Below, piece after piece: positions 1 through 64,000 of a stretch of 64,000 nucleotides of DNA. Source of the DNA: Oceanispirochaeta sp. (GTDB taxonomy: Bacteria > Spirochaetota > Spirochaetia > DSM-2461); the NCBI GenBank assembly GCA_963663385.2, contig CAXXXD010000002.1, positions 864,001 to 928,000 of the forward strand, given 5' to 3'. The notes beneath the pieces were generated by a model. It had not been told where the DNA came from. It was given only the letters and a program-made list of their open reading frames with translations, and searched no databases. Numbering within the stretch: the first letter of the stretch is position 1; each line of letters starts with the position of its first letter. The position numbers and the translations under genes are program-made.

Positions 1-2564
1 AAAGCAGCCGCTGCAATATAATAACGGTCTATTTCAAAAAACTTTCTCAGATTCTCCCTTGAGTCGCTGCGCCCGTATCCATCTGTTCCCAGTACGGCAA
101 GATGTCCCGGGATATAGCGTCTTAACTGCTCCGGGTAGGCTTTTACATAGTCCGTGCTGATTACAACCGGACCGGAATGCCCTTCCATCTGTCGGGTGAT
201 ATACGGGATTTTCTCTGTTTCCCCGGGGTGTGTCCGGTTCCAGCGCTCACACTCATCTCCTTCCCGGCTCAGCTGGTTCACTCCCGGCAGTGACCAGATA
301 TCCGCTTCAACATCCCAATCCCTTTTCAGGAGTTCCGCGGCTGCTATCACCTCCTGCAGAATGCTCCCGCTGCCCATAAGCTGAACTGTTTTTCCCGCTT
401 CATCAGCTGCCCTGTAAAGGTAAATCCCCTTTCGGATCCCCTCTTCCACCCCTTCGGGCAGTTCCGGCTGACTGTAGTTTTCATTGGTTACAGTTATATA
501 GTAGAAGATACTCTCTCCCTCTTCGTACATCCTCTTTATGCCGTCCTGTACGATTACCGCCAGCTCATAACCGAAAGCCGGATCATAGGTCAGGCAGGAG
601 GGAATGGTGGAAGCGGTCAGGTGACTGTGTCCGTCCTGATGCTGCAGGCCTTCGCCGTTCAGGGTTGTCCGTCCGGATGTTGCTCCAATCAGAAATCCTT
701 TTGCCCGGATGTCTCCTGCGGCCCAGGCCAGATCTCCTATCCGCTGGAAACCGAACATGGAGTAGAATATGTAAAAGGGGATCATATTTACACTGTAGTG
801 GGAGTAAGCCGTTCCGGCTGCCAGCCAGGAGGAGAAGGCTCCCGCTTCATTAATCCCCTCCTCCAGGATCTGTCCGTTTTTTTCCTCTTTGTACCACATA
901 ATGGACTCGGAATCCTGCGGTTCGTAGAGCTGGCCGAAGGGGGCGTATATACCCAGCTGTCTGAACATCCCTTCCATACCGAAGGTCCGGGCTTCGTCGG
1001 GTACGATCGGCACCACATTCCGTCCTATCTGCCTGTCCTTTGCCAGTGTGCTCAGGAGTTTGACAAACCCCATGGTGGTGGAGACTTTATTTTCCCCCGA
1101 TCCTTTCAGAAGGGAGGAAAAGCTCTCCAGGGGAGGGGCCTTGATGGGGTTGCACTCCCTGTTCCGCCAGGGGAGGGGGCCCCCCAGCTTTTCCCGGCTT
1201 TCCTTCAGAAAATTCATGACCTTTCCTCCGGGTTCCGGTTTCAGGAAGGGGAGCGCATCCAGTTCGCTGTCTTTGAGGGGGATGTTAAAACGGTCCCTGA
1301 AGACTTTAAGAGACTCCATATCCATTTTTTTCTGGGAGTGGGTGATATTGGCTGATTCCCCGGCCGCTCCCATTCCGAATCCCTTTACCGTATGGGCCAG
1401 TATGACAGTCGGCTGATCTTTGTGTTTAAGGGCTGCCGCATAGGCGGGATAGATCTTTCGCGGGTCATGACCGCCCCGGCTCAGTTTGAATATCTCATGA
1501 TCGCTCAGGTGTTCCACCAGTTTCAGCAGCTCCGGATATTTCCCGAAGAAATGCTCCCTGGTATAGGCGCCGCCTCTGGCTTTATAGGCCTGGAACTCCC
1601 CGTCCACACACTCGTTCATCCTCTTGATAAGCAGGCCCGATTTGTCTTTCTCCAGCAGGGGATCCCATTCGCTCCCCCATATAACCTTGATCACATTCCA
1701 TCCGGCTCCCCGGAAATTCCCCTCCAGCTCCTGGATGATTTTCCCGTTCCCCCGGACGGGTCCATCCAGTCTCTGCAGGTTGCAGTTGATGACAAAAATC
1801 AGGTTGTCCAGTTTTTCCCGGGCCGCCAGACTTATGGCTCCCTGGGTTTCCGGTTCATCCGTTTCACCGTCCCCCAGAAAAGCCCAGACCTTTCTGTCTC
1901 CCGCCGGGGCCAGTCCCCGGGCATCCATATACTTCATAAACCGTGCCTGATATATGGCCTGTATCGGTCCAAGCCCCATGGATACGGTTGGAAACTGCCA
2001 GAACTCCGGCATCAGCCAGGGATGAGGGTAGGAGGAAAGCCCTTCGCCTCCCGTCTCCTCCCTGAAGTGTTCAAGGTTTTCCTCGCTCAGCCGCCCCTCC
2101 AGAAAGGCCCGGGCATACATACCGGGGGAGGAGTGACCCTGAAAAAAAATCAGGTCGCTGCCGTGTTCCGAACGGGGGCCTTTGAAAAAATAATCAAATC
2201 CTACTTCGTACAGGGCCGCGCTTGAGGCAAAGCTGGCTATGTGCCCCCCCAGTCCTGTTCCTTTCCGGTTGGCTCTGACCACCATGGCCATGGCATTCCA
2301 GCGGATAAAGGCTGCCAGATCCCTGGCGGCCAGGGTATCCCCCGGCATCTTTTCCGATTCTTCCGGAGTCAAGGTATTAATATAGGGTGTCGTCGCACGA
2401 TAGGGTGTTTTAACACCTTTATGCCGTGCCTGATCTATCAGCTTCTGAATCAGGTACCGGGCTTTCTCCAGTCCTTCCGCTTCGATCACTCCTTCCAGAG
2501 CATCGAGCCATTCCCGTGTTTCCCCGGGATCCGGGTCATTGAATGTATTATCATAGTCGGACAT
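1..2564 (-). CDS. aceE: Pyruvate dehydrogenase E1, homodimeric AceE type (3' end runs off the window)
   Basis: Not in the ORF track. Manual translation begins MSDYDNTFNDPDPGETREWLDALEGVIEAEG (ATG at 2564, purine-rich RBS) and has LGTDGYGRSDSRENLRKFFEID near the window edge, both AceE-like. Confidence 0.93.
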   Translation of the reverse strand, partial: MSDYDNTFNDPDPGETREWLDALEGVIEAEGLEKARYLIQKLIDQARHKGVKTPYRATTPYINTLTPEESEKMPGDTLAARDLAAFIRWNAMAMVVRANRKGTGLGGHIASFASSAALYEVGFDYFFKGPRSEHGSDLIFFQGHSSPGMYARAFLEGRLSEENLEHFREETGGEGLSSYPHPWLMPEFWQFPTVSMGLGPIQAIYQARFMKYMDARGLAPAGDRKVWAFLGDGETDEPETQGAISLAAREKLDNLIFVINCNLQRLDGPVRGNGKIIQELEGNFRGAGWNVIKVIWGSEWDPLLEKDKSGLLIKRMNECVDGEFQAYKARGGAYTREHFFGKYPELLKLVEHLSDHEIFKLSRGGHDPRKIYPAYAAALKHKDQPTVILAHTVKGFGMGAAGESANITHSQKKMDMESLKVFRDRFNIPLKDSELDALPFLKPEPGGKVMNFLKESREKLGGPLPWRNRECNPIKAPPLESFSSLLKGSGENKVSTTMGFVKLLSTLAKDRQIGRNVVPIVPDEARTFGMEGMFRQLGIYAPFGQLYEPQDSESIMWYKEEKNGQILEEGINEAGAFSSWLAAGTAYSHYSVNMIPFYIFYSMFGFQRIGDLAWAAGDIRAKGFLIGATSGRTTLNGEGLQHQDGHSHLTASTIPSCLTYDPAFGYELAVIVQDGIKRMYEEGESIFYYITVTNENYSQPELPEGVEEGIRKGIYLYRAADEAGKTVQLMGSGSILQEVIAAAELLKRDWDVEADIWSLPGVNQLSREGDECERWNRTHPGETEKIPYITRQMEGHSGPVVISTDYVKAYPEQLRRYIPGHLAVLGTDGYGRSDSRENLRKFFEIDRYYIAAAA

Positions 2565-2661
2565 ATTTCCCTCTCATTTGGAATTATGATTAATACAGTA
2601 ATTACTACTGCCATTGTAGTATTAAAGATGTAATAAAACTCACTGTAAATCAAATTTAAAA

Positions 2662-2681
2662 GGGAATTTTATAAAATTCCC
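2662..2681. promoter_or_regulatory. Perfect 20-bp palindrome, candidate operator
   Basis: GGGAATTTTATAAAATTCCC is its own reverse complement; lies in the divergent aceE / orf-glmS intergenic region. Confidence 0.45.
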
Positions 2682-2769
2682 GGGGGCTCTCTATCAGAAG
2701 TATCCTTTGAGGGGAATCCGTTCAGAAAATGGTCCTGCCGTAAAAATAGTATGATCTGCCTGTTAATCT

Positions 2770-2803
2770 TCCTTTATTTGCCCGATTAAGGGCAAATAAA
2801 GGA
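2770..2803. other. 14-bp-arm inverted repeat (hairpin or operator)
   Basis: TCCTTTATTTGCCC-GATTAA-GGGCAAATAAAGGA, followed by T-rich sequence on the + strand. Confidence 0.5.
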
Positions 2804-2871
2804 TCTTTTGGCGATTTTTTGGCTTTTTCCAATGGAAATTTAAAAAGAACAGCAGTATATATAAGATCTGT

Positions 2872-3144
2872 ATGGCAAATATATTTCTGGATGATCAGTT
2901 TAAATCATACCTTTTATCAACCTACCCCATAGACGAAAACCTTCTGGATAATCTGCTGGATGATCTGGGGGCGTATTTTTCCCGTGATGTAAAGGAGTTT
3001 ATTTCCGTTCGTCACCAGGAACTGCACCGGGAAGGTCTGAAAAATGACATGATATATGAACAGATCCGGAAGGAATTGAAAACAAGGCGTTTCCCCGGCC
3101 CTGAAATGAGTATCAGACAGATTCGCCGGGCAATATACGGTTAA
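2872..3144 (+). CDS. Small helical hypothetical protein directly upstream of glmS
   Basis: 90-aa ORF ending RQIRRAIYG, 12 nt before the glmS start. Confidence 0.8.
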   Translation: MANIFLDDQFKSYLLSTYPIDENLLDNLLDDLGAYFSRDVKEFISVRHQELHREGLKNDMIYEQIRKELKTRRFPGPEMSIRQIRRAIYG

Positions 3145-3156
3145 CAGGAGTTTTAT

Positions 3157-4986
3157 ATGTGCGGAATTGTTGGATATCTTGGAAGTCGCGATGCTGTTCC
3201 CGTCCTGATGAAGGGACTGAAGCAGCTGGAATATAGAGGATATGACTCCTCCGGTGTGGGTGTTTTGCATAGAAAGAAAATCCGGGTTCTCAAGGAACAG
3301 GGGAAACTGGAAATGCTGGAAAGAAAGCTGACGGATAATCTGAGCTCCAATATTGGAATCGCCCATACCCGCTGGGCAACCCATGGGGGTGTTACAACTG
3401 CGAATGCCCACCCCCACAGCGGTCCCGAAGGCAAGGTGGCGGTTGTTCACAACGGCATTATCGATAACTTTGCTGTTCTGAAGAAGGAACTGCAGGCAAA
3501 GGGGAACATATTTGCCAGCGAGACCGATTCGGAAGTGGTGGCTCACCTGGTGGAACAGTATATCGATCTGGGACCTGAACAGGCTGTTTCCAAAGCCCTT
3601 TCCCGCCTGGATGGTACATACGGGATGCTCTTTCTCTTTCGGGATCACCCCGATATGATTATCGGAGCCCGTAACGGAAGCCCCCTTGTGATCGGGATAG
3701 GAAAGGATGAGATGTTTCTGGCTTCGGATGCACTTGCTTTTGCCGGATTCACCCAGCATGCCGTTTTTGTTGACGACGGTGAAATGGTCATTATCAACAA
3801 TAAGGATTACCGGGTTGTAAACAGGCAGAACGTACAGATTAATAAAAATGTGGAAGAGCTGGATCTGGCCTCCAGTACCAAGGATATGCAGGGATACCCC
3901 CATTTCCTTTTAAAAGAGATTTTCGAACAGCCCGAATCCGTATTCCGTGCCATGGGCCGGGGCGGCCGCCTGCTGCCCGATTTCGGAACCACCCTGCTGG
4001 GGGGACTGAATATGGAGAAACGGGACTTCTACGACATTAAGAAGATCCATATCCTGGCCATGGGAACCGCCATGTACGCGGGAGAGCTGGGGAAATACAT
4101 TATGGAGGATCTGTGCCGGATCCCTGTGGAAGTTTCCGATGCCTCCGAACTCTGCGGGGTTAACCCCATTGTGGATAAGGATACCCTCTTTATCGCCATA
4201 AGCCAGTCCGGTGAAACCCGCGATACCATCGCTGCGGTTCAGGAGATAAAACAGAAGGGCGGGCATGTCCTCGGTGTTCTGAATGCTGTCGGGTCCACCC
4301 TGGCCCGGCTGACCGACGGAGGAGCCTACATCCATGCCGGCGCAGAGTACTCCGTTGCCAGTACAAAGGCCTTTACCAGCCAGGTAACCGTCCTGGCTTT
4401 GATGGCTCTGATGATCGGCCGCACAAGGGATATTTCCCTTACCCGGGGGAAGGAACTGGTAGAGGAGCTGATGGCTCTTCCCGATAAGATCCGGACGGTT
4501 CTGGATAAAGCGGAAGAGATCAAGGCCATGGCCGAGAGTATAAAAGATCACCACAGCGTGATGTACATGGGCCGGGGGATTAATTACCCCGTAGCCATGG
4601 AAGCTGCCCTGAAGCTGAAAGAGGTCAGCTATATTCATGCGGAAGCCTATAGCGCCGGTTCACTGAAGCACGGTCCTCTTGCTCTGATTTCCGAAGAGAT
4701 TCCTTCTGTTTTTATCTGTACAGCCGGGGATTATCAGGAAAAGACCATCAGCAATATTCAGGAAGTGCGGGCCCGGAACGGCCGCGTCCTGGTTATCTCC
4801 AATTACGAAGACGACAGCCTGCGGAAAGTGGCGGACGAACTGTTTGTGGTTCCCGGATCCGATCCGCTGCTGTCTCCCCTGCTGACGATTATTCCCTGTC
4901 AGCTTCTGGGGTACTATACGGCTCTGGCTCTGGGGAGGGATATTGATCAGCCCAGGAATCTGGCTAAGTCGGTTACTACGGATTAG
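3157..4986 (+). CDS. glmS: Glutamine--fructose-6-phosphate transaminase (isomerizing)
   Basis: MCGIVG N-terminal nucleophile, YRGYDS, HTRWATHG, SQSGET, KHGP and C-terminal NLAKSVT; AGGAG RBS. Confidence 0.97.
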   Translation: MCGIVGYLGSRDAVPVLMKGLKQLEYRGYDSSGVGVLHRKKIRVLKEQGKLEMLERKLTDNLSSNIGIAHTRWATHGGVTTANAHPHSGPEGKVAVVHNGIIDNFAVLKKELQAKGNIFASETDSEVVAHLVEQYIDLGPEQAVSKALSRLDGTYGMLFLFRDHPDMIIGARNGSPLVIGIGKDEMFLASDALAFAGFTQHAVFVDDGEMVIINNKDYRVVNRQNVQINKNVEELDLASSTKDMQGYPHFLLKEIFEQPESVFRAMGRGGRLLPDFGTTLLGGLNMEKRDFYDIKKIHILAMGTAMYAGELGKYIMEDLCRIPVEVSDASELCGVNPIVDKDTLFIAISQSGETRDTIAAVQEIKQKGGHVLGVLNAVGSTLARLTDGGAYIHAGAEYSVASTKAFTSQVTVLALMALMIGRTRDISLTRGKELVEELMALPDKIRTVLDKAEEIKAMAESIKDHHSVMYMGRGINYPVAMEAALKLKEVSYIHAEAYSAGSLKHGPLALISEEIPSVFICTAGDYQEKTISNIQEVRARNGRVLVISNYEDDSLRKVADELFVVPGSDPLLSPLLTIIPCQLLGYYTALALGRDIDQPRNLAKSVTTD

Positions 4987-5208
4987 GTTTCCTATGATTT
5001 GAACTCTGTGCAGCCTGCCAATTCAATGATACTCCCCGGTCACAAGTCTATGACTTGCTGACTGGTAGGGTAACAGGCATATTTGTAAATAATACTGCAT
5101 TTTCAGAAGTTGTTTCCGCCTTTACTTCATATTAATCAGACGGATTACAAGCGTGTCCTGAATATTTGTCTGCTGTTCCCCATAAGTAAAATGGCTTAAA
5201 GTACCCGG

Positions 5209-5922
5209 TTATTTTTCCTGAAACAGGGGATCCTGATTTCTGATATGTTTCCGGAAGCTTTCCTGAGTTTTAAGGACATCTCCCATAAGAATGGAATTGA
5301 TCAGCTTATTATGGTCTGCGATGATTATATGTTTATCCTCTATGTCCGTATGGGCCAGTTTTATCTCTTCATAACTGAAAGATCGCATTGTTTCATAAAG
5401 AGTGGAGAATAAATCGTTCTTACATACATCTATAAGGCATTTGTGAAACTGGTAATCAGCTTCTATTCTCCTTTCCATATCCATGGAATCAATTGCTTCT
5501 TCCATATTCACAACTTCAATCCTCAGTTTCTCAACAGTGCTGTTCAACAGTTCCTTATTATTCTTGTAATGCTCCAGCAGATACCAGATTCCCTGTTCTT
5601 CAAATACAAGGCGGAGTTCAAGTAGATCTTTCATATTCTTTTTGCCAAGGAGCATCGACCATAGAAGAGCTTCGGAAGAGACATTGGAGCTCTCGCAGAT
5701 GAATGTTCCTTTGGGATTTCGTAGCTCTACGACGCCAAGGTACTGAAAAATTTTCAGGGCTTCCCTGATAGTGGAACGACCTACTCCGAACATCTCTGCC
5801 AGTTCATATTCATTGGGGACCTTATCATTCGGCTTCAGACTACCCTTGGCTATCATTTTCTTTAGCTGTTCCATTACCTGAAATACAACAGTTTTCTGTT
5901 TGACAGGTTTTATATTCTGCAT
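5209..5922 (-). CDS. GntR/FadR-family transcriptional regulator
   Basis: N-terminal wHTH (LAEMFGVGRSTIREAL) and FCD-like C-terminus; divergent from the inositol operon. Confidence 0.92.
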   Translation of the reverse strand: MQNIKPVKQKTVVFQVMEQLKKMIAKGSLKPNDKVPNEYELAEMFGVGRSTIREALKIFQYLGVVELRNPKGTFICESSNVSSEALLWSMLLGKKNMKDLLELRLVFEEQGIWYLLEHYKNNKELLNSTVEKLRIEVVNMEEAIDSMDMERRIEADYQFHKCLIDVCKNDLFSTLYETMRSFSYEEIKLAHTDIEDKHIIIADHNKLINSILMGDVLKTQESFRKHIRNQDPLFQEK

Positions 5923-6029
5923 GATTTTTCCTCAATAAATTACTGATCCCTATCATATAGGAAAGAGACGTCTGCTGACAATGTCTATTTATCCTAATCA
6001 ACTTTCTTCATATTTTTTTTAAATTAAAC

Positions 6030-6089
6030 TTGACAATCCCTTAAAAGGTGTTACCATCTAACCATATAATCATCACATGGTCTGATGAT
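6030..6089 (+). promoter_or_regulatory. Sigma70-like promoter and candidate operator of the iol operon
   Basis: TTGACA(6030)-N16-TACCAT with an extended -10 TG; downstream inverted repeat ATCATCA-N7-TGATGAT at 6069-6089. Confidence 0.6.
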
Positions 6090-6125
6090 AGTATGTATGA
6101 AGTAAGAAGTAAAGAGGTAGATGAG

Positions 6126-7238
6126 ATGGAAGTAAAAGACAAAAAATGGCTCAGAACCGATTATCCCCATATCATTTTTGAGGATAACAATGTGGGTAAA
6201 CTGAAAAAGAGAATCTTCGATGCTCCCATGGAAGAGATCGAAGCCATTCTGGAAGATTACGGTGTAGGCGCTGAATCCGAACTGGGAAAAGCAGGCTGCT
6301 ATATTCAGAACACCCCCCGTAAAGATGCGATTGCCAAAAGAAAGAAAAATGATGTGGTTCTGGTCCCTATCGGATGTACTGAAAACCATGGTGATCATGC
6401 CAATACCGGTCTGGATACTTTTATGGTTACCCAGATCTGCGAAGCCGTAAGAAGAAAGACCGCCAAACAGGGTAGGGAAGTCAACCTGGCTTTTTCTCCT
6501 ATCAACTATGGAGGACATCCCTACCATCATATGGGTATGCCCGGAACAATCATCATTCCTCCCGAAACCGTACGGGAAATGCTGATCTATACCATGCTTG
6601 GTCTGTGGAACGACGGATACAGAAAAATCATTCTTTTTAATAACCATGGACACCTTTGGACTCTGGTTGATGCGGTTCAGGAGTTTATGAAGAGATTTCA
6701 GCTTCCTGCTATTGTTCAGGTTGTAGATTGGCACAGAGCTGTAAGAGAGTTTTTTATGCCCATCGACAGGGAAGACTCCCTCCAAACCAACTTTATCCAT
6801 GCGGATGAATCTGAAACAGCTGTAGGACTCCTGATGTTCAAGGATATGATCAATATGGATTATGTACGGGATGCACAGGGAGAAACCTTTCTGCCCGAGG
6901 GTCACTTTGACTTGTCTGTCGATCCCTACCGCCGTCCTCACAGATGGTCCGAAGGTGAAGGTCACTATGCCATTGAGAGATTTGCCACTCCCGAAGGTGT
7001 TGTCGGTTCCCCCAGTCTTGCCACAGCAGAAAAAGCCAAACGCCCCATCGCCGCTATCTGTGAATATACAACCATGATGGTAAACGATATTCTGGATGCC
7101 TTCCCCGCCGGAACCCTTCCTGAGAAAGTTTCCCTGAGGTCGGATGAAGAACTGGCTCCTTTCCTGAAAGAACCCTGGACAGAAGGTTGGAAGTCTGCCT
7201 ATGAACTTCCCCATATCGGACCATTTCACAAAGGTTAA
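6126..7238 (+). CDS. iolN: Creatininase-family hydrolase, probable 3-dehydro-scyllo-inosose hydrolase
   Basis: GCTENHGDH, NNHGH and HADESET metal motifs; context with iolO/iolM/iolG/uxaE. Start moved to ATG 6126 after GAGG. Confidence 0.8.
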   Translation: MEVKDKKWLRTDYPHIIFEDNNVGKLKKRIFDAPMEEIEAILEDYGVGAESELGKAGCYIQNTPRKDAIAKRKKNDVVLVPIGCTENHGDHANTGLDTFMVTQICEAVRRKTAKQGREVNLAFSPINYGGHPYHHMGMPGTIIIPPETVREMLIYTMLGLWNDGYRKIILFNNHGHLWTLVDAVQEFMKRFQLPAIVQVVDWHRAVREFFMPIDREDSLQTNFIHADESETAVGLLMFKDMINMDYVRDAQGETFLPEGHFDLSVDPYRRPHRWSEGEGHYAIERFATPEGVVGSPSLATAEKAKRPIAAICEYTTMMVNDILDAFPAGTLPEKVSLRSDEELAPFLKEPWTEGWKSAYELPHIGPFHKG

Positions 7239-7241
7239 ACC

Positions 7242-8057
7242 ATGAAATATGCAATGTGTCTGTCCACCAATCCGTCCAGGTTTGATGCTGTGCCGTTTAA
7301 AGGGGATTTTGAAGTCAATGTAAATAAAATAGCTGAGCTTGGGTTCGACGGAATTGAGCTGGCGATACGGGACCCTGAGATAATCGATCAGGAAAATATT
7401 CTCCGAATCCTTAAAGATGCAGGAATGGGAGTACCCGCTATCGGGACAGGTCAGGCCTGGGGAGAAGAAGGACTTTCTTTCACTGATCCCATGTCCGCGA
7501 CAAGAGAAAAAGCCATTATAAGGGCTATTTCACATATTGATTTTGCATCAAAAACAGGCGGAATAATCATCATCGGTCTATTAAGGGGAACGCTGCAATC
7601 AATTGTTGCCCGGGATATGGCTGAATTCTGGATGAAAGAAGCCTTTACGGTTTGTTGTAAAGCTGCAGAAAAGAAGGGTGTAAAAATTGCATTTGAACCT
7701 ATCAACAGGTTTGAAACATCCCTTCTGAACTCTGTAGAGGATGGATTGAGATTTATTGAAAGTGTGGGAGCTGACAATCTGGGGATGCTTCTGGATACCT
7801 TTCATATGAATATCGAAGAGCCGTCCATCGAAGAGAGCATTAAATTGGCAGGAGATCGTATGTTTCACTTCCATTATGCCGATTCCAACAGGCTGTATCC
7901 CGGTGGAGGACACATTGATTTTAAATCAATTTTGAAAACAGTTTCCGATACAGGCTACACGGGTTTCCTGTCCGGAGAACATAGACCCGATCCCGAACCT
8001 GCTGTTGCAGCAAAGAAGGGACTCGAATTTCTAAAGCAAATCGAGAAAGAAATTTAG
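7242..8057 (+). CDS. iolO: D-tagatose-3-epimerase-family TIM barrel, probable 5-keto-L-gluconate epimerase
   Basis: FEPINRFE, LDTFHMNIEE, HYADSNR and LSGEH motifs; operon context. Confidence 0.8.
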   Translation: MKYAMCLSTNPSRFDAVPFKGDFEVNVNKIAELGFDGIELAIRDPEIIDQENILRILKDAGMGVPAIGTGQAWGEEGLSFTDPMSATREKAIIRAISHIDFASKTGGIIIIGLLRGTLQSIVARDMAEFWMKEAFTVCCKAAEKKGVKIAFEPINRFETSLLNSVEDGLRFIESVGADNLGMLLDTFHMNIEEPSIEESIKLAGDRMFHFHYADSNRLYPGGGHIDFKSILKTVSDTGYTGFLSGEHRPDPEPAVAAKKGLEFLKQIEKEI

Positions 8058-8071
8058 TAGGAGTTAAAATA

Positions 8072-9130
8072 ATGAAAGCAAAAATCGCATTTCTGTATGG
8101 ACCCAAGGATTTAAGAGTAGAAGAAGTAGAAGTTCCGGCACTGAAACCTAATCAGGTTTTGATAAAAACAGGTGCCTGTGGAATCTGTGGTTCTGATGTT
8201 GAATGTTACGAAGGTGAATCTGCGGAAGGCCGTTATGATCTGGGTCCCTATACACCAGGTCACGAATGGGGCGGCCAGATTGTGGATGTCGGATCCAGTC
8301 TCAGAAGTACTCTGAAAATCGGTGATAAAGTTACTGGTGACTGTGTTATGGGGTGCGGAGTATGCGCCAACTGTAAAGACGGAAGAATGCCTTCAGCCTG
8401 TCTTAACTTCAGAGAAATCGGATTTCGTCCTGATTCTCCCGGTGGAATGGGTGAATACATGGTTGTGGAAGAAGAGTATGTTCACAAGATTCCAGATCAC
8501 TGGACATATGCAGACGGTGCCTGGGTAGAAACCTTCTCCATCGGATACTACGGTATCTGGGGCGGTGGCGGATATATTGACGCCAGTGATACAGCCATAA
8601 TCCTTGGGGCCGGACCTGTTGGTCTGTCTGCTACCATGGTTGCCGCCACATCCGGTGCCAAAACCATCGTTATTGATCCTCTGACCAAAAGAAGGGAAAT
8701 GGCCAAAAAATATGGTGCGGAAATTGTGCTGGATCCCAGTGCCGGTAATATTGAAGAGCTGGTTATGGACGTAACAAACGGACACGGAGGAGATGTTTGT
8801 GTAGAAGCCTCCGGTAATGATAATGCCATTGCTTCCCTGTTTGATATCTCTGCCCATAGTGGAAGAGTTCGGGTTATCGGTCATTCTATTGGACGTAAAG
8901 TCCCAGTAGAAATTGGAAAAACCATCTGGAAAACCCTGAACATAGCCGGATCAGGCGGAACAAAAGATTTCGGTCAGAGAACCATCCGTTTTATGGACCG
9001 TATTTATGACAAGTATGACTTTGCCGCCCTGAACTCTCATCACTATAACTTTTCCGAGCTGGATAAAGCCATGGATGTTGCCATTCATGAAAAAGCCAAT
9101 GCCATGAAAGTTATGTTGAACTTTGACTGA
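8072..9130 (+). CDS. iolM: Zn-dependent dehydrogenase, probable scyllo-inosose 3-dehydrogenase
   Basis: CGICGSD, GHEWGG, CGVCANC...C structural zinc site and GAGPVG; operon context. Confidence 0.75.
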   Translation: MKAKIAFLYGPKDLRVEEVEVPALKPNQVLIKTGACGICGSDVECYEGESAEGRYDLGPYTPGHEWGGQIVDVGSSLRSTLKIGDKVTGDCVMGCGVCANCKDGRMPSACLNFREIGFRPDSPGGMGEYMVVEEEYVHKIPDHWTYADGAWVETFSIGYYGIWGGGGYIDASDTAIILGAGPVGLSATMVAATSGAKTIVIDPLTKRREMAKKYGAEIVLDPSAGNIEELVMDVTNGHGGDVCVEASGNDNAIASLFDISAHSGRVRVIGHSIGRKVPVEIGKTIWKTLNIAGSGGTKDFGQRTIRFMDRIYDKYDFAALNSHHYNFSELDKAMDVAIHEKANAMKVMLNFD

Positions 9131-9245
9131 TTTTTGATTCTTGCACTATACGGTAGGGGCACTGCAAAAGTGATTTATTATACATGATTTCTACTTTTGC
9201 AGCGGCTTCTACAAATCGTTTCTTTTTTTTAATACAGGAATTAAT

Positions 9246-10748
9246 ATGGAAAAGAGGGAAAATGTCCTGGAAATGCAGGGCATATCAAAATACTTCCCGG
9301 GTGTTAAGGCACTCGAGGATGTTGATTTTACTGTCAGAAAAGGGGAAATCCACGCATTAATTGGTGAAAATGGCGCCGGTAAATCAACACTGATGAAAGT
9401 ACTGCTGGGGATGTATCATCCCGATGAAGGGAACATTGTCTTTAAAGGAGAGAACGTCCGGATTAATAGTCCGCACGATGCCCTTTCAAAGGGAATCTCC
9501 ATGATTCATCAGGAACTGAGTCTTGTTCCTGAACGTACTGTCGCTGAAAACATACTGATAGGCCGGGAGCCGAAAAGCGTTATGCCCGGTTTTATGAGCT
9601 GGAAAAAATTGTTTGCCGATGCACAGGCTCTTCTTAAACAGTTGAATCTTGATTTTAATGCCACGGATTTTGTCAAAGATCTGAGTGTCGCCGGTCAGCA
9701 GATGATCGAAATCGCCAGGGCTGTCTCGTATAATGCCGAGCTGATTATAATGGACGAGCCTACATCGGCTCTTACGGATAAAGAGGTTGATATCCTTTTT
9801 CATATTATGGGAATGCTTAAATCACAGGGCATCTCTATTATCTTTATTTCCCATAAACTGGACGAAATTTTCCGGATTGCCGACAGAACCACTGTTCTGC
9901 GTGACGGCACTTTAATCGGAGTAAAGGATAACGAAAATTTTGATAAACCGGCTCTGATCTCCATGATGGTAGGCCGGGAACTGAACAATATTTTTCCCAA
10001 AGAAGAAGTTGACTTGGGAGAAGAGGTTCTGAGGGTGGAAAACTTCAGGATCGACGGTGTTTTCGAGGATATTTCCTTTGATCTGAAAAAAGGGGAAATT
10101 CTGGGATTTGCTGGTCTGATGGGATCCGGACGGACCGAAATCATGCGGGCTCTTTTCGGTGTCGACCACCTGGATGAAGGGGAAATCTACATAAAAGGCA
10201 GCAAGGTTGAAATCAGGCACCCCAAGGATGCCATCGGCTTTGGAATCGGAATGGTAACGGAAGACCGGAAGGAAGAAGGGCTCGCCCTGTTCCGTTCTGT
10301 AAAAGAGAATATCGCCATGGCCACCATGGGAGACTACTGCAAGTACGGTTTTATTCAAACCGGCAAGGAAGTTCAGACCGGTAATGAGTATAAAAAGATG
10401 CTTGCCATAAAGACTCCGCATTTGAATGTAAATACCAACTCATTGAGCGGTGGTAACCAGCAGAAAGTGGTTATAGCCAAATGGCTTAAAACCAATCCGG
10501 ATATTCTGATCCTTGATGAGCCGACCCGGGGTATCGATGTAGGGGCTAAATCTGAAATACACAAGCTGATGACCAGTTTTGTCAAACAGGGGATGTCCAT
10601 CATTATGATCTCTTCTGAAATGCCGGAAGTTCTGGGAATGAGCGACCGTATCGCTGTTATGCATGAGGGGCGGATTAGAGCCGTTCTTAACAGGGATGAA
10701 GCTACTCAGGAATCAATTATGAAACACGCCGTGGGGGAGAATGAGTAA
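9246..10748 (+). CDS. CUT2 sugar ABC transporter ATP-binding protein (RbsA/MglA-like)
   Basis: GENGAGKST, DEPT and LSGGNQQK; tandem ATPase domains. Confidence 0.95.
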   Translation: MEKRENVLEMQGISKYFPGVKALEDVDFTVRKGEIHALIGENGAGKSTLMKVLLGMYHPDEGNIVFKGENVRINSPHDALSKGISMIHQELSLVPERTVAENILIGREPKSVMPGFMSWKKLFADAQALLKQLNLDFNATDFVKDLSVAGQQMIEIARAVSYNAELIIMDEPTSALTDKEVDILFHIMGMLKSQGISIIFISHKLDEIFRIADRTTVLRDGTLIGVKDNENFDKPALISMMVGRELNNIFPKEEVDLGEEVLRVENFRIDGVFEDISFDLKKGEILGFAGLMGSGRTEIMRALFGVDHLDEGEIYIKGSKVEIRHPKDAIGFGIGMVTEDRKEEGLALFRSVKENIAMATMGDYCKYGFIQTGKEVQTGNEYKKMLAIKTPHLNVNTNSLSGGNQQKVVIAKWLKTNPDILILDEPTRGIDVGAKSEIHKLMTSFVKQGMSIIMISSEMPEVLGMSDRIAVMHEGRIRAVLNRDEATQESIMKHAVGENE

Positions 10749-11716
10749 TGACGGAAAACAGCACTATGAAATTGAAAAAACAGGTTAACTATAAAGAGCT
10801 TCTTATGAAGTATAAGATGCTCCTGATTCTGCTGGCCATGATTATAGGGATGACCATGGCCAGTAATGTCTTTTTAAGCAGCCGGAATATTTTGAATATT
10901 ATGCGTCAGATATCCATTAACGCCATCATCGCCACAGGGATGACCTTCGTCATTATTACAGGCGGTATTGATCTGAGTGTGGGGTCCATACTGGCCGTGT
11001 CCAGTGTTGTATCCGCCTATCTTGTAAAGCATCTGGGTGTACCCATACCCATTGTCATGATTATTGGTATTGTGGCAGGAGGTTTGTGCGGGCTTACCAA
11101 CGGCCTTATTATCTCCCGCTTGAATGTTCCGCCCTTTATTTCCACCCTCGCTGTCATGACAGCGGGACGCGGATTGGCCTACAGAATTGCTGATGGAAGA
11201 CCAATTGTCGACCTGAGTGAAGAGTTCCTGAAGATCGGCAGGGGGAAGTTCCTGTCTATTCCAAATCCTATCTGGTATATGATTCTTATTCTGATTCTGG
11301 GATTTATTATTCTTCAAAAGACTAAATTCGGACGTTTTGTCTATTACATAGGGGATAACGAAGAGGCTGCCAGAGTTTCAGGTATCAGTGTAAAAAGCGT
11401 GAAAACCATTGTTTATACCCTGGCGGGATTATGTGCCGGATTTGGAGGCATAATCCTCTGCTCGAGAATTAACTCAGGTCAACCCCAGGCCGGTTTGACT
11501 TACGAACTGGATGCTATTGCGGCTGTTGTAATCGGCGGAACCAGTCTGTCCGGCGGTATCGGCTCCATCGGGGGAACCATTATCGGCGCTGTCATAATCG
11601 GAATTATCTATAACGGGATGAACCTGCTTAATGTATCACCTTTTAATCAGATGATCGCCATGGGAGTGGTTATTCTGGGAGCTGTCATTCTGGATATGCA
11701 TTCAACAAAAAAATAA
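10748..11716 (+). CDS. CUT2 sugar ABC transporter permease (RbsC-like)
   Basis: GGIDLSVG and ELDAIAAVVIGGTSL; many transmembrane helices. Confidence 0.95.
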   Translation: MTENSTMKLKKQVNYKELLMKYKMLLILLAMIIGMTMASNVFLSSRNILNIMRQISINAIIATGMTFVIITGGIDLSVGSILAVSSVVSAYLVKHLGVPIPIVMIIGIVAGGLCGLTNGLIISRLNVPPFISTLAVMTAGRGLAYRIADGRPIVDLSEEFLKIGRGKFLSIPNPIWYMILILILGFIILQKTKFGRFVYYIGDNEEAARVSGISVKSVKTIVYTLAGLCAGFGGIILCSRINSGQPQAGLTYELDAIAAVVIGGTSLSGGIGSIGGTIIGAVIIGIIYNGMNLLNVSPFNQMIAMGVVILGAVILDMHSTKK

Positions 11717-11791
11717 AGTGAGGAGGAGTTTTTATTTAAAAAGACCGGATTCTTAAAAGCATTTTTTTTCAATACACTTAGGAGGATTTTT

Positions 11792-12733
11792 ATGAAAAAA
11801 ATGACATTTGTACTGTTTATGTTGGTTACTGCCTGTTCTTTTCTTATGGCTGAGGGTCAGAAAGAAGACGATGGTATTGTTACAATTGGTTTAAGTATGT
11901 CTGCTCATACACAGTTTCTGGAAAATGTAAGCGCAGCCGCCGTCAGACAGGCTGACAGAATGGATGATGTGGAAATCATTGTACTTAATGCCAACTCAGA
12001 TGTGGATAAACAGATTTCCGATGTGGATACCCTGATGGTTCAGCAGGTGGATGCGATCATCCTGAATCCACTGGACAAAATCGGTCTTGGCGGTGTGGTT
12101 GATGAAGTAATCAAAGCCGGAATTCCTCTGGTGGAAGTTAATACATTTACAGAAAACGACAGCTATAATGTTTATGTAGGGTCCAACGAAGAAGATGCCG
12201 GACGTATTCAGGGCGAATGGATTTTTGAAAATATCGGTGATAAGGGTAATGTCTGTATCCTCTACGGAGAGATGGGACATTCCGGTCAGATCGGAAGATT
12301 CGAAGGCTTGAAAAAAGAACTCCTGGACAAGAACCCCGGTTGGAGTATCCTGGCTGACCAGACAGGTGAATGGAAAAGAGATGAAGGTCTCAGGATTACA
12401 GAAGACTGGCTGCAGAGATTTGACAACATAGACGTAATTGCCGCTCAGAATGACGAAATGGCCATGGGAGCTCTTCAGGCTGTTCAGGAAGCCGGAATGG
12501 ATATCCCTGTGGTAGGTGTTGATGCCACTCCCGATGCGATCGAATCTGTTATCAAAGGTGAACTCTCCCTTACCGTTTTTCAGGATTCCGAAGGACAGGG
12601 TGCCTCTGCTGTAAAGGTTGCTTACGGTCTTGTAAACGGCGAATCCTTCAAGAAGTTTGAAGAAGTTCCTTATCAGGAAGTTAACCAGGCTAATGCAGCA
12701 GATTTCAAAAAAATGCTGGAATCCTGGAAATAA
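11792..12733 (+). CDS. Sugar ABC substrate-binding protein (RbsB-like), probably inositol
   Basis: Signal peptide; NDEMAMGA and VGVD PBP1 motifs. Confidence 0.9.
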   Translation: MKKMTFVLFMLVTACSFLMAEGQKEDDGIVTIGLSMSAHTQFLENVSAAAVRQADRMDDVEIIVLNANSDVDKQISDVDTLMVQQVDAIILNPLDKIGLGGVVDEVIKAGIPLVEVNTFTENDSYNVYVGSNEEDAGRIQGEWIFENIGDKGNVCILYGEMGHSGQIGRFEGLKKELLDKNPGWSILADQTGEWKRDEGLRITEDWLQRFDNIDVIAAQNDEMAMGALQAVQEAGMDIPVVGVDATPDAIESVIKGELSLTVFQDSEGQGASAVKVAYGLVNGESFKKFEEVPYQEVNQANAADFKKMLESWK

Positions 12734-12741
12734 ATAAAACT

Positions 12742-12770
12742 GGCAGCAGGCACTAATCAAGTCTGCTGCC
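12742..12770 (+). other. Intra-operon hairpin after the binding-protein gene
   Basis: GGCAGCAGGC...GTCTGCTGCC stem with no U-tract; probable mRNA stabiliser. Confidence 0.5.
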
Positions 12771-12788
12771 TGAATAAAGGGTATCACA

Positions 12789-13808
12789 ATGAATAAAACA
12801 GTAAAAATAGGAATTATCGGTTTAGGACGTCTCGGTTATGAACATGCAAAAAACATCTATTATAATATCCCGTCCGCCGAATTGTACGCCGTATGCAGCG
12901 TGGTAGATAAAGAACTGGAAAGGGCAAAAACAGATTTTAATCCGCAGGTTATAACAAAAGATTATAACGAACTTTTCAGTATGAAAGAACTTGATGCCAT
13001 AGTTGTTGCGACCAATTCCGGTACTCACTGTGAGCTGGTTTGTGCGGCTGCCAACAGCGGGGTTAAAAATATTTATACTGAAAAACCAATTGGTATGTCG
13101 TTATACGAAATAAATCAGATGAAGGCTGCTGTAGAAGCTCATGATGATATCCTTCTGCAGGTTGGGTACAACCACAGGTTTGATAAGAACCTGATGGAAG
13201 CTCATAAAAAAGTCAGTGAAGGTTTTATCGGAAAACCTATTCTTATTCGTCTGGAATCACGGGATCAGGCCGGTATTGAAGAGTTTATAGTCAAGTTCAG
13301 CCCTTCAAGCGGCGGATTTATTGCGGACATGATGACCCATGACTATGATACAGCCCGCTGGTTTACCGGATCAGAAGCGGAAACTATCTACGGAGTAGGG
13401 GATGTTTATGCTTATGAAGGCCTGAAAGCCTGTAATGATATGGATAATACAGCCATTCTGATGAAATTCAAAAACGGTGTAATGGTTATGCTGACAGCCA
13501 GCCGTAACAGCGCTTACGGGTATCATGCACCCATGGAAATCTTCGGAACTGAGGGGGCAATAAAAATAGGTGATTACTCATACCAGAACAAAAATACCTT
13601 TATGAATAAAGAAGGCGTTATACGCAACTGCAGTGAATGGTTCTTTGAATACTGGCAGGACACCTACCTGGCAGAAATGGAAGACTTTGTCCGCTGCGTG
13701 AAAGAGGGCGGAACACCGAAGGTTACTCTCGATGACGGTTATAAAGCTGTTGAATGGGCTCTGCAGGCTGATGAAGCCGTCAGAGGCGGAAAGATTGTAA
13801 AGCTGTAG
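12789..13808 (+). CDS. iolG: Gfo/Idh/MocA oxidoreductase, probable inositol 2-dehydrogenase
   Basis: GLGRLG, EKP, GYNHRFD and DMMTHDYD motifs. Confidence 0.8.
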   Translation: MNKTVKIGIIGLGRLGYEHAKNIYYNIPSAELYAVCSVVDKELERAKTDFNPQVITKDYNELFSMKELDAIVVATNSGTHCELVCAAANSGVKNIYTEKPIGMSLYEINQMKAAVEAHDDILLQVGYNHRFDKNLMEAHKKVSEGFIGKPILIRLESRDQAGIEEFIVKFSPSSGGFIADMMTHDYDTARWFTGSEAETIYGVGDVYAYEGLKACNDMDNTAILMKFKNGVMVMLTASRNSAYGYHAPMEIFGTEGAIKIGDYSYQNKNTFMNKEGVIRNCSEWFFEYWQDTYLAEMEDFVRCVKEGGTPKVTLDDGYKAVEWALQADEAVRGGKIVKL

Positions 13809-13819
13809 GGTGAACTGAA

Positions 13820-15325
13820 ATGAAACACTCCAGAGAACTGTTGAATATTGTTCTGAACCTTCCCCGTAAAGCACAGGATATCCGGTACGAGGGGCGACAA
13901 TCTCAGATTTATGAATTGTATGAACACTCCTTCAGGATTACAGATGGCGTACTGTTTTATGCTGTAAGGTTTCAATGGAAGGACTACCTTATTTTATCAT
14001 CAGACAGAGTCATTCCCTGGGAATTCGATGGTGTCGGCCGGGAATCCCCGGGGCAGGCCTGCCTGGTTTGTGAAGAGACCGGTTGGAACTGCAACCTCCT
14101 GATTGAAATATTTCCTGACCTTGAGCCTTCCCCCATTGGAAAACGCCGATCAACATTCGGTGTAGGGGACCGGTTGGGTACAGCATCAGTAGGGCATTTG
14201 AGTGCTTTTTCCTGTTATCCAGGATTTGTACCGATTCTGGCCCAGCAGTCCCTGAGGGAACTGGAGCTGACCGGACGAACTTACCGGGATGTCATTGATG
14301 CGGCTGTCTGGGGTGTTTTCAAGACAGGATACAGGGGACCCTGGGGGGCTGATGGGGATCACCTGAAAAATATCGAGTCCGTGCAATCCGCCCTGAAGCA
14401 GGGCTGCACCATGATAACAGCCGATCTGTCTGATTATATGAGAACGGATGTGGATCTGCTGAGTGATGATCAGATACTATGTGAATACGGTAAAATTGAT
14501 GATTCCTATAGAAAACAGGTAGAAGCCGATTACCTGCCCGTCTCTTCTCTGGAATCTTCCCTTCCTCTCAATTTTACAGAAAAAGGTTTGGCAAAACTAG
14601 TTCTGATATACAAAAATGCCATAGATTTCGCCGTCACTCTATATGAGGCAGGCAGGGAAATCCTCAGGGATTTTGATTTTGAAATCTCCATTGATGAAAC
14701 AACTGTTGCTACCTCCATCGAGGCTCACTATTTTATAGCAAAGGAACTGCAGAATAGAAAAATCCCTTTTACAGGAGTCGCCCCCCGTTATGTGGGAGAG
14801 TTTCAGAAAGGAATTGATTATATGGGTGATCTTGAAGCTTTTTCAGATCACTTTGCCCAGCATGCGGAGCTCGCCTCCCGGATGGGGCATAAAATATCGG
14901 TCCATTCTTCAAGTGACAAGTTTTCTGCTTATCCGATTATCAAGCAGCAGAAGCAGGGGGCCTGTCATCTGAAAACATCAGGAACAAACTGGCTAGTGGC
15001 CCTGCAGGTTATTGCCTGCGCCGATCCGGATCTGTTCCGCCGTCTGTTCAATAAGGCGTATGATGTATATGAAACAGCAAAAACGTATTACCATATTACT
15101 CCGGACTGGTCCATCCGCAGCAATATGGATTCTCTTTCCGATGTGGATATGGTGTCTGTGTTTAAAAATAATACGGACAGACAGGTAATGCATGTATCCT
15201 ACGGCGAAATGAAAAAAGATTCAGACTTATGGAACAGTCTCCAGTCAGTACTGGAAAGGAATCTGCCTCTATACCACCTGATGCTGGAGCAGCATATCGG
15301 GCGGCATCTGGATCTGCTTAGTTAA
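13820..15325 (+). CDS. uxaE: Tagaturonate/fructuronate epimerase
   Basis: FGVGDRLG, AQQSLREL, GADGDHLK, EISIDET, HSSSDKFS and HLKTSGT motifs. Confidence 0.9.
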   Translation: MKHSRELLNIVLNLPRKAQDIRYEGRQSQIYELYEHSFRITDGVLFYAVRFQWKDYLILSSDRVIPWEFDGVGRESPGQACLVCEETGWNCNLLIEIFPDLEPSPIGKRRSTFGVGDRLGTASVGHLSAFSCYPGFVPILAQQSLRELELTGRTYRDVIDAAVWGVFKTGYRGPWGADGDHLKNIESVQSALKQGCTMITADLSDYMRTDVDLLSDDQILCEYGKIDDSYRKQVEADYLPVSSLESSLPLNFTEKGLAKLVLIYKNAIDFAVTLYEAGREILRDFDFEISIDETTVATSIEAHYFIAKELQNRKIPFTGVAPRYVGEFQKGIDYMGDLEAFSDHFAQHAELASRMGHKISVHSSSDKFSAYPIIKQQKQGACHLKTSGTNWLVALQVIACADPDLFRRLFNKAYDVYETAKTYYHITPDWSIRSNMDSLSDVDMVSVFKNNTDRQVMHVSYGEMKKDSDLWNSLQSVLERNLPLYHLMLEQHIGRHLDLLS

Positions 15326-15396
15326 TACAGTTTTTTTAGATATGGCCGGGTCCCTCCAATTCCCCATATTCTCCCGGTCGTATCATTTTATTAATT

Positions 15397-15427
15397 AAAA
15401 AAGGGCTGCTCCCTTATGGAACAGCCC
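15397..15427 (-). terminator. Rho-independent terminator
   Basis: GGGCTG...CAGCCC stem followed by a T-tract on the minus strand, downstream of the FMN-binding gene. Confidence 0.65.
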
Positions 15428-15462
15428 CAATTCTTCTTATGTCTGATTATATCTGAAACAGA

Positions 15463-16248
15463 TTATCTTTTCGCGCCGGCCAATGCTTTATTCAGCAGGG
15501 TAAAGAAAGGATCCAGACCGATGGACGCGCCGGAAATGGCATCGGGCTGAACTGCACTCTGGGAGCTGAGAACCCTGTCTTCCACCGCACGGGCCTGTTC
15601 CCACCAGGGGGCCATGGCGCCGCCGTTTGCAACCATACCGTACTCACCGTCCATGGATCTCTGTGCCTTGCTTTTTCCACCGTCTTCGGCCAGACCATCC
15701 CAGTTGACTGCAACGATATAACCGGAAGTCACTGTTACATCAACAGCGTATTTGTAGCCGTGGTCAAAGGCGGCTTCTTCCGCATGATAGGTTCCGTCCT
15801 TGTAGGGGCCGTAACCGACTGGACCGGCTGCGAGAGCTTTTTTCACAAGGTCGACGAAGGGGAGGACCTTGATTGTCGCTCCCGAAACAGCATCGGTGTG
15901 TCCATCGGAATCGCTAATGGTTATAGCCGAAATATCCTGTTTTTTTATCAGTTCCTTTTCTACAGCCTCTGCCTGTTTCCACCAGGGCGCCATGGCTCCG
16001 CCTTTGGCTTCCATGCCGTACTGACCGTTGCGGGAAAGAGTCTCTTTTGTGTGACCGGCATTAATATTGGAGCCGTTCCATGACACATCTTTTATTTTAC
16101 CGTTTTTCACAACAATTGTGACATTATATTTCCAGCCTGATTTGGGAAACTGATCTTCCTGAGCAAAGTACACCCCATCCCGGTAGGAAGCGGCAGATAC
16201 TGAAAAAGCCATTATCATCATGGCAAAAAGCAATACAGTTTTTTTCAT
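15463..16248 (-). CDS. Secreted protein with two tandem FMN-binding (flavinylation) domains
   Basis: Signal peptide; internal duplication (Y[RK]DG.Y...YGM...GGAMAPWW.QA.AVE) ending in DAVSGAT and DAISGAS. Confidence 0.88.
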   Translation of the reverse strand: MKKTVLLFAMMIMAFSVSAASYRDGVYFAQEDQFPKSGWKYNVTIVVKNGKIKDVSWNGSNINAGHTKETLSRNGQYGMEAKGGAMAPWWKQAEAVEKELIKKQDISAITISDSDGHTDAVSGATIKVLPFVDLVKKALAAGPVGYGPYKDGTYHAEEAAFDHGYKYAVDVTVTSGYIVAVNWDGLAEDGGKSKAQRSMDGEYGMVANGGAMAPWWEQARAVEDRVLSSQSAVQPDAISGASIGLDPFFTLLNKALAGAKR

Positions 16249-16383
16249 TGATTCTCTCCTCTCCTATTAATTCTTAGTACATGAAGTCCGTTCATGTCAA
16301 AATTAAATAAATAAATAATACTATATCTGTAATATATAATGGCCTAATCAAATGATCAATAAAAATATATGGATTGCTGTAAA

Positions 16384-17058
16384 TCATTTTCTTTCGGGCT
16401 GCTGTAGTATCCCGTTCAGGAACTCCAGCTCGAAGGCTACACTTCTCCGGAATGCTGTGGACATCTTCTTCTGCATCCGGATTTCTGAACGGTTAGCCAG
16501 AGTTTCGACCAACCGGATAAACCGGTTCGTATAGGAACGGAATATTTCTCCGGCATAAGCGTCCATCCAGTCCTGATAGGGATTTCCTTGAGTACTCAGT
16601 CTGAGGGTCTCCAGTCCCGCCTGCAGGTAGACCCAGTAACAGGGCAGAAGGGCCGCCGCAGACTCTTCGTAACTATTCTTTCGGGCGGTCTGAACCAGAA
16701 AACTACCATACTCCCTGCAGGCCCTGTTGGGGGGAATCCTTTCTGAGGCTGTTTTTTCCCTGCCAAGCTGTTTGAGAAGATCCGTTTCGAACTCGATGCC
16801 TTTGGTCGCCAGTTCATGAAAAAAGGATTTTTCACCGGGGGAGGGCGCTTTTTCCGCCGTAAGGGCCAGAGCTCTGGCATCCTCTTTAAGGTAGTGTGTA
16901 TCCTGTTCCAGATAGCAGATAAAAGCACGGCGGGAGAGTGACCCCTCTGCCATCTGCCTGTGAAAGGGGTGATGAACAATTCCTGAATATATGTCTTCAC
17001 ACTCTTTCATCAGGGAAGCCGTATAGGAGCCGCAGGGGGGAATATCCGTATTTTCCAT
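16384..17058 (-). CDS. tenA: Thiaminase II / aminopyrimidine aminohydrolase
   Basis: HPF, YLEQDTHYL, LLPCYWVY (catalytic Cys) and NPYQDWMDAY. Start set at ATG 17058. Confidence 0.88.
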   Translation of the reverse strand: MENTDIPPCGSYTASLMKECEDIYSGIVHHPFHRQMAEGSLSRRAFICYLEQDTHYLKEDARALALTAEKAPSPGEKSFFHELATKGIEFETDLLKQLGREKTASERIPPNRACREYGSFLVQTARKNSYEESAAALLPCYWVYLQAGLETLRLSTQGNPYQDWMDAYAGEIFRSYTNRFIRLVETLANRSEIRMQKKMSTAFRRSVAFELEFLNGILQQPERK

Positions 17059-17066
17059 TTTATTTC

Positions 17067-18512
17067 CTATCGCCATATCTCATGAAAATGATGAACCGGC
17101 CCATGCCCGTGTCCAATGGTGTAGCGGCTCCCTTTCTCAATGGCGCCGGTCAGATAACTTTTGGCAGATCGAACAGCCTCTCCTGTAGGAACACCCCGGG
17201 CAAGGTAGGAGGCTACCGCAGAGGACAGGGTACAGCCTGTCCCGTGGGTATTTTTTGTATCCAGCCTGTCCGAGGGAAGCTCCGTAAAACACCCGCTCTC
17301 TGTATCATAATAACAGTCCACAAGTTCCCTTTCCCTGAGGTGTCCGGCTTTAAGCAGTACCGCAGGACAGCCCAGATCCGTTAAATCCCGGGCCGCCTGA
17401 GGGAGATCGCATTGACAGGGGAGGGACCGGCCCAGAAGGATTTCCGCCTCGGGAATATTGGGCGTGATGAGGCTGGCCTTGGGGATCAGAACTTCTTTCA
17501 GGGTTTCAACAGCATCCGGCTGCAGCAGGAGGTCCCCCGAGGTGGCAACCATAACGGGGTCGAGTACGATCTTTTTGATCCCGTATTCCTCCAGAAGTTT
17601 AGTAATCGAAAGGATCAGCTCGGAGGAGTGGAGCATCCCGATTTTTACCGCATCCGTGCCTATGTCATCCAGAACCGATCTGATCTGCGCTTCCAGTATC
17701 TCCAGTGGGATCGGGTGAATTCCCCGGACCCCCATGGTATTCTGCGCCGTTACAGCTGTAATGGCGGACATCCCGTAGCAGCCAAGGGCGGAGAACGTCT
17801 TAAGATCCGCCTGAATCCCGGCGCCTCCGCTGCTGTCCGAACCGGCAATGGACAATACCCGGCTGTACCTTCTCCCTGTTTTGGCGGAAGATACGGTTTC
17901 CGCCAGTTCGGAACTTGCCAGACAGGGATCATCGGCAGAACAGATGGCCGAAACAACTGCTACGCCATCTGCTCCCGCACGGATTATCTCTCCGGCATTT
18001 TCCTTATGGATCCCTCCGATCCCGACGGAGGGAAAACGGGACCGGCTGACAATCTCTCTGACTCCCGAGAGCCCCAGTCCCCTGGTGAGTTCCTTTTTTG
18101 TCGGAGTAACATGGACGGGGCTTATCCCGATATAGTCAATATCCAGGGCGTTCGCTTTCTCCGCATCCTCTCCCGACTCTACCGAGAGGCCTATAATGGC
18201 ATCCGGCCCCATCAGGCGGCGGATTTCTTCCACGGGCATATCCCTTTGACCGACGTGGACACCGTCCGCACCGGATGCCAGGGCAATATCCATTCTGTCG
18301 TTGATTATCAGGGGGATTCCCCTGGGAGCAAGGAGGGCTTTCAGTTCCCTGGCCAGCTGCAGAAAATCCTGTGTGGAGGCGTCCTTCTCCCTCAGCTGAA
18401 CCATGGAAACACCGCCTTCGGCGGCCTGCCGGACAATTTCTGTTATCTGCCGGTTCCGGGAGAGGCTGCGGTCCGTTACCAGATAGAGGCTCGGATCAAA
18501 TGATTTTCTCAT
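17067..18512 (-). CDS. thiE/thiD: Bifunctional thiamine-phosphate synthase (N-terminal ThiE) / HMP(-P) kinase (C-terminal ThiD)
   Basis: VQLREK, INDR and HVGQ.D, followed by [21 protein letters not shown] and HGTGCT. Confidence 0.95.
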
Positions 18513-19303
18513 ACTCCGGCTCTCAGTCTGCTGCTGATATCAGAGTCGCTTAAGTTGTAAAGGGCATCCAGAAAGGACAGCTGCAGACTCCCCGGTCCCT
18601 CAGCTCTCTCTGCGGCTATTTCTCCGGCGATACCCATGACAGCCATGGCGCTGAAGGCTCCGTACAGGGGATCAGGATCTACTGCGGCAAAGGCGCCTGT
18701 CAGGGCGCTGGCGGTACAGCCCATCCCGGTAACACGGGCCATCAGGGGAGAACCGTTACGGATGCTCAGGGTTTCGTTTCCATTTGTTATGTAATCCGTC
18801 TCACCGCTTATACAGATGGTACACCCCCATTCCAGGGCCAGTTCCTTTGCTGTCTCCAGGGCTTCAGAAGAAGCGGCGGAGCTGTCAACGCCCCTGGTTT
18901 TTACCGCTTCATTCCGCAGGGACAGAATTTCCGAGGCATTCCCCCGGATGATAGCGGGAGCCGCTGTTTCTACAAGTTCCCTGACGGTCTGAGTCCGGAA
19001 GGGGGTGGTGCCGGCACCCACCGGGTCCAGGACGATAGGCTTTTTCAATTTCGCCGCACAGGCCATGGCTTTTTTCATAGCCTGTATCCATGAAAAGCTC
19101 AGTGTTCCGATATTGATAACCAGGGAGGAATCTATTCTGACAAAATCCTCCATCTCCTCGGGAGCATGGGCCATAACGGGAGAAGCTCCGATGGCAAGAA
19201 GGGCATTGGCCGTATTATTCATAACCACATAATTGGTGATATTGTGCACCAGGGGAGCTGACTCCCTGACATTTTTTATATTTTCCAGAACCTTATTTTT
19301 CAT
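18509..19303 (-). CDS. thiM: Hydroxyethylthiazole kinase
   Basis: HNITNYV, NIGT, LDPVG, RGNASEI and TGMGC. Start set at ATG 19303. Confidence 0.95.
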
Positions 19304-20009
19304 TCTTTCCACCCTTCTTCTGTGCACAGATCGCCACGTAGTCCCCTTTCCCGTATCCCGGAATCGGTTCCTCTATCTCCCTGTTGGAGTGGGTCGGGTG
19401 GCAGGTCAGGGTCTGGGCATAGCTGAGATTTTCAAATCCGGCTTCTTCGAGGATTTCCACCTTTTCTCCGGTGGTCCGCCAGTTTGCCTCTTTAACGAAT
19501 TCAATAGGGTAGGGATCGGGGGGAAGGGCACCCTCCAGAAGAGGGTGGTCCCAGGTCCCGAGGGTTTTTGCCAGGTTGTAGATAAGGCCGTAGGAACTCT
19601 CTTTGGGGACATCAAGCATAACGACTCTTCCCCCCTCCTTCAGAGCACAGAAGGTTTTCCGGGCGGCTTTTTTAAGGTCTGTTATATAGCCGGGAGATCC
19701 GTTGAACAGGATGGTATCCCACTCGTTCCGGCCGAAATCAGCCTGCTCTGCCGTATCGGTCCTGACAGTCATGCCTCTTTTACGGGCAATCTCCGCCATC
19801 CCTTCGGACGGCTCTATCCCGTGAGAGATCTCAATGTTGTAATCCTGTTTCAGGATGGATTCAAACAGGCCGCTGCCGCATCCCACAGAGAGCGTCTTAC
19901 CGCAGTCCTCAAGAAAATGGGCCGCCAGTCTGACCTCGGATTCGAGCATGTTCCGGTTGTTCAGAAACCAGCTGTCATACTCACTTGCATGTTCATCGAA
20001 TGTTGCCAT
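19293..20009 (-). CDS. Class I SAM-dependent methyltransferase
   Basis: [12 protein letters not shown], motif I LSVGCGSG and GIEPS; GAGG RBS; overlaps the thiM start. Confidence 0.9.
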
Positions 20010-20097
20010 AAATTGTTCCTCACTTCTTCGAAGTGAAATACAGCAGAAAAGAAAGGGAATTTGAAACGGGTAAATTTCAAGATAGGTATTTCTTCAC

Positions 20098-20177
20098 TCT
20101 GTTTTCCTTCGTTGTCATTAAACATTTCAGGTTCAAGGGTTTGTTCTCAGCCGACATCAGTCAGCACCCCTAACAGG
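20098..20177 (-). ncRNA. TPP riboswitch (THI element) with a variant P5 region
   Basis: Minus strand CUGUU-AGGGGUGC...GGCUGAGA...ACCCUU-GAACCUGA...UAAUG...CGAAGGA-AAACAG; P1 is CUGUU/AACAG; lies upstream of thiamine genes. Confidence 0.9.
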
Positions 20178-20587
20178 TTTGTATTTACCCTATTCCATTC
20201 GGATTTTTTCGTCAAGAAGGGGTATGAAAACAGAGCGGTAACAGATCTATCAATTGTTTTGTTCCGATTTTTCCTGATTTTTCCAGGCCATCAGACTTTA
20301 TGGGGAATGAAAGATAGGCTTTTATTAAATAAGAACAAATTGTTATTTATTTTTCAGATTCTGTTAATTTCTCAAGATTATCAGGTGGTGTATCTTATAT
20401 TCCAGATTAAAAATCTTTTAAAATCTGTGGGACTGGATTTTTTCTTCTTAATGTTATCAAGTTTGTTTCAGTCTAAAAAATCCGGTCTCATTTTTGACTT
20501 TTTCTTTCAGAATACTTTAATGTATATCAGTTTTTAATATTCTGGTATGCCTGAATATGCTCTGCCATTATTTATATTGGGAAACTG

Positions 20588-22342
20588 TTAATGCGACACC
20601 TTGTGAAACTCTACTTCCTGAACGCCCCGTACGGAATTGATCAGGTATATTTTTTCCATTCTGTCCAGATCCTTCAGAAGCAGAACCTTTTCCAGAATCT
20701 TTCCGGATTCTATCAGCTCCCTTCTGTAAGTTCCTGCCAGGAGTCCGCATTTCACAGGGGGGGTATAGTCCCGGCCGTCCAGTCTCACCACAACATTGCC
20801 AATGCAGGACTCGGTGATTTCACCCTTTTCATTCCACAGCAGAACATCATCGAATCCGGGACTGAGCTCCCTGATCTCATCGTAAATATGTCTGCTGGTG
20901 GTCTTGTGAAAGAAGAAAGGATTGGCCGAATCAATCGCTTTCCGGCCCGGGGTCAGTGTCCAGAGCGCTTTGCCCCGGGGCTCTGTTTCTTCGCAGATCA
21001 TCTCTCCCTGTTTCTCCAGCAGGAGGCGAATCTTTCTTACCCTTTTTTCAAACTCGTCGGAACGGCGCACTAATAGATTCAATACCCTGTCCCGGGAAAA
21101 GGGGTAGCCGAAGTATTCAGCGGATTCCTCCAACCTGTCCAGGTGCTTTTCCAGAAGAAAATAACCCTCTTCCGGATCCCATTTCAGCGATTCCAGAAGG
21201 GCGAAATCGGGAGCTCTTCGGTTCAGTATCTTTGCTTTGGTCATGGTTTCGTCAAATTCCTCGCTGGTCGTAGAATCCCAGACGATTCCGCCTCCTGTCC
21301 CGTATTCGCCCTGTTTCCGTTTCTTATCAAAAACGGCTGTGCGGATAGCCACGTTAAACTGGGCTTTCCGTCCCGGGGCCATATAACCGATGGATCCTGT
21401 ATAGACCCCCCGGGGAGATGTTTCCAGTTCCTTTATAATCTTCATTGTACTGCATTTGGGGGCTCCTGTTATGGAGGAACAGGGAAAGAGCGCTTTAAAA
21501 ATGTCTGTAAGAGATCTTTCTGTTTCGGCTTCGACGGTCGAAGTCATCTGCCAGAGGGTGGGGTATTTTTCCAGAGAAAAAAGGGAGGAGACCTTAACAC
21601 TCCCCGTTTGGGCAATACGGCCCAGGTCATTCCGGATCATGTCCACGATCATCCTGTTTTCAGCCCTGTTTTTTTCGGAATGAAAGAGCCAATCCGCCTG
21701 TTCTCTGTCTTCTGCCGGAAAACGTCCCCTGGGTGCGGTGCCCTTCATGGGGCGGGTTATTATTTCCCTGCCCTCCAATGTAAAAAACAGTTCGGGAGAC
21801 GCTGAGCAGACCGTTACATCCTCCGTTTCAATATAGGCTCCGTACAAGGCGTTCTGAGCTTCCTGAATCTGCCTGAAAAACCGGAAAGAGTCTCCTCCGT
21901 AAGGTGTACGAAGCCTGTAGGTATAGTTGACCTGGTAGGTGTCGCCCCGGCGGATCCTCTCCTTTACAGCTTTAATCCCGCCGGTATATTCGGTTTTATC
22001 CAGAACCGGTTCCCACATCAGTAATGCATCTTCCGGGGGGGCCGGTTTTAAATCATCTCCGGGAAGGATATCCGGTTCATCATATAAGCCGAACCAGAGC
22101 AGAGGGAGGGAACTGTCATCCCTGACAGTAAGGGCTTCATCAAAAGCCGGCGCGGCTTCGTATGTTATGAACCCGGCGGCATGATACCTCTGGTTTTCCA
22201 CCTTGTTACAGATCTTCTCAAGAACCGGTATTACCTGATCTTTGTTCCGGGCAATATAAACCTGCCGGGGGGAGTGGAAGTCAAGCCATTGATTATTCAA
22301 ACTATCGTGCAGTATAACCCTGTCTGATTTTCCGGTTTTCAT
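20588..22342 (-). CDS. pabB: Fused aminodeoxychorismate synthase component I / ADC lyase (PabB-PabC)
   Basis: TYQVN, SPELF, PMKGT and MIVDMIRNDLG, then a class IV PLP domain (HKTT, GEITE, GLLAGTYR). Start set at ATG 22342 after GGAG. Confidence 0.9.
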   Translation of the reverse strand: MKTGKSDRVILHDSLNNQWLDFHSPRQVYIARNKDQVIPVLEKICNKVENQRYHAAGFITYEAAPAFDEALTVRDDSSLPLLWFGLYDEPDILPGDDLKPAPPEDALLMWEPVLDKTEYTGGIKAVKERIRRGDTYQVNYTYRLRTPYGGDSFRFFRQIQEAQNALYGAYIETEDVTVCSASPELFFTLEGREIITRPMKGTAPRGRFPAEDREQADWLFHSEKNRAENRMIVDMIRNDLGRIAQTGSVKVSSLFSLEKYPTLWQMTSTVEAETERSLTDIFKALFPCSSITGAPKCSTMKIIKELETSPRGVYTGSIGYMAPGRKAQFNVAIRTAVFDKKRKQGEYGTGGGIVWDSTTSEEFDETMTKAKILNRRAPDFALLESLKWDPEEGYFLLEKHLDRLEESAEYFGYPFSRDRVLNLLVRRSDEFEKRVRKIRLLLEKQGEMICEETEPRGKALWTLTPGRKAIDSANPFFFHKTTSRHIYDEIRELSPGFDDVLLWNEKGEITESCIGNVVVRLDGRDYTPPVKCGLLAGTYRRELIESGKILEKVLLLKDLDRMEKIYLINSVRGVQEVEFHKVSH

Positions 22343-22440
22343 ATTGCTCCCTTGTATCCTGCCGTTTCTTTTACATGAAAAGGGGGGCATCATAACATTT
22401 TTTTATGATTTTTATAAGGAGCCCGGGCGATAATCGGGGC

Positions 22441-22740
22441 ATGAAGGATCCCAGGGGATACCGGGTCCCTGATGTCACGGACTATATCCTGTCTGATTCG
22501 GGGGCCGGACATGACTATTTTTTTACCTCTTATCCGGGGCCCCCGGAGGATTCCGCTCTTCGCTATTACTGTCACAGGGCCTGTCTGCTTCTGGGCGGAG
22601 GAATCAGGCCGGAAGACGCTGCCTCCGCTCTGGGATTTCCGGATTACCGGTTGTTCTGCCGGCAGTTCAGGGCGTATACGGGTATGGTGCCGGAAAAATA
22701 CTATGAATGGATTAATCAAAGGGAACCCTCACGGAAATAG
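22441..22740 (+). CDS. Small protein with an AraC-type C-terminal HTH
   Basis: RACLLL...EDAASALGFPDYRLFCRQFRAYTGMVPEKY matches the second AraC HTH pattern. Confidence 0.65.
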   Translation: MKDPRGYRVPDVTDYILSDSGAGHDYFFTSYPGPPEDSALRYYCHRACLLLGGGIRPEDAASALGFPDYRLFCRQFRAYTGMVPEKYYEWINQREPSRK

Positions 22741-22801
22741 TATTCTGTCAAGGAAATAATCCATTTTTCTTCATTTCATGGCAAAGCTCCTCTTATACAG
22801 C

Positions 22802-22830
22802 TTGTCATAAAATACACATATCACTATACT
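22802..22830 (+). promoter_or_regulatory. Sigma70-like promoter of gap
   Basis: TTGTCA-N17-TATACT. Confidence 0.65.
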
Positions 22831-22877
22831 TGCAGGAAAAATAGATAAATAGTTATTTAATTCCACGGAGGATACAA

Positions 22878-23906
22878 ATGGGTAAAATTAGAGTTGGTTT
22901 CAACGGAATGGGTAGAATCGGTAAAAACGTAATGCGCGTTATTACTTCTCAGTTCAACGATCAGATTGAGATTGTTGCCGGTAATGACCTGGTTTCTGCA
23001 AAAGAAATTGCAGAAGGACTTCCTAAAGATTCAATCCACGGAAAATTCCCTGTTGAGGTAAAACTTCTCAGCGATAATGAAATTCAGATCGGTGAACACA
23101 AAGTAACCGTATATGCTGAAAAAGATGCCAACAACATCCCCTGGGCAAAACACAATGTAGACGTAGTTCTGGAATGTACCGGTTTCTATCTGTCTACAGA
23201 AAAAGCTCAGGCTCATATCAATGCAGGTGCAAAAAAAGTAATTATTTCCGCTCCCTGTAAAGATGATACAAAAACCGTTGTAATCGGTGTTAACAGCGAT
23301 ACACTGACAGCTGACGATAAAATCGTTTCCAACGCTTCCTGTACAACAAACTGTCTGGCCCCCCTGACAAAAGCTGTTGATGACTCTTTCAAGGTAATCA
23401 CCGGTCTGATGTGTACCACTCACGCTGCTACAGCTACCCAGAGAGTACAGGACTTCTTCGGCGGCGGTAAAAACAGAGCTACCGGAAACAACATTATCCC
23501 CGCTTCTACCGGTGCTGCTATCGCTGTAGGTAAAGTACTGCCTCACCTGAACGGTAAACTGAACGGTACCGCTCTGCGTGTTCCCACCGATACAGGTTCT
23601 GTTGTAGAAGTTGTATACCTCCTCGAAGGTAAGCACACCAAGGACGAGATCAACGCCGCAGTTGCTGAGAATGCCAGGAAAGTTAATGCCATGTCTATCA
23701 CCGGTAAGGTTCTGGACGTGAATGATTACTACGAGTGTTCCAGAGACTGCGTTGGTGAAGGCTGGACCTCTATGATGATCCCCGGAAACACTCAGGTAAC
23801 CGAAGCCGGCGAGAACACTCTGGTTAAAATGACTTCTTTCTACGACAACGAAATGGGTTACTCAACCAAGATGGCTGAGCTGGCTCAGATCCTTATGTCC
23901 AAATAA
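22878..23906 (+). CDS. gap: Type I glyceraldehyde-3-phosphate dehydrogenase (divergent)
   Basis: GFNGMGRIG, SNASCTTNCLAP, STGAA, RVPT and YDNE; strong codon bias; GGAGG RBS. Confidence 0.93.
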   Translation: MGKIRVGFNGMGRIGKNVMRVITSQFNDQIEIVAGNDLVSAKEIAEGLPKDSIHGKFPVEVKLLSDNEIQIGEHKVTVYAEKDANNIPWAKHNVDVVLECTGFYLSTEKAQAHINAGAKKVIISAPCKDDTKTVVIGVNSDTLTADDKIVSNASCTTNCLAPLTKAVDDSFKVITGLMCTTHAATATQRVQDFFGGGKNRATGNNIIPASTGAAIAVGKVLPHLNGKLNGTALRVPTDTGSVVEVVYLLEGKHTKDEINAAVAENARKVNAMSITGKVLDVNDYYECSRDCVGEGWTSMMIPGNTQVTEAGENTLVKMTSFYDNEMGYSTKMAELAQILMSK

Positions 23907-23944
23907 GCATAGATTGAATTATCCCATCCGCATCTGCGGATAAC

Positions 23945-23979
23945 AAAAAACCGGAAAGCCCAGGCCTTCCGGTTTTTTT
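23945..23979. terminator. Bidirectional Rho-independent terminator
   Basis: AAAAAACCGGAA...TTCCGGTTTTTTT between convergent genes. Confidence 0.85.
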
Positions 23980-23991
23980 ACTTTAAGGGGA

Positions 23992-24501
23992 TTACTCTTT
24001 GGCGGGAGAGTAACTGCCGGCATCCCCGTCGGCTTTTGTGTTGTCATCAGCATATTGCGAACTTTCCGATCTTGTTACTTCAATGGTATAGCTGCCTGAG
24101 GAAGAGGAGTAGTAGTTCCAGACCGCAATATACACCGTTCCGGAGTCGGCATTTGTTTCCAGCCAGCCGCTTTCATCTTCCTCTGAATAATTGGAGTCAA
24201 TGGCACTGCCTATAATGCTGCCAGTACTGTCATAAAAGGCAAAAACCAGATCCAGACTTGACCCGGAAACCCAATTCACATCTGCATCGTAGCGTTCATA
24301 CGTCTCCGTATCAAAATAAAAAACATCCCTGTCACCGGAGATCAGTTCTCCCTCGTATTTTGTTCCGTCTGTTTTTATCAGGTTGGCGGAAGAGTCATAA
24401 TCGTTAGGTTCTGATTCAGAATAGGATTTTGTTCCTGTCTTTTCCAGTTCGCAGGCACTCAACAGAAGCAGTATCAACAGGAAGTATGCAGTGATTTTCA
24501 T
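23992..24501 (-). CDS. Lipoprotein with a PPC-like beta domain
   Basis: Lipobox LSAC; ESEPND...A, D.DVFYF, and GSYTIEV motifs. Confidence 0.8.
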   Translation of the reverse strand: MKITAYFLLILLLLSACELEKTGTKSYSESEPNDYDSSANLIKTDGTKYEGELISGDRDVFYFDTETYERYDADVNWVSGSSLDLVFAFYDSTGSIIGSAIDSNYSEEDESGWLETNADSGTVYIAVWNYYSSSSGSYTIEVTRSESSQYADDNTKADGDAGSYSPAKE

Positions 24502-24650
24502 AGCTATACTCCTTAATATGTTCCTTTAGAAATTCTAGTACTTTACGGAGGGGAAAACAAAGGGAAAATTAGGCGAGTTATATTTTCAGATAATAAAATG
24601 AAGGTCTATTGCAGGTAAACAGGCAATAAACCCTCATTATAGGTGATTTT

Positions 24651-25166
24651 TTATTTTTCCAGGGATTCCCTGATTTTTTCTGAAGGGAATCCTATAAGGC
24701 CTTTATCAATTTTTGTGGCATCAATTGATTCTCTGCTGGTCGTATTTGTTACTTTTACGCTATAGTCGCCTTCATCGGTTGTCCAGTATCCAGAGACTGC
24801 AATATAAATATTCCCTGTATAATTGTATACGGTGTAGGGGAATACTTCGCTATCCTCTGTATCTCCATCATCCACATAACCGAGAACAGATCCATCCGTA
24901 TCAAATATATAAAGTACTGGATCCAAATCACCGTCAATATATTTTATTTTTACTTCATAGTTTTGATATGCTGATATTGGATAACAAAAATAATCAATAT
25001 CATTGTTTGTAATTGATGCTTTGAAAGTATCTCCAACATCAATTAAATCAGCTGTTAGTTTTGTGTCGTTAGGTTCATTTTCATCGGGGGAAAATTTATC
25101 ATCTTCAAAAAGGCTGCAAGCAGAAAAAATCGATAGTAAAATGAGCAGTAGTAAATATTTTTTCAC
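24651..25166 (-). CDS. Lipoprotein with a PPC-like beta domain (AT-rich)
   Basis: GTG start after GGAG; lipobox FSAC; ENEPND...A, DIDYF, DPVLYIFD and GDYSVKV. Confidence 0.8.
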   Translation of the reverse strand: MKKYLLLLILLSIFSACSLFEDDKFSPDENEPNDTKLTADLIDVGDTFKASITNNDIDYFCYPISAYQNYEVKIKYIDGDLDPVLYIFDTDGSVLGYVDDGDTEDSEVFPYTVYNYTGNIYIAVSGYWTTDEGDYSVKVTNTTSRESIDATKIDKGLIGFPSEKIRESLEK

Positions 25167-25301
25167 AAAATATCTCCTTATTTATTTTTATTGAAAGTGT
25201 ATCTTGTAAGTATTAAAAAAACAACCATTCTTTTTTTATAAGAAGTGGCCACATATTCCTATTTTCTTGACAACCCGGGGAGGGGCTTGTAGGGTGAATG
25301 T

Positions 25302-26864
25302 ATGAATATTTATCATGGTTCGATTATTACCTGCGATGCATCGGATTCCGTTTTTTCCTATCTGATTGAGGACAGAGGGAAAATCCTCTATACGGGAAAC
25401 TCTCTTCCGGAAGAGTATAAGAGCATTCCTCTCCGGGAGTTGGGACAGAAAGCGCTGGTTCCGGCTTTTGCCGATTCCCATATGCACTTTTCCTCTTTCG
25501 CCCTGTTTCATTCAGGGGTGAATGTTTCCGACTGTTCCTCAAACAGGGAAATCCTGCAGACTCTCTCTGCCGTTCATGAGGATTCCCGGGAGGAGGTTCT
25601 GATCGGGTTTGGAATTTCTCCCCACAGTGTGGAGGAGGGGCGCCTTGTAACCCGCGGCGAACTGGACAGGGCGGTGCCGGATAATCCCGTGTTTCTGGTA
25701 AAATACGATGGGCATGCCTGTGTTATCAATTCCACCCTGTTAAAGATGCTGCCTAAAAAAATCCCTCAGCTCAGAGGGTTTGATGCGGACAGCGGGGAGA
25801 TGCAGCAGGAGGCGTTTTTTGCGGTTACCGATTATATCACGGGATCCGTATCTCCCATCCGCTTAATCCGTACCATGCTGGAAGCCTATGATTTTTTAAC
25901 GAAGCAGGGGTTCGGAATGCTTCATACCGTAAGCGGGGTGGGGTACCCCCATGACCTTGATGTTGATCTGGAACGCTGGATCGGTCAGGGGCTGGGAACA
26001 GGGTTTCAGACCCGTCTGTTTTTTCAGACCATGAATATCAGAAAAGTGCAAAGGAGGAAACTGCCCCGGATCGGCGGTTGCTTCGCCACGGCTCTGGACG
26101 GGTGTTTCGGCTCGGTTGATGCAGCTCTCTATAAACCCTATGAGGGAACAGGAAACAGAGGAATCCTCTATTATAATGATGAGGAAGTGACGGATTTCTG
26201 CAAAAGGGCCAACCGGGACGGTCTGCAGATAGAAATGCATGCTATTGGCGACCGTGCCTTTGATCAGGCCGCCAGGGCCCTGGATGCGGCTCTGAAGGAT
26301 TGCCCCCGTGAGGATCATCGTCACGGGATTATCCATGCCTGCCTGCCGACGGACGAAGGGATGGATCTCTGTGCGAGGAACGGAATTCAGATACCGCTGC
26401 AGCCGGCATTTCTTAACTGGGTTCAGGAACCCTCCTCCTATCTCAGGAGTATTCTGGGTGAACGGGAAGCTGAACTTAATCCCCTGAGAACCCTGTGGGA
26501 CAGGGGGATTCTCCTGTCCGGCGGCTCCGATGCTCCTGTGACAACACCTGATGCCGTTCACGGTATTCATAATGCCTGCAATCATCCGGTTCCTTCACAA
26601 TCCCTGACCGTACAGGAAGCTCTTAAACTTTTTACCATCAATGGATATAAAGCCTCTTTTGATGACAGGGACAGGGGATCTCTGGAACCCGGTAAAACTG
26701 CCGATATGACTGTGCTTTCGGGGAATCCACTGGATATGCCGGTTGAAAAACTCAATAACCTTGCTGTGGAACAGACCCTGCTGGGCGGGCAGGTATATCA
26801 TTCTTCGGAGAAAAGCTCTTTTCTGACTCTGCTGCATGGGATATTCAGCAAAGCTGCGATTTGA
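25302..26864 (+). CDS. Amidohydrolase 3 family (YtcJ-like) metal-dependent hydrolase
   Basis: FADSHMH, MHAIGDRA, GGSDAP and GSLEPGKTADMTVL. Confidence 0.9.
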   Translation: MNIYHGSIITCDASDSVFSYLIEDRGKILYTGNSLPEEYKSIPLRELGQKALVPAFADSHMHFSSFALFHSGVNVSDCSSNREILQTLSAVHEDSREEVLIGFGISPHSVEEGRLVTRGELDRAVPDNPVFLVKYDGHACVINSTLLKMLPKKIPQLRGFDADSGEMQQEAFFAVTDYITGSVSPIRLIRTMLEAYDFLTKQGFGMLHTVSGVGYPHDLDVDLERWIGQGLGTGFQTRLFFQTMNIRKVQRRKLPRIGGCFATALDGCFGSVDAALYKPYEGTGNRGILYYNDEEVTDFCKRANRDGLQIEMHAIGDRAFDQAARALDAALKDCPREDHRHGIIHACLPTDEGMDLCARNGIQIPLQPAFLNWVQEPSSYLRSILGEREAELNPLRTLWDRGILLSGGSDAPVTTPDAVHGIHNACNHPVPSQSLTVQEALKLFTINGYKASFDDRDRGSLEPGKTADMTVLSGNPLDMPVEKLNNLAVEQTLLGGQVYHSSEKSSFLTLLHGIFSKAAI

Positions 26865-26980
26865 TTCTTATTAAAACCCCACTCAATCTCCCCGAAGTCA
26901 ATAATGATTCCCCTCCATTGGATGGATAGGGGAGGCCGGGAGAAGTCGTCATGTTTTTACACTCGAACCGATACCAATTT

Positions 26981-27040
26981 CTACGAAGGAAAAAGTAGGA
27001 CATTTTCCCCTTCCTTGAGGAGGGGGCTAGGGGGAGGTCT
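26981..27040. repeat. REP-like palindromic dispersed repeat, copy A
   Basis: Core 27005-27040 is 34/36 identical to 49460-49495; both are preceded by CTACGAAGGA. Confidence 0.8.
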
Positions 27041-27119
27041 GGATTAGAGCAGGGCGAGGGGTATTATTAATGCTTGAAATATTACTAAAATAGTAGTAAA
27101 TATAAAGGGAGGTGTGTAT

Positions 27120-27287
27120 ATGGCTGAAATTAAAAAGAAATTCTGTAAACTGGCAAAAAACGGCTGGAAGGGGAATGAGGACGCAGTCCTTGCCGAAGTA
27201 CTTCATCCGGAATATATCTGTAGAAAATGTCTTCGTGTTGCGGTGAATAAGAAAATTCTCTGTGATCCCCGGGCCATAAGGAAGTAG
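27120..27287 (+). CDS. 55-aa four-cysteine small protein (below the ORF-track cutoff)
   Basis: GGAGG RBS then MAEIKKKFCKLAKNGWKGNEDAVLAEVLHPEYICRKCLRVAVNKKILCDPRAIRK*. Confidence 0.8.
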   Translation: MAEIKKKFCKLAKNGWKGNEDAVLAEVLHPEYICRKCLRVAVNKKILCDPRAIRK

Positions 27288-27390
27288 TTGGAAGTTCTGG
27301 TAAAACTTGCAGAAAGCTCAGGAATAGACAATAACTTATAATAAGAATCTGAATTATAACGCTTGTTTTTTATTTACAGGTGATAAGGAG

Positions 27391-28572
27391 TTGGCATTGG
27401 ATAATTTTACATTTTGTAATCCCACAAAAATAGTATTCGGAAAAGCAGCGGAGGAAAAATGCGGTGAGGAGATCAGCCGGTACGGTAAGAATATCCTGCT
27501 CCACTACGGTGGCGGATCCATTAAAGAAACCGGGTTGTACGATCGCGTCACTTCTTCTCTCAAGTCTGCAGGAATCGAGTATACCGAGCTGGCCGGAGTA
27601 AAGCCGAATCCGAGACTTTCCCTGGTGAAGGAAGGGATCAGGCTGTGCCGGGAGAAAAAAATCGATTTTATCCTGGCTGTCGGCGGTGGAAGTGTCATCG
27701 ACTCTGCAAAAGCCATTTCGGTGGGGGTACCCTATACGGGAGATGTCTGGGATTTCTATACATCCAGGGCCCGGGCAAAGAGCGCTCTTCCCATTGGCAC
27801 TGTGCTAACCATTCCGGCTGCGGGCAGCGAATCAAGCGACGGCTCTGTTATCACGAAGGAAGAAGGGCTGCTGAAGAGGGCCTATGGTTCGGACCTGCTC
27901 TATCCCCGAATTTCCTTTCTGAATCCGGAACTGGCCATGACTCTGCCGGTTCAGCAGATACGGAACGGCATTACAGATATAATGGCTCATCTTCTGGAAA
28001 GGTACTTTACCAACACGGGTAATGTGGAACTGACAGACCGTCTGATTGAGAGTGTCCTTAAAACAGTTATCCATAATGGTCCTCTGTTAATAAAGAATCC
28101 GGATGATTATAATGCCTGGGCAGAACTTATGTGGTCCGGTACGATTGCCCATAACAACCTTTTAAATACTGGACGGACGGGGGACTGGGGATCCCACGAA
28201 ATAGAGCATGAACTGAGCGGTATCTATGATGTGGCTCACGGTGCCGGTCTGGCGGTTGTTTTTCCTGCCTGGATGAAGTATGTCTACCGGCATGATATTA
28301 CCCGCTTCGCCCAGTTTGCCGTAAGGGTATGGAATGTGGAACAGGATTTTCGTTCTCTCGAAGCAACGGCATTAGCCGGCATAGCAGCATTTGAGAACTT
28401 TCTGTTATCCATAGGACAATCCGTCCGTCTGAAAGGGATCGGGATTGACGGCAGCCGTCTGGAAGAGATGTCCAGAAAAGCCACCAATGGGGATACCCGT
28501 CATCTGGGGCAGTTTGTTCCGCTCTGGTCCAATGATATCCTTTCCATTCTGAAACTGGCTATGGAAGAATAA
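27391..28572 (+). CDS. Iron-containing alcohol dehydrogenase (BdhA/YqhD-like)
   Basis: TTG start after AAGGAG; GGGS, AVGGGSVIDSAK, AAGSE, H.IEHE and HGAGLA. Confidence 0.92.
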   Translation: MALDNFTFCNPTKIVFGKAAEEKCGEEISRYGKNILLHYGGGSIKETGLYDRVTSSLKSAGIEYTELAGVKPNPRLSLVKEGIRLCREKKIDFILAVGGGSVIDSAKAISVGVPYTGDVWDFYTSRARAKSALPIGTVLTIPAAGSESSDGSVITKEEGLLKRAYGSDLLYPRISFLNPELAMTLPVQQIRNGITDIMAHLLERYFTNTGNVELTDRLIESVLKTVIHNGPLLIKNPDDYNAWAELMWSGTIAHNNLLNTGRTGDWGSHEIEHELSGIYDVAHGAGLAVVFPAWMKYVYRHDITRFAQFAVRVWNVEQDFRSLEATALAGIAAFENFLLSIGQSVRLKGIGIDGSRLEEMSRKATNGDTRHLGQFVPLWSNDILSILKLAMEE

Positions 28573-28605
28573 GGGGTCACGGCGGTATTTTCATTTTATA
28601 GATTA

Positions 28606-28634
28606 TATTGACATATTATGATAATATGTCAATA
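28606..28634. promoter_or_regulatory. 29-bp palindrome overlapping the -35 box of the acyl-CoA synthetase promoter
   Basis: TATTGACATATTAT-G-ATAATATGTCAATA has perfect 14-bp arms and contains TTGACA. Confidence 0.7.
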
Positions 28635-28653
28635 AAAATATCAGGAGTGAATT

Positions 28654-30543
28654 ATGACCATACCCTCTCTATTTCAGGAAATTGCTGATAAACATTCCAA
28701 TGTTATATGTCAATACAGCCGGGGAGGGGATGGCAATCATTTTCAACCCACAACTTACGGGGAACTCTACAGAATAATTGAGGGTGTCGCCTGGGGACTG
28801 GATCAGCTGGGAATCGGTAAAGGTGACAGAATCGGACTGATTTGTGACAACCGGAAAGAGTGGCTGGCTCTGGACCTTGCCCTACTTTCACTCGGTGCGG
28901 CGGATGTGCCCCGGGGATGCGATACCATGGCGCCGGAACTTGAGTATATTCTGGGTTTCTCCGAATGTCCTGTCGCCATACTGGAAAACATCCGGCAAAT
29001 GGAGAAGATTCTCCCTTACGCCGTAAAACTGCCGGTTCTGAAAAAAGTCATACTTATCGACAGCAGCGGTGACATCCCGGAATCTCCCTGGGAGGTTATT
29101 CCCTACTCCTCCCTGAAAGATAATGGTGTGGAAGGGGTAAAGCCGGGATTTTTACGGGAGCAGATTGCCAGGGGGAAAGGATCTGATCTGGCGACCCTGA
29201 TCTATACTTCGGGTACAACGGGAGAGCCCAAGGGGGTTATGCTGACCCATGAGAATTTCTACTGTCAGGTTAAAGGTATCCACACAGTTGCCAAACTGAC
29301 AGTGGGTGATATCTGGCTGAGTGTTCTGCCTGTCTGGCACTCTTTCGAACGGATCATTCAGTATATTGCCATTGGAGCGGCGACGACGATTGCCTATTCC
29401 AAACCGATAGGCAAGGTAATGCTTATGGACCTGCAGACACTTAATCCCCAGTGGATGGCATCGGTTCCGCGTATCTGGTCCGCTATCGAGTCGGGTGTAT
29501 CCCGGAACATCAAGTCAAAAGGCCCGGTTGCCTGGGGGCTGTTTCGTTTCTTTCTGGCGGTTGCTTCGGCTCATCAGGCTATGCAGAACCGCTTGCAGGG
29601 ACGTGTCGCCGATTTCCGCAAGCGTTTTACCCTGCCTTACTACATCCTTTTTCCGATTCCCTGGCTGCTGCTCTATCCCGTTCGAATGCTGGGGAACAAG
29701 CTGATTTTCAGCAAGATTCAGGAAAAAGTCGGAACCAGTTTCCATGCGGGAATTTCAGGAGGAGGAGCTCTTCCTCCCAGGCTGTATAAATTTTTCAAAG
29801 CCATCGGGATTCAGATACTGGAGGGATACGGGTTAACTGAAACCGCTCCTGTTGTGGCATTCAGTTCGGAGTTTCATCCTGTTATGGGTGTTGTCGGAAA
29901 AGCATATCCCCGGGGAACAGAGATCAAGGTCGTTGATGGAAACGGCAGGATGCTTCCTCCTGGCGAGAAAGGGGTTGTTATGCTGCGGGGAGCCCAGGTG
30001 ATGAAGGGATATTTCAGGAAGCCCTCTTCAACCGAAAAGATGATCGATAAGGACGGCTGGCTGAATTCGGGAGATCTGGGAATGATGACAGTTAAGGGTG
30101 AGTTGAAAATCATCGGACGGGAAAAGGACACAATCGTTCTGCTGGGAGGGGAAAATATCGAGCCTGTACCCATGGAACAGAAACTGGCGGAATCGCCCTA
30201 TATTGAACAGGCCGTGATAGTGGGACAGGATCAGAAATACCTGGCAGCACTGATTGTTCCGGATTATGATGCCCTGGAAGCCTATGCCAGAGATAATAAC
30301 CTGGCTTATGAAAACCGTATCCACTTGAAGGATGTTCACACCATACTGGAACTGATGAGCAGCGAAATCAATCAGCTTATAAGCGCAAAAAACGGATTTC
30401 GTCCTTTTGAACGGATATATAAGTTTGAAATTCTGCGAAAACCTTTTGAAGTAGGAAAAGAGCTGTCGGGAAAACAGGATCTCAAACGGCATGTCATTGC
30501 GGATATCTACAAAAAGGAAATCGCCGGGATGTTCGAATCCTGA
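28654..30543 (+). CDS. Long-chain fatty acid--CoA ligase (AMP-forming)
   Basis: YTSGTTGEPKG, EGYGLTET, SGDLG and GENIEP. Confidence 0.93.
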   Translation: MTIPSLFQEIADKHSNVICQYSRGGDGNHFQPTTYGELYRIIEGVAWGLDQLGIGKGDRIGLICDNRKEWLALDLALLSLGAADVPRGCDTMAPELEYILGFSECPVAILENIRQMEKILPYAVKLPVLKKVILIDSSGDIPESPWEVIPYSSLKDNGVEGVKPGFLREQIARGKGSDLATLIYTSGTTGEPKGVMLTHENFYCQVKGIHTVAKLTVGDIWLSVLPVWHSFERIIQYIAIGAATTIAYSKPIGKVMLMDLQTLNPQWMASVPRIWSAIESGVSRNIKSKGPVAWGLFRFFLAVASAHQAMQNRLQGRVADFRKRFTLPYYILFPIPWLLLYPVRMLGNKLIFSKIQEKVGTSFHAGISGGGALPPRLYKFFKAIGIQILEGYGLTETAPVVAFSSEFHPVMGVVGKAYPRGTEIKVVDGNGRMLPPGEKGVVMLRGAQVMKGYFRKPSSTEKMIDKDGWLNSGDLGMMTVKGELKIIGREKDTIVLLGGENIEPVPMEQKLAESPYIEQAVIVGQDQKYLAALIVPDYDALEAYARDNNLAYENRIHLKDVHTILELMSSEINQLISAKNGFRPFERIYKFEILRKPFEVGKELSGKQDLKRHVIADIYKKEIAGMFES

Positions 30544-30547
30544 GAAA

Positions 30548-30808
30548 TTATTCAGAAATATACAGCAGCAACAGCGTGGACAGAGGGTGTGCGCTGTTGC
30601 AATTTTCAGATATAAGGCTGCTTAAACGGGTACGTATTACTCCACGTTCCGAATAGGGCGCGGCCTCCAGTAGACGGATCTGTACTTTTAACAGGATGAT
30701 CGTCAGGGTGTCGGCAAAATCGGATCGTGTTTCATCGGCAAGGATTTGTTCATTTTCCAATTGCTGCCAAATCGCTTTTTGCCGTACATCAACTGCTATC
30801 GTGTCCAT
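30548..30808 (-). CDS. Hypothetical protein
   Basis: 86-aa ORF from ATG 30808 downstream of the tolC-like gene; no recognisable motif. Confidence 0.45.
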   Translation of the reverse strand: MDTIAVDVRQKAIWQQLENEQILADETRSDFADTLTIILLKVQIRLLEAAPYSERGVIRTRLSSLISENCNSAHPLSTLLLLYISE

Positions 30809-30855
30809 ATCATTCCCGGTTTTCCGGGATAAACTTGTATCCCGGATAGAAATTA

Positions 30856-32199
30856 TTAAAAAGGAAGTTCGTCCCCTTCTCCTACAGCCTGCTGCCACTG
30901 GAAGTAGGCATTGAGATAGTCATAGATCGCAGCGTAGTAGTTTAACTGCGCTCCGGAGAGGTTTAACCGGGCATCTTTAAGGTCCAGTTGGGTTGCCAAT
31001 CCGTTCTTGGATGATATCTCCATTATATTATAAGCCTTTTCTGCTGTTTTTAAGGTTGTTTCGGCAGATTTTATTCTGGAAGAGGATTCATCCAGTAAAA
31101 GTTGCAGATTGTTTATCTCCGTACGGATCTCATCCTGTTTTTTCAGGAGGTCAACCCTGGCTTTTTCCAGCTCCAGTCTGGCATCCTCCATTTTGGCAAA
31201 ACGGCTGCCTCCATAGAAGATCGGGATGGTCATGGTAATACCGGCTGTCGCCGCGTTGGTTCCGTCTTTCAGTTCAAATTCATCCGAGTTCTTGATATAC
31301 CCGTATCCGGCCGAAGCGGAAAGGGAAGGGAAGAATTCCGCACGTGTCGCCGATACGTTGATCTCCTGAAGATCAATGGTTCCCTGAAGGGCCTGATAAT
31401 CCGGCCGGGTCCCGAAGATGCTGCCCAGTTCAACAGCCCCTTCTACGGAAGGCGTCGTTGTGAGGGATTCTGTCAGGATAATTTCCGCTTCCGGTTCAAG
31501 TCCTCCCAGGTGTTTCAGACTGGACATGGCAAGGTCCCTGTTGCGGGCAGCCTGGGTTGTCTCCGGGATATTTATCTGCCAGTTGACTTCTGCCTGAAGA
31601 ACATCCAGCTCGGAGGCCAGTTCATTTTCATACTTTTTCTGTACCTCCAGGTAGGTTTCATAGGCGTTCTGTTCGGTCGCTGCTTTTACATTGTAAACCT
31701 CTTCCATAAGTACTGTCTGAAAATAGACCTGTTTGGCTGCTGTCAGAATAGCCTGACGGCTGGCCTCGTAGATGGTTCCCGTCAGTTCCCTGTATTTGCT
31801 GCTGGCTTCCAGGGCTCTGAAAACAGTCACATCAAATAGCATCTGTTCCATTCCAACGGACAGGGAGAATTCGTTCTTTGTATTATAGGGCATATCCACC
31901 CAATACAGATCGTACATCTGGGTTGCCGGGTTGACCGAGGGAATCGCTCCCACAGCGGCGGGAACTTCGATTTCAATTAGATTCCTTGTATAACCGGCGC
32001 TGCCTGCAATCATCGGCTTTGTGGCCGATCGGGCCAGTTTTTCCTGTGCTCCTGCGAGCTGCTGGTCCAGATTGGCCAGGTAGAGGTCTTTGCTGTTTTC
32101 TTCTACCAGATTCATATAGTCTTTCAGGCTGATCTCCTGTGCGCAGATACCGGCTGCGGTCATCAGGATAAAGGAGACGGCTAATATATATTTTTTCAT
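30856..32199 (-). CDS. TolC-family outer-membrane efflux protein
   Basis: Signal peptide; two OEP repeats (FPSLS, GLATQLDL); follows the RND gene. Confidence 0.9.
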   Translation of the reverse strand: MKKYILAVSFILMTAAGICAQEISLKDYMNLVEENSKDLYLANLDQQLAGAQEKLARSATKPMIAGSAGYTRNLIEIEVPAAVGAIPSVNPATQMYDLYWVDMPYNTKNEFSLSVGMEQMLFDVTVFRALEASSKYRELTGTIYEASRQAILTAAKQVYFQTVLMEEVYNVKAATEQNAYETYLEVQKKYENELASELDVLQAEVNWQINIPETTQAARNRDLAMSSLKHLGGLEPEAEIILTESLTTTPSVEGAVELGSIFGTRPDYQALQGTIDLQEINVSATRAEFFPSLSASAGYGYIKNSDEFELKDGTNAATAGITMTIPIFYGGSRFAKMEDARLELEKARVDLLKKQDEIRTEINNLQLLLDESSSRIKSAETTLKTAEKAYNIMEISSKNGLATQLDLKDARLNLSGAQLNYYAAIYDYLNAYFQWQQAVGEGDELPF

Positions 32200-35100
32200 A
32201 CGTTTACTACCTCAATTGCTTTTTTCAGGGCTCTTTTCTTCTTTTTCTCCTCTTTCCCGGATTCCAGGGCGTTTTCAATAGCCGGGATAACAAAAAGGGT
32301 AAGGAATGTGGCGGCAACCAGACCTCCGATACTGACAAGACCCATGGGCTGGCGCATTTCCGCACCCGAACTCCCCAGACCTAATGCCATAGGGAGCATT
32401 CCCAGGATTGTGGCAATATTCGCCATCAGAATAGGCTGCAGTTTGGTGGGGCAGGCTTCCAGCAGCGCTTCGCGGACACCCATACCTCCGTCTCTCAGCT
32501 GGTTTGTGTATTCCAGGATCAGGATGGCATTGTTGACTACCATACCCACCAGCATGATAATGGCCATCATGGAGACCATATTCATGGTAAAGCCGCCGGT
32601 CAGGAAGAGGGCTACCACTCCTATCAGGGAAAGGGGAATGGTGGAAAGTATCAAAATGGGCTGCCCAATCCGTTCCAGAATGGCTGCCAGAAGCATATAG
32701 GTCAGGATGATGGCGATGACAAAGGCAAAGCCCATGTTTCTCATGGTATCATTCATCATCTCCGCATCACCGCCCCATTTCAGGGTGATGGAACCGGGGA
32801 GAGTATCAGCAGCAAGTTTATCGATAGCCGTTGTGGCATTCCCCAGTACGGCTCCCGGCAGAAGCCCCGAGGTCATTTCCACGGATGTTTTCTTATTTAT
32901 CCGAAGCAGCTTACTGACACCTTCTTCCACTTCGATTCTGGCAAAAAAGGAGAGGGGATATATTCCGCTCTGAGTTGATACCGGGATGTTTCGAATACTG
33001 TCATAGCTTGATACTTCTGTATCAGCCAGGGTCACACGAATGTCATACTCTCTGCCTTCCGTCTTCATCTGGGTCATTACTACACCGTCAATGGCGCTGC
33101 GCATACTCATGGCAAGATCCTGTATGCTGACACCCATCTCGGACAGTTTCTGTCTGTCCGGGTAGAGGGATATTTCCGGTTTTCCTTCTCCGGTACTGGA
33201 ATTGATACCGGTGAGTCCGGGGATATCCGCCATTCCGCTTTTCATTAGAGCCGCATATCGGGAGAGTTCATCCATATTGTCTCCCTGCAGGTAAAATGAA
33301 ACGGGAGCCGTGCCGCCATCCATCCCGCCGCCGGCGGCCTGAACCCGGATAACAGCCCCTGCTATATTGCTCAGGGCTGCTCCGATCCGGCTGGCCAGAA
33401 CAATATCGGATTCTCTGAGGTCCTTATCTATAAGGGTTATATTCAGCTTGGCCAGATTGGTCCCCGAATCGATAGAGGAGAGGGTCCCCAGGTTTGTTAC
33501 GATCTGTTCCACCTCTGTAAAGGCTGCCGTTCTGTCTTCGATCTCTTTAATCAGAACGGCGGTTTCACTGAGAGCAGCGTCTTCCGGCAGTTCCACTTCA
33601 ATGGAAATCATTCCGCTGTCCATGGCCGGCTGGAATTCAAAAGGGATAATGGTAAAAGCGAACATGGCTGCCCCGAAGAGCAGGAGAGTTCCCATAATCA
33701 GTAATCCGCTTCTCAGCCGGTTATGCAGTATCTTTTCCAGGATGAAAGCATAACCCCGTTCCATGGATTTAAAGAAGTCCTCAATTTTCTGTGAAACCTT
33801 CATCTTTTTTTTCGGTTGTTCCGGCAGCAGAAGGGAGGCCAGCATCGGTGTCAGGGTGAAAGAGATGAAGAGAGAGAAGAGAGTCGCGATAACAACGGTC
33901 AGGGCAAAATCCCCGATAAATATACCTACAATACCACCCATGGTTCCCAGGGGAAGGAAAACACATACGTTTGTCAGGGTGGAAGCTACTACGGAAACAG
34001 TTACTTCTGCCGTCCCTTTCGAGGCGGCATCCCTTCTATTGTGTCCCATCCCCTTGTGACGGAAGATATTCTCCAGAATGACAACCGAGTTCATTACCAG
34101 AACTCCGACCGATGTGGACAGGCCCATCAGGGACATCAGGTTCAGGGTTATTCCCATCTGATTGAGAATGATAAAGGTTGGAATAATCGATAGGGGCATG
34201 GACAGGGCTACAATCAGGGTAGACCGGAGATCATGCAGAAAAAACAGCAGGATACCCGCTGTGAAAATGATACCCAGAAGAATATTGCTGAGGGTATCGT
34301 TAACCGTATCCTGTACAAAAACGGAGTCATCCATGGTAATGGAGAGGTTAACGCTTTCGGGCAGCTGTTTCTTAAGTTCCGGAAGCAGGGTTTTCACTTC
34401 ATTTGCCACATTAACAGGATTCCCTTCGGGGGATTTGATGATGCTGAGCAGTACCGCATTGTCCTGACGGAGACCCGCTTTTGTATCAAAGAGGGTTACC
34501 CTTTGACGTACATCTTCCGAGGAGGGTTCAATGGTGGCCAGCTGCCCCAGTTTCCGCATCCCCGAGGCCGTCGGAATCAGCATTTCCTCCAGTTCATCGG
34601 TACTGGAGATCTCACCTTTCAGGCTGACCGAGTAATCTTCGGACTGATCCTGAAAATTCCCTCCGGGCATATCCATATTGGCGTAAGCCAGGATTCCCGC
34701 AATCTGGGTAAGATTAATCTGATTTTCATAGATAGTGCTATTATCGAATTCCACCCGGATTTCCCGTTCAAAACCACCTATAACATCAACATTTCCCACT
34801 CCCTGAATCTGGGAGATCCGGTCTTTAACCGTTGTATCCGCCAGGTAGAAGAGCTCTGTTGACTCTATGTCTCCGCTCAGCATTACTTCCATAACCGGTG
34901 AAGCTGCAATATCAATCTTGCTGATAACCGGCTCTTCCGCACCGTCCGGAAGGTTATTCACTATGGCATCAACCTTCTCCTTCGTATCCTGCAGGGCTAT
35001 GTCCGTATCCTTTTCCAGTTCGTATTCCAGAATGATAATGGAGGCGCTGTTCATACTGTAGGAGGTAATATTCTTCAGCAGGCTGATGGAACTTACTTCA

Positions 35101-35306
35101 TCTTCAATCTTCCGGGTAATCAGATTTTCAATCTGTTCCGGTGCGGCGCCGGGGTAGACTGTCTGAATGGTAATATAAGGGATTTCTGCATCGGGCATAA
35201 GATTAAGGGGGAGGTTTAAATACCCCAGTATGCCGAAAAGCAGCAGAGCGACCATGACCATTGAGATCAGAACCGGTCGTTTTATGGATATGTCTGATAA
35301 AAACAC
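32196..35306 (-). CDS. RND efflux permease (AcrB/HAE1-like)
   Basis: IKRPV, YPGA, VILENIFRH, VNNAIL and PILM; 1036 aa; GTG start. Confidence 0.95.
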   Translation of the reverse strand: MFLSDISIKRPVLISMVMVALLLFGILGYLNLPLNLMPDAEIPYITIQTVYPGAAPEQIENLITRKIEDEVSSISLLKNITSYSMNSASIIILEYELEKDTDIALQDTKEKVDAIVNNLPDGAEEPVISKIDIAASPVMEVMLSGDIESTELFYLADTTVKDRISQIQGVGNVDVIGGFEREIRVEFDNSTIYENQINLTQIAGILAYANMDMPGGNFQDQSEDYSVSLKGEISSTDELEEMLIPTASGMRKLGQLATIEPSSEDVRQRVTLFDTKAGLRQDNAVLLSIIKSPEGNPVNVANEVKTLLPELKKQLPESVNLSITMDDSVFVQDTVNDTLSNILLGIIFTAGILLFFLHDLRSTLIVALSMPLSIIPTFIILNQMGITLNLMSLMGLSTSVGVLVMNSVVILENIFRHKGMGHNRRDAASKGTAEVTVSVVASTLTNVCVFLPLGTMGGIVGIFIGDFALTVVIATLFSLFISFTLTPMLASLLLPEQPKKKMKVSQKIEDFFKSMERGYAFILEKILHNRLRSGLLIMGTLLLFGAAMFAFTIIPFEFQPAMDSGMISIEVELPEDAALSETAVLIKEIEDRTAAFTEVEQIVTNLGTLSSIDSGTNLAKLNITLIDKDLRESDIVLASRIGAALSNIAGAVIRVQAAGGGMDGGTAPVSFYLQGDNMDELSRYAALMKSGMADIPGLTGINSSTGEGKPEISLYPDRQKLSEMGVSIQDLAMSMRSAIDGVVMTQMKTEGREYDIRVTLADTEVSSYDSIRNIPVSTQSGIYPLSFFARIEVEEGVSKLLRINKKTSVEMTSGLLPGAVLGNATTAIDKLAADTLPGSITLKWGGDAEMMNDTMRNMGFAFVIAIILTYMLLAAILERIGQPILILSTIPLSLIGVVALFLTGGFTMNMVSMMAIIMLVGMVVNNAILILEYTNQLRDGGMGVREALLEACPTKLQPILMANIATILGMLPMALGLGSSGAEMRQPMGLVSIGGLVAATFLTLFVIPAIENALESGKEEKKKKRALKKAIEVVNV

Positions 35307-35340
35307 GAATTTTCTCCTGAGAATTATTTATATAAAAGGA

Positions 35341-35372
35341 AGCCCCCTCGACTTCGCTCGGGGGGCTTTTTT
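35341..35372. repeat. REP-like hairpin between the MFP and RND genes
   Basis: AGCCCCC-TCGACTTCGCTCG-GGGGGCT; 35343-35362 is 17/20 identical to 49375-49394. Confidence 0.6.
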
Positions 35373-35373
35373 A

Positions 35374-36435
35374 TTAGTTGTTGAAAACGAGCTGGGAGGC
35401 TGACTCTTCCACGACGAAAAGGGGAGACTGGTCTCTCACCTGGGAAATCCCGTCGGTTATCAACTTGTCATTGGCCTGCAGTCCGGCTGTTACTTCATAG
35501 TACATACCCTGCTTCCTGCCGGGCTGAATAATCTGGCGGGAGGCATAACCGTCCTTGTCCAGGTATACAAACCAGTTGTTCTGATTTTTCTGAATCTCAT
35601 TCCGGTGCACAACAATGGCATCCTTTATCAGTTCCGTCTCAATGTCGATGTCTGCTGTAATACCGCTGGGAACAGCATGTTCCGCATTACTGAACACTAT
35701 TTGTACGGCAAAGGCTTTCTTTCGATCGTCCATGGAGAGGTCCACCTGTGTTACCACACCGTTCAGACTGAGTCCCTCCCATTCCGCCTGCGCCCTCTGG
35801 CCTTTGCTGATCTGACGAATCTCATGATCGGCTACCCAGACAACAGAAGTCAGTTCATCATAATTGGATACGGTAAACAGGCTGTCTCCGGGGGTGACAT
35901 TCTCTGATTCCTGGACATTGAGCCTGGTGATATATCCTGATATGGGCGCTTTGACTTCCACCATATCATTCACGGTTTTCCAGTTGGCTTTCTGTACATC
36001 ATACTGTGTTCTGGTATCATCATAGGTTTGACGGGAAACACCGTTGCTGTTGTAAAGGCTTTCTATTCTGCGGAATCCTTTTTCTGCGGCTTCGAATCCG
36101 GCCTGAGCCTGGTAGTAGTTTACGGCAGGGTTATTTTTCGGGAAGCGGATGATGGGCTGGTCCTTTTCCACGTAGTCCCCCACTTCAACAAGAATCTCCT
36201 CTACCGTATCCGAAACCAGGGAGGATCCTGTCGATTCCTTGGCTCCTTTCAGGGAGGAAGTAAAAGTCAGGTAGGTGGAGAAATCCTGCTCTCCAACAGC
36301 CCTGACCTTTACAGGAATCCCCTGTTCCCTGAAAATCTCTTCCATATTTTTCATAGCTGTCTGGTCTTCCTTCTGACAGGACGATACCAGTACAATCATT
36401 AATAATATTCCGGCTATCTGTATTATCTCTTTCAT
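35374..36435 (-). CDS. RND periplasmic adaptor (membrane fusion protein), lipoprotein
   Basis: Lipobox VSSC; VEVGDYVEKDQ and VKAPISG lipoyl half-motifs. Start set at ATG 36435 after GGAGG. Confidence 0.92.
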   Translation of the reverse strand: MKEIIQIAGILLMIVLVSSCQKEDQTAMKNMEEIFREQGIPVKVRAVGEQDFSTYLTFTSSLKGAKESTGSSLVSDTVEEILVEVGDYVEKDQPIIRFPKNNPAVNYYQAQAGFEAAEKGFRRIESLYNSNGVSRQTYDDTRTQYDVQKANWKTVNDMVEVKAPISGYITRLNVQESENVTPGDSLFTVSNYDELTSVVWVADHEIRQISKGQRAQAEWEGLSLNGVVTQVDLSMDDRKKAFAVQIVFSNAEHAVPSGITADIDIETELIKDAIVVHRNEIQKNQNNWFVYLDKDGYASRQIIQPGRKQGMYYEVTAGLQANDKLITDGISQVRDQSPLFVVEESASQLVFNN

Positions 36436-36611
36436 TTTATTTCTTCCTCCGTTAAAGGATACCATTAAGTTAATCATATAAGAGCCGCCCCCGCGGATTA
36501 GGGAGTGCCGGGACGGCTTTTAAAATGTATAAACCGCAAGCAGGAACGTCTTCCTGTGCTGTGATTCTAAATATACTGCCGAACGGACAGGCTTTGTATT
36601 AACACAGAGGG

Positions 36612-36642
36612 AACAAATCTGAACGGATTGTTCAGATTTGTT
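36612..36642. promoter_or_regulatory. Perfect inverted repeat, candidate repressor operator
   Basis: AACAAATCTGAAC-GGATT-GTTCAGATTTGTT between the RND operon and the two-component system. Confidence 0.65.
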
Positions 36643-36743
36643 ATATTGGGATTTTATGGATTTACCGCAGGTTTTGTGAGAAAATGGCGCAGAGCGGTAA
36701 AGCTCCATTATAATGACAGTTATTGGAAACAGAGGGATAGAAA

Positions 36744-37439
36744 ATGAATGCCAGGATTCTGATCGTGGAAGATGAAAAGGATATTGCCGACATTATAGTC
36801 CTGTATCTTAAAAAAGACGGAGTGGAAACTATCTGGGCTGAAACAGGAGAGGCCGGCCTGGCTGTTTTTGAAAAACAGGACTTTGATCTTGTCGTTCTGG
36901 ATATCAACCTGCCTGGAATGGATGGTTTCGAAACTCTCAGAAAGATCAGACAGAAGAGTCAGGTCCCTGTCATTATTGTTTCCGCCCGTCAGGAAGATGT
37001 GGATATGATCCTGGGATTTGGAACCGGTGCGGACGATTATGTGACCAAACCCTTCAGTCCCAGCGTTCTGGTTGCCCGTATACGGGCTCATTTAAGGCGT
37101 CAGGAGGATTCCCGGGATCTGTCTGCCAATCAGTCGTATAGCTTCGGACCTTATTCATTGGATATGGATCGGCTGATTCTTACAAAAGACGGGGCTGTTG
37201 TAAACCTTTCTCCCCGGGAGATGGACCTGCTTATTTTTCTGGTTAATCAGCCGGGAAAGGCCTTTACCCAGGAAGAACTTTATCATGCCATCTGGGGAAA
37301 TGATTTCGGAGATCTCAGTACCGTATCCGTTCATATCAGAAGACTGCGCCGCAAACTGGGAGAGGACTCCTCCAATCCCTGCTATATAAAAACCAGATAT
37401 GGATTCGGGTATTTTTTTCAGGGGGATGATACTGTATGA
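36744..37439 (+). CDS. OmpR-family response regulator
   Basis: VEDE, LDINLP, ADDYVTKPF and VHIRRLRRKL. Confidence 0.95.
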   Translation: MNARILIVEDEKDIADIIVLYLKKDGVETIWAETGEAGLAVFEKQDFDLVVLDINLPGMDGFETLRKIRQKSQVPVIIVSARQEDVDMILGFGTGADDYVTKPFSPSVLVARIRAHLRRQEDSRDLSANQSYSFGPYSLDMDRLILTKDGAVVNLSPREMDLLIFLVNQPGKAFTQEELYHAIWGNDFGDLSTVSVHIRRLRRKLGEDSSNPCYIKTRYGFGYFFQGDDTV

Positions 37440-38803
37440 ATCGCTGCGAAGGACCCCGAATGAGCTGGCGTATGGTTATTCTTAATCTGATACTGCCGAT
37501 GAATCTTCTGGTTCTTATGTTTGTACTGTTTATTCAGATCTGGTTTCTGCAATTTGAAGTTGATATGGACGGTCTGGAAACAAAACGCTTTCTGGCCGAT
37601 CCCCTGCTTGAAGTATTCAGCGATAAGGCGGAAGAGGATAAACGGGTTCCCGAGTGGATTGCCCTGGTGGTTCTGGAGGACGGTAAGGTTTATTACCCGG
37701 CGGATAATCTGGAGGAGTTCTTCGAGGGGATTATTTTTACAGAGAGACTGGACAAACTTCAGATATTCCTGTCCATGATGGTAAAGGAGATTCCTTCGGA
37801 TATGAACATCGTCCCCTTTCTCTATCAGGGGCAGAAAGGGATCTGCTTTTATTTTTACGATGCCCTGCCCAGCGCATTCAAGGTTCTACAGAAACCTCGC
37901 TACCTGATCAATCTGTTTCTTGTTACGACTCTGTTTTTTCTGTTGGGAGCTGGTATCATATTCAACCTGAAAAAGAATATGGAAGAGCTGATACAGGCCA
38001 CCCGCCGGCTGGGAGAGATGGACTTTGATACGCCCCTGATTCCGAGTAAAGACAACGAATTGAGCGATGTTTTCGTTGCTTTTGAAGAGATGCGTAAGGA
38101 GATGCTTCAGCACCGGAAGCAGGGGATGCTCATGATGATGTCCATAACCCATGATTTGAAAACCCCCCTTACTTCGATCCGGGGGTATCTGGAAGCTTTC
38201 CGGGACGGATTGGTGGAATCGAAAGAAGAGGCGATGCTGATTATCGGAACTCTTTTAAACAAAACGGGGCTGCTGGAAGAAAGAATCAATGAGATGCTGG
38301 ATTTTGCCAAGCTTGTTTCTACGGATTTTGAAAGTTCGGCACAATCCATTCCGGTCAGGGAGTGGCTTAAGGAACTGAACGGATATTTTTATGAGGAGGC
38401 GCATCTGCATAACAGGCATTTTACATCCCTGGATGATACGCCCGAGTCCCTCACCCTGTTAGGATTTGAAAAACGTCTGAGCAGAACAGTGATCAATCTC
38501 TTTGACAATGCCTGCCGCTACACGGGAGCAAACGATGATATCCGCTTTACCAGCGGTTACGATAATCAGATGAACTCTCTCATTCTCCGAATGGAGGATA
38601 GCGGCAGCGGAGTAGCTCCCGGGGACAGGGAGAGAATCTTTGATCTTTTTTACAGAAAGGACAAGGGCCGCAATACCCGTGGAATGGGTATCGGACTGGC
38701 TTCCGTTAAATTTCTGGCGGAACTTCACGGCGGTTCGGTTGCCTGTTTTGATTCGCCCCTGGGAGGCGCCTGTTTTGAAATCCGCCTCCCAGTTGAGGTA
38801 TAA
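37436..38803 (+). CDS. HAMP-domain sensor histidine kinase
   Basis: Two transmembrane helices; HDLKTPLT, NLFDNA, DSGSG and GIGLA. Confidence 0.95.
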   Translation: MNRCEGPRMSWRMVILNLILPMNLLVLMFVLFIQIWFLQFEVDMDGLETKRFLADPLLEVFSDKAEEDKRVPEWIALVVLEDGKVYYPADNLEEFFEGIIFTERLDKLQIFLSMMVKEIPSDMNIVPFLYQGQKGICFYFYDALPSAFKVLQKPRYLINLFLVTTLFFLLGAGIIFNLKKNMEELIQATRRLGEMDFDTPLIPSKDNELSDVFVAFEEMRKEMLQHRKQGMLMMMSITHDLKTPLTSIRGYLEAFRDGLVESKEEAMLIIGTLLNKTGLLEERINEMLDFAKLVSTDFESSAQSIPVREWLKELNGYFYEEAHLHNRHFTSLDDTPESLTLLGFEKRLSRTVINLFDNACRYTGANDDIRFTSGYDNQMNSLILRMEDSGSGVAPGDRERIFDLFYRKDKGRNTRGMGIGLASVKFLAELHGGSVACFDSPLGGACFEIRLPVEV

Positions 38804-38811
38804 TACTCTTC

Positions 38812-39456
38812 TCAGGCTCCCAGGATACTTTCAACAGTTTCCATCAGAACCGGATCAATTTTCAGGGAGTTCAGAGTCTTGTGATCTTCCATGAGCAGAT
38901 CTTTTTTGATCCGCGCAGAATCGACGATCATCCGCACAATGCTTTCCTGCGGTGTTTTTGCCGTATTGAATACCAGATCAAAGGCGCTGCTGCGATCGGG
39001 ATGGCCATGAAACCATCTTTCAACAAATGTTTTCCGGATTTTATCCATTTTCATAACTTCGCTTCTGGCTTCACTGACGGAGGAGAGAGTTTTATCCTTC
39101 ATATGACGCCTGACTCTTTCTTCAAGGGGTGCCCAGAGCCTTACATTAAGAACATCAGAGTAATCAGGGAATACGGCAAAACTACCCCGGCCCAGTATTA
39201 CTACATTGCCATGTACGCCGATTGCCTGAATTACCCGGCCCAGAAAATCGATCATGTTTTCCTGAAAGCTGTCCATTCTGTCCAGAAAGCCGGGCGCCGA
39301 TTCGTAAACCTGATTGAACTCAACCATACCGTACTGATCCATGATCTTTTCAATGGTTTCTTTTGTAATGAAATGATAGCCAAGTTCTTCCGCTACCTGA
39401 CTGCCGATTGTCCTTCCTCCGCTGTTCAGAAGCCGTGAAATAGTAATTACCTTCAT
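38812..39456 (-). CDS. Cytidylate kinase-like family protein
   Basis: ITISRLLNSGG, VILGR and FDLVFNT. Confidence 0.85.
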   Translation of the reverse strand: MKVITISRLLNSGGRTIGSQVAEELGYHFITKETIEKIMDQYGMVEFNQVYESAPGFLDRMDSFQENMIDFLGRVIQAIGVHGNVVILGRGSFAVFPDYSDVLNVRLWAPLEERVRRHMKDKTLSSVSEARSEVMKMDKIRKTFVERWFHGHPDRSSAFDLVFNTAKTPQESIVRMIVDSARIKKDLLMEDHKTLNSLKIDPVLMETVESILGA

Positions 39457-39691
39457 CTCTTCCTCCCCAACCCATACTTTCAGGGGATTAGTACCAAGTC
39501 ACCGGGAATCACAGTATTTTTCATTCCTTTCTCCTCTAATTATAAGGGAGAGGGAATAAAAACTCCAATTTCCGGAGAAATTCAGAAAACAATTATTTTT
39601 TTTGTTGCATCCTTGACTAACAGTTCCGGAAGCAGTATTTTAAAGATAAAATAATATCGATACAAAAATATCGTATAGATAGGAGATATAT

Positions 39692-40846
39692 ATGGCTGTA
39701 ATGAGTTTTTCAATTCCCAGAAATGTTGCCTACGGCGAAGGGGCCATGCAGAACCTTGCTGGTCTGAAAGGAAAAAAGGCCGCTATTGTAACCGGCGGCA
39801 GTTCCATGAAGAAATTCGGTTTTCTTGATCAGGCTGACAAGCTCCTGAAAGAAGCCGGAATGGAAACCATCCTGATTGAAGGTGTAGAGCCTAACCCTTC
39901 GGTAAAAACAGTAAAGAAAGGGGCAGAGGCCATGCTGGCTTTCGAACCGGACTGGATTGTTGCCATCGGCGGCGGATCTGCTCTGGACGCGGCAAAGGTT
40001 ATGTGGTGTTTTTACGAACATCCCCAGCTCTCCTTTGAAGATATAATAGAGCCCGGTTCCATGCCCGGTCTGAGAAACAAGGCAAAATTCATAGCCATTC
40101 CCTCAACCAGCGGAACAGCTTCCGAGATTACAGCCTTCTCTGTAATCACCGATACGGAGAATCATATCAAGTATCCTATCGTTGCGGCTGATATGGTGCC
40201 CGATCTGGCTATCCTGGATCCTGCGCTTCCTGCCAAAATGCCCGCCCATATTACAGCAAATACCGGTATGGATGTTCTGGCGCACGCTACAGAAGCTGTT
40301 GCTTCCACTGCTTCAACCTGTTTTACCGAACCTTATGCCATGGAAGCCATCAAGCTGGTTCTGGAAAATCTTCCAAAGGCATATGCCGATGCGGACGATA
40401 TGGATGCCCGCTACAATATGCACAATGCTTCCGCTCTGGCCGGTATGGCTTTTACCAATGCCTCTCTGGGCCTTGTTCACTCTCTGGCGCATAAAATCGG
40501 AGGAGAGTTCGGTGTCACCCACGGTCTGGCCAATGCCATCCTGATGCCCTACATCATTGATTTCAACAGAAAATCCTCTGACAAGTATGCCATGGTGGAA
40601 AAAGCACTGGGCCTTGATGACCTGGCTGAGTCTGTAAGGGAACTGAACAGGAAGCTGAATATTCCCGCAACTTTCAAGGACTGTGATGAAGTAGACTTTA
40701 ACGAAGTAAAGTTCCTTAAGGTCCTGGATAGAATGAGTACAAACGCCCATGGCGACCCCTGTACCCTGACCAATCCCGGTGCGCCCACTGTTGCCGACGT
40801 AAAAGCTATTTACGAAGCGGCCTACTACGGGAAGAGCATGAAATAG
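39692..40846 (+). CDS. Iron-containing alcohol dehydrogenase (clostridial Adh-like)
   Basis: AIGGGSALDAAK, PSTSGTASE, DVLAH, HSLAHK and HGLANA. Confidence 0.93.
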   Translation: MAVMSFSIPRNVAYGEGAMQNLAGLKGKKAAIVTGGSSMKKFGFLDQADKLLKEAGMETILIEGVEPNPSVKTVKKGAEAMLAFEPDWIVAIGGGSALDAAKVMWCFYEHPQLSFEDIIEPGSMPGLRNKAKFIAIPSTSGTASEITAFSVITDTENHIKYPIVAADMVPDLAILDPALPAKMPAHITANTGMDVLAHATEAVASTASTCFTEPYAMEAIKLVLENLPKAYADADDMDARYNMHNASALAGMAFTNASLGLVHSLAHKIGGEFGVTHGLANAILMPYIIDFNRKSSDKYAMVEKALGLDDLAESVRELNRKLNIPATFKDCDEVDFNEVKFLKVLDRMSTNAHGDPCTLTNPGAPTVADVKAIYEAAYYGKSMK

Positions 40847-40903
40847 TTTTTGATAACGGGACCCTGATCTGATCCTTGTTTCCTAATCCCGTTTTAAAAT
40901 ACC

Positions 40904-40934
40904 GGCCGTATCACATGCTGATACGGCCTTTTCT
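40904..40934 (+). terminator. Rho-independent terminator
   Basis: GGCCGTATCA-CATGC-TGATACGGCC followed by TTTT. Confidence 0.8.
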
Positions 40935-41059
40935 GCTTTTATGGAAAAAGATTTTGTCTGGGAGGGGAGGCTCTAATAAACAAAAGATACTGCTGTTTAT
41001 TAGAAATTGAGATTGTTAATATCTCTATGCATCTCCTCTGCCCCGAACATTCATACCTG

Positions 41060-41797
41060 CTAGAATCCATGTTTCTCCATGATGTCATCCAGTGTCCCAT
41101 CCATTTCCATGGCATCCAGACCATCATTGAAATCATCTGCGAGAGTTTGGGCATTGGGGAGTTGCTTGGGAAAGCAGAGAAAAAGATCATGCTGAGCAAG
41201 AACCTTTACCATTTCTATTTGGGAGATATCAAGCCCATATTTCCTTGACTGATATTCGACAACTAATTTATCGCTAAAAAACAAATCGATCCTTTTCGCC
41301 AGGAGTTTTCGGATATTCTGCAGGTCTGAAGTTACTTCCTGCTTATCAAGATACTCCGCATTATCAAACTCTTCCTCATTGGTATAACCACGAACCACTC
41401 CTATCTGAAATTCAGAGAGTTCTTCAAGAGAATTAAACCTAATATTATCAGAAACCAGAGCAAACAGTCCGGCCGGACCTCCAGGAAAAGGGTTGGAAAC
41501 TATATATTTTTCATTCAACCCGGGAGAATAATATTCCGGTCCATAGGAATCGACTTGTCCCTCTTCTGCAAGAGAGACAACTCTAGCCCATGGCAAAAAA
41601 AGGAAAAATGTCTGGTAGCCGCTGCGTGAAAAAGCTTCAGTTATCAGTTCTCCTACATATCCATATCCTTCAAGTTCCCGGCTGATATAAGGTTGCCAAT
41701 CCAGAGTAGCAATGCTCACACGCTGCTGTGCTGTAATGGGAAATCTCAGAACGCAGCAAAAAAGGAGTATAAAAGCAACCCGTTTATAATCATTCAT
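41060..41797 (-). CDS. Family 3 solute-binding protein (orphan)
   Basis: Signal peptide; DWQPY, LPWARV, IGVVRGY and KRID. Confidence 0.85.
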   Translation of the reverse strand: MNDYKRVAFILLFCCVLRFPITAQQRVSIATLDWQPYISRELEGYGYVGELITEAFSRSGYQTFFLFLPWARVVSLAEEGQVDSYGPEYYSPGLNEKYIVSNPFPGGPAGLFALVSDNIRFNSLEELSEFQIGVVRGYTNEEEFDNAEYLDKQEVTSDLQNIRKLLAKRIDLFFSDKLVVEYQSRKYGLDISQIEMVKVLAQHDLFLCFPKQLPNAQTLADDFNDGLDAMEMDGTLDDIMEKHGF

Positions 41798-41947
41798 CTC
41801 CCGTCTCCAGGGTCGAAAGATCTCAAGTCTGAAATAATATTCATGATACTACATCATAAATGTCTTCCTACTTATAGTATAATTGATGTTGAATTATCCT
41901 GCCTTGATTTCCCGGGGTGCTTTTCTGATCAATAGACTTCCGTTCTG

Positions 41948-42796
41948 TCAGATCAATCTGATGCCCTTCTCTTCCATGGTTATCTTTTTTTCCCGGTACA
42001 GTCCGCCCACTGTTTTTTTAAAGATCTTCTTGCTCATCATCAGAGTCTCTCTAATCTCATCGGGGCTGCTTTTGTCATGAAGAGGGAGGAACCCGCCGGC
42101 TTCCTCCAGAGCCTTCAGTATAACCGAGCGGGCGTCATCTGTGGATTCCCGGAATCCCTGGCGTCTCAGGGAGGCATCGATCAGGCCGTCTTCCCGTATT
42201 CTTTTAACGTAAGCCGTCCGCCGGTCTCCCACTTTGAGTTCTTCAAATACCTCGTTCCGGTAGAGGAGCCCCCTGTATCTGTTATCCAGGATAACCCGGA
42301 TCCCTGCCTCATTGAATCCGAAGACAAGGCAGTCCATCTTCTGGTTCTCTTTAAGAGAAGAGGTATCTTCCTCGAAAAACTCATCGAATTTTCCAGTGCC
42401 GATTACACCGATGCCGTCAAAATCGGGGATCAGATGAACAACCGCCGTATCTCCCACGTTCAGTTCCTTTCGGAGAAGTTTGGCGGGAACATAAAGGTCT
42501 TTTTTGATTCCCCAGTCAAGGAACACCCCGAAATCCGTTACAGAGATAACTTCCAGAGCGGCAAATTCTCCCAGACAGGCTTTTGCCTTCCGGGTTGTGG
42601 CCTTTAAACCGTCTTTCCCATCCTGAAAGATAAATACTTCGATCTCGGTACCAGGCTTCAGCTTTTCCGGAGCTTCTGCCGCATGAAGGGGGATCCTTTC
42701 TCCGTATCCGTCTAGCAGATAGTACTGACCTGTATAGCGTTTTACTTTTAATGTGTAATACCGACCGGAAATAATCGGATCTTTTTCGTTTTCCAT
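41948..42796 (-). CDS. cvfB: CvfB/YitL-family S1 RNA-binding protein
   Basis: FLDWGIKKDL, GLLYRNE and DKSSPDEI...SKKIFKKTVGGLY. Confidence 0.88.
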   Translation of the reverse strand: MENEKDPIISGRYYTLKVKRYTGQYYLLDGYGERIPLHAAEAPEKLKPGTEIEVFIFQDGKDGLKATTRKAKACLGEFAALEVISVTDFGVFLDWGIKKDLYVPAKLLRKELNVGDTAVVHLIPDFDGIGVIGTGKFDEFFEEDTSSLKENQKMDCLVFGFNEAGIRVILDNRYRGLLYRNEVFEELKVGDRRTAYVKRIREDGLIDASLRRQGFRESTDDARSVILKALEEAGGFLPLHDKSSPDEIRETLMMSKKIFKKTVGGLYREKKITMEEKGIRLI

Positions 42797-42879
42797 AAGG
42801 TATCAAGTATAATCTTTCTGTTTCGTTTTGTCACTTCCGGAAGTATTTCATAAATGCGGGAATCGGGTAATTGAAAAAA

Positions 42880-42897
42880 GTGAAAAAAAATTTTATT
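42880..42897 (+). promoter_or_regulatory. Candidate MurR/RpiR operator upstream of murQ
   Basis: GTGAAA-N5-TTTTATT; the same motif occurs at 46158-46175 (minus), 46191-46207 and 52010-52027. Confidence 0.55.
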
Positions 42898-42949
42898 TTT
42901 TCTTTACTCATGTGAAAAATAATTTAAAATCAGATCAAAGGATAAAAAA

Positions 42950-43855
42950 ATGGATGAGTTATCAGGACTGATTACGGAACAACCCAATCCGGCCTCTGCC
43001 GGAATCGATACAAAAAGCAGCAGGGAAATTCTGGATATAATCTGCCAGGAGGATAAGAAGGTTCCCCTTGCAGTGGAGGAAAGCCTGGATCAGATCTCTC
43101 CTCTCATAGACAGGGTTGTCAGCCAATTCCGTCAGGGGGGGCGTCTTTTTTATATAGGAGCGGGAACATCCGGACGCCTCGGGGTGCTGGATGCCTCCGA
43201 GTGTCCTCCCACTTACGGGACAGATCCCGAGATGGTTCAGGGGATTATTGCGGGCGGACAGGAAGCTCTGACCCGTTCAGTCGAGTGGGCCGAAGATAAC
43301 GAAGAGAGCGGAAAGGACGCTCTGAAAGAGAGAGGATTCTGCAAAAAGGATGTTCTTGTGGGTATTACGGCCAGCGGCCAGGCGCCCTACGTTATAGGAG
43401 CCATGAAGTACGCCCGGTCTCTCGGCGCCGGAGTAGGGGCTCTGGGCTGTAATAAAAAGTCTCTTATATTCGACTATGCGGATTATCCCATCTATGTCCA
43501 TGTGGGGCCCGAGATCGTGGCCGGATCAACCCGGATGAAGTCCGGAACAGCCCAGAAGCTTGTTCTGAATATGATCACCACCGCATCCATGATACGCATG
43601 GGCAAGGTGTATAACAATCTGATGGTGGATCTCAAGCCGGTCAACAACAAGCTGATTATCCGTTCAAAAAGATTGATCCGGCTGGCCACGGAGTGCAGTG
43701 AAGAGAAGGCGGAGGAGGTGTTTGAACAGTCCGGCCGGCATGTAAAAACAGCCATTGTAATGGTGCTGCTGGATGTGAACAGAGAGGAAGCCCGCAGGCT
43801 CCTGGAACAGAGCGAAGGACGGGTGGGAACCGCTCTGGAAATAGCCGGGAAATAA
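42950..43855 (+). CDS. murQ: N-acetylmuramic acid 6-phosphate etherase
   Basis: GAGTSGRLGVLDASECPPTYG, GSTRMKSGTAQK and NLMVD. Confidence 0.97.
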   Translation: MDELSGLITEQPNPASAGIDTKSSREILDIICQEDKKVPLAVEESLDQISPLIDRVVSQFRQGGRLFYIGAGTSGRLGVLDASECPPTYGTDPEMVQGIIAGGQEALTRSVEWAEDNEESGKDALKERGFCKKDVLVGITASGQAPYVIGAMKYARSLGAGVGALGCNKKSLIFDYADYPIYVHVGPEIVAGSTRMKSGTAQKLVLNMITTASMIRMGKVYNNLMVDLKPVNNKLIIRSKRLIRLATECSEEKAEEVFEQSGRHVKTAIVMVLLDVNREEARRLLEQSEGRVGTALEIAGK

Positions 43856-43865
43856 GGTCCGGAAA

Positions 43866-44921
43866 TTAAAGAAAGAGGGGGTGGAAGGCTCTCCTGAAGG
43901 CTTTTATTTTTTCGGCGGTCTCCTCCCTGCCGAAGTGGACCCTGTTGGTCAGGGTTACGATTTTCAGTTCCCTTTCCGGATCGATCCAGATACTTGTTCC
44001 TGTAAAACCCGTATGCCCGTAGGAATTACCGGAAAATCCCTGTCCCGCAAAAATTTCAGGGCCGTTGCAGGCTGTTCCGTAAGCCCGGGGATCTCCCTCT
44101 ATTCCTGTAGTAAGATTCTGTGTCATCTTTTCCATAATCTCTTCCGGGAGAATCCGCTTTCCATTCAGTGTCCCCCTGTTCAGGAATACTTCGCATAGGG
44201 CGGACACGCTTTCCAGTGTTCCGAAGAGACCCGCATTGCCTGACACACCGCCCATGGTCCAGGCATTCTCATCATGTACCTCTCCCCGGATCCATCTTCC
44301 TCTCCAGGGATCAAACTCTTCACAAACGGCCCGTGAGCGCTGTTTTCCGACAGGATTAAACATCAGGTCCTTCAGCCCCGCTTTTTCACAGACAATCTGA
44401 TGAAACAGTTTGTCCAGAGGGGCGCCTCCGATTTTTTCGGCAACCAGGCCCAGCAGGATAAATCCTGTACAGCTGTAAACAACGGAATGACGGGGGGGCT
44501 GATGTGGTTTAATACCCAGAAGATGCTCTACAGCCTGCTCCCGGCTGCAGGAGTTGCCGTCCGGGAAGAGTTTGAACATTTCCGGGAGGGCAGGGAGTCC
44601 GGAAATATGAAGCAGGATGTCATGCAGTTTCAGCTCCGATGTGTCCTTTGATCTTGCAGGAAGAAAGACTCCCAGAGTCTTTTCTGTTGAAAGGCCTTCC
44701 TGTTCCAGCAGGTGGAGCAGCACAAGGCTGGTAGCAAGTGGCTTGGTAAGGGAGGCGAGCCCGAACAGGCTGTCTCTTTTCAGCTCTTCTCCCCCGTTCA
44801 GGAGGGATGCCTTTCCCCGTACACTCTGAAAGATGATCTTCCCTTTTTTCTCCACCTGTACGGCAATCCCCGGGAAGGTGTTCTCCGCCAGGGCCTCTGT
44901 TATGAGCTTGTCCGGATCCAT
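43866..44921 (-). CDS. Beta-lactamase-family serine hydrolase (AmiE-like)
   Basis: SxxK (ASLTK), YSC, GEVHDENA, GNAGLF and GHTGFTG; no signal peptide. Confidence 0.88.
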   Translation of the reverse strand: MDPDKLITEALAENTFPGIAVQVEKKGKIIFQSVRGKASLLNGGEELKRDSLFGLASLTKPLATSLVLLHLLEQEGLSTEKTLGVFLPARSKDTSELKLHDILLHISGLPALPEMFKLFPDGNSCSREQAVEHLLGIKPHQPPRHSVVYSCTGFILLGLVAEKIGGAPLDKLFHQIVCEKAGLKDLMFNPVGKQRSRAVCEEFDPWRGRWIRGEVHDENAWTMGGVSGNAGLFGTLESVSALCEVFLNRGTLNGKRILPEEIMEKMTQNLTTGIEGDPRAYGTACNGPEIFAGQGFSGNSYGHTGFTGTSIWIDPERELKIVTLTNRVHFGREETAEKIKAFRRAFHPLFL

Positions 44922-44935
44922 TGTTCTCTTTCCTT

Positions 44936-46117
44936 CTATGTTCTTTCCAGGATATTAAAAACCGTCAGGGGTTTGGACAGTTTTCCGCAAATGGCGGGAC
45001 CGGAAGCTCCGGTGGCAGCCGGGACATTGGAAGGAAGGTTCAGCATGTAGTAGAGTCCCATAAGCGCAAAGGCCGCCGCCTCTTTAAAGTCAGTTGGAAT
45101 CCCCGCTTCGTCTCCTGTCATAACCCGGGATGAGGGCAGTCCGGATTTAAGGGATTCCATAATTATGGGATTATGTGCCCCGCCTCCTGTTACAATCACA
45201 TTGTCGGGTACAGCAGGGAGCCATTTATTATAGCTGTAGATAATACTTTCGGCTGTAAACATAGCCGCTGTGCGGATCAGATCTTCATAGGATACATCAT
45301 CAGGCATAGGGTAGTCCTGAAAAAAACGGTCTCCGAACAGTTCCCGACCTGTGGATTTGGGCGGTTGAATTCTGAAGTAGGGATGACCCATCCAGCATGA
45401 CAGAAGCTTGTGGTTAACCCGTCCCCTCAGGCCGATGAGGCCGCCCCTGTCATAGTGCTGCTCACCTGAACTATGCTGCTCAACCAGTATGTCCAGAATC
45501 ATATTGCCGGGACCGGTATCGAAGGCAATCAGTCCGCTGTCCCCTTCAGCAGGAATAAAGCCGACATTACCGATACCTCCGATATTCTGGAAGGCTGAGC
45601 TGCCTTCGAACCCCCTGGCCAGAATGGCATCAAGCAGGGGAACAAAGGGCGCGCCGCCGCCTCCTGCTGCCATATCGGCCGGACGGAAATCGCTTACTGT
45701 GGGTATTCCGGTTTTCCGGGCTATGACCGAACCTTCCCCGATCTGCAGGGTTCCCGCCTGAGGGGCGCCCAGGTACTCCTCAGGCTGCCCGATGTGGTGA
45801 ATCGTCTGGCCATGGGAGCCGATAACGCTTACCTCTGCCGCCTTTGTCCCTGTTTCTTCAAGGAGCCTGTTAACACAGTCCCCGTACACCTCGCCCAAAC
45901 GCATGTTCAGCAGGGTCAAACGGGGGAGCAGGTCTTTGCATCCGGCCGTTACATCCAGTATCTCCTGTCTCAGGGTTCCGGTAAACGGGTAGGTTCTGGC
46001 CGCAATAGTGTCCAGACCGACTCTTTTCCCGTCCATGGAAATTCGGAAGAGTCCCGTATCTATCCCATCTACTGAAGTTCCCGACATGAGGCCTATGGCC
46101 AGGTATTCCTTTTTCAT
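44936..46117 (-). CDS. anmK: Anhydro-N-acetylmuramic acid kinase
   Basis: GLMSGTSVDGID, GSHGQT, DFR..D.AAGG.GAP, NIGGI, DTGPGN and KSTGRE. Confidence 0.95.
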   Translation of the reverse strand: MKKEYLAIGLMSGTSVDGIDTGLFRISMDGKRVGLDTIAARTYPFTGTLRQEILDVTAGCKDLLPRLTLLNMRLGEVYGDCVNRLLEETGTKAAEVSVIGSHGQTIHHIGQPEEYLGAPQAGTLQIGEGSVIARKTGIPTVSDFRPADMAAGGGGAPFVPLLDAILARGFEGSSAFQNIGGIGNVGFIPAEGDSGLIAFDTGPGNMILDILVEQHSSGEQHYDRGGLIGLRGRVNHKLLSCWMGHPYFRIQPPKSTGRELFGDRFFQDYPMPDDVSYEDLIRTAAMFTAESIIYSYNKWLPAVPDNVIVTGGGAHNPIIMESLKSGLPSSRVMTGDEAGIPTDFKEAAAFALMGLYYMLNLPSNVPAATGASGPAICGKLSKPLTVFNILERT

Positions 46118-46157
46118 GAGAATATTATGATTGTGTTGGAACGGCTTGTCAAAAGGA

Positions 46158-46234
46158 AATAAAAAAATATTTCACTCATATTGTCTTTCTGTGAAAAATA
46201 TTTTATTGACGTGAATAATGATGGATCGTATACT
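46158..46234. promoter_or_regulatory. ABC operon promoter with two operator-like motifs
   Basis: TTGACG(46206)-N17-TATACT on +; two GTGAAA...TTTTATT copies in opposite orientations; the divergent anmK promoter lies just to the left. Confidence 0.7.
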
Positions 46235-46257
46235 CTCATATTATTGGAGGAAAAATC

Positions 46258-47487
46258 ATGAAAAAACTGACAGGATTCCTATTGCTGGTTCTACTGACCT
46301 GTTCCATGGTCTTTGCCGGCGGCGCTCAGGAAGAAGAAGTGCCTGAAAAACTCGTCTACCTGACAGCCAGCTGGGGAGCCCCTTCCCAGGAGCTGCTGGA
46401 TAAATATGAAGCGGAAACCGGCATCAAGGTTGAAGTCTCTTCGTTAAAGGAAGCAGATTTGAGAAATAAAGTAATGTCTGCCGCAGCGGGGAAAACCAGT
46501 CCCGCGGATATTATTTTTACCGGAATCAGCAACTTCGGCGTTTTTGGTCACTCCGGGATTCTGAAACCTCTGGATGACTTTGTTTCCGCTGAAACTTTTG
46601 ACAGTGTTATGGGCCGTCAGTTTTTTCAGATTGACGGAGAAACCTACTGCGTCCCCATGTATCAGCAGATGGTCATGATCGACTATGACAAGGGTTCCCT
46701 CGGAAAAATCGGACTGGACGGCAAGGATATCAAAACCTGGGATGATTTTGAAAACGCCGCACTGAAACTGAAAGCGGAGGGCATCCTGGAATATCCCCTG
46801 GCTTTTGCCGTTCGTCACTGGTCCTGGTATCTGATGGCCCTTTCCCAGGGGAGCACTCTTTTTGATGCCGATGGCAATCCCACCTTTGATGATCCTTCCG
46901 ATCCCGGATACGGCGCTTTCATACAGCTGATCCGCTACTTCGAAGAGGGACTCATTTCTCCCGAAAGACTGACCTCTCCCAATGCCCATCCTTCTTTCTG
47001 GGCCGGACAGGCTGTTTTTCATCAGGCATGGCAGGGCTCTCTGGCCATTGCCAACAACCCGGAGAAATCCAGGATTGCCCCCCATGCGGACTACCTGCTC
47101 CTTCCCGACCAGCACTACACATGGAGCCTCCCCGCCGGTCTGGGTATTTCCGCCTATTCCAAATACCCCAAAGCCTCTCTTCAGTTTATCGAGTTTATGA
47201 TCTCTGAAGAGGTTCAGAACTTCGGATATGAGGCCAACGGTATGTTCCCGGCCCTGACCAGCCTTTTTCAGGACCTTGGCAACAGCGGAAAAATCGAGGG
47301 ATGGGAAGTCATGTCCGAACAGGCAGACTACCTTGTGCCCCTGCCGTATAACACCCCCTGGTTCGCCGAGTTCGAGACAGAACTGAAGGATGTGCTGATC
47401 CGTGTGGCAAGAGAAGAAGTGACTGCGGAGGATGCTATTAAAAACCTGGCTGATTTCCAGAGAACACTGAAAGCCGAATACGAGTAA
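46258..47487 (+). CDS. CUT1 carbohydrate ABC substrate-binding protein
   Basis: Signal peptide with FAGGAQEE; ETGIKV; DGETYCVP. Confidence 0.9.
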   Translation: MKKLTGFLLLVLLTCSMVFAGGAQEEEVPEKLVYLTASWGAPSQELLDKYEAETGIKVEVSSLKEADLRNKVMSAAAGKTSPADIIFTGISNFGVFGHSGILKPLDDFVSAETFDSVMGRQFFQIDGETYCVPMYQQMVMIDYDKGSLGKIGLDGKDIKTWDDFENAALKLKAEGILEYPLAFAVRHWSWYLMALSQGSTLFDADGNPTFDDPSDPGYGAFIQLIRYFEEGLISPERLTSPNAHPSFWAGQAVFHQAWQGSLAIANNPEKSRIAPHADYLLLPDQHYTWSLPAGLGISAYSKYPKASLQFIEFMISEEVQNFGYEANGMFPALTSLFQDLGNSGKIEGWEVMSEQADYLVPLPYNTPWFAEFETELKDVLIRVAREEVTAEDAIKNLADFQRTLKAEYE

Positions 47488-47606
47488 GTGATTCGCCTGC
47501 GGGTTTGAATATCCCGGAGAAATTAAAAAAGCAGCGGGGCGATCCGATAAGAGAGTATCTTATGGGGGAGCCCCTTTTTTCAAGTTAATCGGAGGATGTA
47601 AAAAAA

Positions 47607-48497
47607 GTGATGAAAAAGTTTTCCAGGTGGCTGGACGACAGCACCCATCTGGCCATGGCGATTCTTATTCCGTCCATGCTCCTGCTGGTGGCCTTTGCCT
47701 ACCTGCCGGCGCTCTATTCCCTGCGCTTCAGTTTTCTGAAGTACAATATCAAGATGCCCAACAATATCCGTTTTAACGGATTGGACAACTATGTTCACAT
47801 TCTGAAGGATCCTGTTTTTATCAGTTCTGTAATTCGGGTCTCCTACTTTATGGTTTTCGGGACATTTATGGTTCTTGCCCTGTCCATGTTATTTGCCCAG
47901 GTCCTGAATCAGGAGTTCCGCGGCCGGGGATTTCTCCGGGCGGCGGTTATCATCCCCTGGGCCATCCCCCCGGTTGTTAACGGTCACCTCTGGAAATGGA
48001 TATTCAACGGGGAATACGGGGCATTCAACGGGCTTCTCTATCAGTTCGGGATTATAGACAGCTATCATTTCTGGCTGACAAATCCCGCAGTAGCCCTGAA
48101 CGTGGCCATTTTTATCTTTGTATGGCGTTATATTCCCTTTATTACCATACTCTTTCTGGGAGTTCTCCAGTCCATTCCGCCCGAGCTCTATGAGGCGGCC
48201 AGGGTGGACGGGGCCAATGCAGCCCGTCGTTTTTTCCATATTACCCTGGGGTCCATGAGACGGATCAGTGTGATTGCAATCGTTTTGACCCTGATTGCCG
48301 CTTTCTCCGTTTTTGACGGGATATATGCGCTGATGGAATTCGACGAGGCAACCAAAACTCCCATGATCTACAACTATCAGATGACCTTTGAAATGGGACG
48401 GTTCGGCCGGGGTTCCGCCATGGCGTACCTGGTGGGGCTCTTCCTTTTCGGTTTGACTTTCATCTATCTCCGGATGAGCCTGAAGGAGGACCGCTGA
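47607..48497 (+). CDS. CUT1 ABC permease (MalF-like)
   Basis: GLDNY, PWAIP and the EAA loop YEAARVDGA. Confidence 0.93.
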   Translation: MMKKFSRWLDDSTHLAMAILIPSMLLLVAFAYLPALYSLRFSFLKYNIKMPNNIRFNGLDNYVHILKDPVFISSVIRVSYFMVFGTFMVLALSMLFAQVLNQEFRGRGFLRAAVIIPWAIPPVVNGHLWKWIFNGEYGAFNGLLYQFGIIDSYHFWLTNPAVALNVAIFIFVWRYIPFITILFLGVLQSIPPELYEAARVDGANAARRFFHITLGSMRRISVIAIVLTLIAAFSVFDGIYALMEFDEATKTPMIYNYQMTFEMGRFGRGSAMAYLVGLFLFGLTFIYLRMSLKEDR

Positions 48498-49363
48498 TGA
48501 AAAAGCCTATGAGTTTCAAGGTCCTTCTGGGCTTTCTTATCCTCTTTATTCTGTTCTGGACTCTGGCGCCCCTTTTGTGGATTGCCATTTCGTCCATCTC
48601 TCCCCGGACGGAGCTGTATAATGTTCCTCCCCACTGGATTCCCCATGAACCTACTCTGGAAGCCTATGATAAAGTACTGATTTCCGGTGAAGGATTTCGG
48701 GGCGGAGGCGGAATCAGCGCGGCCAAACTGTTCCGGACGGGTATTGCCAACTCTCTGATAATTTCCCTGTCCACAACCGTGATGGTCATGTTCTTTGCAC
48801 CCCTTCTGGGGTATGCCTTTTCAAGGCTGCATTTTAAGGGAAAAAATCTCTTTTTTATGGCGATTATCGGAATCATCGCCCTGCCTGGCTGGCCTGTATT
48901 GATCGGACTGTTCAGCCAGTTCAGCATGATGGGGCTGCTGGATACAAAATGGGGATTGATCCTGCTCTCCTTTACCTTCCGTCTGCCCTTTGAAACCTGG
49001 TTTATGAAGGGGTATTTTGAATCGGTTCCCCAGGAAGTGGAGGATGCCGCCCGTATAGACGGCTGTACCCATGTGGAGACCCTCTTCCGGATCAGTCTGC
49101 AGATGGTAATGCCCGGGCTGATTGCGGTCACCATTATCTCCTTTCTGCACACCTGGAATATGTTTGCGGCCCCCCTGGTCCTGACCTACACCCTCAAGTC
49201 CAAACCCTTAACGGTAACAATGACCGAGTTTATAGGTCAGTACTATGTGCATTGGGATCTGATGTCCGCGGCTACCATCCTGGCCATTATCCCTCCGGTT
49301 CTGATCGTCGTTATCTTTCAGAAATATATTATCCGGGGACTTTCCGCCGGAGCAATCAAGTAG
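48497..49363 (+). CDS. CUT1 ABC permease (MalG-like)
   Basis: EDAARIDGC and C-terminal FQKYIIRGLSAGAIK. Confidence 0.93.
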   Translation: MKKPMSFKVLLGFLILFILFWTLAPLLWIAISSISPRTELYNVPPHWIPHEPTLEAYDKVLISGEGFRGGGGISAAKLFRTGIANSLIISLSTTVMVMFFAPLLGYAFSRLHFKGKNLFFMAIIGIIALPGWPVLIGLFSQFSMMGLLDTKWGLILLSFTFRLPFETWFMKGYFESVPQEVEDAARIDGCTHVETLFRISLQMVMPGLIAVTIISFLHTWNMFAAPLVLTYTLKSKPLTVTMTEFIGQYYVHWDLMSAATILAIIPPVLIVVIFQKYIIRGLSAGAIK

Positions 49364-49374
49364 CCTGTTTCTCT

Positions 49375-49495
49375 CCCCCTCGGCTCCGCTTGGGAGCAGG
49401 GGGGACTGGCTGATTAAAAATGTTTTGTATTTCTCTACGAAGGAGAAAAACAATACAGATTCCCCCTCCTTGAGGAGGGGGCCAGGGGGAGGTCT
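49375..49495. repeat. Composite of two REP-like palindromic repeats (copy B)
   Basis: 49375-49394 resembles 35343-35362; 49435-49495 resembles 26981-27040; located between convergent genes. Confidence 0.75.
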
Positions 49496-49500
49496 AGGGA

Positions 49501-51075
49501 TCAATTACCCAGTTTAACCGGGCAGCGTCCTTCCGCCGGGATTTCTCCCTTTAAAAAGGCAATCAGGCTGTCTACCGCCAGGACTGTATTCTCGTATCCC
49601 AGAACAAGGAAGTCCGCTTCCGGAAAGGAGGCCGCCTCGTAGGGGGAGCGCATAACAGCGATCCCTGTGGGCGTTTCACTTCTGCAAATTTCCTGAATCC
49701 TGTTCACAGCTTTGGGGAAGAAACCGGCATCTGCTGTTACAAGCAGTATTCTGTCGTACTGTTCAGTTCTGACCGGTTCTTTATCCAATATTTCCTCTGT
49801 TTCATCAGCCGGAATAATCCGGAAACAGGATTCGGGGAAGGCCTTTTTCAGACGGAGCATGGGGTTTCCCCCCGATACGGTATTCTCACCGATAAACTGC
49901 TCCGGCCTCTGCATAACAAGAATCAGGGTTTTATCCGAATCGGTCAGTCTGCCTTTATCCAGAAAAGAGTTTTCCCGTATCAGAGTCAGGCTCTTCCGGC
50001 TTATCTGCTCCAGTTCCGGATCGGGGGTGCTGCCGACCCATCCGGGTACCGGAGATATCTCGTTTTCAATACCGGGGAGGAATTTCCGGCGGGCTTCGGC
50101 CAGCCTTGCCAGGGACCGGTCAATCCGTGATTCCCCCAGGCGGCCTTTCATAACCTCATCATAGAGGGCTTTGGCAGCCTTCTCCTGTTCCTCCGGGGTA
50201 TGGGAGACAAAAAGCATATCCGCCCCGGCCTTAAGGGCCATTACTACGGCCTGTTCTGTAGAATAGTATTTTCTGACTCCCTGCATTTCCAGGCAGTCCG
50301 TCAGAACCAGTCCTTTAAATCCCATCTGCTCCCGTAACAGGTTTGTTATAATTCCGGGAGAGAGGGAGGCGGGCACACCGGAGCTGTCCAGGGCGGGTAT
50401 AAGCATATGGGCTATCATAATCGCAGGGACTCCCCGTTCAATTCCTTTGACAAAGGGGTACAGCTCCCGTTCTTTCAGAAGAGGGTAGGGGTGATTGATC
50501 AGAGGGAGGGCCTTATGAGAGTCCGTGGCAGAGTCCCCGTGACCGGGAAAATGCTTGAGTACGGGAATCACTCCTCCTTCTTCATACCCTTCGGCGGCAG
50601 CCAGGGCATAACGGCTTACCTGTTCGGGGGTGTCCCCGTAGCTGCGGGAGCCCACAATCGGATTAGACGGATTGCTGTTGATATCCGCCACCGGGGCCAG
50701 ATTCATATTGAATCCCAGTGAACGGATATGCCGGGCTGTTCCCTCCGCTGCTTTGCGTGCCAGATCCGCCCCGCCCGCTGCGGCGCAGGCCATAGCTCCG
50801 GGGTAGGTATTGAGGTCCCCGTGAAAGCGGCTGACAATCCCTCCCTCCTGATCGATGGTCATATAGGGGTAATCCCCGTTGTTCTGCCTGGTCTCGGCTA
50901 TTATCTCCCGGCTGAGTTCGGCCGTCTGTTCGTATCCCTCGATATTCCGGGCGAAAAAGATCCAGTTCCCTATCTTCAGGTCCCTGTAGAGGAAGCGGGC
51001 ATGTTCGCCGGCCTTTGTTCCTTCAAATCCGCATACCAGGAGGCGGCCTATTTTTTTCTGAAGATCCCTGTTCAT
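49501..51075 (-). CDS. nagZ: GH3 beta-N-acetylhexosaminidase
   Basis: IDQEGG, KHFPGHGDSATDSH and LTDCLEM; has a C-terminal domain; no signal peptide. Confidence 0.92.
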   Translation of the reverse strand: MNRDLQKKIGRLLVCGFEGTKAGEHARFLYRDLKIGNWIFFARNIEGYEQTAELSREIIAETRQNNGDYPYMTIDQEGGIVSRFHGDLNTYPGAMACAAAGGADLARKAAEGTARHIRSLGFNMNLAPVADINSNPSNPIVGSRSYGDTPEQVSRYALAAAEGYEEGGVIPVLKHFPGHGDSATDSHKALPLINHPYPLLKERELYPFVKGIERGVPAIMIAHMLIPALDSSGVPASLSPGIITNLLREQMGFKGLVLTDCLEMQGVRKYYSTEQAVVMALKAGADMLFVSHTPEEQEKAAKALYDEVMKGRLGESRIDRSLARLAEARRKFLPGIENEISPVPGWVGSTPDPELEQISRKSLTLIRENSFLDKGRLTDSDKTLILVMQRPEQFIGENTVSGGNPMLRLKKAFPESCFRIIPADETEEILDKEPVRTEQYDRILLVTADAGFFPKAVNRIQEICRSETPTGIAVMRSPYEAASFPEADFLVLGYENTVLAVDSLIAFLKGEIPAEGRCPVKLGN

Positions 51076-51923
51076 AGCTTATCCCCCATCAGGGCCTGTC
51101 GGGTTTTTTCCAGTATGGCCCGGAAACCCTCCGGGTCTCCCGCTGTTATACGGGAAAAGAGTATATCGATTACCGTCAGCTGGGCAATCCGTGATGTCAT
51201 GGCGGCTTCCCGGATAAGGGACTCATTCATGGGGGTAAAGAGGTTAATGGCACACATTTCTTCCAGCGTATTGGCTCCGTAACGGGTCAGGCTGATGGTA
51301 GACGCCTTGTTCTCATTCGCCTGATGAACGGCCTTGATGACTTCCTTTGTTTCTCCCGAATAGGATATGGCGATGGCCGCGTCCTTGGCCGAGAGGGAGC
51401 AGGCGGATGTTATCTGCATATGGGAGTCAGCGATATACTGGCAGTTCAGGCCGATCCGGCACAGTTTCTGATAGAGGTCCTGAGCCACGATCCCGGAGGC
51501 CCCCAGGCCGTAGATATCGATCCTGTGACTTTTAAGGATACAGTGGGCGGCTTTTTCAACGGATTGGACATCCAGTACGGAGTCAATGCTCCTGAGGGAG
51601 CTTATATGGTTGTTGATAATGGCTGTTTTCAGCTCATCCGGGGGAAGGTCCTTTTTGACGGATTCCCGGCTGCTGCGGTCCTGCTCCCGGCTCAGGTCCA
51701 TGGCAATCCGCAGTTTCAGTTCGTTGTATCCCTTCATGTCAAGGCGTTTGCACAGGCGTACGATTCCCGCCGGGCTGCCTCCGCACTCCGCTGCCAGATC
51801 GGAGATATTCATCTCCATGGTTTTCCGGGGATTCTCCAGTATCCAGGAGGCTATTTTCTGCTCCCCCGACGGCATATTATGGAGGGATTCTTTCAGGATT
51901 ATCAGTCCGCTCTGCAATTTCAT
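51072..51923 (-). CDS. murR: MurR/RpiR-family transcriptional regulator
   Basis: HTH (SPAGIVRLCKRL) plus SIS domain (GLGAS, ISYSGET, SRIAQL). Start set at ATG 51923. Confidence 0.9.
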   Translation of the reverse strand: MKLQSGLIILKESLHNMPSGEQKIASWILENPRKTMEMNISDLAAECGGSPAGIVRLCKRLDMKGYNELKLRIAMDLSREQDRSSRESVKKDLPPDELKTAIINNHISSLRSIDSVLDVQSVEKAAHCILKSHRIDIYGLGASGIVAQDLYQKLCRIGLNCQYIADSHMQITSACSLSAKDAAIAISYSGETKEVIKAVHQANENKASTISLTRYGANTLEEMCAINLFTPMNESLIREAAMTSRIAQLTVIDILFSRITAGDPEGFRAILEKTRQALMGDKL

Positions 51924-52269
51924 AAATGGGCTCTCTTTATATATTTTTCTATCATGTTTCCAACCTGGAATTTCTATTTTAACATTTTTTTTCAAAAACG
52001 TGAAAATAAGTGAAAAAATGTTTTATTAAAAGACCTTGAACCGGTTCATCCCTAAAGCACTGGAAAAAATTATTCATTGATTAAAAAAATATAGTTTATT
52101 TATTAATCAGCTTGTGATATGTTATCGATTGATCATTTATTTAACCCAAGTTTAAAAAACAATTCTATAATTTGCTGATTCCATTGTTTTGTAACCGCAT
52201 GGTTGTTGTTTTTAAGCAGAATCGGATTATATCGGGCTATCGGATAGAGGTGCAGCGTAAGGAGTACTA

Positions 52270-53334
52270 ATGAAATACCTGTTCAGATGGGTTATTGTTC
52301 CAGTTCTGTTATTTTTTCTGGTTTCCTGTTCCATGTTTGATGAGGGATCGGATGATTCTGATGATGAATCAAGTTCGGATGGGGGAACTCTTGAAATCAA
52401 TCTAACGTATCTATCAAAAACACTTCTTTCGTATTCTGATAATGATTTATCAGTGTTAACTGCTAAAGTTGATATTTGTGATTCCGATGGATATTCATTT
52501 TTTACATCAGAAGACTTGGAACTAACAGATACTATAAAAGTTAATGATGTTTATATTGGAACTGATTTAACAGTAGAAGTAAATATCTGTAATTCTTTCG
52601 AAAATAATGGCATATTAGAAAGCGGTTCTCAATCAGGTGTAAATATAATTAGTGATACGCCAACAGTTTTGAATATTTCATGTACACCTAATCCCTCTCA
52701 ATTTATGTTTTGTCGTGATATTGATTCAAATGAAATAGACTGGTATGAAATCGATTTATCTGTTGATAACACATATACGTTTATTCAAAGCAGTCCTAAT
52801 GCTGTAACTTGTATATTTGACGCTGAATATAATTTCATTGATGTAATTGATGGTATAAATTCATATGATTATGCATGTGAAGTTAGTGGAACATACTATA
52901 TTGGGATTTATGCAAATCAAGCTGCTGATAATATCTTGAGAATGGCTGAAAATGTTACTCAACTGGAATTATTTTCCCTAATAGAAGGAGCTGTTTCTTC
53001 AACGAATACTGATATCTGGTATGAATTAAATGTTACTCCCGGGGATACATATCAGATTAAATGGAATGATGTGGATTCATGTATTAATACCGGTACATTT
53101 ACCTTTGATGGAAGTGATAGTTTATATACAGCTGATATTACAGCAACTGCGTTTTCAGAATCATCTGATGATGAATATATCTATGGTTCAGGATGGACAA
53201 TAACGATTCAGGAAGGAGACTCTAAGCTTTTCATGTGTGTTAATTCTAAATACGTAAATGGTAACACAATATATGGATCGTATCAAATTACTGTTGAGCC
53301 ATATAAGGGCAATCTGCATATCGATGTTCAATAA
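52270..53334 (+). CDS. AT-rich acidic lipoprotein with beta-rich/PPC-like modules
   Basis: Lipobox LVSC; acidic linker; DWYEI...GTYYIGI and DIWYEL...GSYQITV modules. Confidence 0.8.
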   Translation: MKYLFRWVIVPVLLFFLVSCSMFDEGSDDSDDESSSDGGTLEINLTYLSKTLLSYSDNDLSVLTAKVDICDSDGYSFFTSEDLELTDTIKVNDVYIGTDLTVEVNICNSFENNGILESGSQSGVNIISDTPTVLNISCTPNPSQFMFCRDIDSNEIDWYEIDLSVDNTYTFIQSSPNAVTCIFDAEYNFIDVIDGINSYDYACEVSGTYYIGIYANQAADNILRMAENVTQLELFSLIEGAVSSTNTDIWYELNVTPGDTYQIKWNDVDSCINTGTFTFDGSDSLYTADITATAFSESSDDEYIYGSGWTITIQEGDSKLFMCVNSKYVNGNTIYGSYQITVEPYKGNLHIDVQ

Positions 53335-53366
53335 TTTTTATCTATTAATTCAGGAGATATTTATAA

Positions 53367-54875
53367 ATGAAGAGAATTAAATTACTGCAAATAATATTGC
53401 TATTAATGGTACTATCATCCTGCTCAATGTTTTTCAGTTCAAATGATGATAATATGAAAAAACACACAAATTCTGATTCTGGTTCAATTACAATTAGTCT
53501 TAGTTATATGTCTCAAGTGCTACAGGATTATTTCGACTCTCAATCCAGAGCATTATTGTATACAAATTCTGCTCTTATCGAGATTCAGGATTCAGATGGG
53601 AATGATATTGTTGATCCGGTAACTGTTAATTTGTCTACAAGCAGTTCATTTGAGAATAATTCTGTAGAAGTCACAACTATCAATGATATTCCCAGTGGAA
53701 CTGACTACACCGTGAAAATTAGTATTTATAACTCGGCAGTAAGTACAACTGAACCTATAGTAACTGGTTCTGCTGATCCTGTTACAATTTTTAATAATAA
53801 TACCACAAATGTCAGTATTGTTTGTTTACCGGAAAATCCAATAACCATTACCGCAGATGATGGACCATGGAATTATGAATTGGCAGCGAATGAAGAGAAA
53901 TGGTACAAAGTCTCTTTTGATCCATTGATCAATTATACTATATCCCAAGCAACAACAGGAATCGGAACATTCCTATATGATTTCCAAGGTAAATATATCG
54001 CATCTATTAACGATGTTACTCCATATACTTTTGAATGTGTTACTACTGCCTATGGTGACTATTATATTGGAGTTACATCAAGTAGCTCAGGAACAAGTAT
54101 ATTGAATATTACATCTTCGATTCCAGAGGTCTATGAAGGAACTATTACAACTCCGAAAATAATTTCAATTGATACTCAACGAATCTTTAGAATTCCGAGA
54201 AGTGATAGCAGTAATGGCAGAAGCTATTATGCGTTTGGGACAACAGAGGCTGGAGAATATTATCTGGATTATTCACTTTATAATTGGGGTGTAATATGGG
54301 GATTAAGTGCAAGCCTTTATTCTGATAGTACATTTTCTAATCAGTTAGATACCAGTTTTCATTATACTACTGGTCTGTATTATGGTTGGTCTTTAGGAAC
54401 TTTAGATGCTTATACTACTTACTATTTAGAGCTAGGGAGTGAATTTAAAAATGCATTTTCTGGAATAATTTCTTCTCCTGCTTATGTCGAATCGCAAGGG
54501 CAAAATGACGGTTCAATTGATTCTCCAGCCATATTAAGTATAAATACAAAAAATAGCTGTACTGTTGGAACATGTAGTTTTGATCGAATCAGTTATTATA
54601 CTTTTACTACCGGTAGTGAAACGAATTATGATATTACTTTAGAAGGAGAAGAATCAATGCTCTACCCTTTTGATGTATCAGGTGGTGTGTATTCAGATTC
54701 TGATTTTACAGATCAGATAACTAATTTTGATATAATAGGTTGTGCTTATGGAAATAAATATACTTTTAAAGAAACTTTAGCAGCTGATACGAAATATTTT
54801 ATCAAAGTTAAAAATGGATTTGAATTCATAACTTCTGATACTGATCAAAAATTCAGCATTCTTATTGAATCTTAG
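53367..54875 (+). CDS. AT-rich lipoprotein, paralogous to the upstream gene, with repeated beta modules
   Basis: Lipobox LSSC; repeated SYY.F.T...YSDS.F..Q...L.A.T.Y modules. Confidence 0.8.
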   Translation: MKRIKLLQIILLLMVLSSCSMFFSSNDDNMKKHTNSDSGSITISLSYMSQVLQDYFDSQSRALLYTNSALIEIQDSDGNDIVDPVTVNLSTSSSFENNSVEVTTINDIPSGTDYTVKISIYNSAVSTTEPIVTGSADPVTIFNNNTTNVSIVCLPENPITITADDGPWNYELAANEEKWYKVSFDPLINYTISQATTGIGTFLYDFQGKYIASINDVTPYTFECVTTAYGDYYIGVTSSSSGTSILNITSSIPEVYEGTITTPKIISIDTQRIFRIPRSDSSNGRSYYAFGTTEAGEYYLDYSLYNWGVIWGLSASLYSDSTFSNQLDTSFHYTTGLYYGWSLGTLDAYTTYYLELGSEFKNAFSGIISSPAYVESQGQNDGSIDSPAILSINTKNSCTVGTCSFDRISYYTFTTGSETNYDITLEGEESMLYPFDVSGGVYSDSDFTDQITNFDIIGCAYGNKYTFKETLAADTKYFIKVKNGFEFITSDTDQKFSILIES

Positions 54876-54921
54876 TTTTTTTGGGGAGAAATAAACTGAT
54901 TTGATTTAAATGTATATATCG

Positions 54922-54949
54922 AGGGCTGGCCGAATGGCCAGTCCTATTT
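54922..54949 (+). terminator. Probable terminator hairpin
   Basis: GGGCTGGCC-GAAT-GGCCAGTCC followed by TATTT. Confidence 0.6.
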
Positions 54950-55054
54950 CATAGAGTCTCTTATCAAAACATATTAATGTTAACTCATATTTCTTAGCAG
55001 AAAGAGGCCGCTCACGAAAATAACATCCATAACCCTGCAGGAATCCTCCTGAGC

Positions 55055-55375
55055 TCAAGAAGTCAGCCTGTAATCCAGAATATGCGGTTCCCTTTCCAGC
55101 AGCTCCAATAATATCTTTGTTGAACCTGTGGGCGTTCGTTTACCCTGCTCCCACTGTCTGACCGAAGACGCGCTCACATTGAGTAATTTGGCAAATACAG
55201 CCTGACTGAGATGTATCGACTCCCGTATTTTCTTAATATCTTCTGCGGAAACATGTACTTCCGGAATGTTAATACCTAACGATTTTAATTCTTTATCCGT
55301 AAATGAAGTAGGAAGTCCCGCATCCATCAGATCCTGAACAGTTTCGGCAATAGAGTCTCTTATCGAATCTCTCAT
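55055..55375 (-). CDS. HigA-like XRE HTH antitoxin
   Basis: IRESIHLSQAVFAKLLNVSASSVRQWEQGKRTP; directly downstream of the toxin. Confidence 0.9.
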   Translation of the reverse strand: MRDSIRDSIAETVQDLMDAGLPTSFTDKELKSLGINIPEVHVSAEDIKKIRESIHLSQAVFAKLLNVSASSVRQWEQGKRTPTGSTKILLELLEREPHILDYRLTS

Positions 55376-55376
55376 A

Positions 55377-55745
55377 CTATTCTCCTATTTCCTGCAAAGC
55401 CTTATTTTTTATAGCTGTTTCCAGTTGGTGCTTATTCAGATTTAATAAATCTTTGCCAATTTTTTTGAAATACTCCAATTCTTTACTGGAGATATTATCC
55501 AGTTCATTTTTTGCAAAGCCATAAATGAAAACAGCTCTATCATTTTCCTTGTAGATAACGATTGTTCTGAAACCACCACTTTTTCCGGATCCTTTTCTGG
55601 CAATCCTGACTTTAAATATATTGGACCCGAGGTTCACCGAGGATAAATCCGATTCAAGATGATTAATGGCATCATTAAGACTATTATCAGCAATATCATT
55701 CTTTTTAGCCCATTTGGTAAACCATTTCGTTTTCAGTTTCTTCAC
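55377..55745 (-). CDS. RelE/HigB-like type II toxin
   Basis: KTKWF.KWA, KVRIA...GKSGGFR and FIYGFAKNE; toxin-first gene order. Confidence 0.9.
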   Translation of the reverse strand: MKKLKTKWFTKWAKKNDIADNSLNDAINHLESDLSSVNLGSNIFKVRIARKGSGKSGGFRTIVIYKENDRAVFIYGFAKNELDNISSKELEYFKKIGKDLLNLNKHQLETAIKNKALQEIGE

Positions 55746-55950
55746 AATTTAAATGTATCACATTGTAGTATAGGTGTCACGGTTTATTATCGTTTGATTT
55801 GATATTTCCATGAATGATCTAATTAAAGAAGCATATACTCTTTTTAAGAGTAAACAGTTCTGATAGGTGGAATGAATCCCTTTTTCATAGAGCTCCTTCC
55901 CCAAAACATGTTAATATTCACTCATATTTCATCACCGAAAGAGGCCGCCC

Positions 55951-57015
55951 ATGAAAATAACATCCATCACCCTGCACGAATCCGCCTTCCCCCTCCAAAA
56001 ACCCTTTGTCACCGCCCTCCGCCGGGTGGATTCCGTCCAGGTATTCCATCTGATTATCGAAACGGACGAGGGGATCTGCGGAACAGGCGCCGCCTCTCCC
56101 ACAGAAGCCATTACGGGAGAAACTGTAAAAACCATTAAAGAGGGAACCGCTATTTTCGACAACCTGCTGAAGGGCCGGGAGCTGGATGATCTGAACGGGC
56201 TTCTGGAAGAGGTCCAGACGGCCGTTCCGGGATATATCGCTGCCAAAGCAGCGGTGGATATGGCCCTGTATGATCTGTTTTCCGGAAAAAGCAATCTGCC
56301 CCTCTGCCGTTTTCTGGGCGGCAGCCCCTCGGGTATCGAAACGGATCTGACCATTTCGCTCCGTGAGAAGAATCAGATGGTCGCCGATGCCCTGGAAGCG
56401 GAAAAACGGGGATTCCACACCCTCAAGATAAAGCTGGGGGATGAGTGGTCCCGGGATGTCGACCGGTTTCAGGGGATTGCGGAAGCTGTTTCCTGCCGGC
56501 TCAGGATTGACGCCAATCAGGGCTGGTCCGTAGAGGATACCCTCCGATTTATGGACAGGCTGGAACGGACCGGCAGGGAGATCGATCTTCTGGAACAGCC
56601 TGTCAAGGCGGATGACCTGAAGGGCATGGCCGCTATCCGGGAGAGGATCAGCTGCCCCCTGGCCGCGGATGAAAGTGTGTTCTCCCCCCGGGACGCTTTG
56701 AGAGTGATCGATGCGGGCGCCGCGGATATTATCAATATCAAGCTGCTGAAATCCGGTGGAATACGGCAGGCCGGGAAAATTGCCGCTCTTATAGATACGG
56801 CTGGGCTGACAGGGATGATCGGCTGTATGATGGAAAGCCCGGTCGGGATTGCCGCCGCCCTCCATTTTGCCGCGGCAAACCCTGTTATCCGCTATTACGA
56901 TCTGGATGTCCCTCTTCTGCTGAAGGAGATTCCGGAAGGGTACGGTTTAAGCTGTTCCGGCATCCGTATCGCTCCCCGGGATTACCCGGGACTGGGCGAA
57001 TGTGCTCTGGCATGA
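55951..57015 (+). CDS. Dipeptide epimerase (L-Ala-D/L-Glu epimerase-like, enolase superfamily)
   Basis: KIK, DANQGW, EQP, ADES, NIKLLK, GCMMES and DLD. Confidence 0.88.
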   Translation: MKITSITLHESAFPLQKPFVTALRRVDSVQVFHLIIETDEGICGTGAASPTEAITGETVKTIKEGTAIFDNLLKGRELDDLNGLLEEVQTAVPGYIAAKAAVDMALYDLFSGKSNLPLCRFLGGSPSGIETDLTISLREKNQMVADALEAEKRGFHTLKIKLGDEWSRDVDRFQGIAEAVSCRLRIDANQGWSVEDTLRFMDRLERTGREIDLLEQPVKADDLKGMAAIRERISCPLAADESVFSPRDALRVIDAGAADIINIKLLKSGGIRQAGKIAALIDTAGLTGMIGCMMESPVGIAAALHFAAANPVIRYYDLDVPLLLKEIPEGYGLSCSGIRIAPRDYPGLGECALA

Positions 57016-57070
57016 TAGATTCTAGGGCAATAAAATAAAACTATTCTATGGATAGAGGAGATAAACCCTC

Positions 57071-57937
57071 ATGTATACGGATTTACAGAATGAAAGCCTG
57101 AGTGTCAGGATTTATACCAACGGGGCGGAGATGAAAAGCCTGAAACTGGAGGGAAAAGAGTACCTCTGGCAGGGAGATCCCGCCTCCTGGAACGGCAGTT
57201 CCCCCCACCTTTTTCCCGTAATCGGCCAGACCCCGGAAAAAGGCTGGCAGTGGAAGGGCCGGGAACTGAAAATGGGGAACCACGGTTTTGCCCGGAGCAG
57301 CGACTTTGAAGTGATGAAAAAGGATGAGACCGAAGCGTCTTTCCGTCTGAGGGACACTGTCGAAACACGGGAAGTCTATCCTTTCAGGTTTCTGCTGGAC
57401 ATCAGCTATAAGCTCAAAGGGAATTCCCTGATTGTCGATTACCATGTGGAAAATCCGGGGGACGAAGACCTCCTTTTTTCTCTGGGGGCTCATCCCGGAT
57501 TCCTCTGTCCCCTTGAAGAGGGCCTGAAGTTTTCCGACTACTACCTGCAGTTCAGCGAAAAGGAAACGGCTGACCGCAGGCTCAAGGATGATTATCTGAC
57601 AGGCGAGAGAACCCCGGCTTTGAAGGATCAGGACCGCCTGGATCTGGATTACTCCCTTTTTGACCGCTGCGCCCTGATCTTCTCGGACCTTAAATCCGAC
57701 TCGATTGAACTGAAGAGCGATAAATCCGACCGTTCTGTCAGGATGGATTTCAAGGGGTTTCCCGATTTCGGGATCTGGACTATCTCCGGTAAAGAGGCTC
57801 CCTATATCTGCCTGGAACCCTGGTACGGTGTCGATTCCACACTGGGCGATTCATCGGATTTTGAAAAGAAAGAGGGGCTGATCCGCCTGAACGGGGGCGG
57901 GGAGTTTAACTGTTTTTATACTGTTACACTGAAATAG
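57071..57937 (+). CDS. Aldose 1-epimerase family (LacX-like)
   Basis: EYLWQGD, LFP, HGFAR, GAHPGF and CLEPW. Confidence 0.9.
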   Translation: MYTDLQNESLSVRIYTNGAEMKSLKLEGKEYLWQGDPASWNGSSPHLFPVIGQTPEKGWQWKGRELKMGNHGFARSSDFEVMKKDETEASFRLRDTVETREVYPFRFLLDISYKLKGNSLIVDYHVENPGDEDLLFSLGAHPGFLCPLEEGLKFSDYYLQFSEKETADRRLKDDYLTGERTPALKDQDRLDLDYSLFDRCALIFSDLKSDSIELKSDKSDRSVRMDFKGFPDFGIWTISGKEAPYICLEPWYGVDSTLGDSSDFEKKEGLIRLNGGGEFNCFYTVTLK

Positions 57938-57946
57938 GACGTTGCC

Positions 57947-59107
57947 ATGCCATCATTCCAGAATGCTTTATATTCTCTGTTTCCCGAATCAGAGGGGGCC
58001 GAGTGGGCGCCCTCTCCGGAGCTGCTGAAAGGGTATGACCGGGAGGGGATCGACTTCTCGCCTTTCCTGGATGCCGGTGCTGTACGGGAAAATGCCCTAT
58101 GGGCGGAGCTCCCCCCGGATTGGGAGGAAGATATTTTAAGAGCTTCCGGACTGATCCTCCGGAATGCTTCCCTTTTGAAAGTATTCTCTCTGGTTTCCCA
58201 GCTTCTGATTCATGAAAGGACGGGGTATAAGGGCGCACAGCTGAAACACTGGCCGGATCCGGAACAGGACATGGGGGAGGATGCGCCTCTCTTTTATCTT
58301 CTTGTTACCCTGAACTGTATCCCCTTTGTGCGGGAACTTCACCGCAGGATGGGGATTCCCGAAGATATCACCCGTGACACCTGTGCCGGGATTGGCACCA
58401 AATGCCTGGATTACTTCTTTTTTCACGGGAAGCCGGGTGTTGTCAAATGGGCTGTCTACTGGTTCAAACACCATCTGGACGGTGAGCTCTTCCGGGTGGG
58501 GCGTCTGGAATATATGATAAAGAAACTGCAGAAGGACATACGCGTCTACCGGAACCCCGCAGGCAAAACAGCTTTGACCATGGAAGAACCGGGAAGCGGA
58601 AAGGCTATACTTGTCAGGCCTGACGGTTCCTGCACGGAAAATACTCTTCCGACTGATTCGGAGTGGACGAGCTGCCTCAGCGGAGAGGATTACGTGCTGG
58701 ATATCCATATTCCCGGCGGAGGAAAGCTGGATCTGGCTGCAGTAAAGGATTCCATGGTCAGGGCGGTGGATTTTTTCGACCGGTTCTTTCCTGAGAAAAA
58801 GACCAGGGGCTTCGAGTGTATTTCCTGGATCTTCAGCCGGGATCTGGAGGCCGTGTTCAAACCGGAGGCCAATCTGATAAGGTTCCGGGATCAGGTCTAC
58901 CTTTTTCCCGTGGAAACGGAGAAGGTGGACGGCTACTACTTTCTGTTTGGTACCTTCTCAAAGAACCCCGATGACTGGCCGGAAAAAACAAGTCTCCAGC
59001 GGAATCTGAAAGCCCATATTCTGAATGACGGTTCCTTTCGTCTGTCCGGTATGGTGTATCTGCGGGATGATCTGGAGAGGTTCGGAGATTTTCCTTACAG
59101 GGGCTGA
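57947..59107 (+). CDS. Putative acyltransferase-domain protein (DUF5596/DUF5597-like)
   Basis: FRVGRLEY, LDIHIP.GG and C.SWIF motifs. Confidence 0.7.
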   Translation: MPSFQNALYSLFPESEGAEWAPSPELLKGYDREGIDFSPFLDAGAVRENALWAELPPDWEEDILRASGLILRNASLLKVFSLVSQLLIHERTGYKGAQLKHWPDPEQDMGEDAPLFYLLVTLNCIPFVRELHRRMGIPEDITRDTCAGIGTKCLDYFFFHGKPGVVKWAVYWFKHHLDGELFRVGRLEYMIKKLQKDIRVYRNPAGKTALTMEEPGSGKAILVRPDGSCTENTLPTDSEWTSCLSGEDYVLDIHIPGGGKLDLAAVKDSMVRAVDFFDRFFPEKKTRGFECISWIFSRDLEAVFKPEANLIRFRDQVYLFPVETEKVDGYYFLFGTFSKNPDDWPEKTSLQRNLKAHILNDGSFRLSGMVYLRDDLERFGDFPYRG

Positions 59108-59200
59108 TAATAGTATAATCCGGGTGTAGGGCCTTAATTGCTGAATAATAACGAAAAGATTATTTTTGAAATACCGGACTGAATTCCTTATAATATTTTT

Positions 59201-60022
59201 ATGGCGGAAAAGACGGCTCCGGATCAGGATGAACTTTCAAAGGCTGCGCAGTATAAAGCTCTGATTAATACAACTCAGGATGGGTACTGGCTGCTTGATT
59301 CCCATGGGGCGATTATTGAAATAAGTGACAGGGCCTGCCGGGTCCTTGAATATAACCGGGATGAAATCCTGGGAAAATGTATCGCTGATATCGAAGGGAA
59401 AGAAACTGCTGACGATACAAAAGCCCATCTGGACAAGGTCATAGAAAAGGGTTCGGATATATTCAAGACCCAGCTCTGTACCAGAACCGGAAAAATCCTT
59501 GATTTTGAAATCAGCACAATCTTCTGGAAGAAAGGGGAAATATTCTTCGTTATTGCCAAAAATATTACCAGGGAGGTGCAGGATATAAGGGAGCTCGTTC
59601 AGACCAGGAAAAAACTGGATGAGCTGAATACCGCACTGCGTATCGTGCTGGAAAGCTGGGAAGCAAAATCAAACGATAAAATACTGAATGTTCAAAGAGC
59701 TCTGCAAAGAACTGTCACTCCTCAATTGAATCATCTGCGCAAGGATTTGGATAAAAACCAGAGGGATATAATCGATTCTGTAATTTTCAATATTAATCAT
59801 GTATTCTATATGCCCGGTAATGAATTAATCCGTAAACTGAATTCCCGGGAATATAAGGTGGGGCAGTATATTGTACAGGGGATGACTTCCAAAGAAATCG
59901 CCGACATTATGGGTATGTCTACCAGGACTATTGAAAGCTGCAGACTCTCCATAAGAAAAAAACTTGACATGAACTCAACTTCCCTCAATTTAAGAGCTGA
60001 GCTGGAAGCTTACTTTAATTAA
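59201..60022 (+). CDS. PAS plus LuxR-type HTH transcriptional regulator
   Basis: PAS (DGYWLLD..G.I, YNRDEILG) and C-terminal GMTSKEIADIMGMSTRTIE. Confidence 0.9.
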   Translation: MAEKTAPDQDELSKAAQYKALINTTQDGYWLLDSHGAIIEISDRACRVLEYNRDEILGKCIADIEGKETADDTKAHLDKVIEKGSDIFKTQLCTRTGKILDFEISTIFWKKGEIFFVIAKNITREVQDIRELVQTRKKLDELNTALRIVLESWEAKSNDKILNVQRALQRTVTPQLNHLRKDLDKNQRDIIDSVIFNINHVFYMPGNELIRKLNSREYKVGQYIVQGMTSKEIADIMGMSTRTIESCRLSIRKKLDMNSTSLNLRAELEAYFN

Positions 60023-60445
60023 GATTTCTGACGGCTTCATAATTCCGGCCGGTATACTGCCCTCTCCTTATCCTGCCCATGTAATCTGGCGATAAACGTA
60101 AGCGGTTGGAATACTGAAAACTACTATAAAACTACTAAGCCCCGGCTATCGGGCGGAAGAGTGGCGATTTGAAACTCAATTGTACTAACTCATATCATTT
60201 AAATAATTAAACATAATATGATTCTCTGACTATGCGTTTCTATACGCCTCGAATAGTACCATCCCTAGTGATATAGGAGAAAATTAGACTGGAAAACGAC
60301 TCGTATATAGATACGATTAATAAAGTACTTCTGTTGATGAATCCTGTAATTTTTTATCGGTAGAGACCGGGCAGATAAAATAATCGGAGAGTGGCTGAAT
60401 CGCAGCTGGTACAGGTAATCCAAAATCTTTTAAAGAGGTGGAAAT

Positions 60446-61024
60446 ATGGAAAATTCCGGATGGATAGGAAAGTTGGCAATCCTTCTTCTATTGGTACTGG
60501 CAGGAAGTTTCTTAGCGGCACAGAGCCGTGATGTCCCTTTGAATCTTGTAAATTTTGTTCAGGAAGAGCTTGCTGCGATAGGGCGGGATCCCGTTGTCGT
60601 TGAAATGGTAGGCCGGCAGAACTCCATTGATACCAACCTGCAGGATATCAGGCAGAGAGATGAAATATGGAAGGCCAATTCCGGAATTGACCGCTTTATG
60701 ATGGATTTGATGAGTAATGAATGTGCTCTGGTCCTTCATAACTACGAGTGTGACTATCCTTTTATTGTCGAGACATTTGCCATGGACAGCCTGGGAGCCA
60801 ATGTCGGTCAGACGACTAAAACCTCGGACTACTGGCAGGGAGATGAAGCAAAGTTCACAGAATCCTATAAGGATGGCCGGGGTGAAATCTATTACGGCGA
60901 TGTGGAGTATGATGACAGCGTGAATGAAATCATCGTACAGGTTTCCATACCGGTTATGTCAGATAACAGGGCGATCGGCGCTATAACGTTCGGCATCAGC
61001 CTTGATAGATGGGAAAGGCGATAG
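60446..61024 (+). CDS. Stand-alone secreted PDC/Cache-like sensor-domain protein
   Basis: Signal peptide; F.MD..GANVG, TSDYWQGDEAK, QVSIPV and IGAITFGI; no cytoplasmic domain. Confidence 0.78.
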   Translation: MENSGWIGKLAILLLLVLAGSFLAAQSRDVPLNLVNFVQEELAAIGRDPVVVEMVGRQNSIDTNLQDIRQRDEIWKANSGIDRFMMDLMSNECALVLHNYECDYPFIVETFAMDSLGANVGQTTKTSDYWQGDEAKFTESYKDGRGEIYYGDVEYDDSVNEIIVQVSIPVMSDNRAIGAITFGISLDRWERR

Positions 61025-61036
61025 GGGGAGATCAGG

Positions 61037-63286
61037 ATGAATATTTTTAATAGAATGAAGATCGGAACCAAGATGGTTGTATCCTTATCGGTTCTCATCG
61101 TTTCAACCATTTCCGTATTAACACTGATTGTGGCATTTCGGGTTAATAGTATCTCAAAGATTGACAGCGAAGAGATAGCCCGTCAGACAGCTCATCATTA
61201 TGCCAATGTTATTAAAGCGGAATTGGATGTCGCCATGGATGAAGCCCGCTCTCTGTCGACTATTTTCGAATCCATGGCAATTGTGGAGGGTGTAAATTTT
61301 ACCAGACGGGAAGCTAACAGCATCCTGAAGTATTTCATCGAAAAAAATACGAATTTTCTGGGTGTCTATACCTGCTTTGAACCCAATGAATTCGGCAGCA
61401 ATGACAGGAATTTTGCAGGGGAATATGGACACGATACAAGCGGCCGTTTTATTCCTTACTGGATCAGGGACAAGGATGGCAAGGGCGTTCTGGAACCACT
61501 CCTGGATTATGATACATCCGGGGCCGGTGACTACTATCAGATTCCCAAAAACAGAAACCGGGAGAGTGTGATAGATCCTTATTTTTACCCCATACGGGGT
61601 AAGGATACTCTATTGACGTCCCTTGTTGTTCCCATCAAAAACAAAGAAGGGAGTTTTATCGGTATCGCCGGTATCGATCTCGCTCTGGATAACCTGCAGA
61701 ATCTGGTAATGAACTCTCAGATCTCTACCTATCAGAATGCTTATATAACGTTCTATTCCTCCAACGGTACTGTTGTAGCTTCCAGGGATCCGGATTCTGT
61801 GGGTAAAGCGATCGGGGAAACCACCGGCAGCCGCGAATTGACTCAGTTTGTAGAGGAAAATCAGGATTTTCAACTGGATCATATTTCAGAAATCACCGGT
61901 GAAAAGAGTATGACCGTAGGAGTACCGGTAGTCATCGGGGATTCGGGCATTGAATGGATTGTTGCCGTATCCATACCGCATAAGGAGATGTATGCCGCCA
62001 TGTGGAATCTGATTTATATGACGATTGCTGCGGGTATTGCTTCCATTATCTTTATTCTTGTTCTTGTTTCGTTTATTGCACGATCCATTTCAAGACCTAT
62101 CAATCTGATTACCGAAGGTGCCAGGGGATTTGCCGTGGGTGATATTGATCTTGAGAATATCGACCGTAAGGATATTGCCGATATAAATGCCAGGGGGGAT
62201 GAACTGGGCGAGATCGGCCGGGCCTTTTCGGAACTGATCGAATACATGAGTGAAAAAGTTCAGGTGGCAGAGCAGATTGAACGCGGGAACCTGCAAATCA
62301 AGGTCGAAGCAAAATCCGACAAGGATAAACTGGGGAAATCCCTGATTGCCATGGCGGCAAAACTGACCGGAATTGTCAGCGATATCCATTCCGCAAGCGA
62401 AGCTGTTTCTACGGGAAGCCAGCAGTTGTCATCCAGCGCGCAGCAGCTGTCCCAGGGATCAACAGAACAGGCTGCCGCCGCAGAGGAAGCGTCCTCCTCC
62501 ATGGAACAGATGGGTTCGAATATCAAACAGAATGCAGACAATGCCATTACTACGGAGAAGATCGCCCAGAAAGCTTCAATTGATGCGGAAGAGAGCGGCA
62601 GGGCTGTTTCGAAAGCTGTAACAGCCATGAAGGAAATATCCAGTAAAACTTCAATTATTGCCGAGATATCGCGGCAGACCAATCTTCTGGCCCTGAATGC
62701 CGCAATTGAGGCTGCCAGAGCTGGAGAACACGGCAAAGGGTTTGCTGTTGTTGCTTCGGAAGTCAGAAAACTGGCCGAACGGAGTCAGGAAGCAGCCGGA
62801 GAGATAAGCGAACTGTCGGCGAACAGTATGGATATTGCCGAGAAAGCCGGTTCCATGCTGGACAAACTGGTCCCGGATATTAAGAAAACCGCAGATCTGG
62901 TGCAGGAAATCAGTGCATCCAGCAGGGAGCAGGATGCCGGGGTTGTTCAGATTAATACGGCCATACAGCAACTGGACCTGGTTATTCAGCAGAATGCTTC
63001 CGCGTCGGAGGAACTGGCATCCACATCGGATGAGCTGGCAAGTCAGGCTCTTCAAATGAGGTCTGTGATAAATTTTTTCAATATAGGAAGTAAAACTCCC
63101 TTTAGTATGGCGAATACAGGGAAACCGCAGAATTCTGCTGATCATCCGGAGAGTGAAGAGGAGATTCATCATATCAACTTTCATGTCTGTTCCGCAGGAG
63201 AGGATAAGGCCGCAGCAACTTCTCATAGCAGGGAGTACGCTGTAAAGAACGATGAACCGCCAACAGCGGATTTTATTGAGTATTAA
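61037..63286 (+). CDS. Methyl-accepting chemotaxis protein with a dCache sensor
   Basis: TM-dCache-TM-HAMP architecture; [37 protein letters not shown]. Confidence 0.96.
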
Positions 63287-63400
63287 AAGCCGTTAAATAA
63301 AATGTGAGTTCCAATTGAATCGGGTTCCTATTGATAATTTCCTGAATTGTGTGAATATATAAAGTAGCTCTTCTTATGAGTTGGCATTTAGGAGTAAATC

Positions 63401-64000
63401 ATGGAACCCATTATTATGAAAACTATTGAATCCCTCAGACAGAAAGGTTTCACGGCGGAAGTATATCCGGATCGTGAAAATGCCCTGGAGGCAGTATTAT
63501 CTGAAATCTCCTTAGATGAATCAGTCGGTATCGGCGGATCCATGACCGTAAAGGAACTGGGACTGGATGATCTATTAATACAGAGAGGCAATAAGGTATT
63601 TTTTCACTGGCGGGAGAACAGCCCGGAGAAAATGAGTGAAACCAAGAGGGATGCACGGGATGCGGATGTGTATATTTCCAGTACCAATGCCCTTTCCTCT
63701 CAGGGGGAAATTGTTAATATCGACGGTCAGGGGAATCGTGTTTCCTCCATGATATACGGTCATAAAAAGGTCTTGATTATCTGCGGGAAAAATAAAATTG
63801 CCGATGATCTGGATGCCGCACTGGATAAGGCCCGGGAGAACGCTCCCCGAAATGCCGGGCGGCTGAATAAGAAAACCCCCTGTGCCGTCACAGGGGAGTG
63901 CAGTGACTGTAACAGTCCCGACAGGATATGCCGGGTCACCACCATTATAGAACGTCAGCCCATGGGGGCGGATATCCGTGTTTATATCGTTGACGAGGAG
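63401..64000 (+). CDS. LUD-domain (lactate utilization-like) protein, runs off the window
   Basis: Manual translation: GIGGSMT, SSTNA, NIDGQGNRV, GKNKI and TPCAVTGECSDC...IC; AGGAG RBS. Confidence 0.85.
   Translation, partial: MEPIIMKTIESLRQKGFTAEVYPDRENALEAVLSEISLDESVGIGGSMTVKELGLDDLLIQRGNKVFFHWRENSPEKMSETKRDARDADVYISSTNALSSQGEIVNIDGQGNRVSSMIYGHKKVLIICGKNKIADDLDAALDKARENAPRNAGRLNKKTPCAVTGECSDCNSPDRICRVTTIIERQPMGADIRVYIVDEE

What the first reader, a model, noticed from the sequence alone, without database searches (positions are those of the whole stretch)
16384..20177. TPP-riboswitch-controlled SAM methyltransferase heading a salvage-only thiamine operon
Seen: the riboswitch is followed first by a class I methyltransferase whose stop overlaps the thiM start, then thiM, thiE-thiD and tenA. 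No thiC, thiG or transporter gene is in the operon. Established: ThiM, ThiD, ThiE and TenA salvage thiazole and pyrimidine fragments, and no class I methyltransferase step is part of canonical thiamine salvage. Inference: the enzyme acts on a thiamine precursor, degradation product or antivitamin, for example repairing a demethylated fragment or inactivating a toxic analogue. That would be an uncharacterised branch of B1 metabolism.
Basis: partly seen in the sequence, partly recalled or inferred. Interest (0 to 1): 0.8.

Follow-up and report, generated by a model that had tools for sequence, protein, structure and literature searches.

The report
Unknown methyltransferase wired into thiamine operons
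A vitamin-B1-sensing RNA switch here controls a salvage operon whose first gene is an uncharacterised methyltransferase that almost always travels with thiamine genes in other microbes, pointing to a step of B1 metabolism that nobody has described.

Summary
On the minus strand a TPP riboswitch (20181-20087, RF00059 58.3 bits) is followed by four overlapping genes: a 238-aa class I SAM methyltransferase (MT), thiM, a thiE-thiD fusion and tenA. The genome has no thiC, thiG or Thi4, so it can only salvage.

The MT belongs to a tight orthologous group (57-91% identity) with no characterised relative; the nearest structure is the unannotated TM1293 (1VLM).

In 120 loci (67 clusters at 90% identity), 66 of 67 clusters have a TPP riboswitch or thi genes beside the MT. 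All 34 clusters with at least 4 kb downstream carry tenA in the same locus.

In an even sample of Bacteroidales, every MT-positive genome has TenA (16 of 16), against 8 of 285 MT-negative genomes.

A sister clade (about 40% identity, same signature motifs) is fused to ThiD or to Thi4.

Distant homologues (27-33% identity) show no thi link.

The operon is a GC-rich island, and the MT is missing from 40 of 40 relatives, so it probably arrived by transfer.

Best reading: a dedicated thiamine-pathway methyltransferase, most likely acting on an HMP-type pyrimidine together with TenA and ThiD. The substrate is unknown, and seven literature searches found no description.

The parts
20087..20181 (-). 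TPP riboswitch aptamer (THI element)
   Evidence: RF00059, 58.3 bits against a gathering score of 54.3, full model 1-105. It aligns with 25 riboswitches found in front of orthologous MT genes.
20010..20086 (-). 77-nt leader between the aptamer and the MT start (presumed expression platform, with GAGG 9 nt before the ATG)
   Evidence: Sequence read. The fold of 19990-20200 gives -52 kcal/mol, z -2.73. No terminator-like site was found. How the switch acts is inferred, not shown.
19293..20009 (-). Class I SAM-dependent methyltransferase of an uncharacterised, thiamine-linked orthologous group
   Evidence: Pfam Methyltransf_23/11/25/12 above their cut-offs. No NCBIfam model reaches its cut-off. 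AF2 model pLDDT 90.9. Nearest structure 1VLM, Z 29.9. 2219 homologues, with the 120 listed at 62-91% identity.
18509..19303 (-). thiM, hydroxyethylthiazole kinase. The ATG at 19303 overlaps the MT stop by 11 nt
   Evidence: TIGR00694, 295.8 bits against a cut-off of 256.4. Overlap read.
17067..18512 (-). thiE-thiD fusion (thiamine-phosphate synthase plus HMP/HMP-P kinase). The only ThiE and the only strong ThiD in the genome
   Evidence: TIGR00693 215.2 bits and TIGR00097 325.8 bits. Genome-wide copy counts.
16384..17076 (-). tenA, aminopyrimidine aminohydrolase (thiaminase II) of the Cys-containing type
   Evidence: PF03070, 120.7 bits. TIGR04306 scores 104.6, below its cut-off of 130. The LLPCYW and YLEQD motifs align with solved B. 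subtilis TenA chains.

Best explanation
The operon is this genome's only way to assemble thiamine from scavenged pyrimidine (HMP, amino-HMP) and thiazole, and TPP shuts it off through the riboswitch.

Its first gene encodes a SAM-dependent small-molecule methyltransferase that is a dedicated accessory of thiamine metabolism. It most likely works in the pyrimidine branch next to TenA and ThiD, methylating an HMP-type compound: a breakdown product, an adduct or a look-alike taken up with real precursors.

Two concrete versions, both inferred:
(a) Methylation turns a poor leaving group on the C5-methylene (a thioether, thiol or amine adduct of HMP) into a cationic one, so that TenA can hydrolyse it to HMP. 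TenA's known substrates, thiamine and amino-HMP, already carry cationic leaving groups.
(b) Methylation caps a toxic pyrimidine analogue so that ThiD and ThiE cannot build it into a false cofactor.

Shown: gene order, riboswitch, overlapping reading frames, fold, conserved SAM motifs, conserved linkage, co-occurrence and fusions. Inferred: that it methylates a small molecule, which branch it serves, and the substrate.
For: Co-regulation:
- The riboswitch is followed by four overlapping ORFs with no terminator between them.

Linkage:
- 120 loci collapse to 67 clusters at 90% MT identity.
- A riboswitch lies upstream on the same strand in 53 of 67 clusters; a riboswitch or thi gene is present in 66 of 67.
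- Among the 57 clusters with at least 900 nt downstream, the next gene is thiM in 29, tenA in 25, thiD in 1 and nothing recognised in 2.
- Among the 34 clusters with at least 4 kb downstream, TenA is in the locus in 34, ThiD in 29 and ThiM in only 13.
- The linkage survives four different operon layouts.

Co-occurrence in 301 evenly drawn Bacteroidales genomes:
- MT in 16, TenA in 24. All 16 MT-positive genomes have TenA, against 8 of 285 MT-negative genomes.
- Leaving out the seed genome, which was chosen because it has the MT, the figures are 15 of 15 against 8 of 285.
- TenA lies within about 4.5 kb on the same contig in 15 of the 16.
- The MT occurs without thiM in 3 of 5 genomes checked.

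Fusions:
- ThiD-MT proteins of about 488 aa, whose MT domain is 40-41% identical to this MT.
- 107 of the 120 listed relatives of that domain carry PF08543.
- One MT-TenA fusion, P0122.
- The fused domains share the group's signature motifs (PYPxxF, QTLxxHPxY, GDY), which the TM1293-like proteins lack.

The TenA partners keep the catalytic Cys motif. The SAM motifs are invariant across 32 orthologues.
Against: - No biochemical or expression data exist; no RNA run was found.
- 12 of the 120 listed fusion relatives are Thi4-MT (thiazole synthase), and thiM is the commonest immediate neighbour, so a thiazole-branch or whole-thiamine substrate is not excluded.
- The search looked only at proteins of 268-854 aa, so it cannot say what share of that clade is fused.
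- Eight Bacteroidales genomes carry TenA in a thi salvage operon with no MT (5 of them as thiM-thiE-tenA-thiD), 6 of them with the riboswitch. TenA therefore does not need the MT.
- Whole operons move by transfer, and related genomes are not independent, so the co-occurrence counts overstate the evidence.
- The MT-TenA fusion is a single protein on one 4.3-kb contig.
- Canonical thiamine chemistry needs no SAM-derived methyl group (established knowledge).
Confidence: 0.5

Rival explanations
1. The methyltransferase serves the thiazole branch. It modifies hydroxyethylthiazole, carboxythiazole (cHET) or a thiazole look-alike before or after ThiM acts.
For: The MT stop overlaps the thiM start in the window. 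thiM is the next gene in 29 of 57 clusters. Twelve listed relatives are fused to a full-length Thi4 thiazole synthase. In Alistipes-type operons the MT follows thiG-thiH-thiF.
Against: The MT occurs in genomes with no thiM (G041, G043, G045) and in two-gene MT-tenA modules. ThiM is in the locus in only 13 of 34 long clusters, against TenA in 34 of 34. ThiD fusions far outnumber Thi4 fusions among those listed, 107 to 12.
Confidence: 0.15
2. It acts on thiamine itself, on its phosphates or on damaged thiamine, as a general repair or housekeeping enzyme of the pathway rather than of one branch.
For: It is linked to genes of both branches and fused to enzymes of both (ThiD and Thi4). It is far more conserved than its partners: MT 59-66% identical to Bacteroidales copies, ThiM 51-59%, ThiE 48-62%. 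TenA is 20-44% identical across 14 partner loci from all three phyla. That would fit one fixed, universal substrate.
Against: The exclusive co-occurrence with TenA in Bacteroidales is not predicted by a general role, because most thiamine-making Bacteroidales lack the MT: it is in 16 of 301 genomes overall and in only 3 of the 100 with thiC. No methylated thiamine derivative is known (recalled knowledge).
Confidence: 0.15
3. It is a BcmC-like enzyme that makes a methoxy-pyrimidine antivitamin of the bacimethrin type when thiamine is scarce.
For: There is a published precedent. Bacimethrin genes, including a SAM methyltransferase, a ThiD-type kinase and a thiaminase, sit in a putatively TPP-riboswitch-controlled operon with thiM, thiD and thiE in Paenibacillus (PMC5627462, passages read). 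The ThiD-MT fusions recall the kinase-methyltransferase pair of that cluster.
Against: None of the 128 neighbouring ORFs or the 25 further operon ORFs is a thymidylate-synthase-like or nucleoside-deoxyribosyltransferase-like protein, and no thiaminase I is present. The operon's ThiE is the only one in the genome and its ThiD the only strong one, so an antivitamin would go into the cell's own cofactor pool. Sequence similarity to BcmC could not be tested because no BcmC sequence could be reached.
Confidence: 0.07
4. The protein does not methylate a thiamine-related small molecule. It is either a SAM-binding regulatory or protein-modifying partner of thiamine enzymes, or a passenger gene carried along with a mobile operon.
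For: The operon moves horizontally. It is a GC island. The MT is absent from 40 of 40 relatives. Its thiM is 32-35% identical to the thiM of the four same-genus genomes that have one (4 of 10 searched) but 51-59% identical to Bacteroidales thiM. MT-less versions of the operon exist.
Against: A passenger would not keep 57-91% identity, keep its place in four operon layouts in three phyla, track TenA 16 of 16, and become fused to ThiD or Thi4 in a sister clade. Distant homologues outside the group have no thi link (0 of 11 loci), which marks the linkage as specific to this group.
Confidence: 0.08

Closest known systems
TM1293 of Thermotoga maritima (PDB 1VLM), a structural-genomics 'SAM-dependent methyltransferase, possible histamine N-methyltransferase'
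   Same: Same fold over nearly the whole length: VIA Z 29.9, rmsd 1.6 A, 206 residues aligned, 36% identity. Foldseek TM-scores 0.81 and 0.93. phmmer E 1.6e-23.
   Different: It has no known function. TM1293-like proteins lack the roughly 18-residue insertion carrying WDHPLL...PYPIEF and the QTLTxHP motif. In Spirochaetota they sit beside neither a riboswitch nor thi genes (0 of 11 loci, each with only 1.5 kb of flank or less where the contig ends).
Bacimethrin biosynthesis cluster (BcmA-E) with its methyltransferase BcmC
   Same: It is the only published case found of a SAM methyltransferase in a TPP-riboswitch-controlled operon together with thiM, thiD, thiE and a thiaminase (PMC5627462, passages).
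   Different: The defining partners (thymidylate-synthase-like CMP hydroxymethylase, glycosidase, thiaminase I) are absent from every locus examined. The thiaminase here is TenA (type II). Similarity to BcmC was not tested.
Canonical TenA/ThiD pyrimidine salvage (with YlmB in Bacillus) and ThiM thiazole salvage
   Same: thiM, thiE-thiD and tenA here are ordinary members of their families, under an ordinary TPP riboswitch. TenA keeps the catalytic Cys motif.
   Different: No methyltransferase belongs to the described pathway (established knowledge). No amidohydrolase matched among the 128 neighbouring ORFs or the 25 further operon ORFs that were scanned against Pfam.
ThiD-methyltransferase and Thi4-methyltransferase fusion proteins, annotated only as HMP kinase or thiazole synthase
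   Same: Their C-terminal domain is 40-41% identical to this MT and shares its signature motifs. They tie the same domain to thiamine enzymes.
   Different: They are fused rather than free-standing and are named from other phyla, including Thermoplasmatota, Acidobacteriota and Cloacimonadota, as the sources label them. Their genomic context could not be fetched. Their MT domain is closer to 1VLM (E 2.5e-40).

Membership tests
TPP riboswitch (RF00059) | Covariance-model score at or above Rfam's gathering score over the full aptamer | tested here: met
   58.3 bits against 54.3, model positions 1-105, E 7.6e-09.
TPP riboswitch (RF00059) | Lies in the 5' leader, on the same strand, of thiamine biosynthesis or transport genes | tested here: met
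   It ends 77 nt upstream of the first gene of the thi operon.
TPP riboswitch (RF00059) | Binds TPP and represses the downstream genes | not testable with these tools
   No RNA run holds this stretch. No terminator-like platform was found.
Class I (Rossmann-fold) SAM-dependent methyltransferase | Pfam methyltransferase domain above its cut-off, with the GxGxG SAM-binding motif | tested here: met
   Methyltransf_23 43.4 bits (cut-off 27) and Methyltransf_11 36 bits (cut-off 21.2). VGCGSG, the acidic E66 and E88 are invariant in 32 orthologues.
Class I (Rossmann-fold) SAM-dependent methyltransferase | Seven-stranded methyltransferase fold | tested here: met
   AF2 model pLDDT 90.9. 1VLM at Z 29.9, and many methyltransferases at Z 16-22.
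Class I (Rossmann-fold) SAM-dependent methyltransferase | Transfers a methyl group from SAM | not testable with these tools
   Needs an enzyme assay.
Bacimethrin cluster / BcmC | Clustered with a CMP-hydroxymethylase (thymidylate-synthase-like), a glycosidase and thiaminase I | tested here: not met
   None among 128 neighbouring ORFs of 24 loci or 25 further operon ORFs.
Bacimethrin cluster / BcmC | Sequence homology to BcmC | not tested
   No BcmC sequence could be reached. The paper describing it is not held.
BioC, UbiE/MenG, Tam and MetW (named methyltransferase equivalogs) | NCBIfam equivalog score above the curated cut-off | tested here: not met
   BioC 24.3 against 184.95; MenG/UbiE 24.2 against 158.35; Tam 23.1 against 297; MetW 15.9 against 189.5.
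TenA, aminopyrimidine aminohydrolase (Cys type) | TENA/THI-4 domain plus the catalytic Cys and Asp/Tyr motifs | tested here: met
   PF03070 120.7 bits. LLPCYW and YLEQD...Y align with solved TenA chains. Cys, Gln-Asp and Tyr are invariant in 15 MT-linked TenAs. The residue roles are recalled knowledge.
TenA, aminopyrimidine aminohydrolase (Cys type) | NCBIfam equivalog TIGR04306 above its cut-off | tested here: not met
   104.6 bits against a cut-off of 130.
ThiM / ThiE / ThiD | NCBIfam equivalog domain scores above their cut-offs | tested here: met
   TIGR00694 295.8 against 256.4; TIGR00693 215.2 against 145.1; TIGR00097 325.8 against 204.95.

The most novel reading that the evidence does not exclude
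Thiamine metabolism contains an unrecognised SAM-dependent step, carried out by one methyltransferase family. The family is free-standing behind TPP riboswitches in gut and sediment Bacteroidales, some Spirochaetia and Ignatzschineriaceae, and fused to ThiD or Thi4 in many other anaerobic bacteria and archaea. In this reading the enzyme methyl-activates pyrimidine adducts that are otherwise dead ends, so that TenA can release HMP. That would open a new pool of 'hidden' vitamin B1 precursors to organisms that cannot make B1.
Probability: 0.2. Interest if true: 0.9.

Novelty: new variant of a known kind. Interest (0 to 1): 0.72.

Why it matters
No methylation step is part of textbook thiamine synthesis or salvage. 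Yet this enzyme is held next to thiamine genes by operon structure, by the TPP riboswitch, by strict co-occurrence with TenA and by gene fusion. These are the classic marks of a missing pathway member.

It occurs in abundant human-gut Alistipes-type operons and in organisms that depend on scavenged precursors. Its substrate would therefore say which B1-related compounds are actually traded in anaerobic communities, or how cells keep false precursors out of their cofactor pool.

The question can be tested directly with a purified 238-aa enzyme and a small panel of compounds.

Tried and rejected
- **MT-TenA complex.** A prediction with alignments A1 and A3 gave no answer (score 0.00). It counts neither for nor against binding.
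- **Expression.** No RNA holder is listed for window 18400-20250, so co-transcription could not be checked with reads.
- **Earlier findings of this scan.** A look-up by sequence returned nothing.
- **ESM Atlas.** It gave only generic methyltransferase cluster names.
- **Structure searches.** Apart from 1VLM (Z 29.9) and 2GS9 (Z 22.0), no match rises above the generic methyltransferase background of Z 16-20.
- **Fourth operon gene.** The FMN-binding lipoprotein downstream of tenA is not homologous to the ORFs that follow tenA in the two Spirochaetia MAG loci. The operon ends at tenA.
- **Other recurrent partners.** A Pfam scan of 25 unexplained ORFs found only TenI/ThiE-like proteins and unrelated genes.
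- **thiC link.** thiC is present in 3 of 16 MT-positive and 97 of 285 MT-negative Bacteroidales genomes. This is a weak trend and I claim nothing from it.
- **Fused forms in Bacteroidota.** None turned up in a sample of 401 genomes; only 2 had the MT at all, one of them the seed.
- **BcmC.** Its paper, PMC4004229, is not held, and a search for 'BcmC' found nothing.
- **Literature.** Searches found no description of this family or of ThiD-MT fusions. Subscription journals are not covered.
I rejected it as unlikely: C-methylation of pyrimidine C2 or thiazole C4 is not class I methyltransferase chemistry. This is inference from general enzymology.
Full report
**What is in the window**

Rfam finds one RNA family in the 64-kb window: a TPP riboswitch at 20181..20087 on the minus strand (58.3 bits, gathering score 54.3). 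Four minus-strand ORFs start 77 nt downstream and run into one another:
- a 238-aa protein at 20009..19293;
- thiM, whose probable ATG at 19303 lies inside the last codons of the first gene (an 11-nt overlap), ending at 18509;
- a thiE-thiD fusion at 18512..17067 (4-nt overlap);
- tenA at 17076..16384 (10-nt overlap).

The three thi genes score above the curated cut-offs of their NCBIfam or Pfam models. The first gene matches only generic class I methyltransferase domains, and no named NCBIfam family comes near its cut-off. A simple scan finds no terminator-like site on the minus strand inside the operon.

**The genome around it**

The genome is 5.3 Mb and 98% complete.
- It has no ThiC, no real ThiG and no full-length Thi4.
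- This operon holds its only ThiE and its only strong ThiD.
- A thiamine pyrophosphokinase is present. ThiL matches stay below the cut-off.
- A second TPP riboswitch precedes an ABC solute-binding protein.

**The operon looks acquired**

- Its GC content is 52-57%, against 43-48% in the flanks.
- The methyltransferase (MT) was not found at E<=1e-30 in any of 40 relatives: 10 of the same genus, 14 of the same family and 16 of the same class.
- In an even sample of 301 genomes of its phylum, only this genome has an orthologue.
- Its thiM is 32-35% identical to the thiM of the four same-genus genomes that have one (4 of 10 searched), but 51-59% identical to Bacteroidales thiM.
- In a maximum-likelihood tree of 68 MT sequences, the window groups with two Spirochaetia MAGs (support 100/99) among Bacteroidota sequences. 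The tree is unrooted, so it does not show the direction of transfer.

**The protein itself**

- 2219 homologues were found; the 120 listed are 62-91% identical over nearly the full length.
- An alignment of 32 orthologues from three phyla has 65% mean column identity, with the SAM-binding motifs invariant.
- The AlphaFold model is confident (pLDDT 90.9).
- Its only close structural relative is the uncharacterised TM1293 (1VLM; Z 29.9, 36% identity), followed by the equally uncharacterised TT1324. Everything else is generic methyltransferase background.

Homology therefore gives no function.

**Context in other genomes**

I gathered 120 loci:
- 24 from species genomes;
- 16 from an even sample of 301 Bacteroidales genomes;
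- 80 from metagenomes, which are the best 80 of 498 confirmed hits, many of them redundant.

Riboswitches were called with Rfam and with a model built from those hits. Neighbours were named by Pfam and then by BLAST against those Pfam-named references.

Collapsed to 67 clusters at 90% MT identity, the counts are as follows:

| Feature | Count |
|---|---|
| Riboswitch upstream on the same strand | 53 of 67 |
| Riboswitch or thi gene in the locus | 66 of 67 (the exception is a 1.3-kb contig) |
| Next gene, among the 57 clusters with at least 900 nt downstream | thiM 29, tenA 25, thiD 1, nothing 2 |
| In the locus, among the 34 clusters with at least 4 kb downstream | TenA 34, ThiD 29, ThiM 13 |

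Four layouts recur:
- riboswitch-MT-thiM-thiE-(thiL)-thiD-tenA, the layout in this window;
- an Alistipes-type operon, riboswitch-thiE-thiG-thiH-thiF-MT-tenA-thiD;
- riboswitch-MT-tenA(-thiD-HAD);
- a bare MT-tenA pair without a riboswitch in Wohlfahrtiimonas and Ignatzschineria.

Of the 14 clusters without a detected riboswitch, 4 are this last type, 3 follow a release-factor gene, and most of the rest have too little upstream sequence.

**Co-occurrence**

In the Bacteroidales sample the MT is present in 16 of 301 genomes and TenA in 24 of 301.
- All 16 MT-positive genomes have TenA, in 15 of them within about 4.5 kb on the same contig.
- Only 8 of 285 MT-negative genomes have TenA.
- The seed genome was chosen because it carries the MT. 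Without it the figures are 15 of 15 and 8 of 285.
- Related genomes are not independent, so I attach no probability to these counts.

All eight TenA-positive, MT-negative genomes carry TenA inside a thi salvage operon with no MT. Five have the order thiM-thiE-tenA-thiD; the other three are variants (in one, TenA was located only; one has a thiE-tenA fusion; one lacks thiM). Six of the eight have the riboswitch directly before thiM. The MT is thus an optional gene placed between switch and thiM, and TenA can do without it.

thiM is missing from 3 of 5 MT-carrying genomes checked. thiC is present in 3 of 16 MT-positive and 97 of 285 MT-negative genomes.

**Fusions**

A search of 1.8 billion representatives gave 35 hits at E<=1e-30. 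Among them:
- P0122 (408 aa), an MT-TenA fusion. It is a single protein on one 4.3-kb contig, so it is weak evidence.
- P0135 and P0136 (488 and 482 aa), which are ThiD-MT.

Searching with the MT part of P0135 among proteins of 268-854 aa gave 134 hits at E<=1e-20. Of the 120 listed, 107 carry the HMP-kinase domain, 12 carry a full-length Thi4 thiazole synthase, and 1 carries neither. Their sources name bacterial and archaeal phyla. Because of the length window, free-standing members of that clade could not appear, so the share that is fused is unknown.

The fused domains are 40-41% identical to the window's MT. They share its signature motifs, which TM1293-like proteins lack.

Conversely, 11 loci of distant homologues (27-33% identity) in other Spirochaetota show no riboswitch and no thi gene within the 1.5 kb or less of flank available. 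The thiamine link belongs to this subfamily, not to the wider fold family.

**Interpretation**

That the enzyme belongs to thiamine metabolism is, in my judgement, about 90% likely. Which compound it methylates is not shown.

The strict tie to TenA, the frequent MT-tenA-thiD trio, the independence from thiM and the predominance of ThiD fusions point to the pyrimidine branch. The Thi4 fusions and the overlap with thiM keep the thiazole branch, and thiamine itself, in play.

TenA here and in the partner loci keeps the catalytic Cys motif, so it is presumably a real aminopyrimidine hydrolase. I propose, as inference only, one of two roles:
- methyl-activation of poor leaving groups on HMP adducts, so that TenA can hydrolyse them;
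- methyl-capping of pyrimidine look-alikes, so that ThiD and ThiE do not use them.

**Comparison with what is known**

The one published precedent I found is the bacimethrin cluster: a SAM methyltransferase in an operon with thi genes that the authors describe as apparently controlled by a TPP riboswitch (PMC5627462, passages). Its defining partners are absent here. This operon also supplies the cell's own ThiE and ThiD. I could not compare sequences with BcmC.

Seven full-text searches found no description of this family or of the fusions. That library lacks most subscription journals, so earlier mention elsewhere cannot be excluded.

**Verdict**

The family is an uncharacterised, strongly thiamine-linked methyltransferase. 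The mechanism remains open.

Noticed in passing
window 20588-22393 (-): A 601-aa fusion of aminodeoxychorismate synthase component I (Chorismate_bind) with a class IV aminotransferase domain (PabB-PabC type) lies directly upstream of the riboswitch on the same strand.
   Followed up: no
window 15463-16248 (-): A 261-aa protein with a signal-peptide-like start, an FMN_bind domain match (PF04205) and two matched stretches to the PplA-like model (far below its cut-off) follows tenA. It is not homologous to the ORFs that follow tenA in the two Spirochaetia MAG loci, so it is not part of the operon.
   Followed up: partly
G000:C4:857461-857559 (L001): The genome's only other TPP riboswitch (68.9 bits) precedes an ABC-type solute-binding protein, probably a thiamine or precursor importer.
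   Followed up: partly
L012-L015, L017, L026 (Wohlfahrtiimonas): The MT-tenA pair has no riboswitch here. It starts at or just after the end of a MocR/PdxR-type regulator gene (GntR plus aminotransferase domains) that is divergent from pdxS, and in four of the six loci it is followed by bioD-bioA. Genes for three vitamins sit side by side.
   Followed up: no
L020, L021 (records titled Bacteroides sp. MAGs): Their MT sequences fall inside the Ignatzschineriaceae clade (support 98/93), and their TenA is of the gammaproteobacterial type. The contigs may be mis-binned or recently transferred.
   Followed up: no
L089:8258-8656: A 132-aa BRO-N domain ORF (a phage-associated family) sits between thiL and thiD inside one metagenomic thi operon.
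   Followed up: no
L132 (G175:C55) and rows for G322 and G299: TenA lies in open frames of 425-501 aa in some Bacteroidales genomes. In L132 this is a ThiE-TenA fusion.
   Followed up: no
P0213, P0246, P0241, P0231 (distant MT homologues): More distant members of the fold family are fused to rhodanese, C_GCAxxG_C_C, glyoxalase or Nitro_FeMo-Co domains. None of these is thiamine-related.
   Followed up: no

Follow-up and report, generated by a model that had tools for sequence, protein, structure and literature searches.

Organization of the locus

The window is a stretch of 64,000 nucleotides from Oceanispirochaeta sp. (assembly GCA_963663385.2, contig CAXXXD010000002.1, positions 864,001–928,000). 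Between its positions 42950 and 51923 lie murQ, a gene for a serine hydrolase resembling AmiE and YfeW, anmK, the genes of a MalE-fold substrate-binding protein (SBP) and of two permeases, nagZ and murR (Table 1). An earlier note had described these eight genes as clustered, and matches to NCBIfam and Pfam profiles recovered all of them. They do not form one operon but four transcription units: murQ on the forward strand, anmK-amiE on the reverse strand, the SBP and permease genes on the forward strand, and murR-nagZ on the reverse strand. A low-GC insertion (52270–55745) parts murR from an epimerase-like gene that adjoins the cluster in relatives, where it is found directly after murR (G009, L070) or before nagZ-murR (L007, L008).

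Table 1. Genes and predicted regulatory features at the locus (window coordinates)
Feature	Position	Strand	Basis or remark
Predicted MurR operator, tandem imperfect palindromes	42880–42896 and 42912–42928		upstream of murQ; rank 1–2 genome-wide
murQ, MurNAc-6-phosphate etherase	42950–43855	+	TIGR00274, 390 bits (cut-off 302)
AmiE/YfeW-like serine hydrolase	43866–44921	-	PF00144; best NCBIfam match PBP4B/YfeW, 144 bits (below cut-off 385)
anmK, anhydro-MurNAc kinase	44936–46117	-	NF007148, 419 bits (cut-off 387)
Back-to-back sigma70-type promoters	46124–46234	anmK -, importer +	11/12 and 10/12 consensus matches
Two predicted operator boxes	46159–46175 and 46191–46207		between the -35 elements of the divergent promoters; rank 3–5 genome-wide
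CUT1 (MalE-fold) SBP	46258–47487	+	PF01547; signal-peptide-like N-terminus
MalF/UgpA-type permease	47607–48497	+	PF00528
MalG-type permease	48497–49363	+	PF00528
G+C-rich, terminator-like hairpin	49462–49481		8-pair stem, between convergent permease and nagZ genes
nagZ, two-domain GH3 β-N-acetylglucosaminidase	49501–51075	-	KHFPGHGDSATDSH motif; PRK05337, 180 bits (below cut-off 207)
murR-like RpiR-family repressor	51072–51923	-	HTH_6 and SIS
Predicted operator, tandem boxes	51979–51995 and 52010–52026		upstream of murR; rank 1–2 genome-wide
L-Ala-D/L-Glu epimerase-like gene	55951–57015	+	closest structure 1JPM, L-Ala-D/L-Glu epimerase (E 5.8e-76)
NAT_N/GNAT_C acyltransferase, role unassigned	57947–59107	+	follows the epimerase-like gene also in G009 and L070

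Enzymes of the cluster

All enzymes of the cluster are of known kinds, and no new chemistry is involved. murQ is present as a single copy in the genome. The serine hydrolase carries the motifs SLTK, YSC and HTG, which fits the class of serine amidases with a β-lactamase fold; SxxK, Yx(N) and HTG are the motifs that define amidases of the AmiE/YfeW type. Two homologues (P0368 and P0380) are fused to a GH3 C-terminal domain. The enzyme is likely an exo-acting MurNAc-L-Ala amidase, predicted to be cytoplasmic. The anmK transcript is predicted to be leaderless, since a promoter-like TTGACA-17-CATAAT ends 7 nucleotides ahead of the ATG. The structure closest to NagZ is that of the GH3 β-N-acetylglucosaminidase 6K5J (E 1.7e-97).

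The absence of signal peptides from NagZ and the hydrolase, claimed earlier, was borne out by a simple hydropathy scan (not SignalP). The best 11-residue N-terminal hydropathy is 1.13 for NagZ and 0.84 for the hydrolase, with no hydrophobic stretch, compared to 2.75 for the SBP. NagZ is therefore predicted to be cytoplasmic. Two further GH3 proteins with NagZ-like motifs are encoded in the genome and look exported by the same scan (2.98 and 2.41). The genome also contains three SLT (lytic transglycosylase) genes, and nagA on contig C3. For NlpC/P60, a possible source of L-Ala-D-Glu stems, a search returned one weak match (E 3e-7).

Missing transporters

The cluster contains no ampG, PTS or ATPase gene, as the earlier note had it. 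That note had also called for the genome to be searched for ampG and murP, and neither was found: profile searches of this 98%-complete, 5.3 Mb genome yielded no match to TIGR00901 (AmpG) or to PF02378 (PTS EIIC, MurP type). Likewise, no match was obtained in this genome with PF01510 (AmpD), with PF02016 (LdcA), with two query sequences of NamZ, or with MurK-type and AmgK queries. AmpG and PTS EIIC are also missing from all 29–30 genome handles searched, which were picked for carrying the SBP or anmK and two of which (G019 and G071) denote the same genome. The absence thus looks lineage-wide, and the reading as a displacement of AmpG or MurP by the cluster was set aside, since none of these genomes offers a contrast.

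The importer and a candidate ATPase

The importer fits the CUT1 class, with a MalE-fold SBP_bac_1 protein bearing an export signal and two MalF/MalG-type permeases; its components are not those of peptide-type (family 5) systems such as YejBEF-YepA or Opp-MppA. The structure of the SBP is predicted with a pLDDT of 94 and superimposes onto CUT1 oligosaccharide binders with TM-scores of about 0.8. Whether the PDB was searched by sequence, by profile or by fold, the matches were generic CUT1 proteins at 17–23% identity, the nearest being a β-1,2-glucooligosaccharide binder (about 23%). Assigning a ligand from these matches was rejected, as at this distance, and with unrelated sugars bound, they are uninformative. 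With 120 homologues at E ≤ 1e-20, the SBP is the founding member of an uncharacterised family. In the accessible parts of the open full-text literature, no CUT1 protein characterised as a binder of MurNAc-containing sugars was found, and no spirochaete cluster of this type.

The earlier note had proposed that the importer uses a shared MsmX-type ATPase. An orphan MalK/MsmX-type gene does exist, at 348860–349942 of contig C4 and 35.8 kb from any CUT1 permease; we infer that its product is the best candidate partner. The missing ATPase gene itself is not distinctive and was dropped as a special trait of the cluster: of 60 clusters with CUT1-like permeases in the genome, 4 have an ATPase gene within 6 kb and 56 do not, which makes an unlinked ATPase normal here.

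Regulation

The murR-like gene starts with an ATG at 51923, although the ORF finder extends it to a TTG at 51995, and its product remains below the MurR equivalog cut-off (100 versus 408 bits). The combination of RpiR-type HTH and SIS domains with paired predicted operator sites is the pattern of a MurR repressor. MurR from E. coli binds two neighbouring repeats, according to the excerpt available of PMC9177960.

A tandem-box model was trained on 23 sites that precede SBP genes of 12 other genomes; three of these sites look mis-picked and were retained. In the 5.3 Mb genome, this model, whose tandem design and spacing were set after the sites of the window were known, placed the murQ, murR and anmK/SBP promoters at ranks 1–3, or at ranks 1, 2 and 5 when wider spacings were allowed. 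None of 12 column-permuted controls placed all three in the top 50. The cross-genome model replaced a strict motif count (three of four genome matches inside the cluster), which was dropped as circular. Similar boxes are visible upstream of homologous SBP genes. A common operator is thus predicted to link the importer to murQ and murR.

Conservation of the neighbourhood

The earlier note had asked for a check of neighbourhood conservation and had listed, among the outcomes that would refute its proposal, SBP homologues that do not co-occur with anmK/murQ. This outcome was not seen. Homologues of the SBP adjoin a MurNAc-specific gene at 24 of 26 genome loci: anmK is in the flank of 17, namZ of five more, and AmgK with a MurQ-like gene of another two. 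The background frequency of anmK across the phylum is 3 in 401 genomes and, in the genome itself, one of the 60 CUT1 clusters adjoins the single anmK. Collapsing SBPs at 95% identity gave a merged set of 63 loci with a length of 5 kb or more, and 44 of them contain a MurNAc-pathway gene. These loci are akin to each other and the counts are not independent. Nine loci lack any wall-recycling gene; several of them stop at a contig edge, and the Thermoprotei-type loci L074, L076 and L114 as well as locus L105 have none though they are open downstream. Wall-recycling genes are present in L018, L019, L021 and L025, which are in high-GC DNA. In G009, the nagZ orthologue is kept outside the cluster.

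The SBP was found in 4 of 61 relatives, in 2 of 11 genomes of the genus and, phylum-wide, in 1 of 401 genomes, for each of which four candidates were scored. Being so patchy, the cluster may serve scavenging rather than housekeeping. A quick tree was read (73 rows of at least 330 residues), from which no direction of transfer was drawn.

Proposed pathway and ligand

The cluster is proposed, with reasonable probability, to import GlcNAc-anhMurNAc, either peptide-free or carrying a short stem, and to break it down in the cytoplasm. That the importer takes up some MurNAc-containing wall fragment is highly probable from the gene context, and the disaccharide GlcNAc-anhMurNAc is, on balance, the expected form. 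The glycosidase linked to the SBP differs by clade (GH3 NagZ, GH84, GH20 or NamZ) but in no case has an evident signal peptide, and this changing partner points to a disaccharide ligand. The presence of AnmK and of SLT genes in the genome, and the lack of matches to MurK and AmgK, argue for the anhydro end. On the other side, the two exported-looking GH3 proteins could cut the disaccharide before import, and a hexosaminidase is in the flank of 32 merged loci but absent from that of the other 31. Evidence for a peptide-bearing ligand is mixed; if the disaccharide is the ligand, it is somewhat doubtful that a peptide can ride along. The earlier idea of a hybrid route fed by an ABC importer was supported by the gene neighbourhoods of SBP homologues, by the failure to find AmpG and MurP, by the operator predicted for importer, murQ and murR alike, and by the existence of the orphan ATPase gene, but ABC import of muropeptides as such has a precedent, described in the excerpt of PMC9790009.

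Anhydro-ended fragments would be released by lytic transglycosylases or by neighbouring cells. The disaccharide would be captured in the periplasm by the SBP and imported through the two permeases, energised by the unlinked MalK/MsmX-type ATPase. In the cytoplasm, NagZ would strip GlcNAc, the AmiE-like enzyme any stem peptide, and the epimerase would convert L-Ala-D-Glu to L-Ala-L-Glu; for these steps the enzyme families were recognised in the sequence, and the activities are those of E. coli and B. subtilis counterparts. The formation of MurNAc-6P by AnmK, and of GlcNAc-6P and D-lactate by MurQ, is established chemistry of these families and would be continued by NagA. MurNAc-6P would finally lift MurR from the tandem boxes at the three promoters. 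The cluster is an accessory module and as such probably contributes to nutrient salvage no less than to maintenance of the wall.

Import of a monosaccharide, anhMurNAc or MurNAc, by an ABC stand-in for MurP or MurT is considered unlikely. Disaccharides would then be cut outside by the exported GH3 proteins, two candidates for which are encoded in the genome, and the cytoplasmic NagZ and AmiE would process fragments from another route, such as Opp/Dpp. It is consistent with this that, at 60% SBP identity or above, the steadiest partner is anmK (17 of 21 loci, versus 6 for nagZ and 5 for GH84), and that in G010, from the same genus, a peptide-type ABC system occupies the slot of the importer. 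Also, 100 of 103 aligned SBP rows have one arginine at position 186 or 364, presumably in the pocket as judged from MalE landmarks, where it could pair with a free lactyl carboxylate; this exchange is a single clade-level swap and not many events, and a bare disaccharide also has a free carboxylate. Oligosaccharides are favoured by the nearest solved SBP structures, which bind di- and oligosaccharides, by nagZ occurring in 17 of 25 distant loci (30–45% SBP identity), mostly directly after the permeases, and by the clades without AnmK, in which a cytoplasmic-looking NamZ, sometimes with GH20, directly follows the permeases and needs an intracellular oligosaccharide.

At the other end of the size range, a full muropeptide (GlcNAc-anhMurNAc-tri/tetrapeptide) as main ligand would make the importer a true AmpG replacement, through which the cell recycles its own wall as a housekeeping function. 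The patchy distribution of the SBP is not a housekeeping pattern, LdcA was not found in the genome, and only 17 and 5 of the 63 merged loci have amiE and the epimerase gene nearby, respectively. The ABC importers of muropeptides and wall peptides in the excerpts of PMC9790009 and PMC13204101 are of the peptide type. This function is thus quite improbable, even though the AmiE-like gene shares a predicted transcript with anmK, the epimerase gene belongs to the cluster in relatives, AmpD was not found, and lytic transglycosylases are present. Slightly less probable still is the transport of another amino-sugar oligomer, of the chitobiose type, or of an unrelated sugar, the regulon being common only through the product GlcNAc. 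A homologue with 48% identity (P0111) is automatically labelled as a diacetylchitobiose-binding protein, but its cluster mates are labelled otherwise. NagZ, GH84 and GH20 enzymes can each cleave chitobiose, and the archaeal homologues lack wall-recycling neighbours. However, the recurrent neighbours in several phyla are MurNAc-specific (AnmK, MurQ, NamZ, AmgK, AmiE-like), no chitinase was found among the scanned neighbours, and solved chitin-oligomer binders are weak matches to the SBP (E 2e-15 and 9e-14, versus 3e-32 for the best).

Going beyond GlcNAc-anhMurNAc import by this cluster, one may speculate, although it is rather unlikely as a whole, that the SBP founds a MalE-fold receptor family for peptidoglycan glycan fragments. 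It would be able to carry GlcNAc-anhMurNAc-L-Ala-D-Glu here and be re-tuned to MurNAc-GlcNAc in other clades. As a kit for feeding on the walls of other cells, it would have spread in Spirochaetota, Thermotogota, Moduliflexota and Anaerolineae-like bacteria, and even in Thermoprotei, which are archaea without a wall.

Comparison with known systems

The excerpt of PMC5061867 gives AmpG-NagZ-AmpD-LdcA-AnmK-MurQ as the anhydromuropeptide recycling route of E. coli. Shared features are the consecutive action of cytoplasmic NagZ, AnmK and MurQ on fragments with an anhydro end, which is predicted here, the MurR-type control, and a yfeW-like gene of β-lactamase fold near murQ. In contrast, AmpG, AmpD, LdcA and MurP were not found, and the CUT1 importer and the AmiE-like hydrolase stand in their places. 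The B. subtilis operon, murQ-murR-murP-amiE-nagZ-namZ, serves cleavage outside the cell and PTS uptake of monosaccharides, and GlcNAc-anhMurNAc was concluded not to be taken up (excerpts of PMC5061867 and PMC8054146). As in B. subtilis, murQ, murR, an amiE-like gene and a two-domain nagZ belong to one regulon, NagZ would act before AmiE, and namZ occurs in some homologous loci. However, NagZ and the hydrolase look cytoplasmic here, AnmK is present, and uptake would proceed through an ABC system.

In Agrobacterium, muropeptides are imported by YejBEF-YepA, a peptide-type ABC system whose binding protein is unlinked and restricted to Alphaproteobacteria according to the excerpt of PMC9790009. 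In both systems an ABC importer would take the role of AmpG ahead of NagZ and AnmK, but the present one is of the sugar type (MalE fold), its genes lie among those of the enzymes and are predicted to be regulated with them, and it would feed MurQ. Fold and transporter class are shared with the CUT1 binders Lin1841 (β-1,2-glucan, PDB 5YSB-5YSF), NagB1/B2 (chitin oligomers) and M. tuberculosis UspC; the SBP is at most about 23% identical to these, none of which is described as binding MurNAc-containing sugars in the accessible parts of the literature.

Peptide-type ABC import of muropeptides is thus already published, whereas the sugar-type SBP family is uncharacterised. How peptidoglycan sugars enter the cell for recycling is unknown for many lineages that have neither AmpG nor MurP: S. 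coelicolor has murQ without murP (PMC5061867, in excerpt), and the mycobacterial MurNAc importer is still called unknown in the available portion of a 2026 paper (PMC13691567). If confirmed, the importer would add a sugar-type ABC route to AmpG, MurP, MurT, YejBEF-YepA and Opp-MppA. The locus offers a candidate receptor that is soluble and easy to express, with a clear shortlist of ligands, a well-bounded family and a predicted operator. Confirmation would also make it an indicator of wall scavenging by sediment and hot-spring anaerobes, suggest what stand-alone GH84 enzymes of bacteria do natively, and possibly yield a sensor protein for wall fragments.

In the MurK/GlmA/NagZ/AmiE cluster of C. 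acetobutylicum, a peptide-type ABC importer has reportedly been proposed to act ahead of NagZ and AmiE, both cytoplasmic, and its kinase is said to be MurK and not AnmK. The cluster described here differs by its CUT1 importer and AnmK. Acetyltransferases matching PDB 5KF1, which we take to be GlmA, recur beside SBP homologues, and MurK-like kinases occur beside some of them, as in the C. acetobutylicum cluster. Genes resembling those of D-lactate dehydrogenase and ETF also recur beside SBP homologues.

Organization of the cluster

The eight genes that the earlier note had grouped as a peptidoglycan-sugar recycling cluster fed by a CUT1 ABC importer, instead of AmpG or the PTS permease MurP, were all found where it had placed them. 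They form four transcription units: murQ (+), anmK-amiE (-), the gene of the solute-binding protein (SBP) with two permease genes (+), and murR-nagZ (-). MurQ and AnmK score above NCBIfam cut-offs. NagZ, the MurR-like regulator and the YfeW/AmiE-like hydrolase (motifs SLTK, YSC and HTG) are family-level assignments with scores under the model cut-offs. NagZ carries the motif KHFPGHGDSATDSH, and its closest structure is a GH3 beta-N-acetylglucosaminidase (E = 1.7e-97). In a hydropathy scan, a signal-like N-terminus was seen in the SBP and, as had been claimed, none in NagZ or the serine hydrolase.

Features of the cluster and its surroundings (positions in the window)
Feature	Position	Remark
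glmS-like gene	3157-4986	presumed by eye; 38 kb from cluster
murQ	42950-43855 (+)	
amiE-like hydrolase	43866-44921 (-)	
anmK	44936-46117 (-)	
SBP	46258-47487 (+)	
permease	47607-48497 (+)	
permease	48497-49363 (+)	
nagZ	49501-51075 (-)	
murR	51072-51923 (-)	
low-GC insertion	52270-55745	32-35% GC
ORF, lipoprotein-like N-terminus	52270-53334	no Pfam or NCBIfam match
ORF, lipoprotein-like N-terminus	53367-54875	no Pfam or NCBIfam match
RelE-family toxin, HTH antitoxin	within 52270-55745, after the two ORFs (-)	
86-nt direct repeat	54965-55050, 55902-55987	86% identical
L-Ala-D/L-Glu epimerase-like gene	55951-57015 (+)	
aldose-1-epimerase-family and NAT_N/GNAT_C genes	57071-59107	after the dipeptide epimerase

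The low-GC insertion separates murR from the epimerase gene. The direct repeat on either side of the toxin-antitoxin pair carries a second copy of the epimerase gene's first codons and upstream sequence, and looks like an insertion scar. A NAT_N/GNAT_C gene also accompanies the cluster in the relative G009 and at locus L070.

Genome-wide inventory

Neither AmpG nor a PTS EIIC was found in the source genome (G000; 5.3 Mb, 98% complete), whose contig C2 carries the window at 864001-928000. Genome-wide searches gave no match for AmpD or LdcA, nor for queries with MurK-type and AmgK kinases, NamZ, GH84, GH20 and GlmA-like proteins. The genes of AnmK, MurQ and the hydrolase are present in one copy each, and there are three SLT genes. 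Three more GH3 proteins have NagZ-like motifs, two with signal-like N-termini. NagA is located on contig C3, where its gene comes after a galactokinase-family gene (G000:C3:677401-680000, L035), a possible amino-sugar kinase. Five PTS enzyme I-type matches exceeded the cut-off; with no EIIC permease found, the PTS proteins are probably regulatory.

A shared ATPase is the rule in this genome: a MalK-type ATPase lies no more than 6 kb away in only 4 of the 60 CUT1-like permease clusters, and the best MalK/UgpC match (C4:348860) is an orphan, 35.8 kb away from any such cluster.

Predicted promoters and shared operator

Two of the best three promoter-like sites in 16.6 kb, those inside the cluster, stand back to back, facing anmK and the SBP gene. 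The former (TTGACA-17-CATAAT) ends 7 nt ahead of the ATG, so that a leaderless transcript is predicted; the latter reads TTGACG-17-TATACT. The stretch between these sites contains two imperfect palindromes at a distance of 32 nt. Comparable pairs are found upstream of murQ and of murR, and many homologous loci have comparable boxes ahead of the SBP gene. When a weight matrix built on 23 sites, taken from 12 other genomes, was scored genome-wide as tandem pairs, a design picked after the window's sites had been seen, the murQ, murR and anmK/SBP pairs took ranks 1-3. Wider spacing windows gave ranks 2, 1 and 5, respectively, and 0 of 12 column-permuted control matrices put all three into the top 50. 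Since the training positions are unrelated by descent to the sites of murQ and murR, the result counts as real evidence for the importer's membership in the murQ regulon. In E. coli, MurR recognises a pair of neighbouring repeats, from which MurNAc-6P releases it (PMC9177960); by analogy, MurR would bind the tandem boxes and respond to MurNAc-6P here as well.

The binding-protein family and its neighbourhoods

The search yielded 120 SBP homologues at E <= 1e-20, the majority above 48% identity; in a profile search, few clusters exceed 250 bits before generic CUT1 proteins start. Named members belong to Spirochaetota, Thermotogota, KSB3/Moduliflexota, KSB1, Hakubella, Anaerolineae and one Thermoprotei archaeon. 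The SBP model (pLDDT 94) has a MalE fold, and the nearest solved relative is a beta-1,2-glucooligosaccharide binder (~23% identity), a match that does not identify the ligand. Residues W39, Y135, Q137, W188, H244, Q256, W258, W289 and W368 are near-invariant. An arginine occupies position 186 in 60 of 103 rows and position 364 in 42, never both in rows covering the two, the swap being one clade-level event. This arginine, which we take to lie in the pocket from MalE landmarks, may hold a lactyl carboxylate. Thermoprotei-type homologues (L074, L075, L076, L114; P0121) are 41-43% identical and keep the conserved residues; these four loci have their own MalK gene and no wall-recycling neighbour.

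SBP homologues do co-occur with anmK, which lies in the flank at 17 of 26 genome loci. Five more have namZ directly behind the permeases or behind GH20, and another two have a long MurQ-like gene together with murA and an AmgK-RapZ fusion. Locus L015 has GH84 and a GlmA-like acetyltransferase; its anmK, amiE and murQ genes are on a separate contig. L020, with lactate-dehydrogenase-like and ETF genes, stops within the first permease. Of the 26 genomes, 18 have anmK, always as one copy; the background in the phylum is 3 of 401 genomes.

Addition of 79 metagenome loci and two relatives, with SBPs merged at 95% identity, gave 77 clusters, 63 of at least 5 kb, whose neighbours were labelled by BLAST against our own panel (E < 1e-7). 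Among these 63, anmK occurs in 32, murQ in 23, a hexosaminidase in 32 (nagZ-like in 25), amiE-like genes in 17, NamZ in 8 and the epimerase in 5; any MurNAc-pathway gene is found in 44, any wall-recycling gene in 54 and none in 9. All locus counts are drawn from related loci, and kin are not independent. Co-linear operons SBP-permeases-nagZ-(murQ, anmK, amiE) recur in the 30-45% identity band.

The linked glycosidase is GH3, GH84, GH20 or NamZ, without evident signal peptides in any. The nearest matches of the linked GH84 are O-GlcNAcases. Stand-alone, cytoplasmic-looking GH84 genes adjoin anmK and the importer at L002:13075-15037, L003, L004, L010 and L015, three of these five loci having a two-domain GNAT that matches PDB 5KF1; this suggests that some bacterial GH84 enzymes fill NagZ's role in wall recycling. 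FAD-linked GlcD-like oxidase and ETF genes, a candidate D-lactate dehydrogenase for MurQ-released lactate, adjoin murQ or the importer at L008:5240-7787, L070, L034:4854-8241 and L020:6626-9859. In KSB3/Moduliflexota loci (L014:6916-18635, L016, L056), the SBP is separated from its permeases by another CUT1 system and a MurQ-like protein of 526 aa; L014 and L016 also have murA and an AmgK-RapZ_C fusion upstream. Long proteins (~590-960 aa) whose only Pfam match is a partial MurQ-like SIS domain occur at L017:3881-6769, L125, L126 and L127, in genomes with no standard murQ.

Nature of the ligand

The analysis supports the earlier interpretation of the cluster, with a putative ligand. A di- or oligosaccharide is favoured chiefly by the presence of four unrelated cytoplasmic-looking glycosidase families behind one importer. 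However, anmK is the most constant neighbour in the closest clade (17 of 21), nagZ of G009 is located elsewhere, and the archaeal loci pair their own ATPase with no wall-recycling gene.

That the importer carries a peptide-bearing fragment is possible, though less likely than not. Amidase-like amiE shares a transcript with anmK, AmpD was not found in the genome, and the epimerase-like gene (closest structure 1JPM) is associated with the cluster in relatives: it comes directly after murR in G009 and L070, in L007 and L008 it lies ahead of nagZ-murR, and in the window the insertion displaces it by 4 kb. Nevertheless, amiE and the epimerase each occur near only a minority of the homologues, LdcA was likewise not found in the genome, the sole NlpC/P60 match is weak, the SBP arginine is conserved, and G010, of the same genus, has a peptide-type ABC system in the same slot.

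Distribution and comparison with known systems

Among 61 relatives, four have the SBP (within the genus, 2 of 11 genomes) and four have full-length anmK, three being common to both sets. The module is thus accessory, as most sampled spirochaetes do without. Fragments of the cell's own wall and of foreign walls are each a plausible feed.

In C. acetobutylicum, cytoplasmic NagZ and AmiE reportedly cluster with a proposed ABC importer. Full-text searches of openly accessible papers brought up no characterised CUT1 receptor for MurNAc sugars. The present cluster resembles the E. coli route in its cytoplasmic steps, with AmpG and AmpD not found (PMC5061867), and it shares its enzymes with the B. 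subtilis operon, though placed "indoors", with neither MurP nor secretion signals (PMC5061867, PMC8054146); these absences make it a member of neither type. ABC uptake of muropeptides is demonstrated for the peptide-type YejBEF-YepA (PMC9790009). At L122 and L123, from two other spirochaetes, unrelated CUT1 binding proteins of other subfamilies stand beside anmK/murQ, so that the CUT1-fed arrangement recurs and was recruited more than once. In G010, the peptide-type ABC system follows anmK, in the importer's slot (L031:7760-19086).
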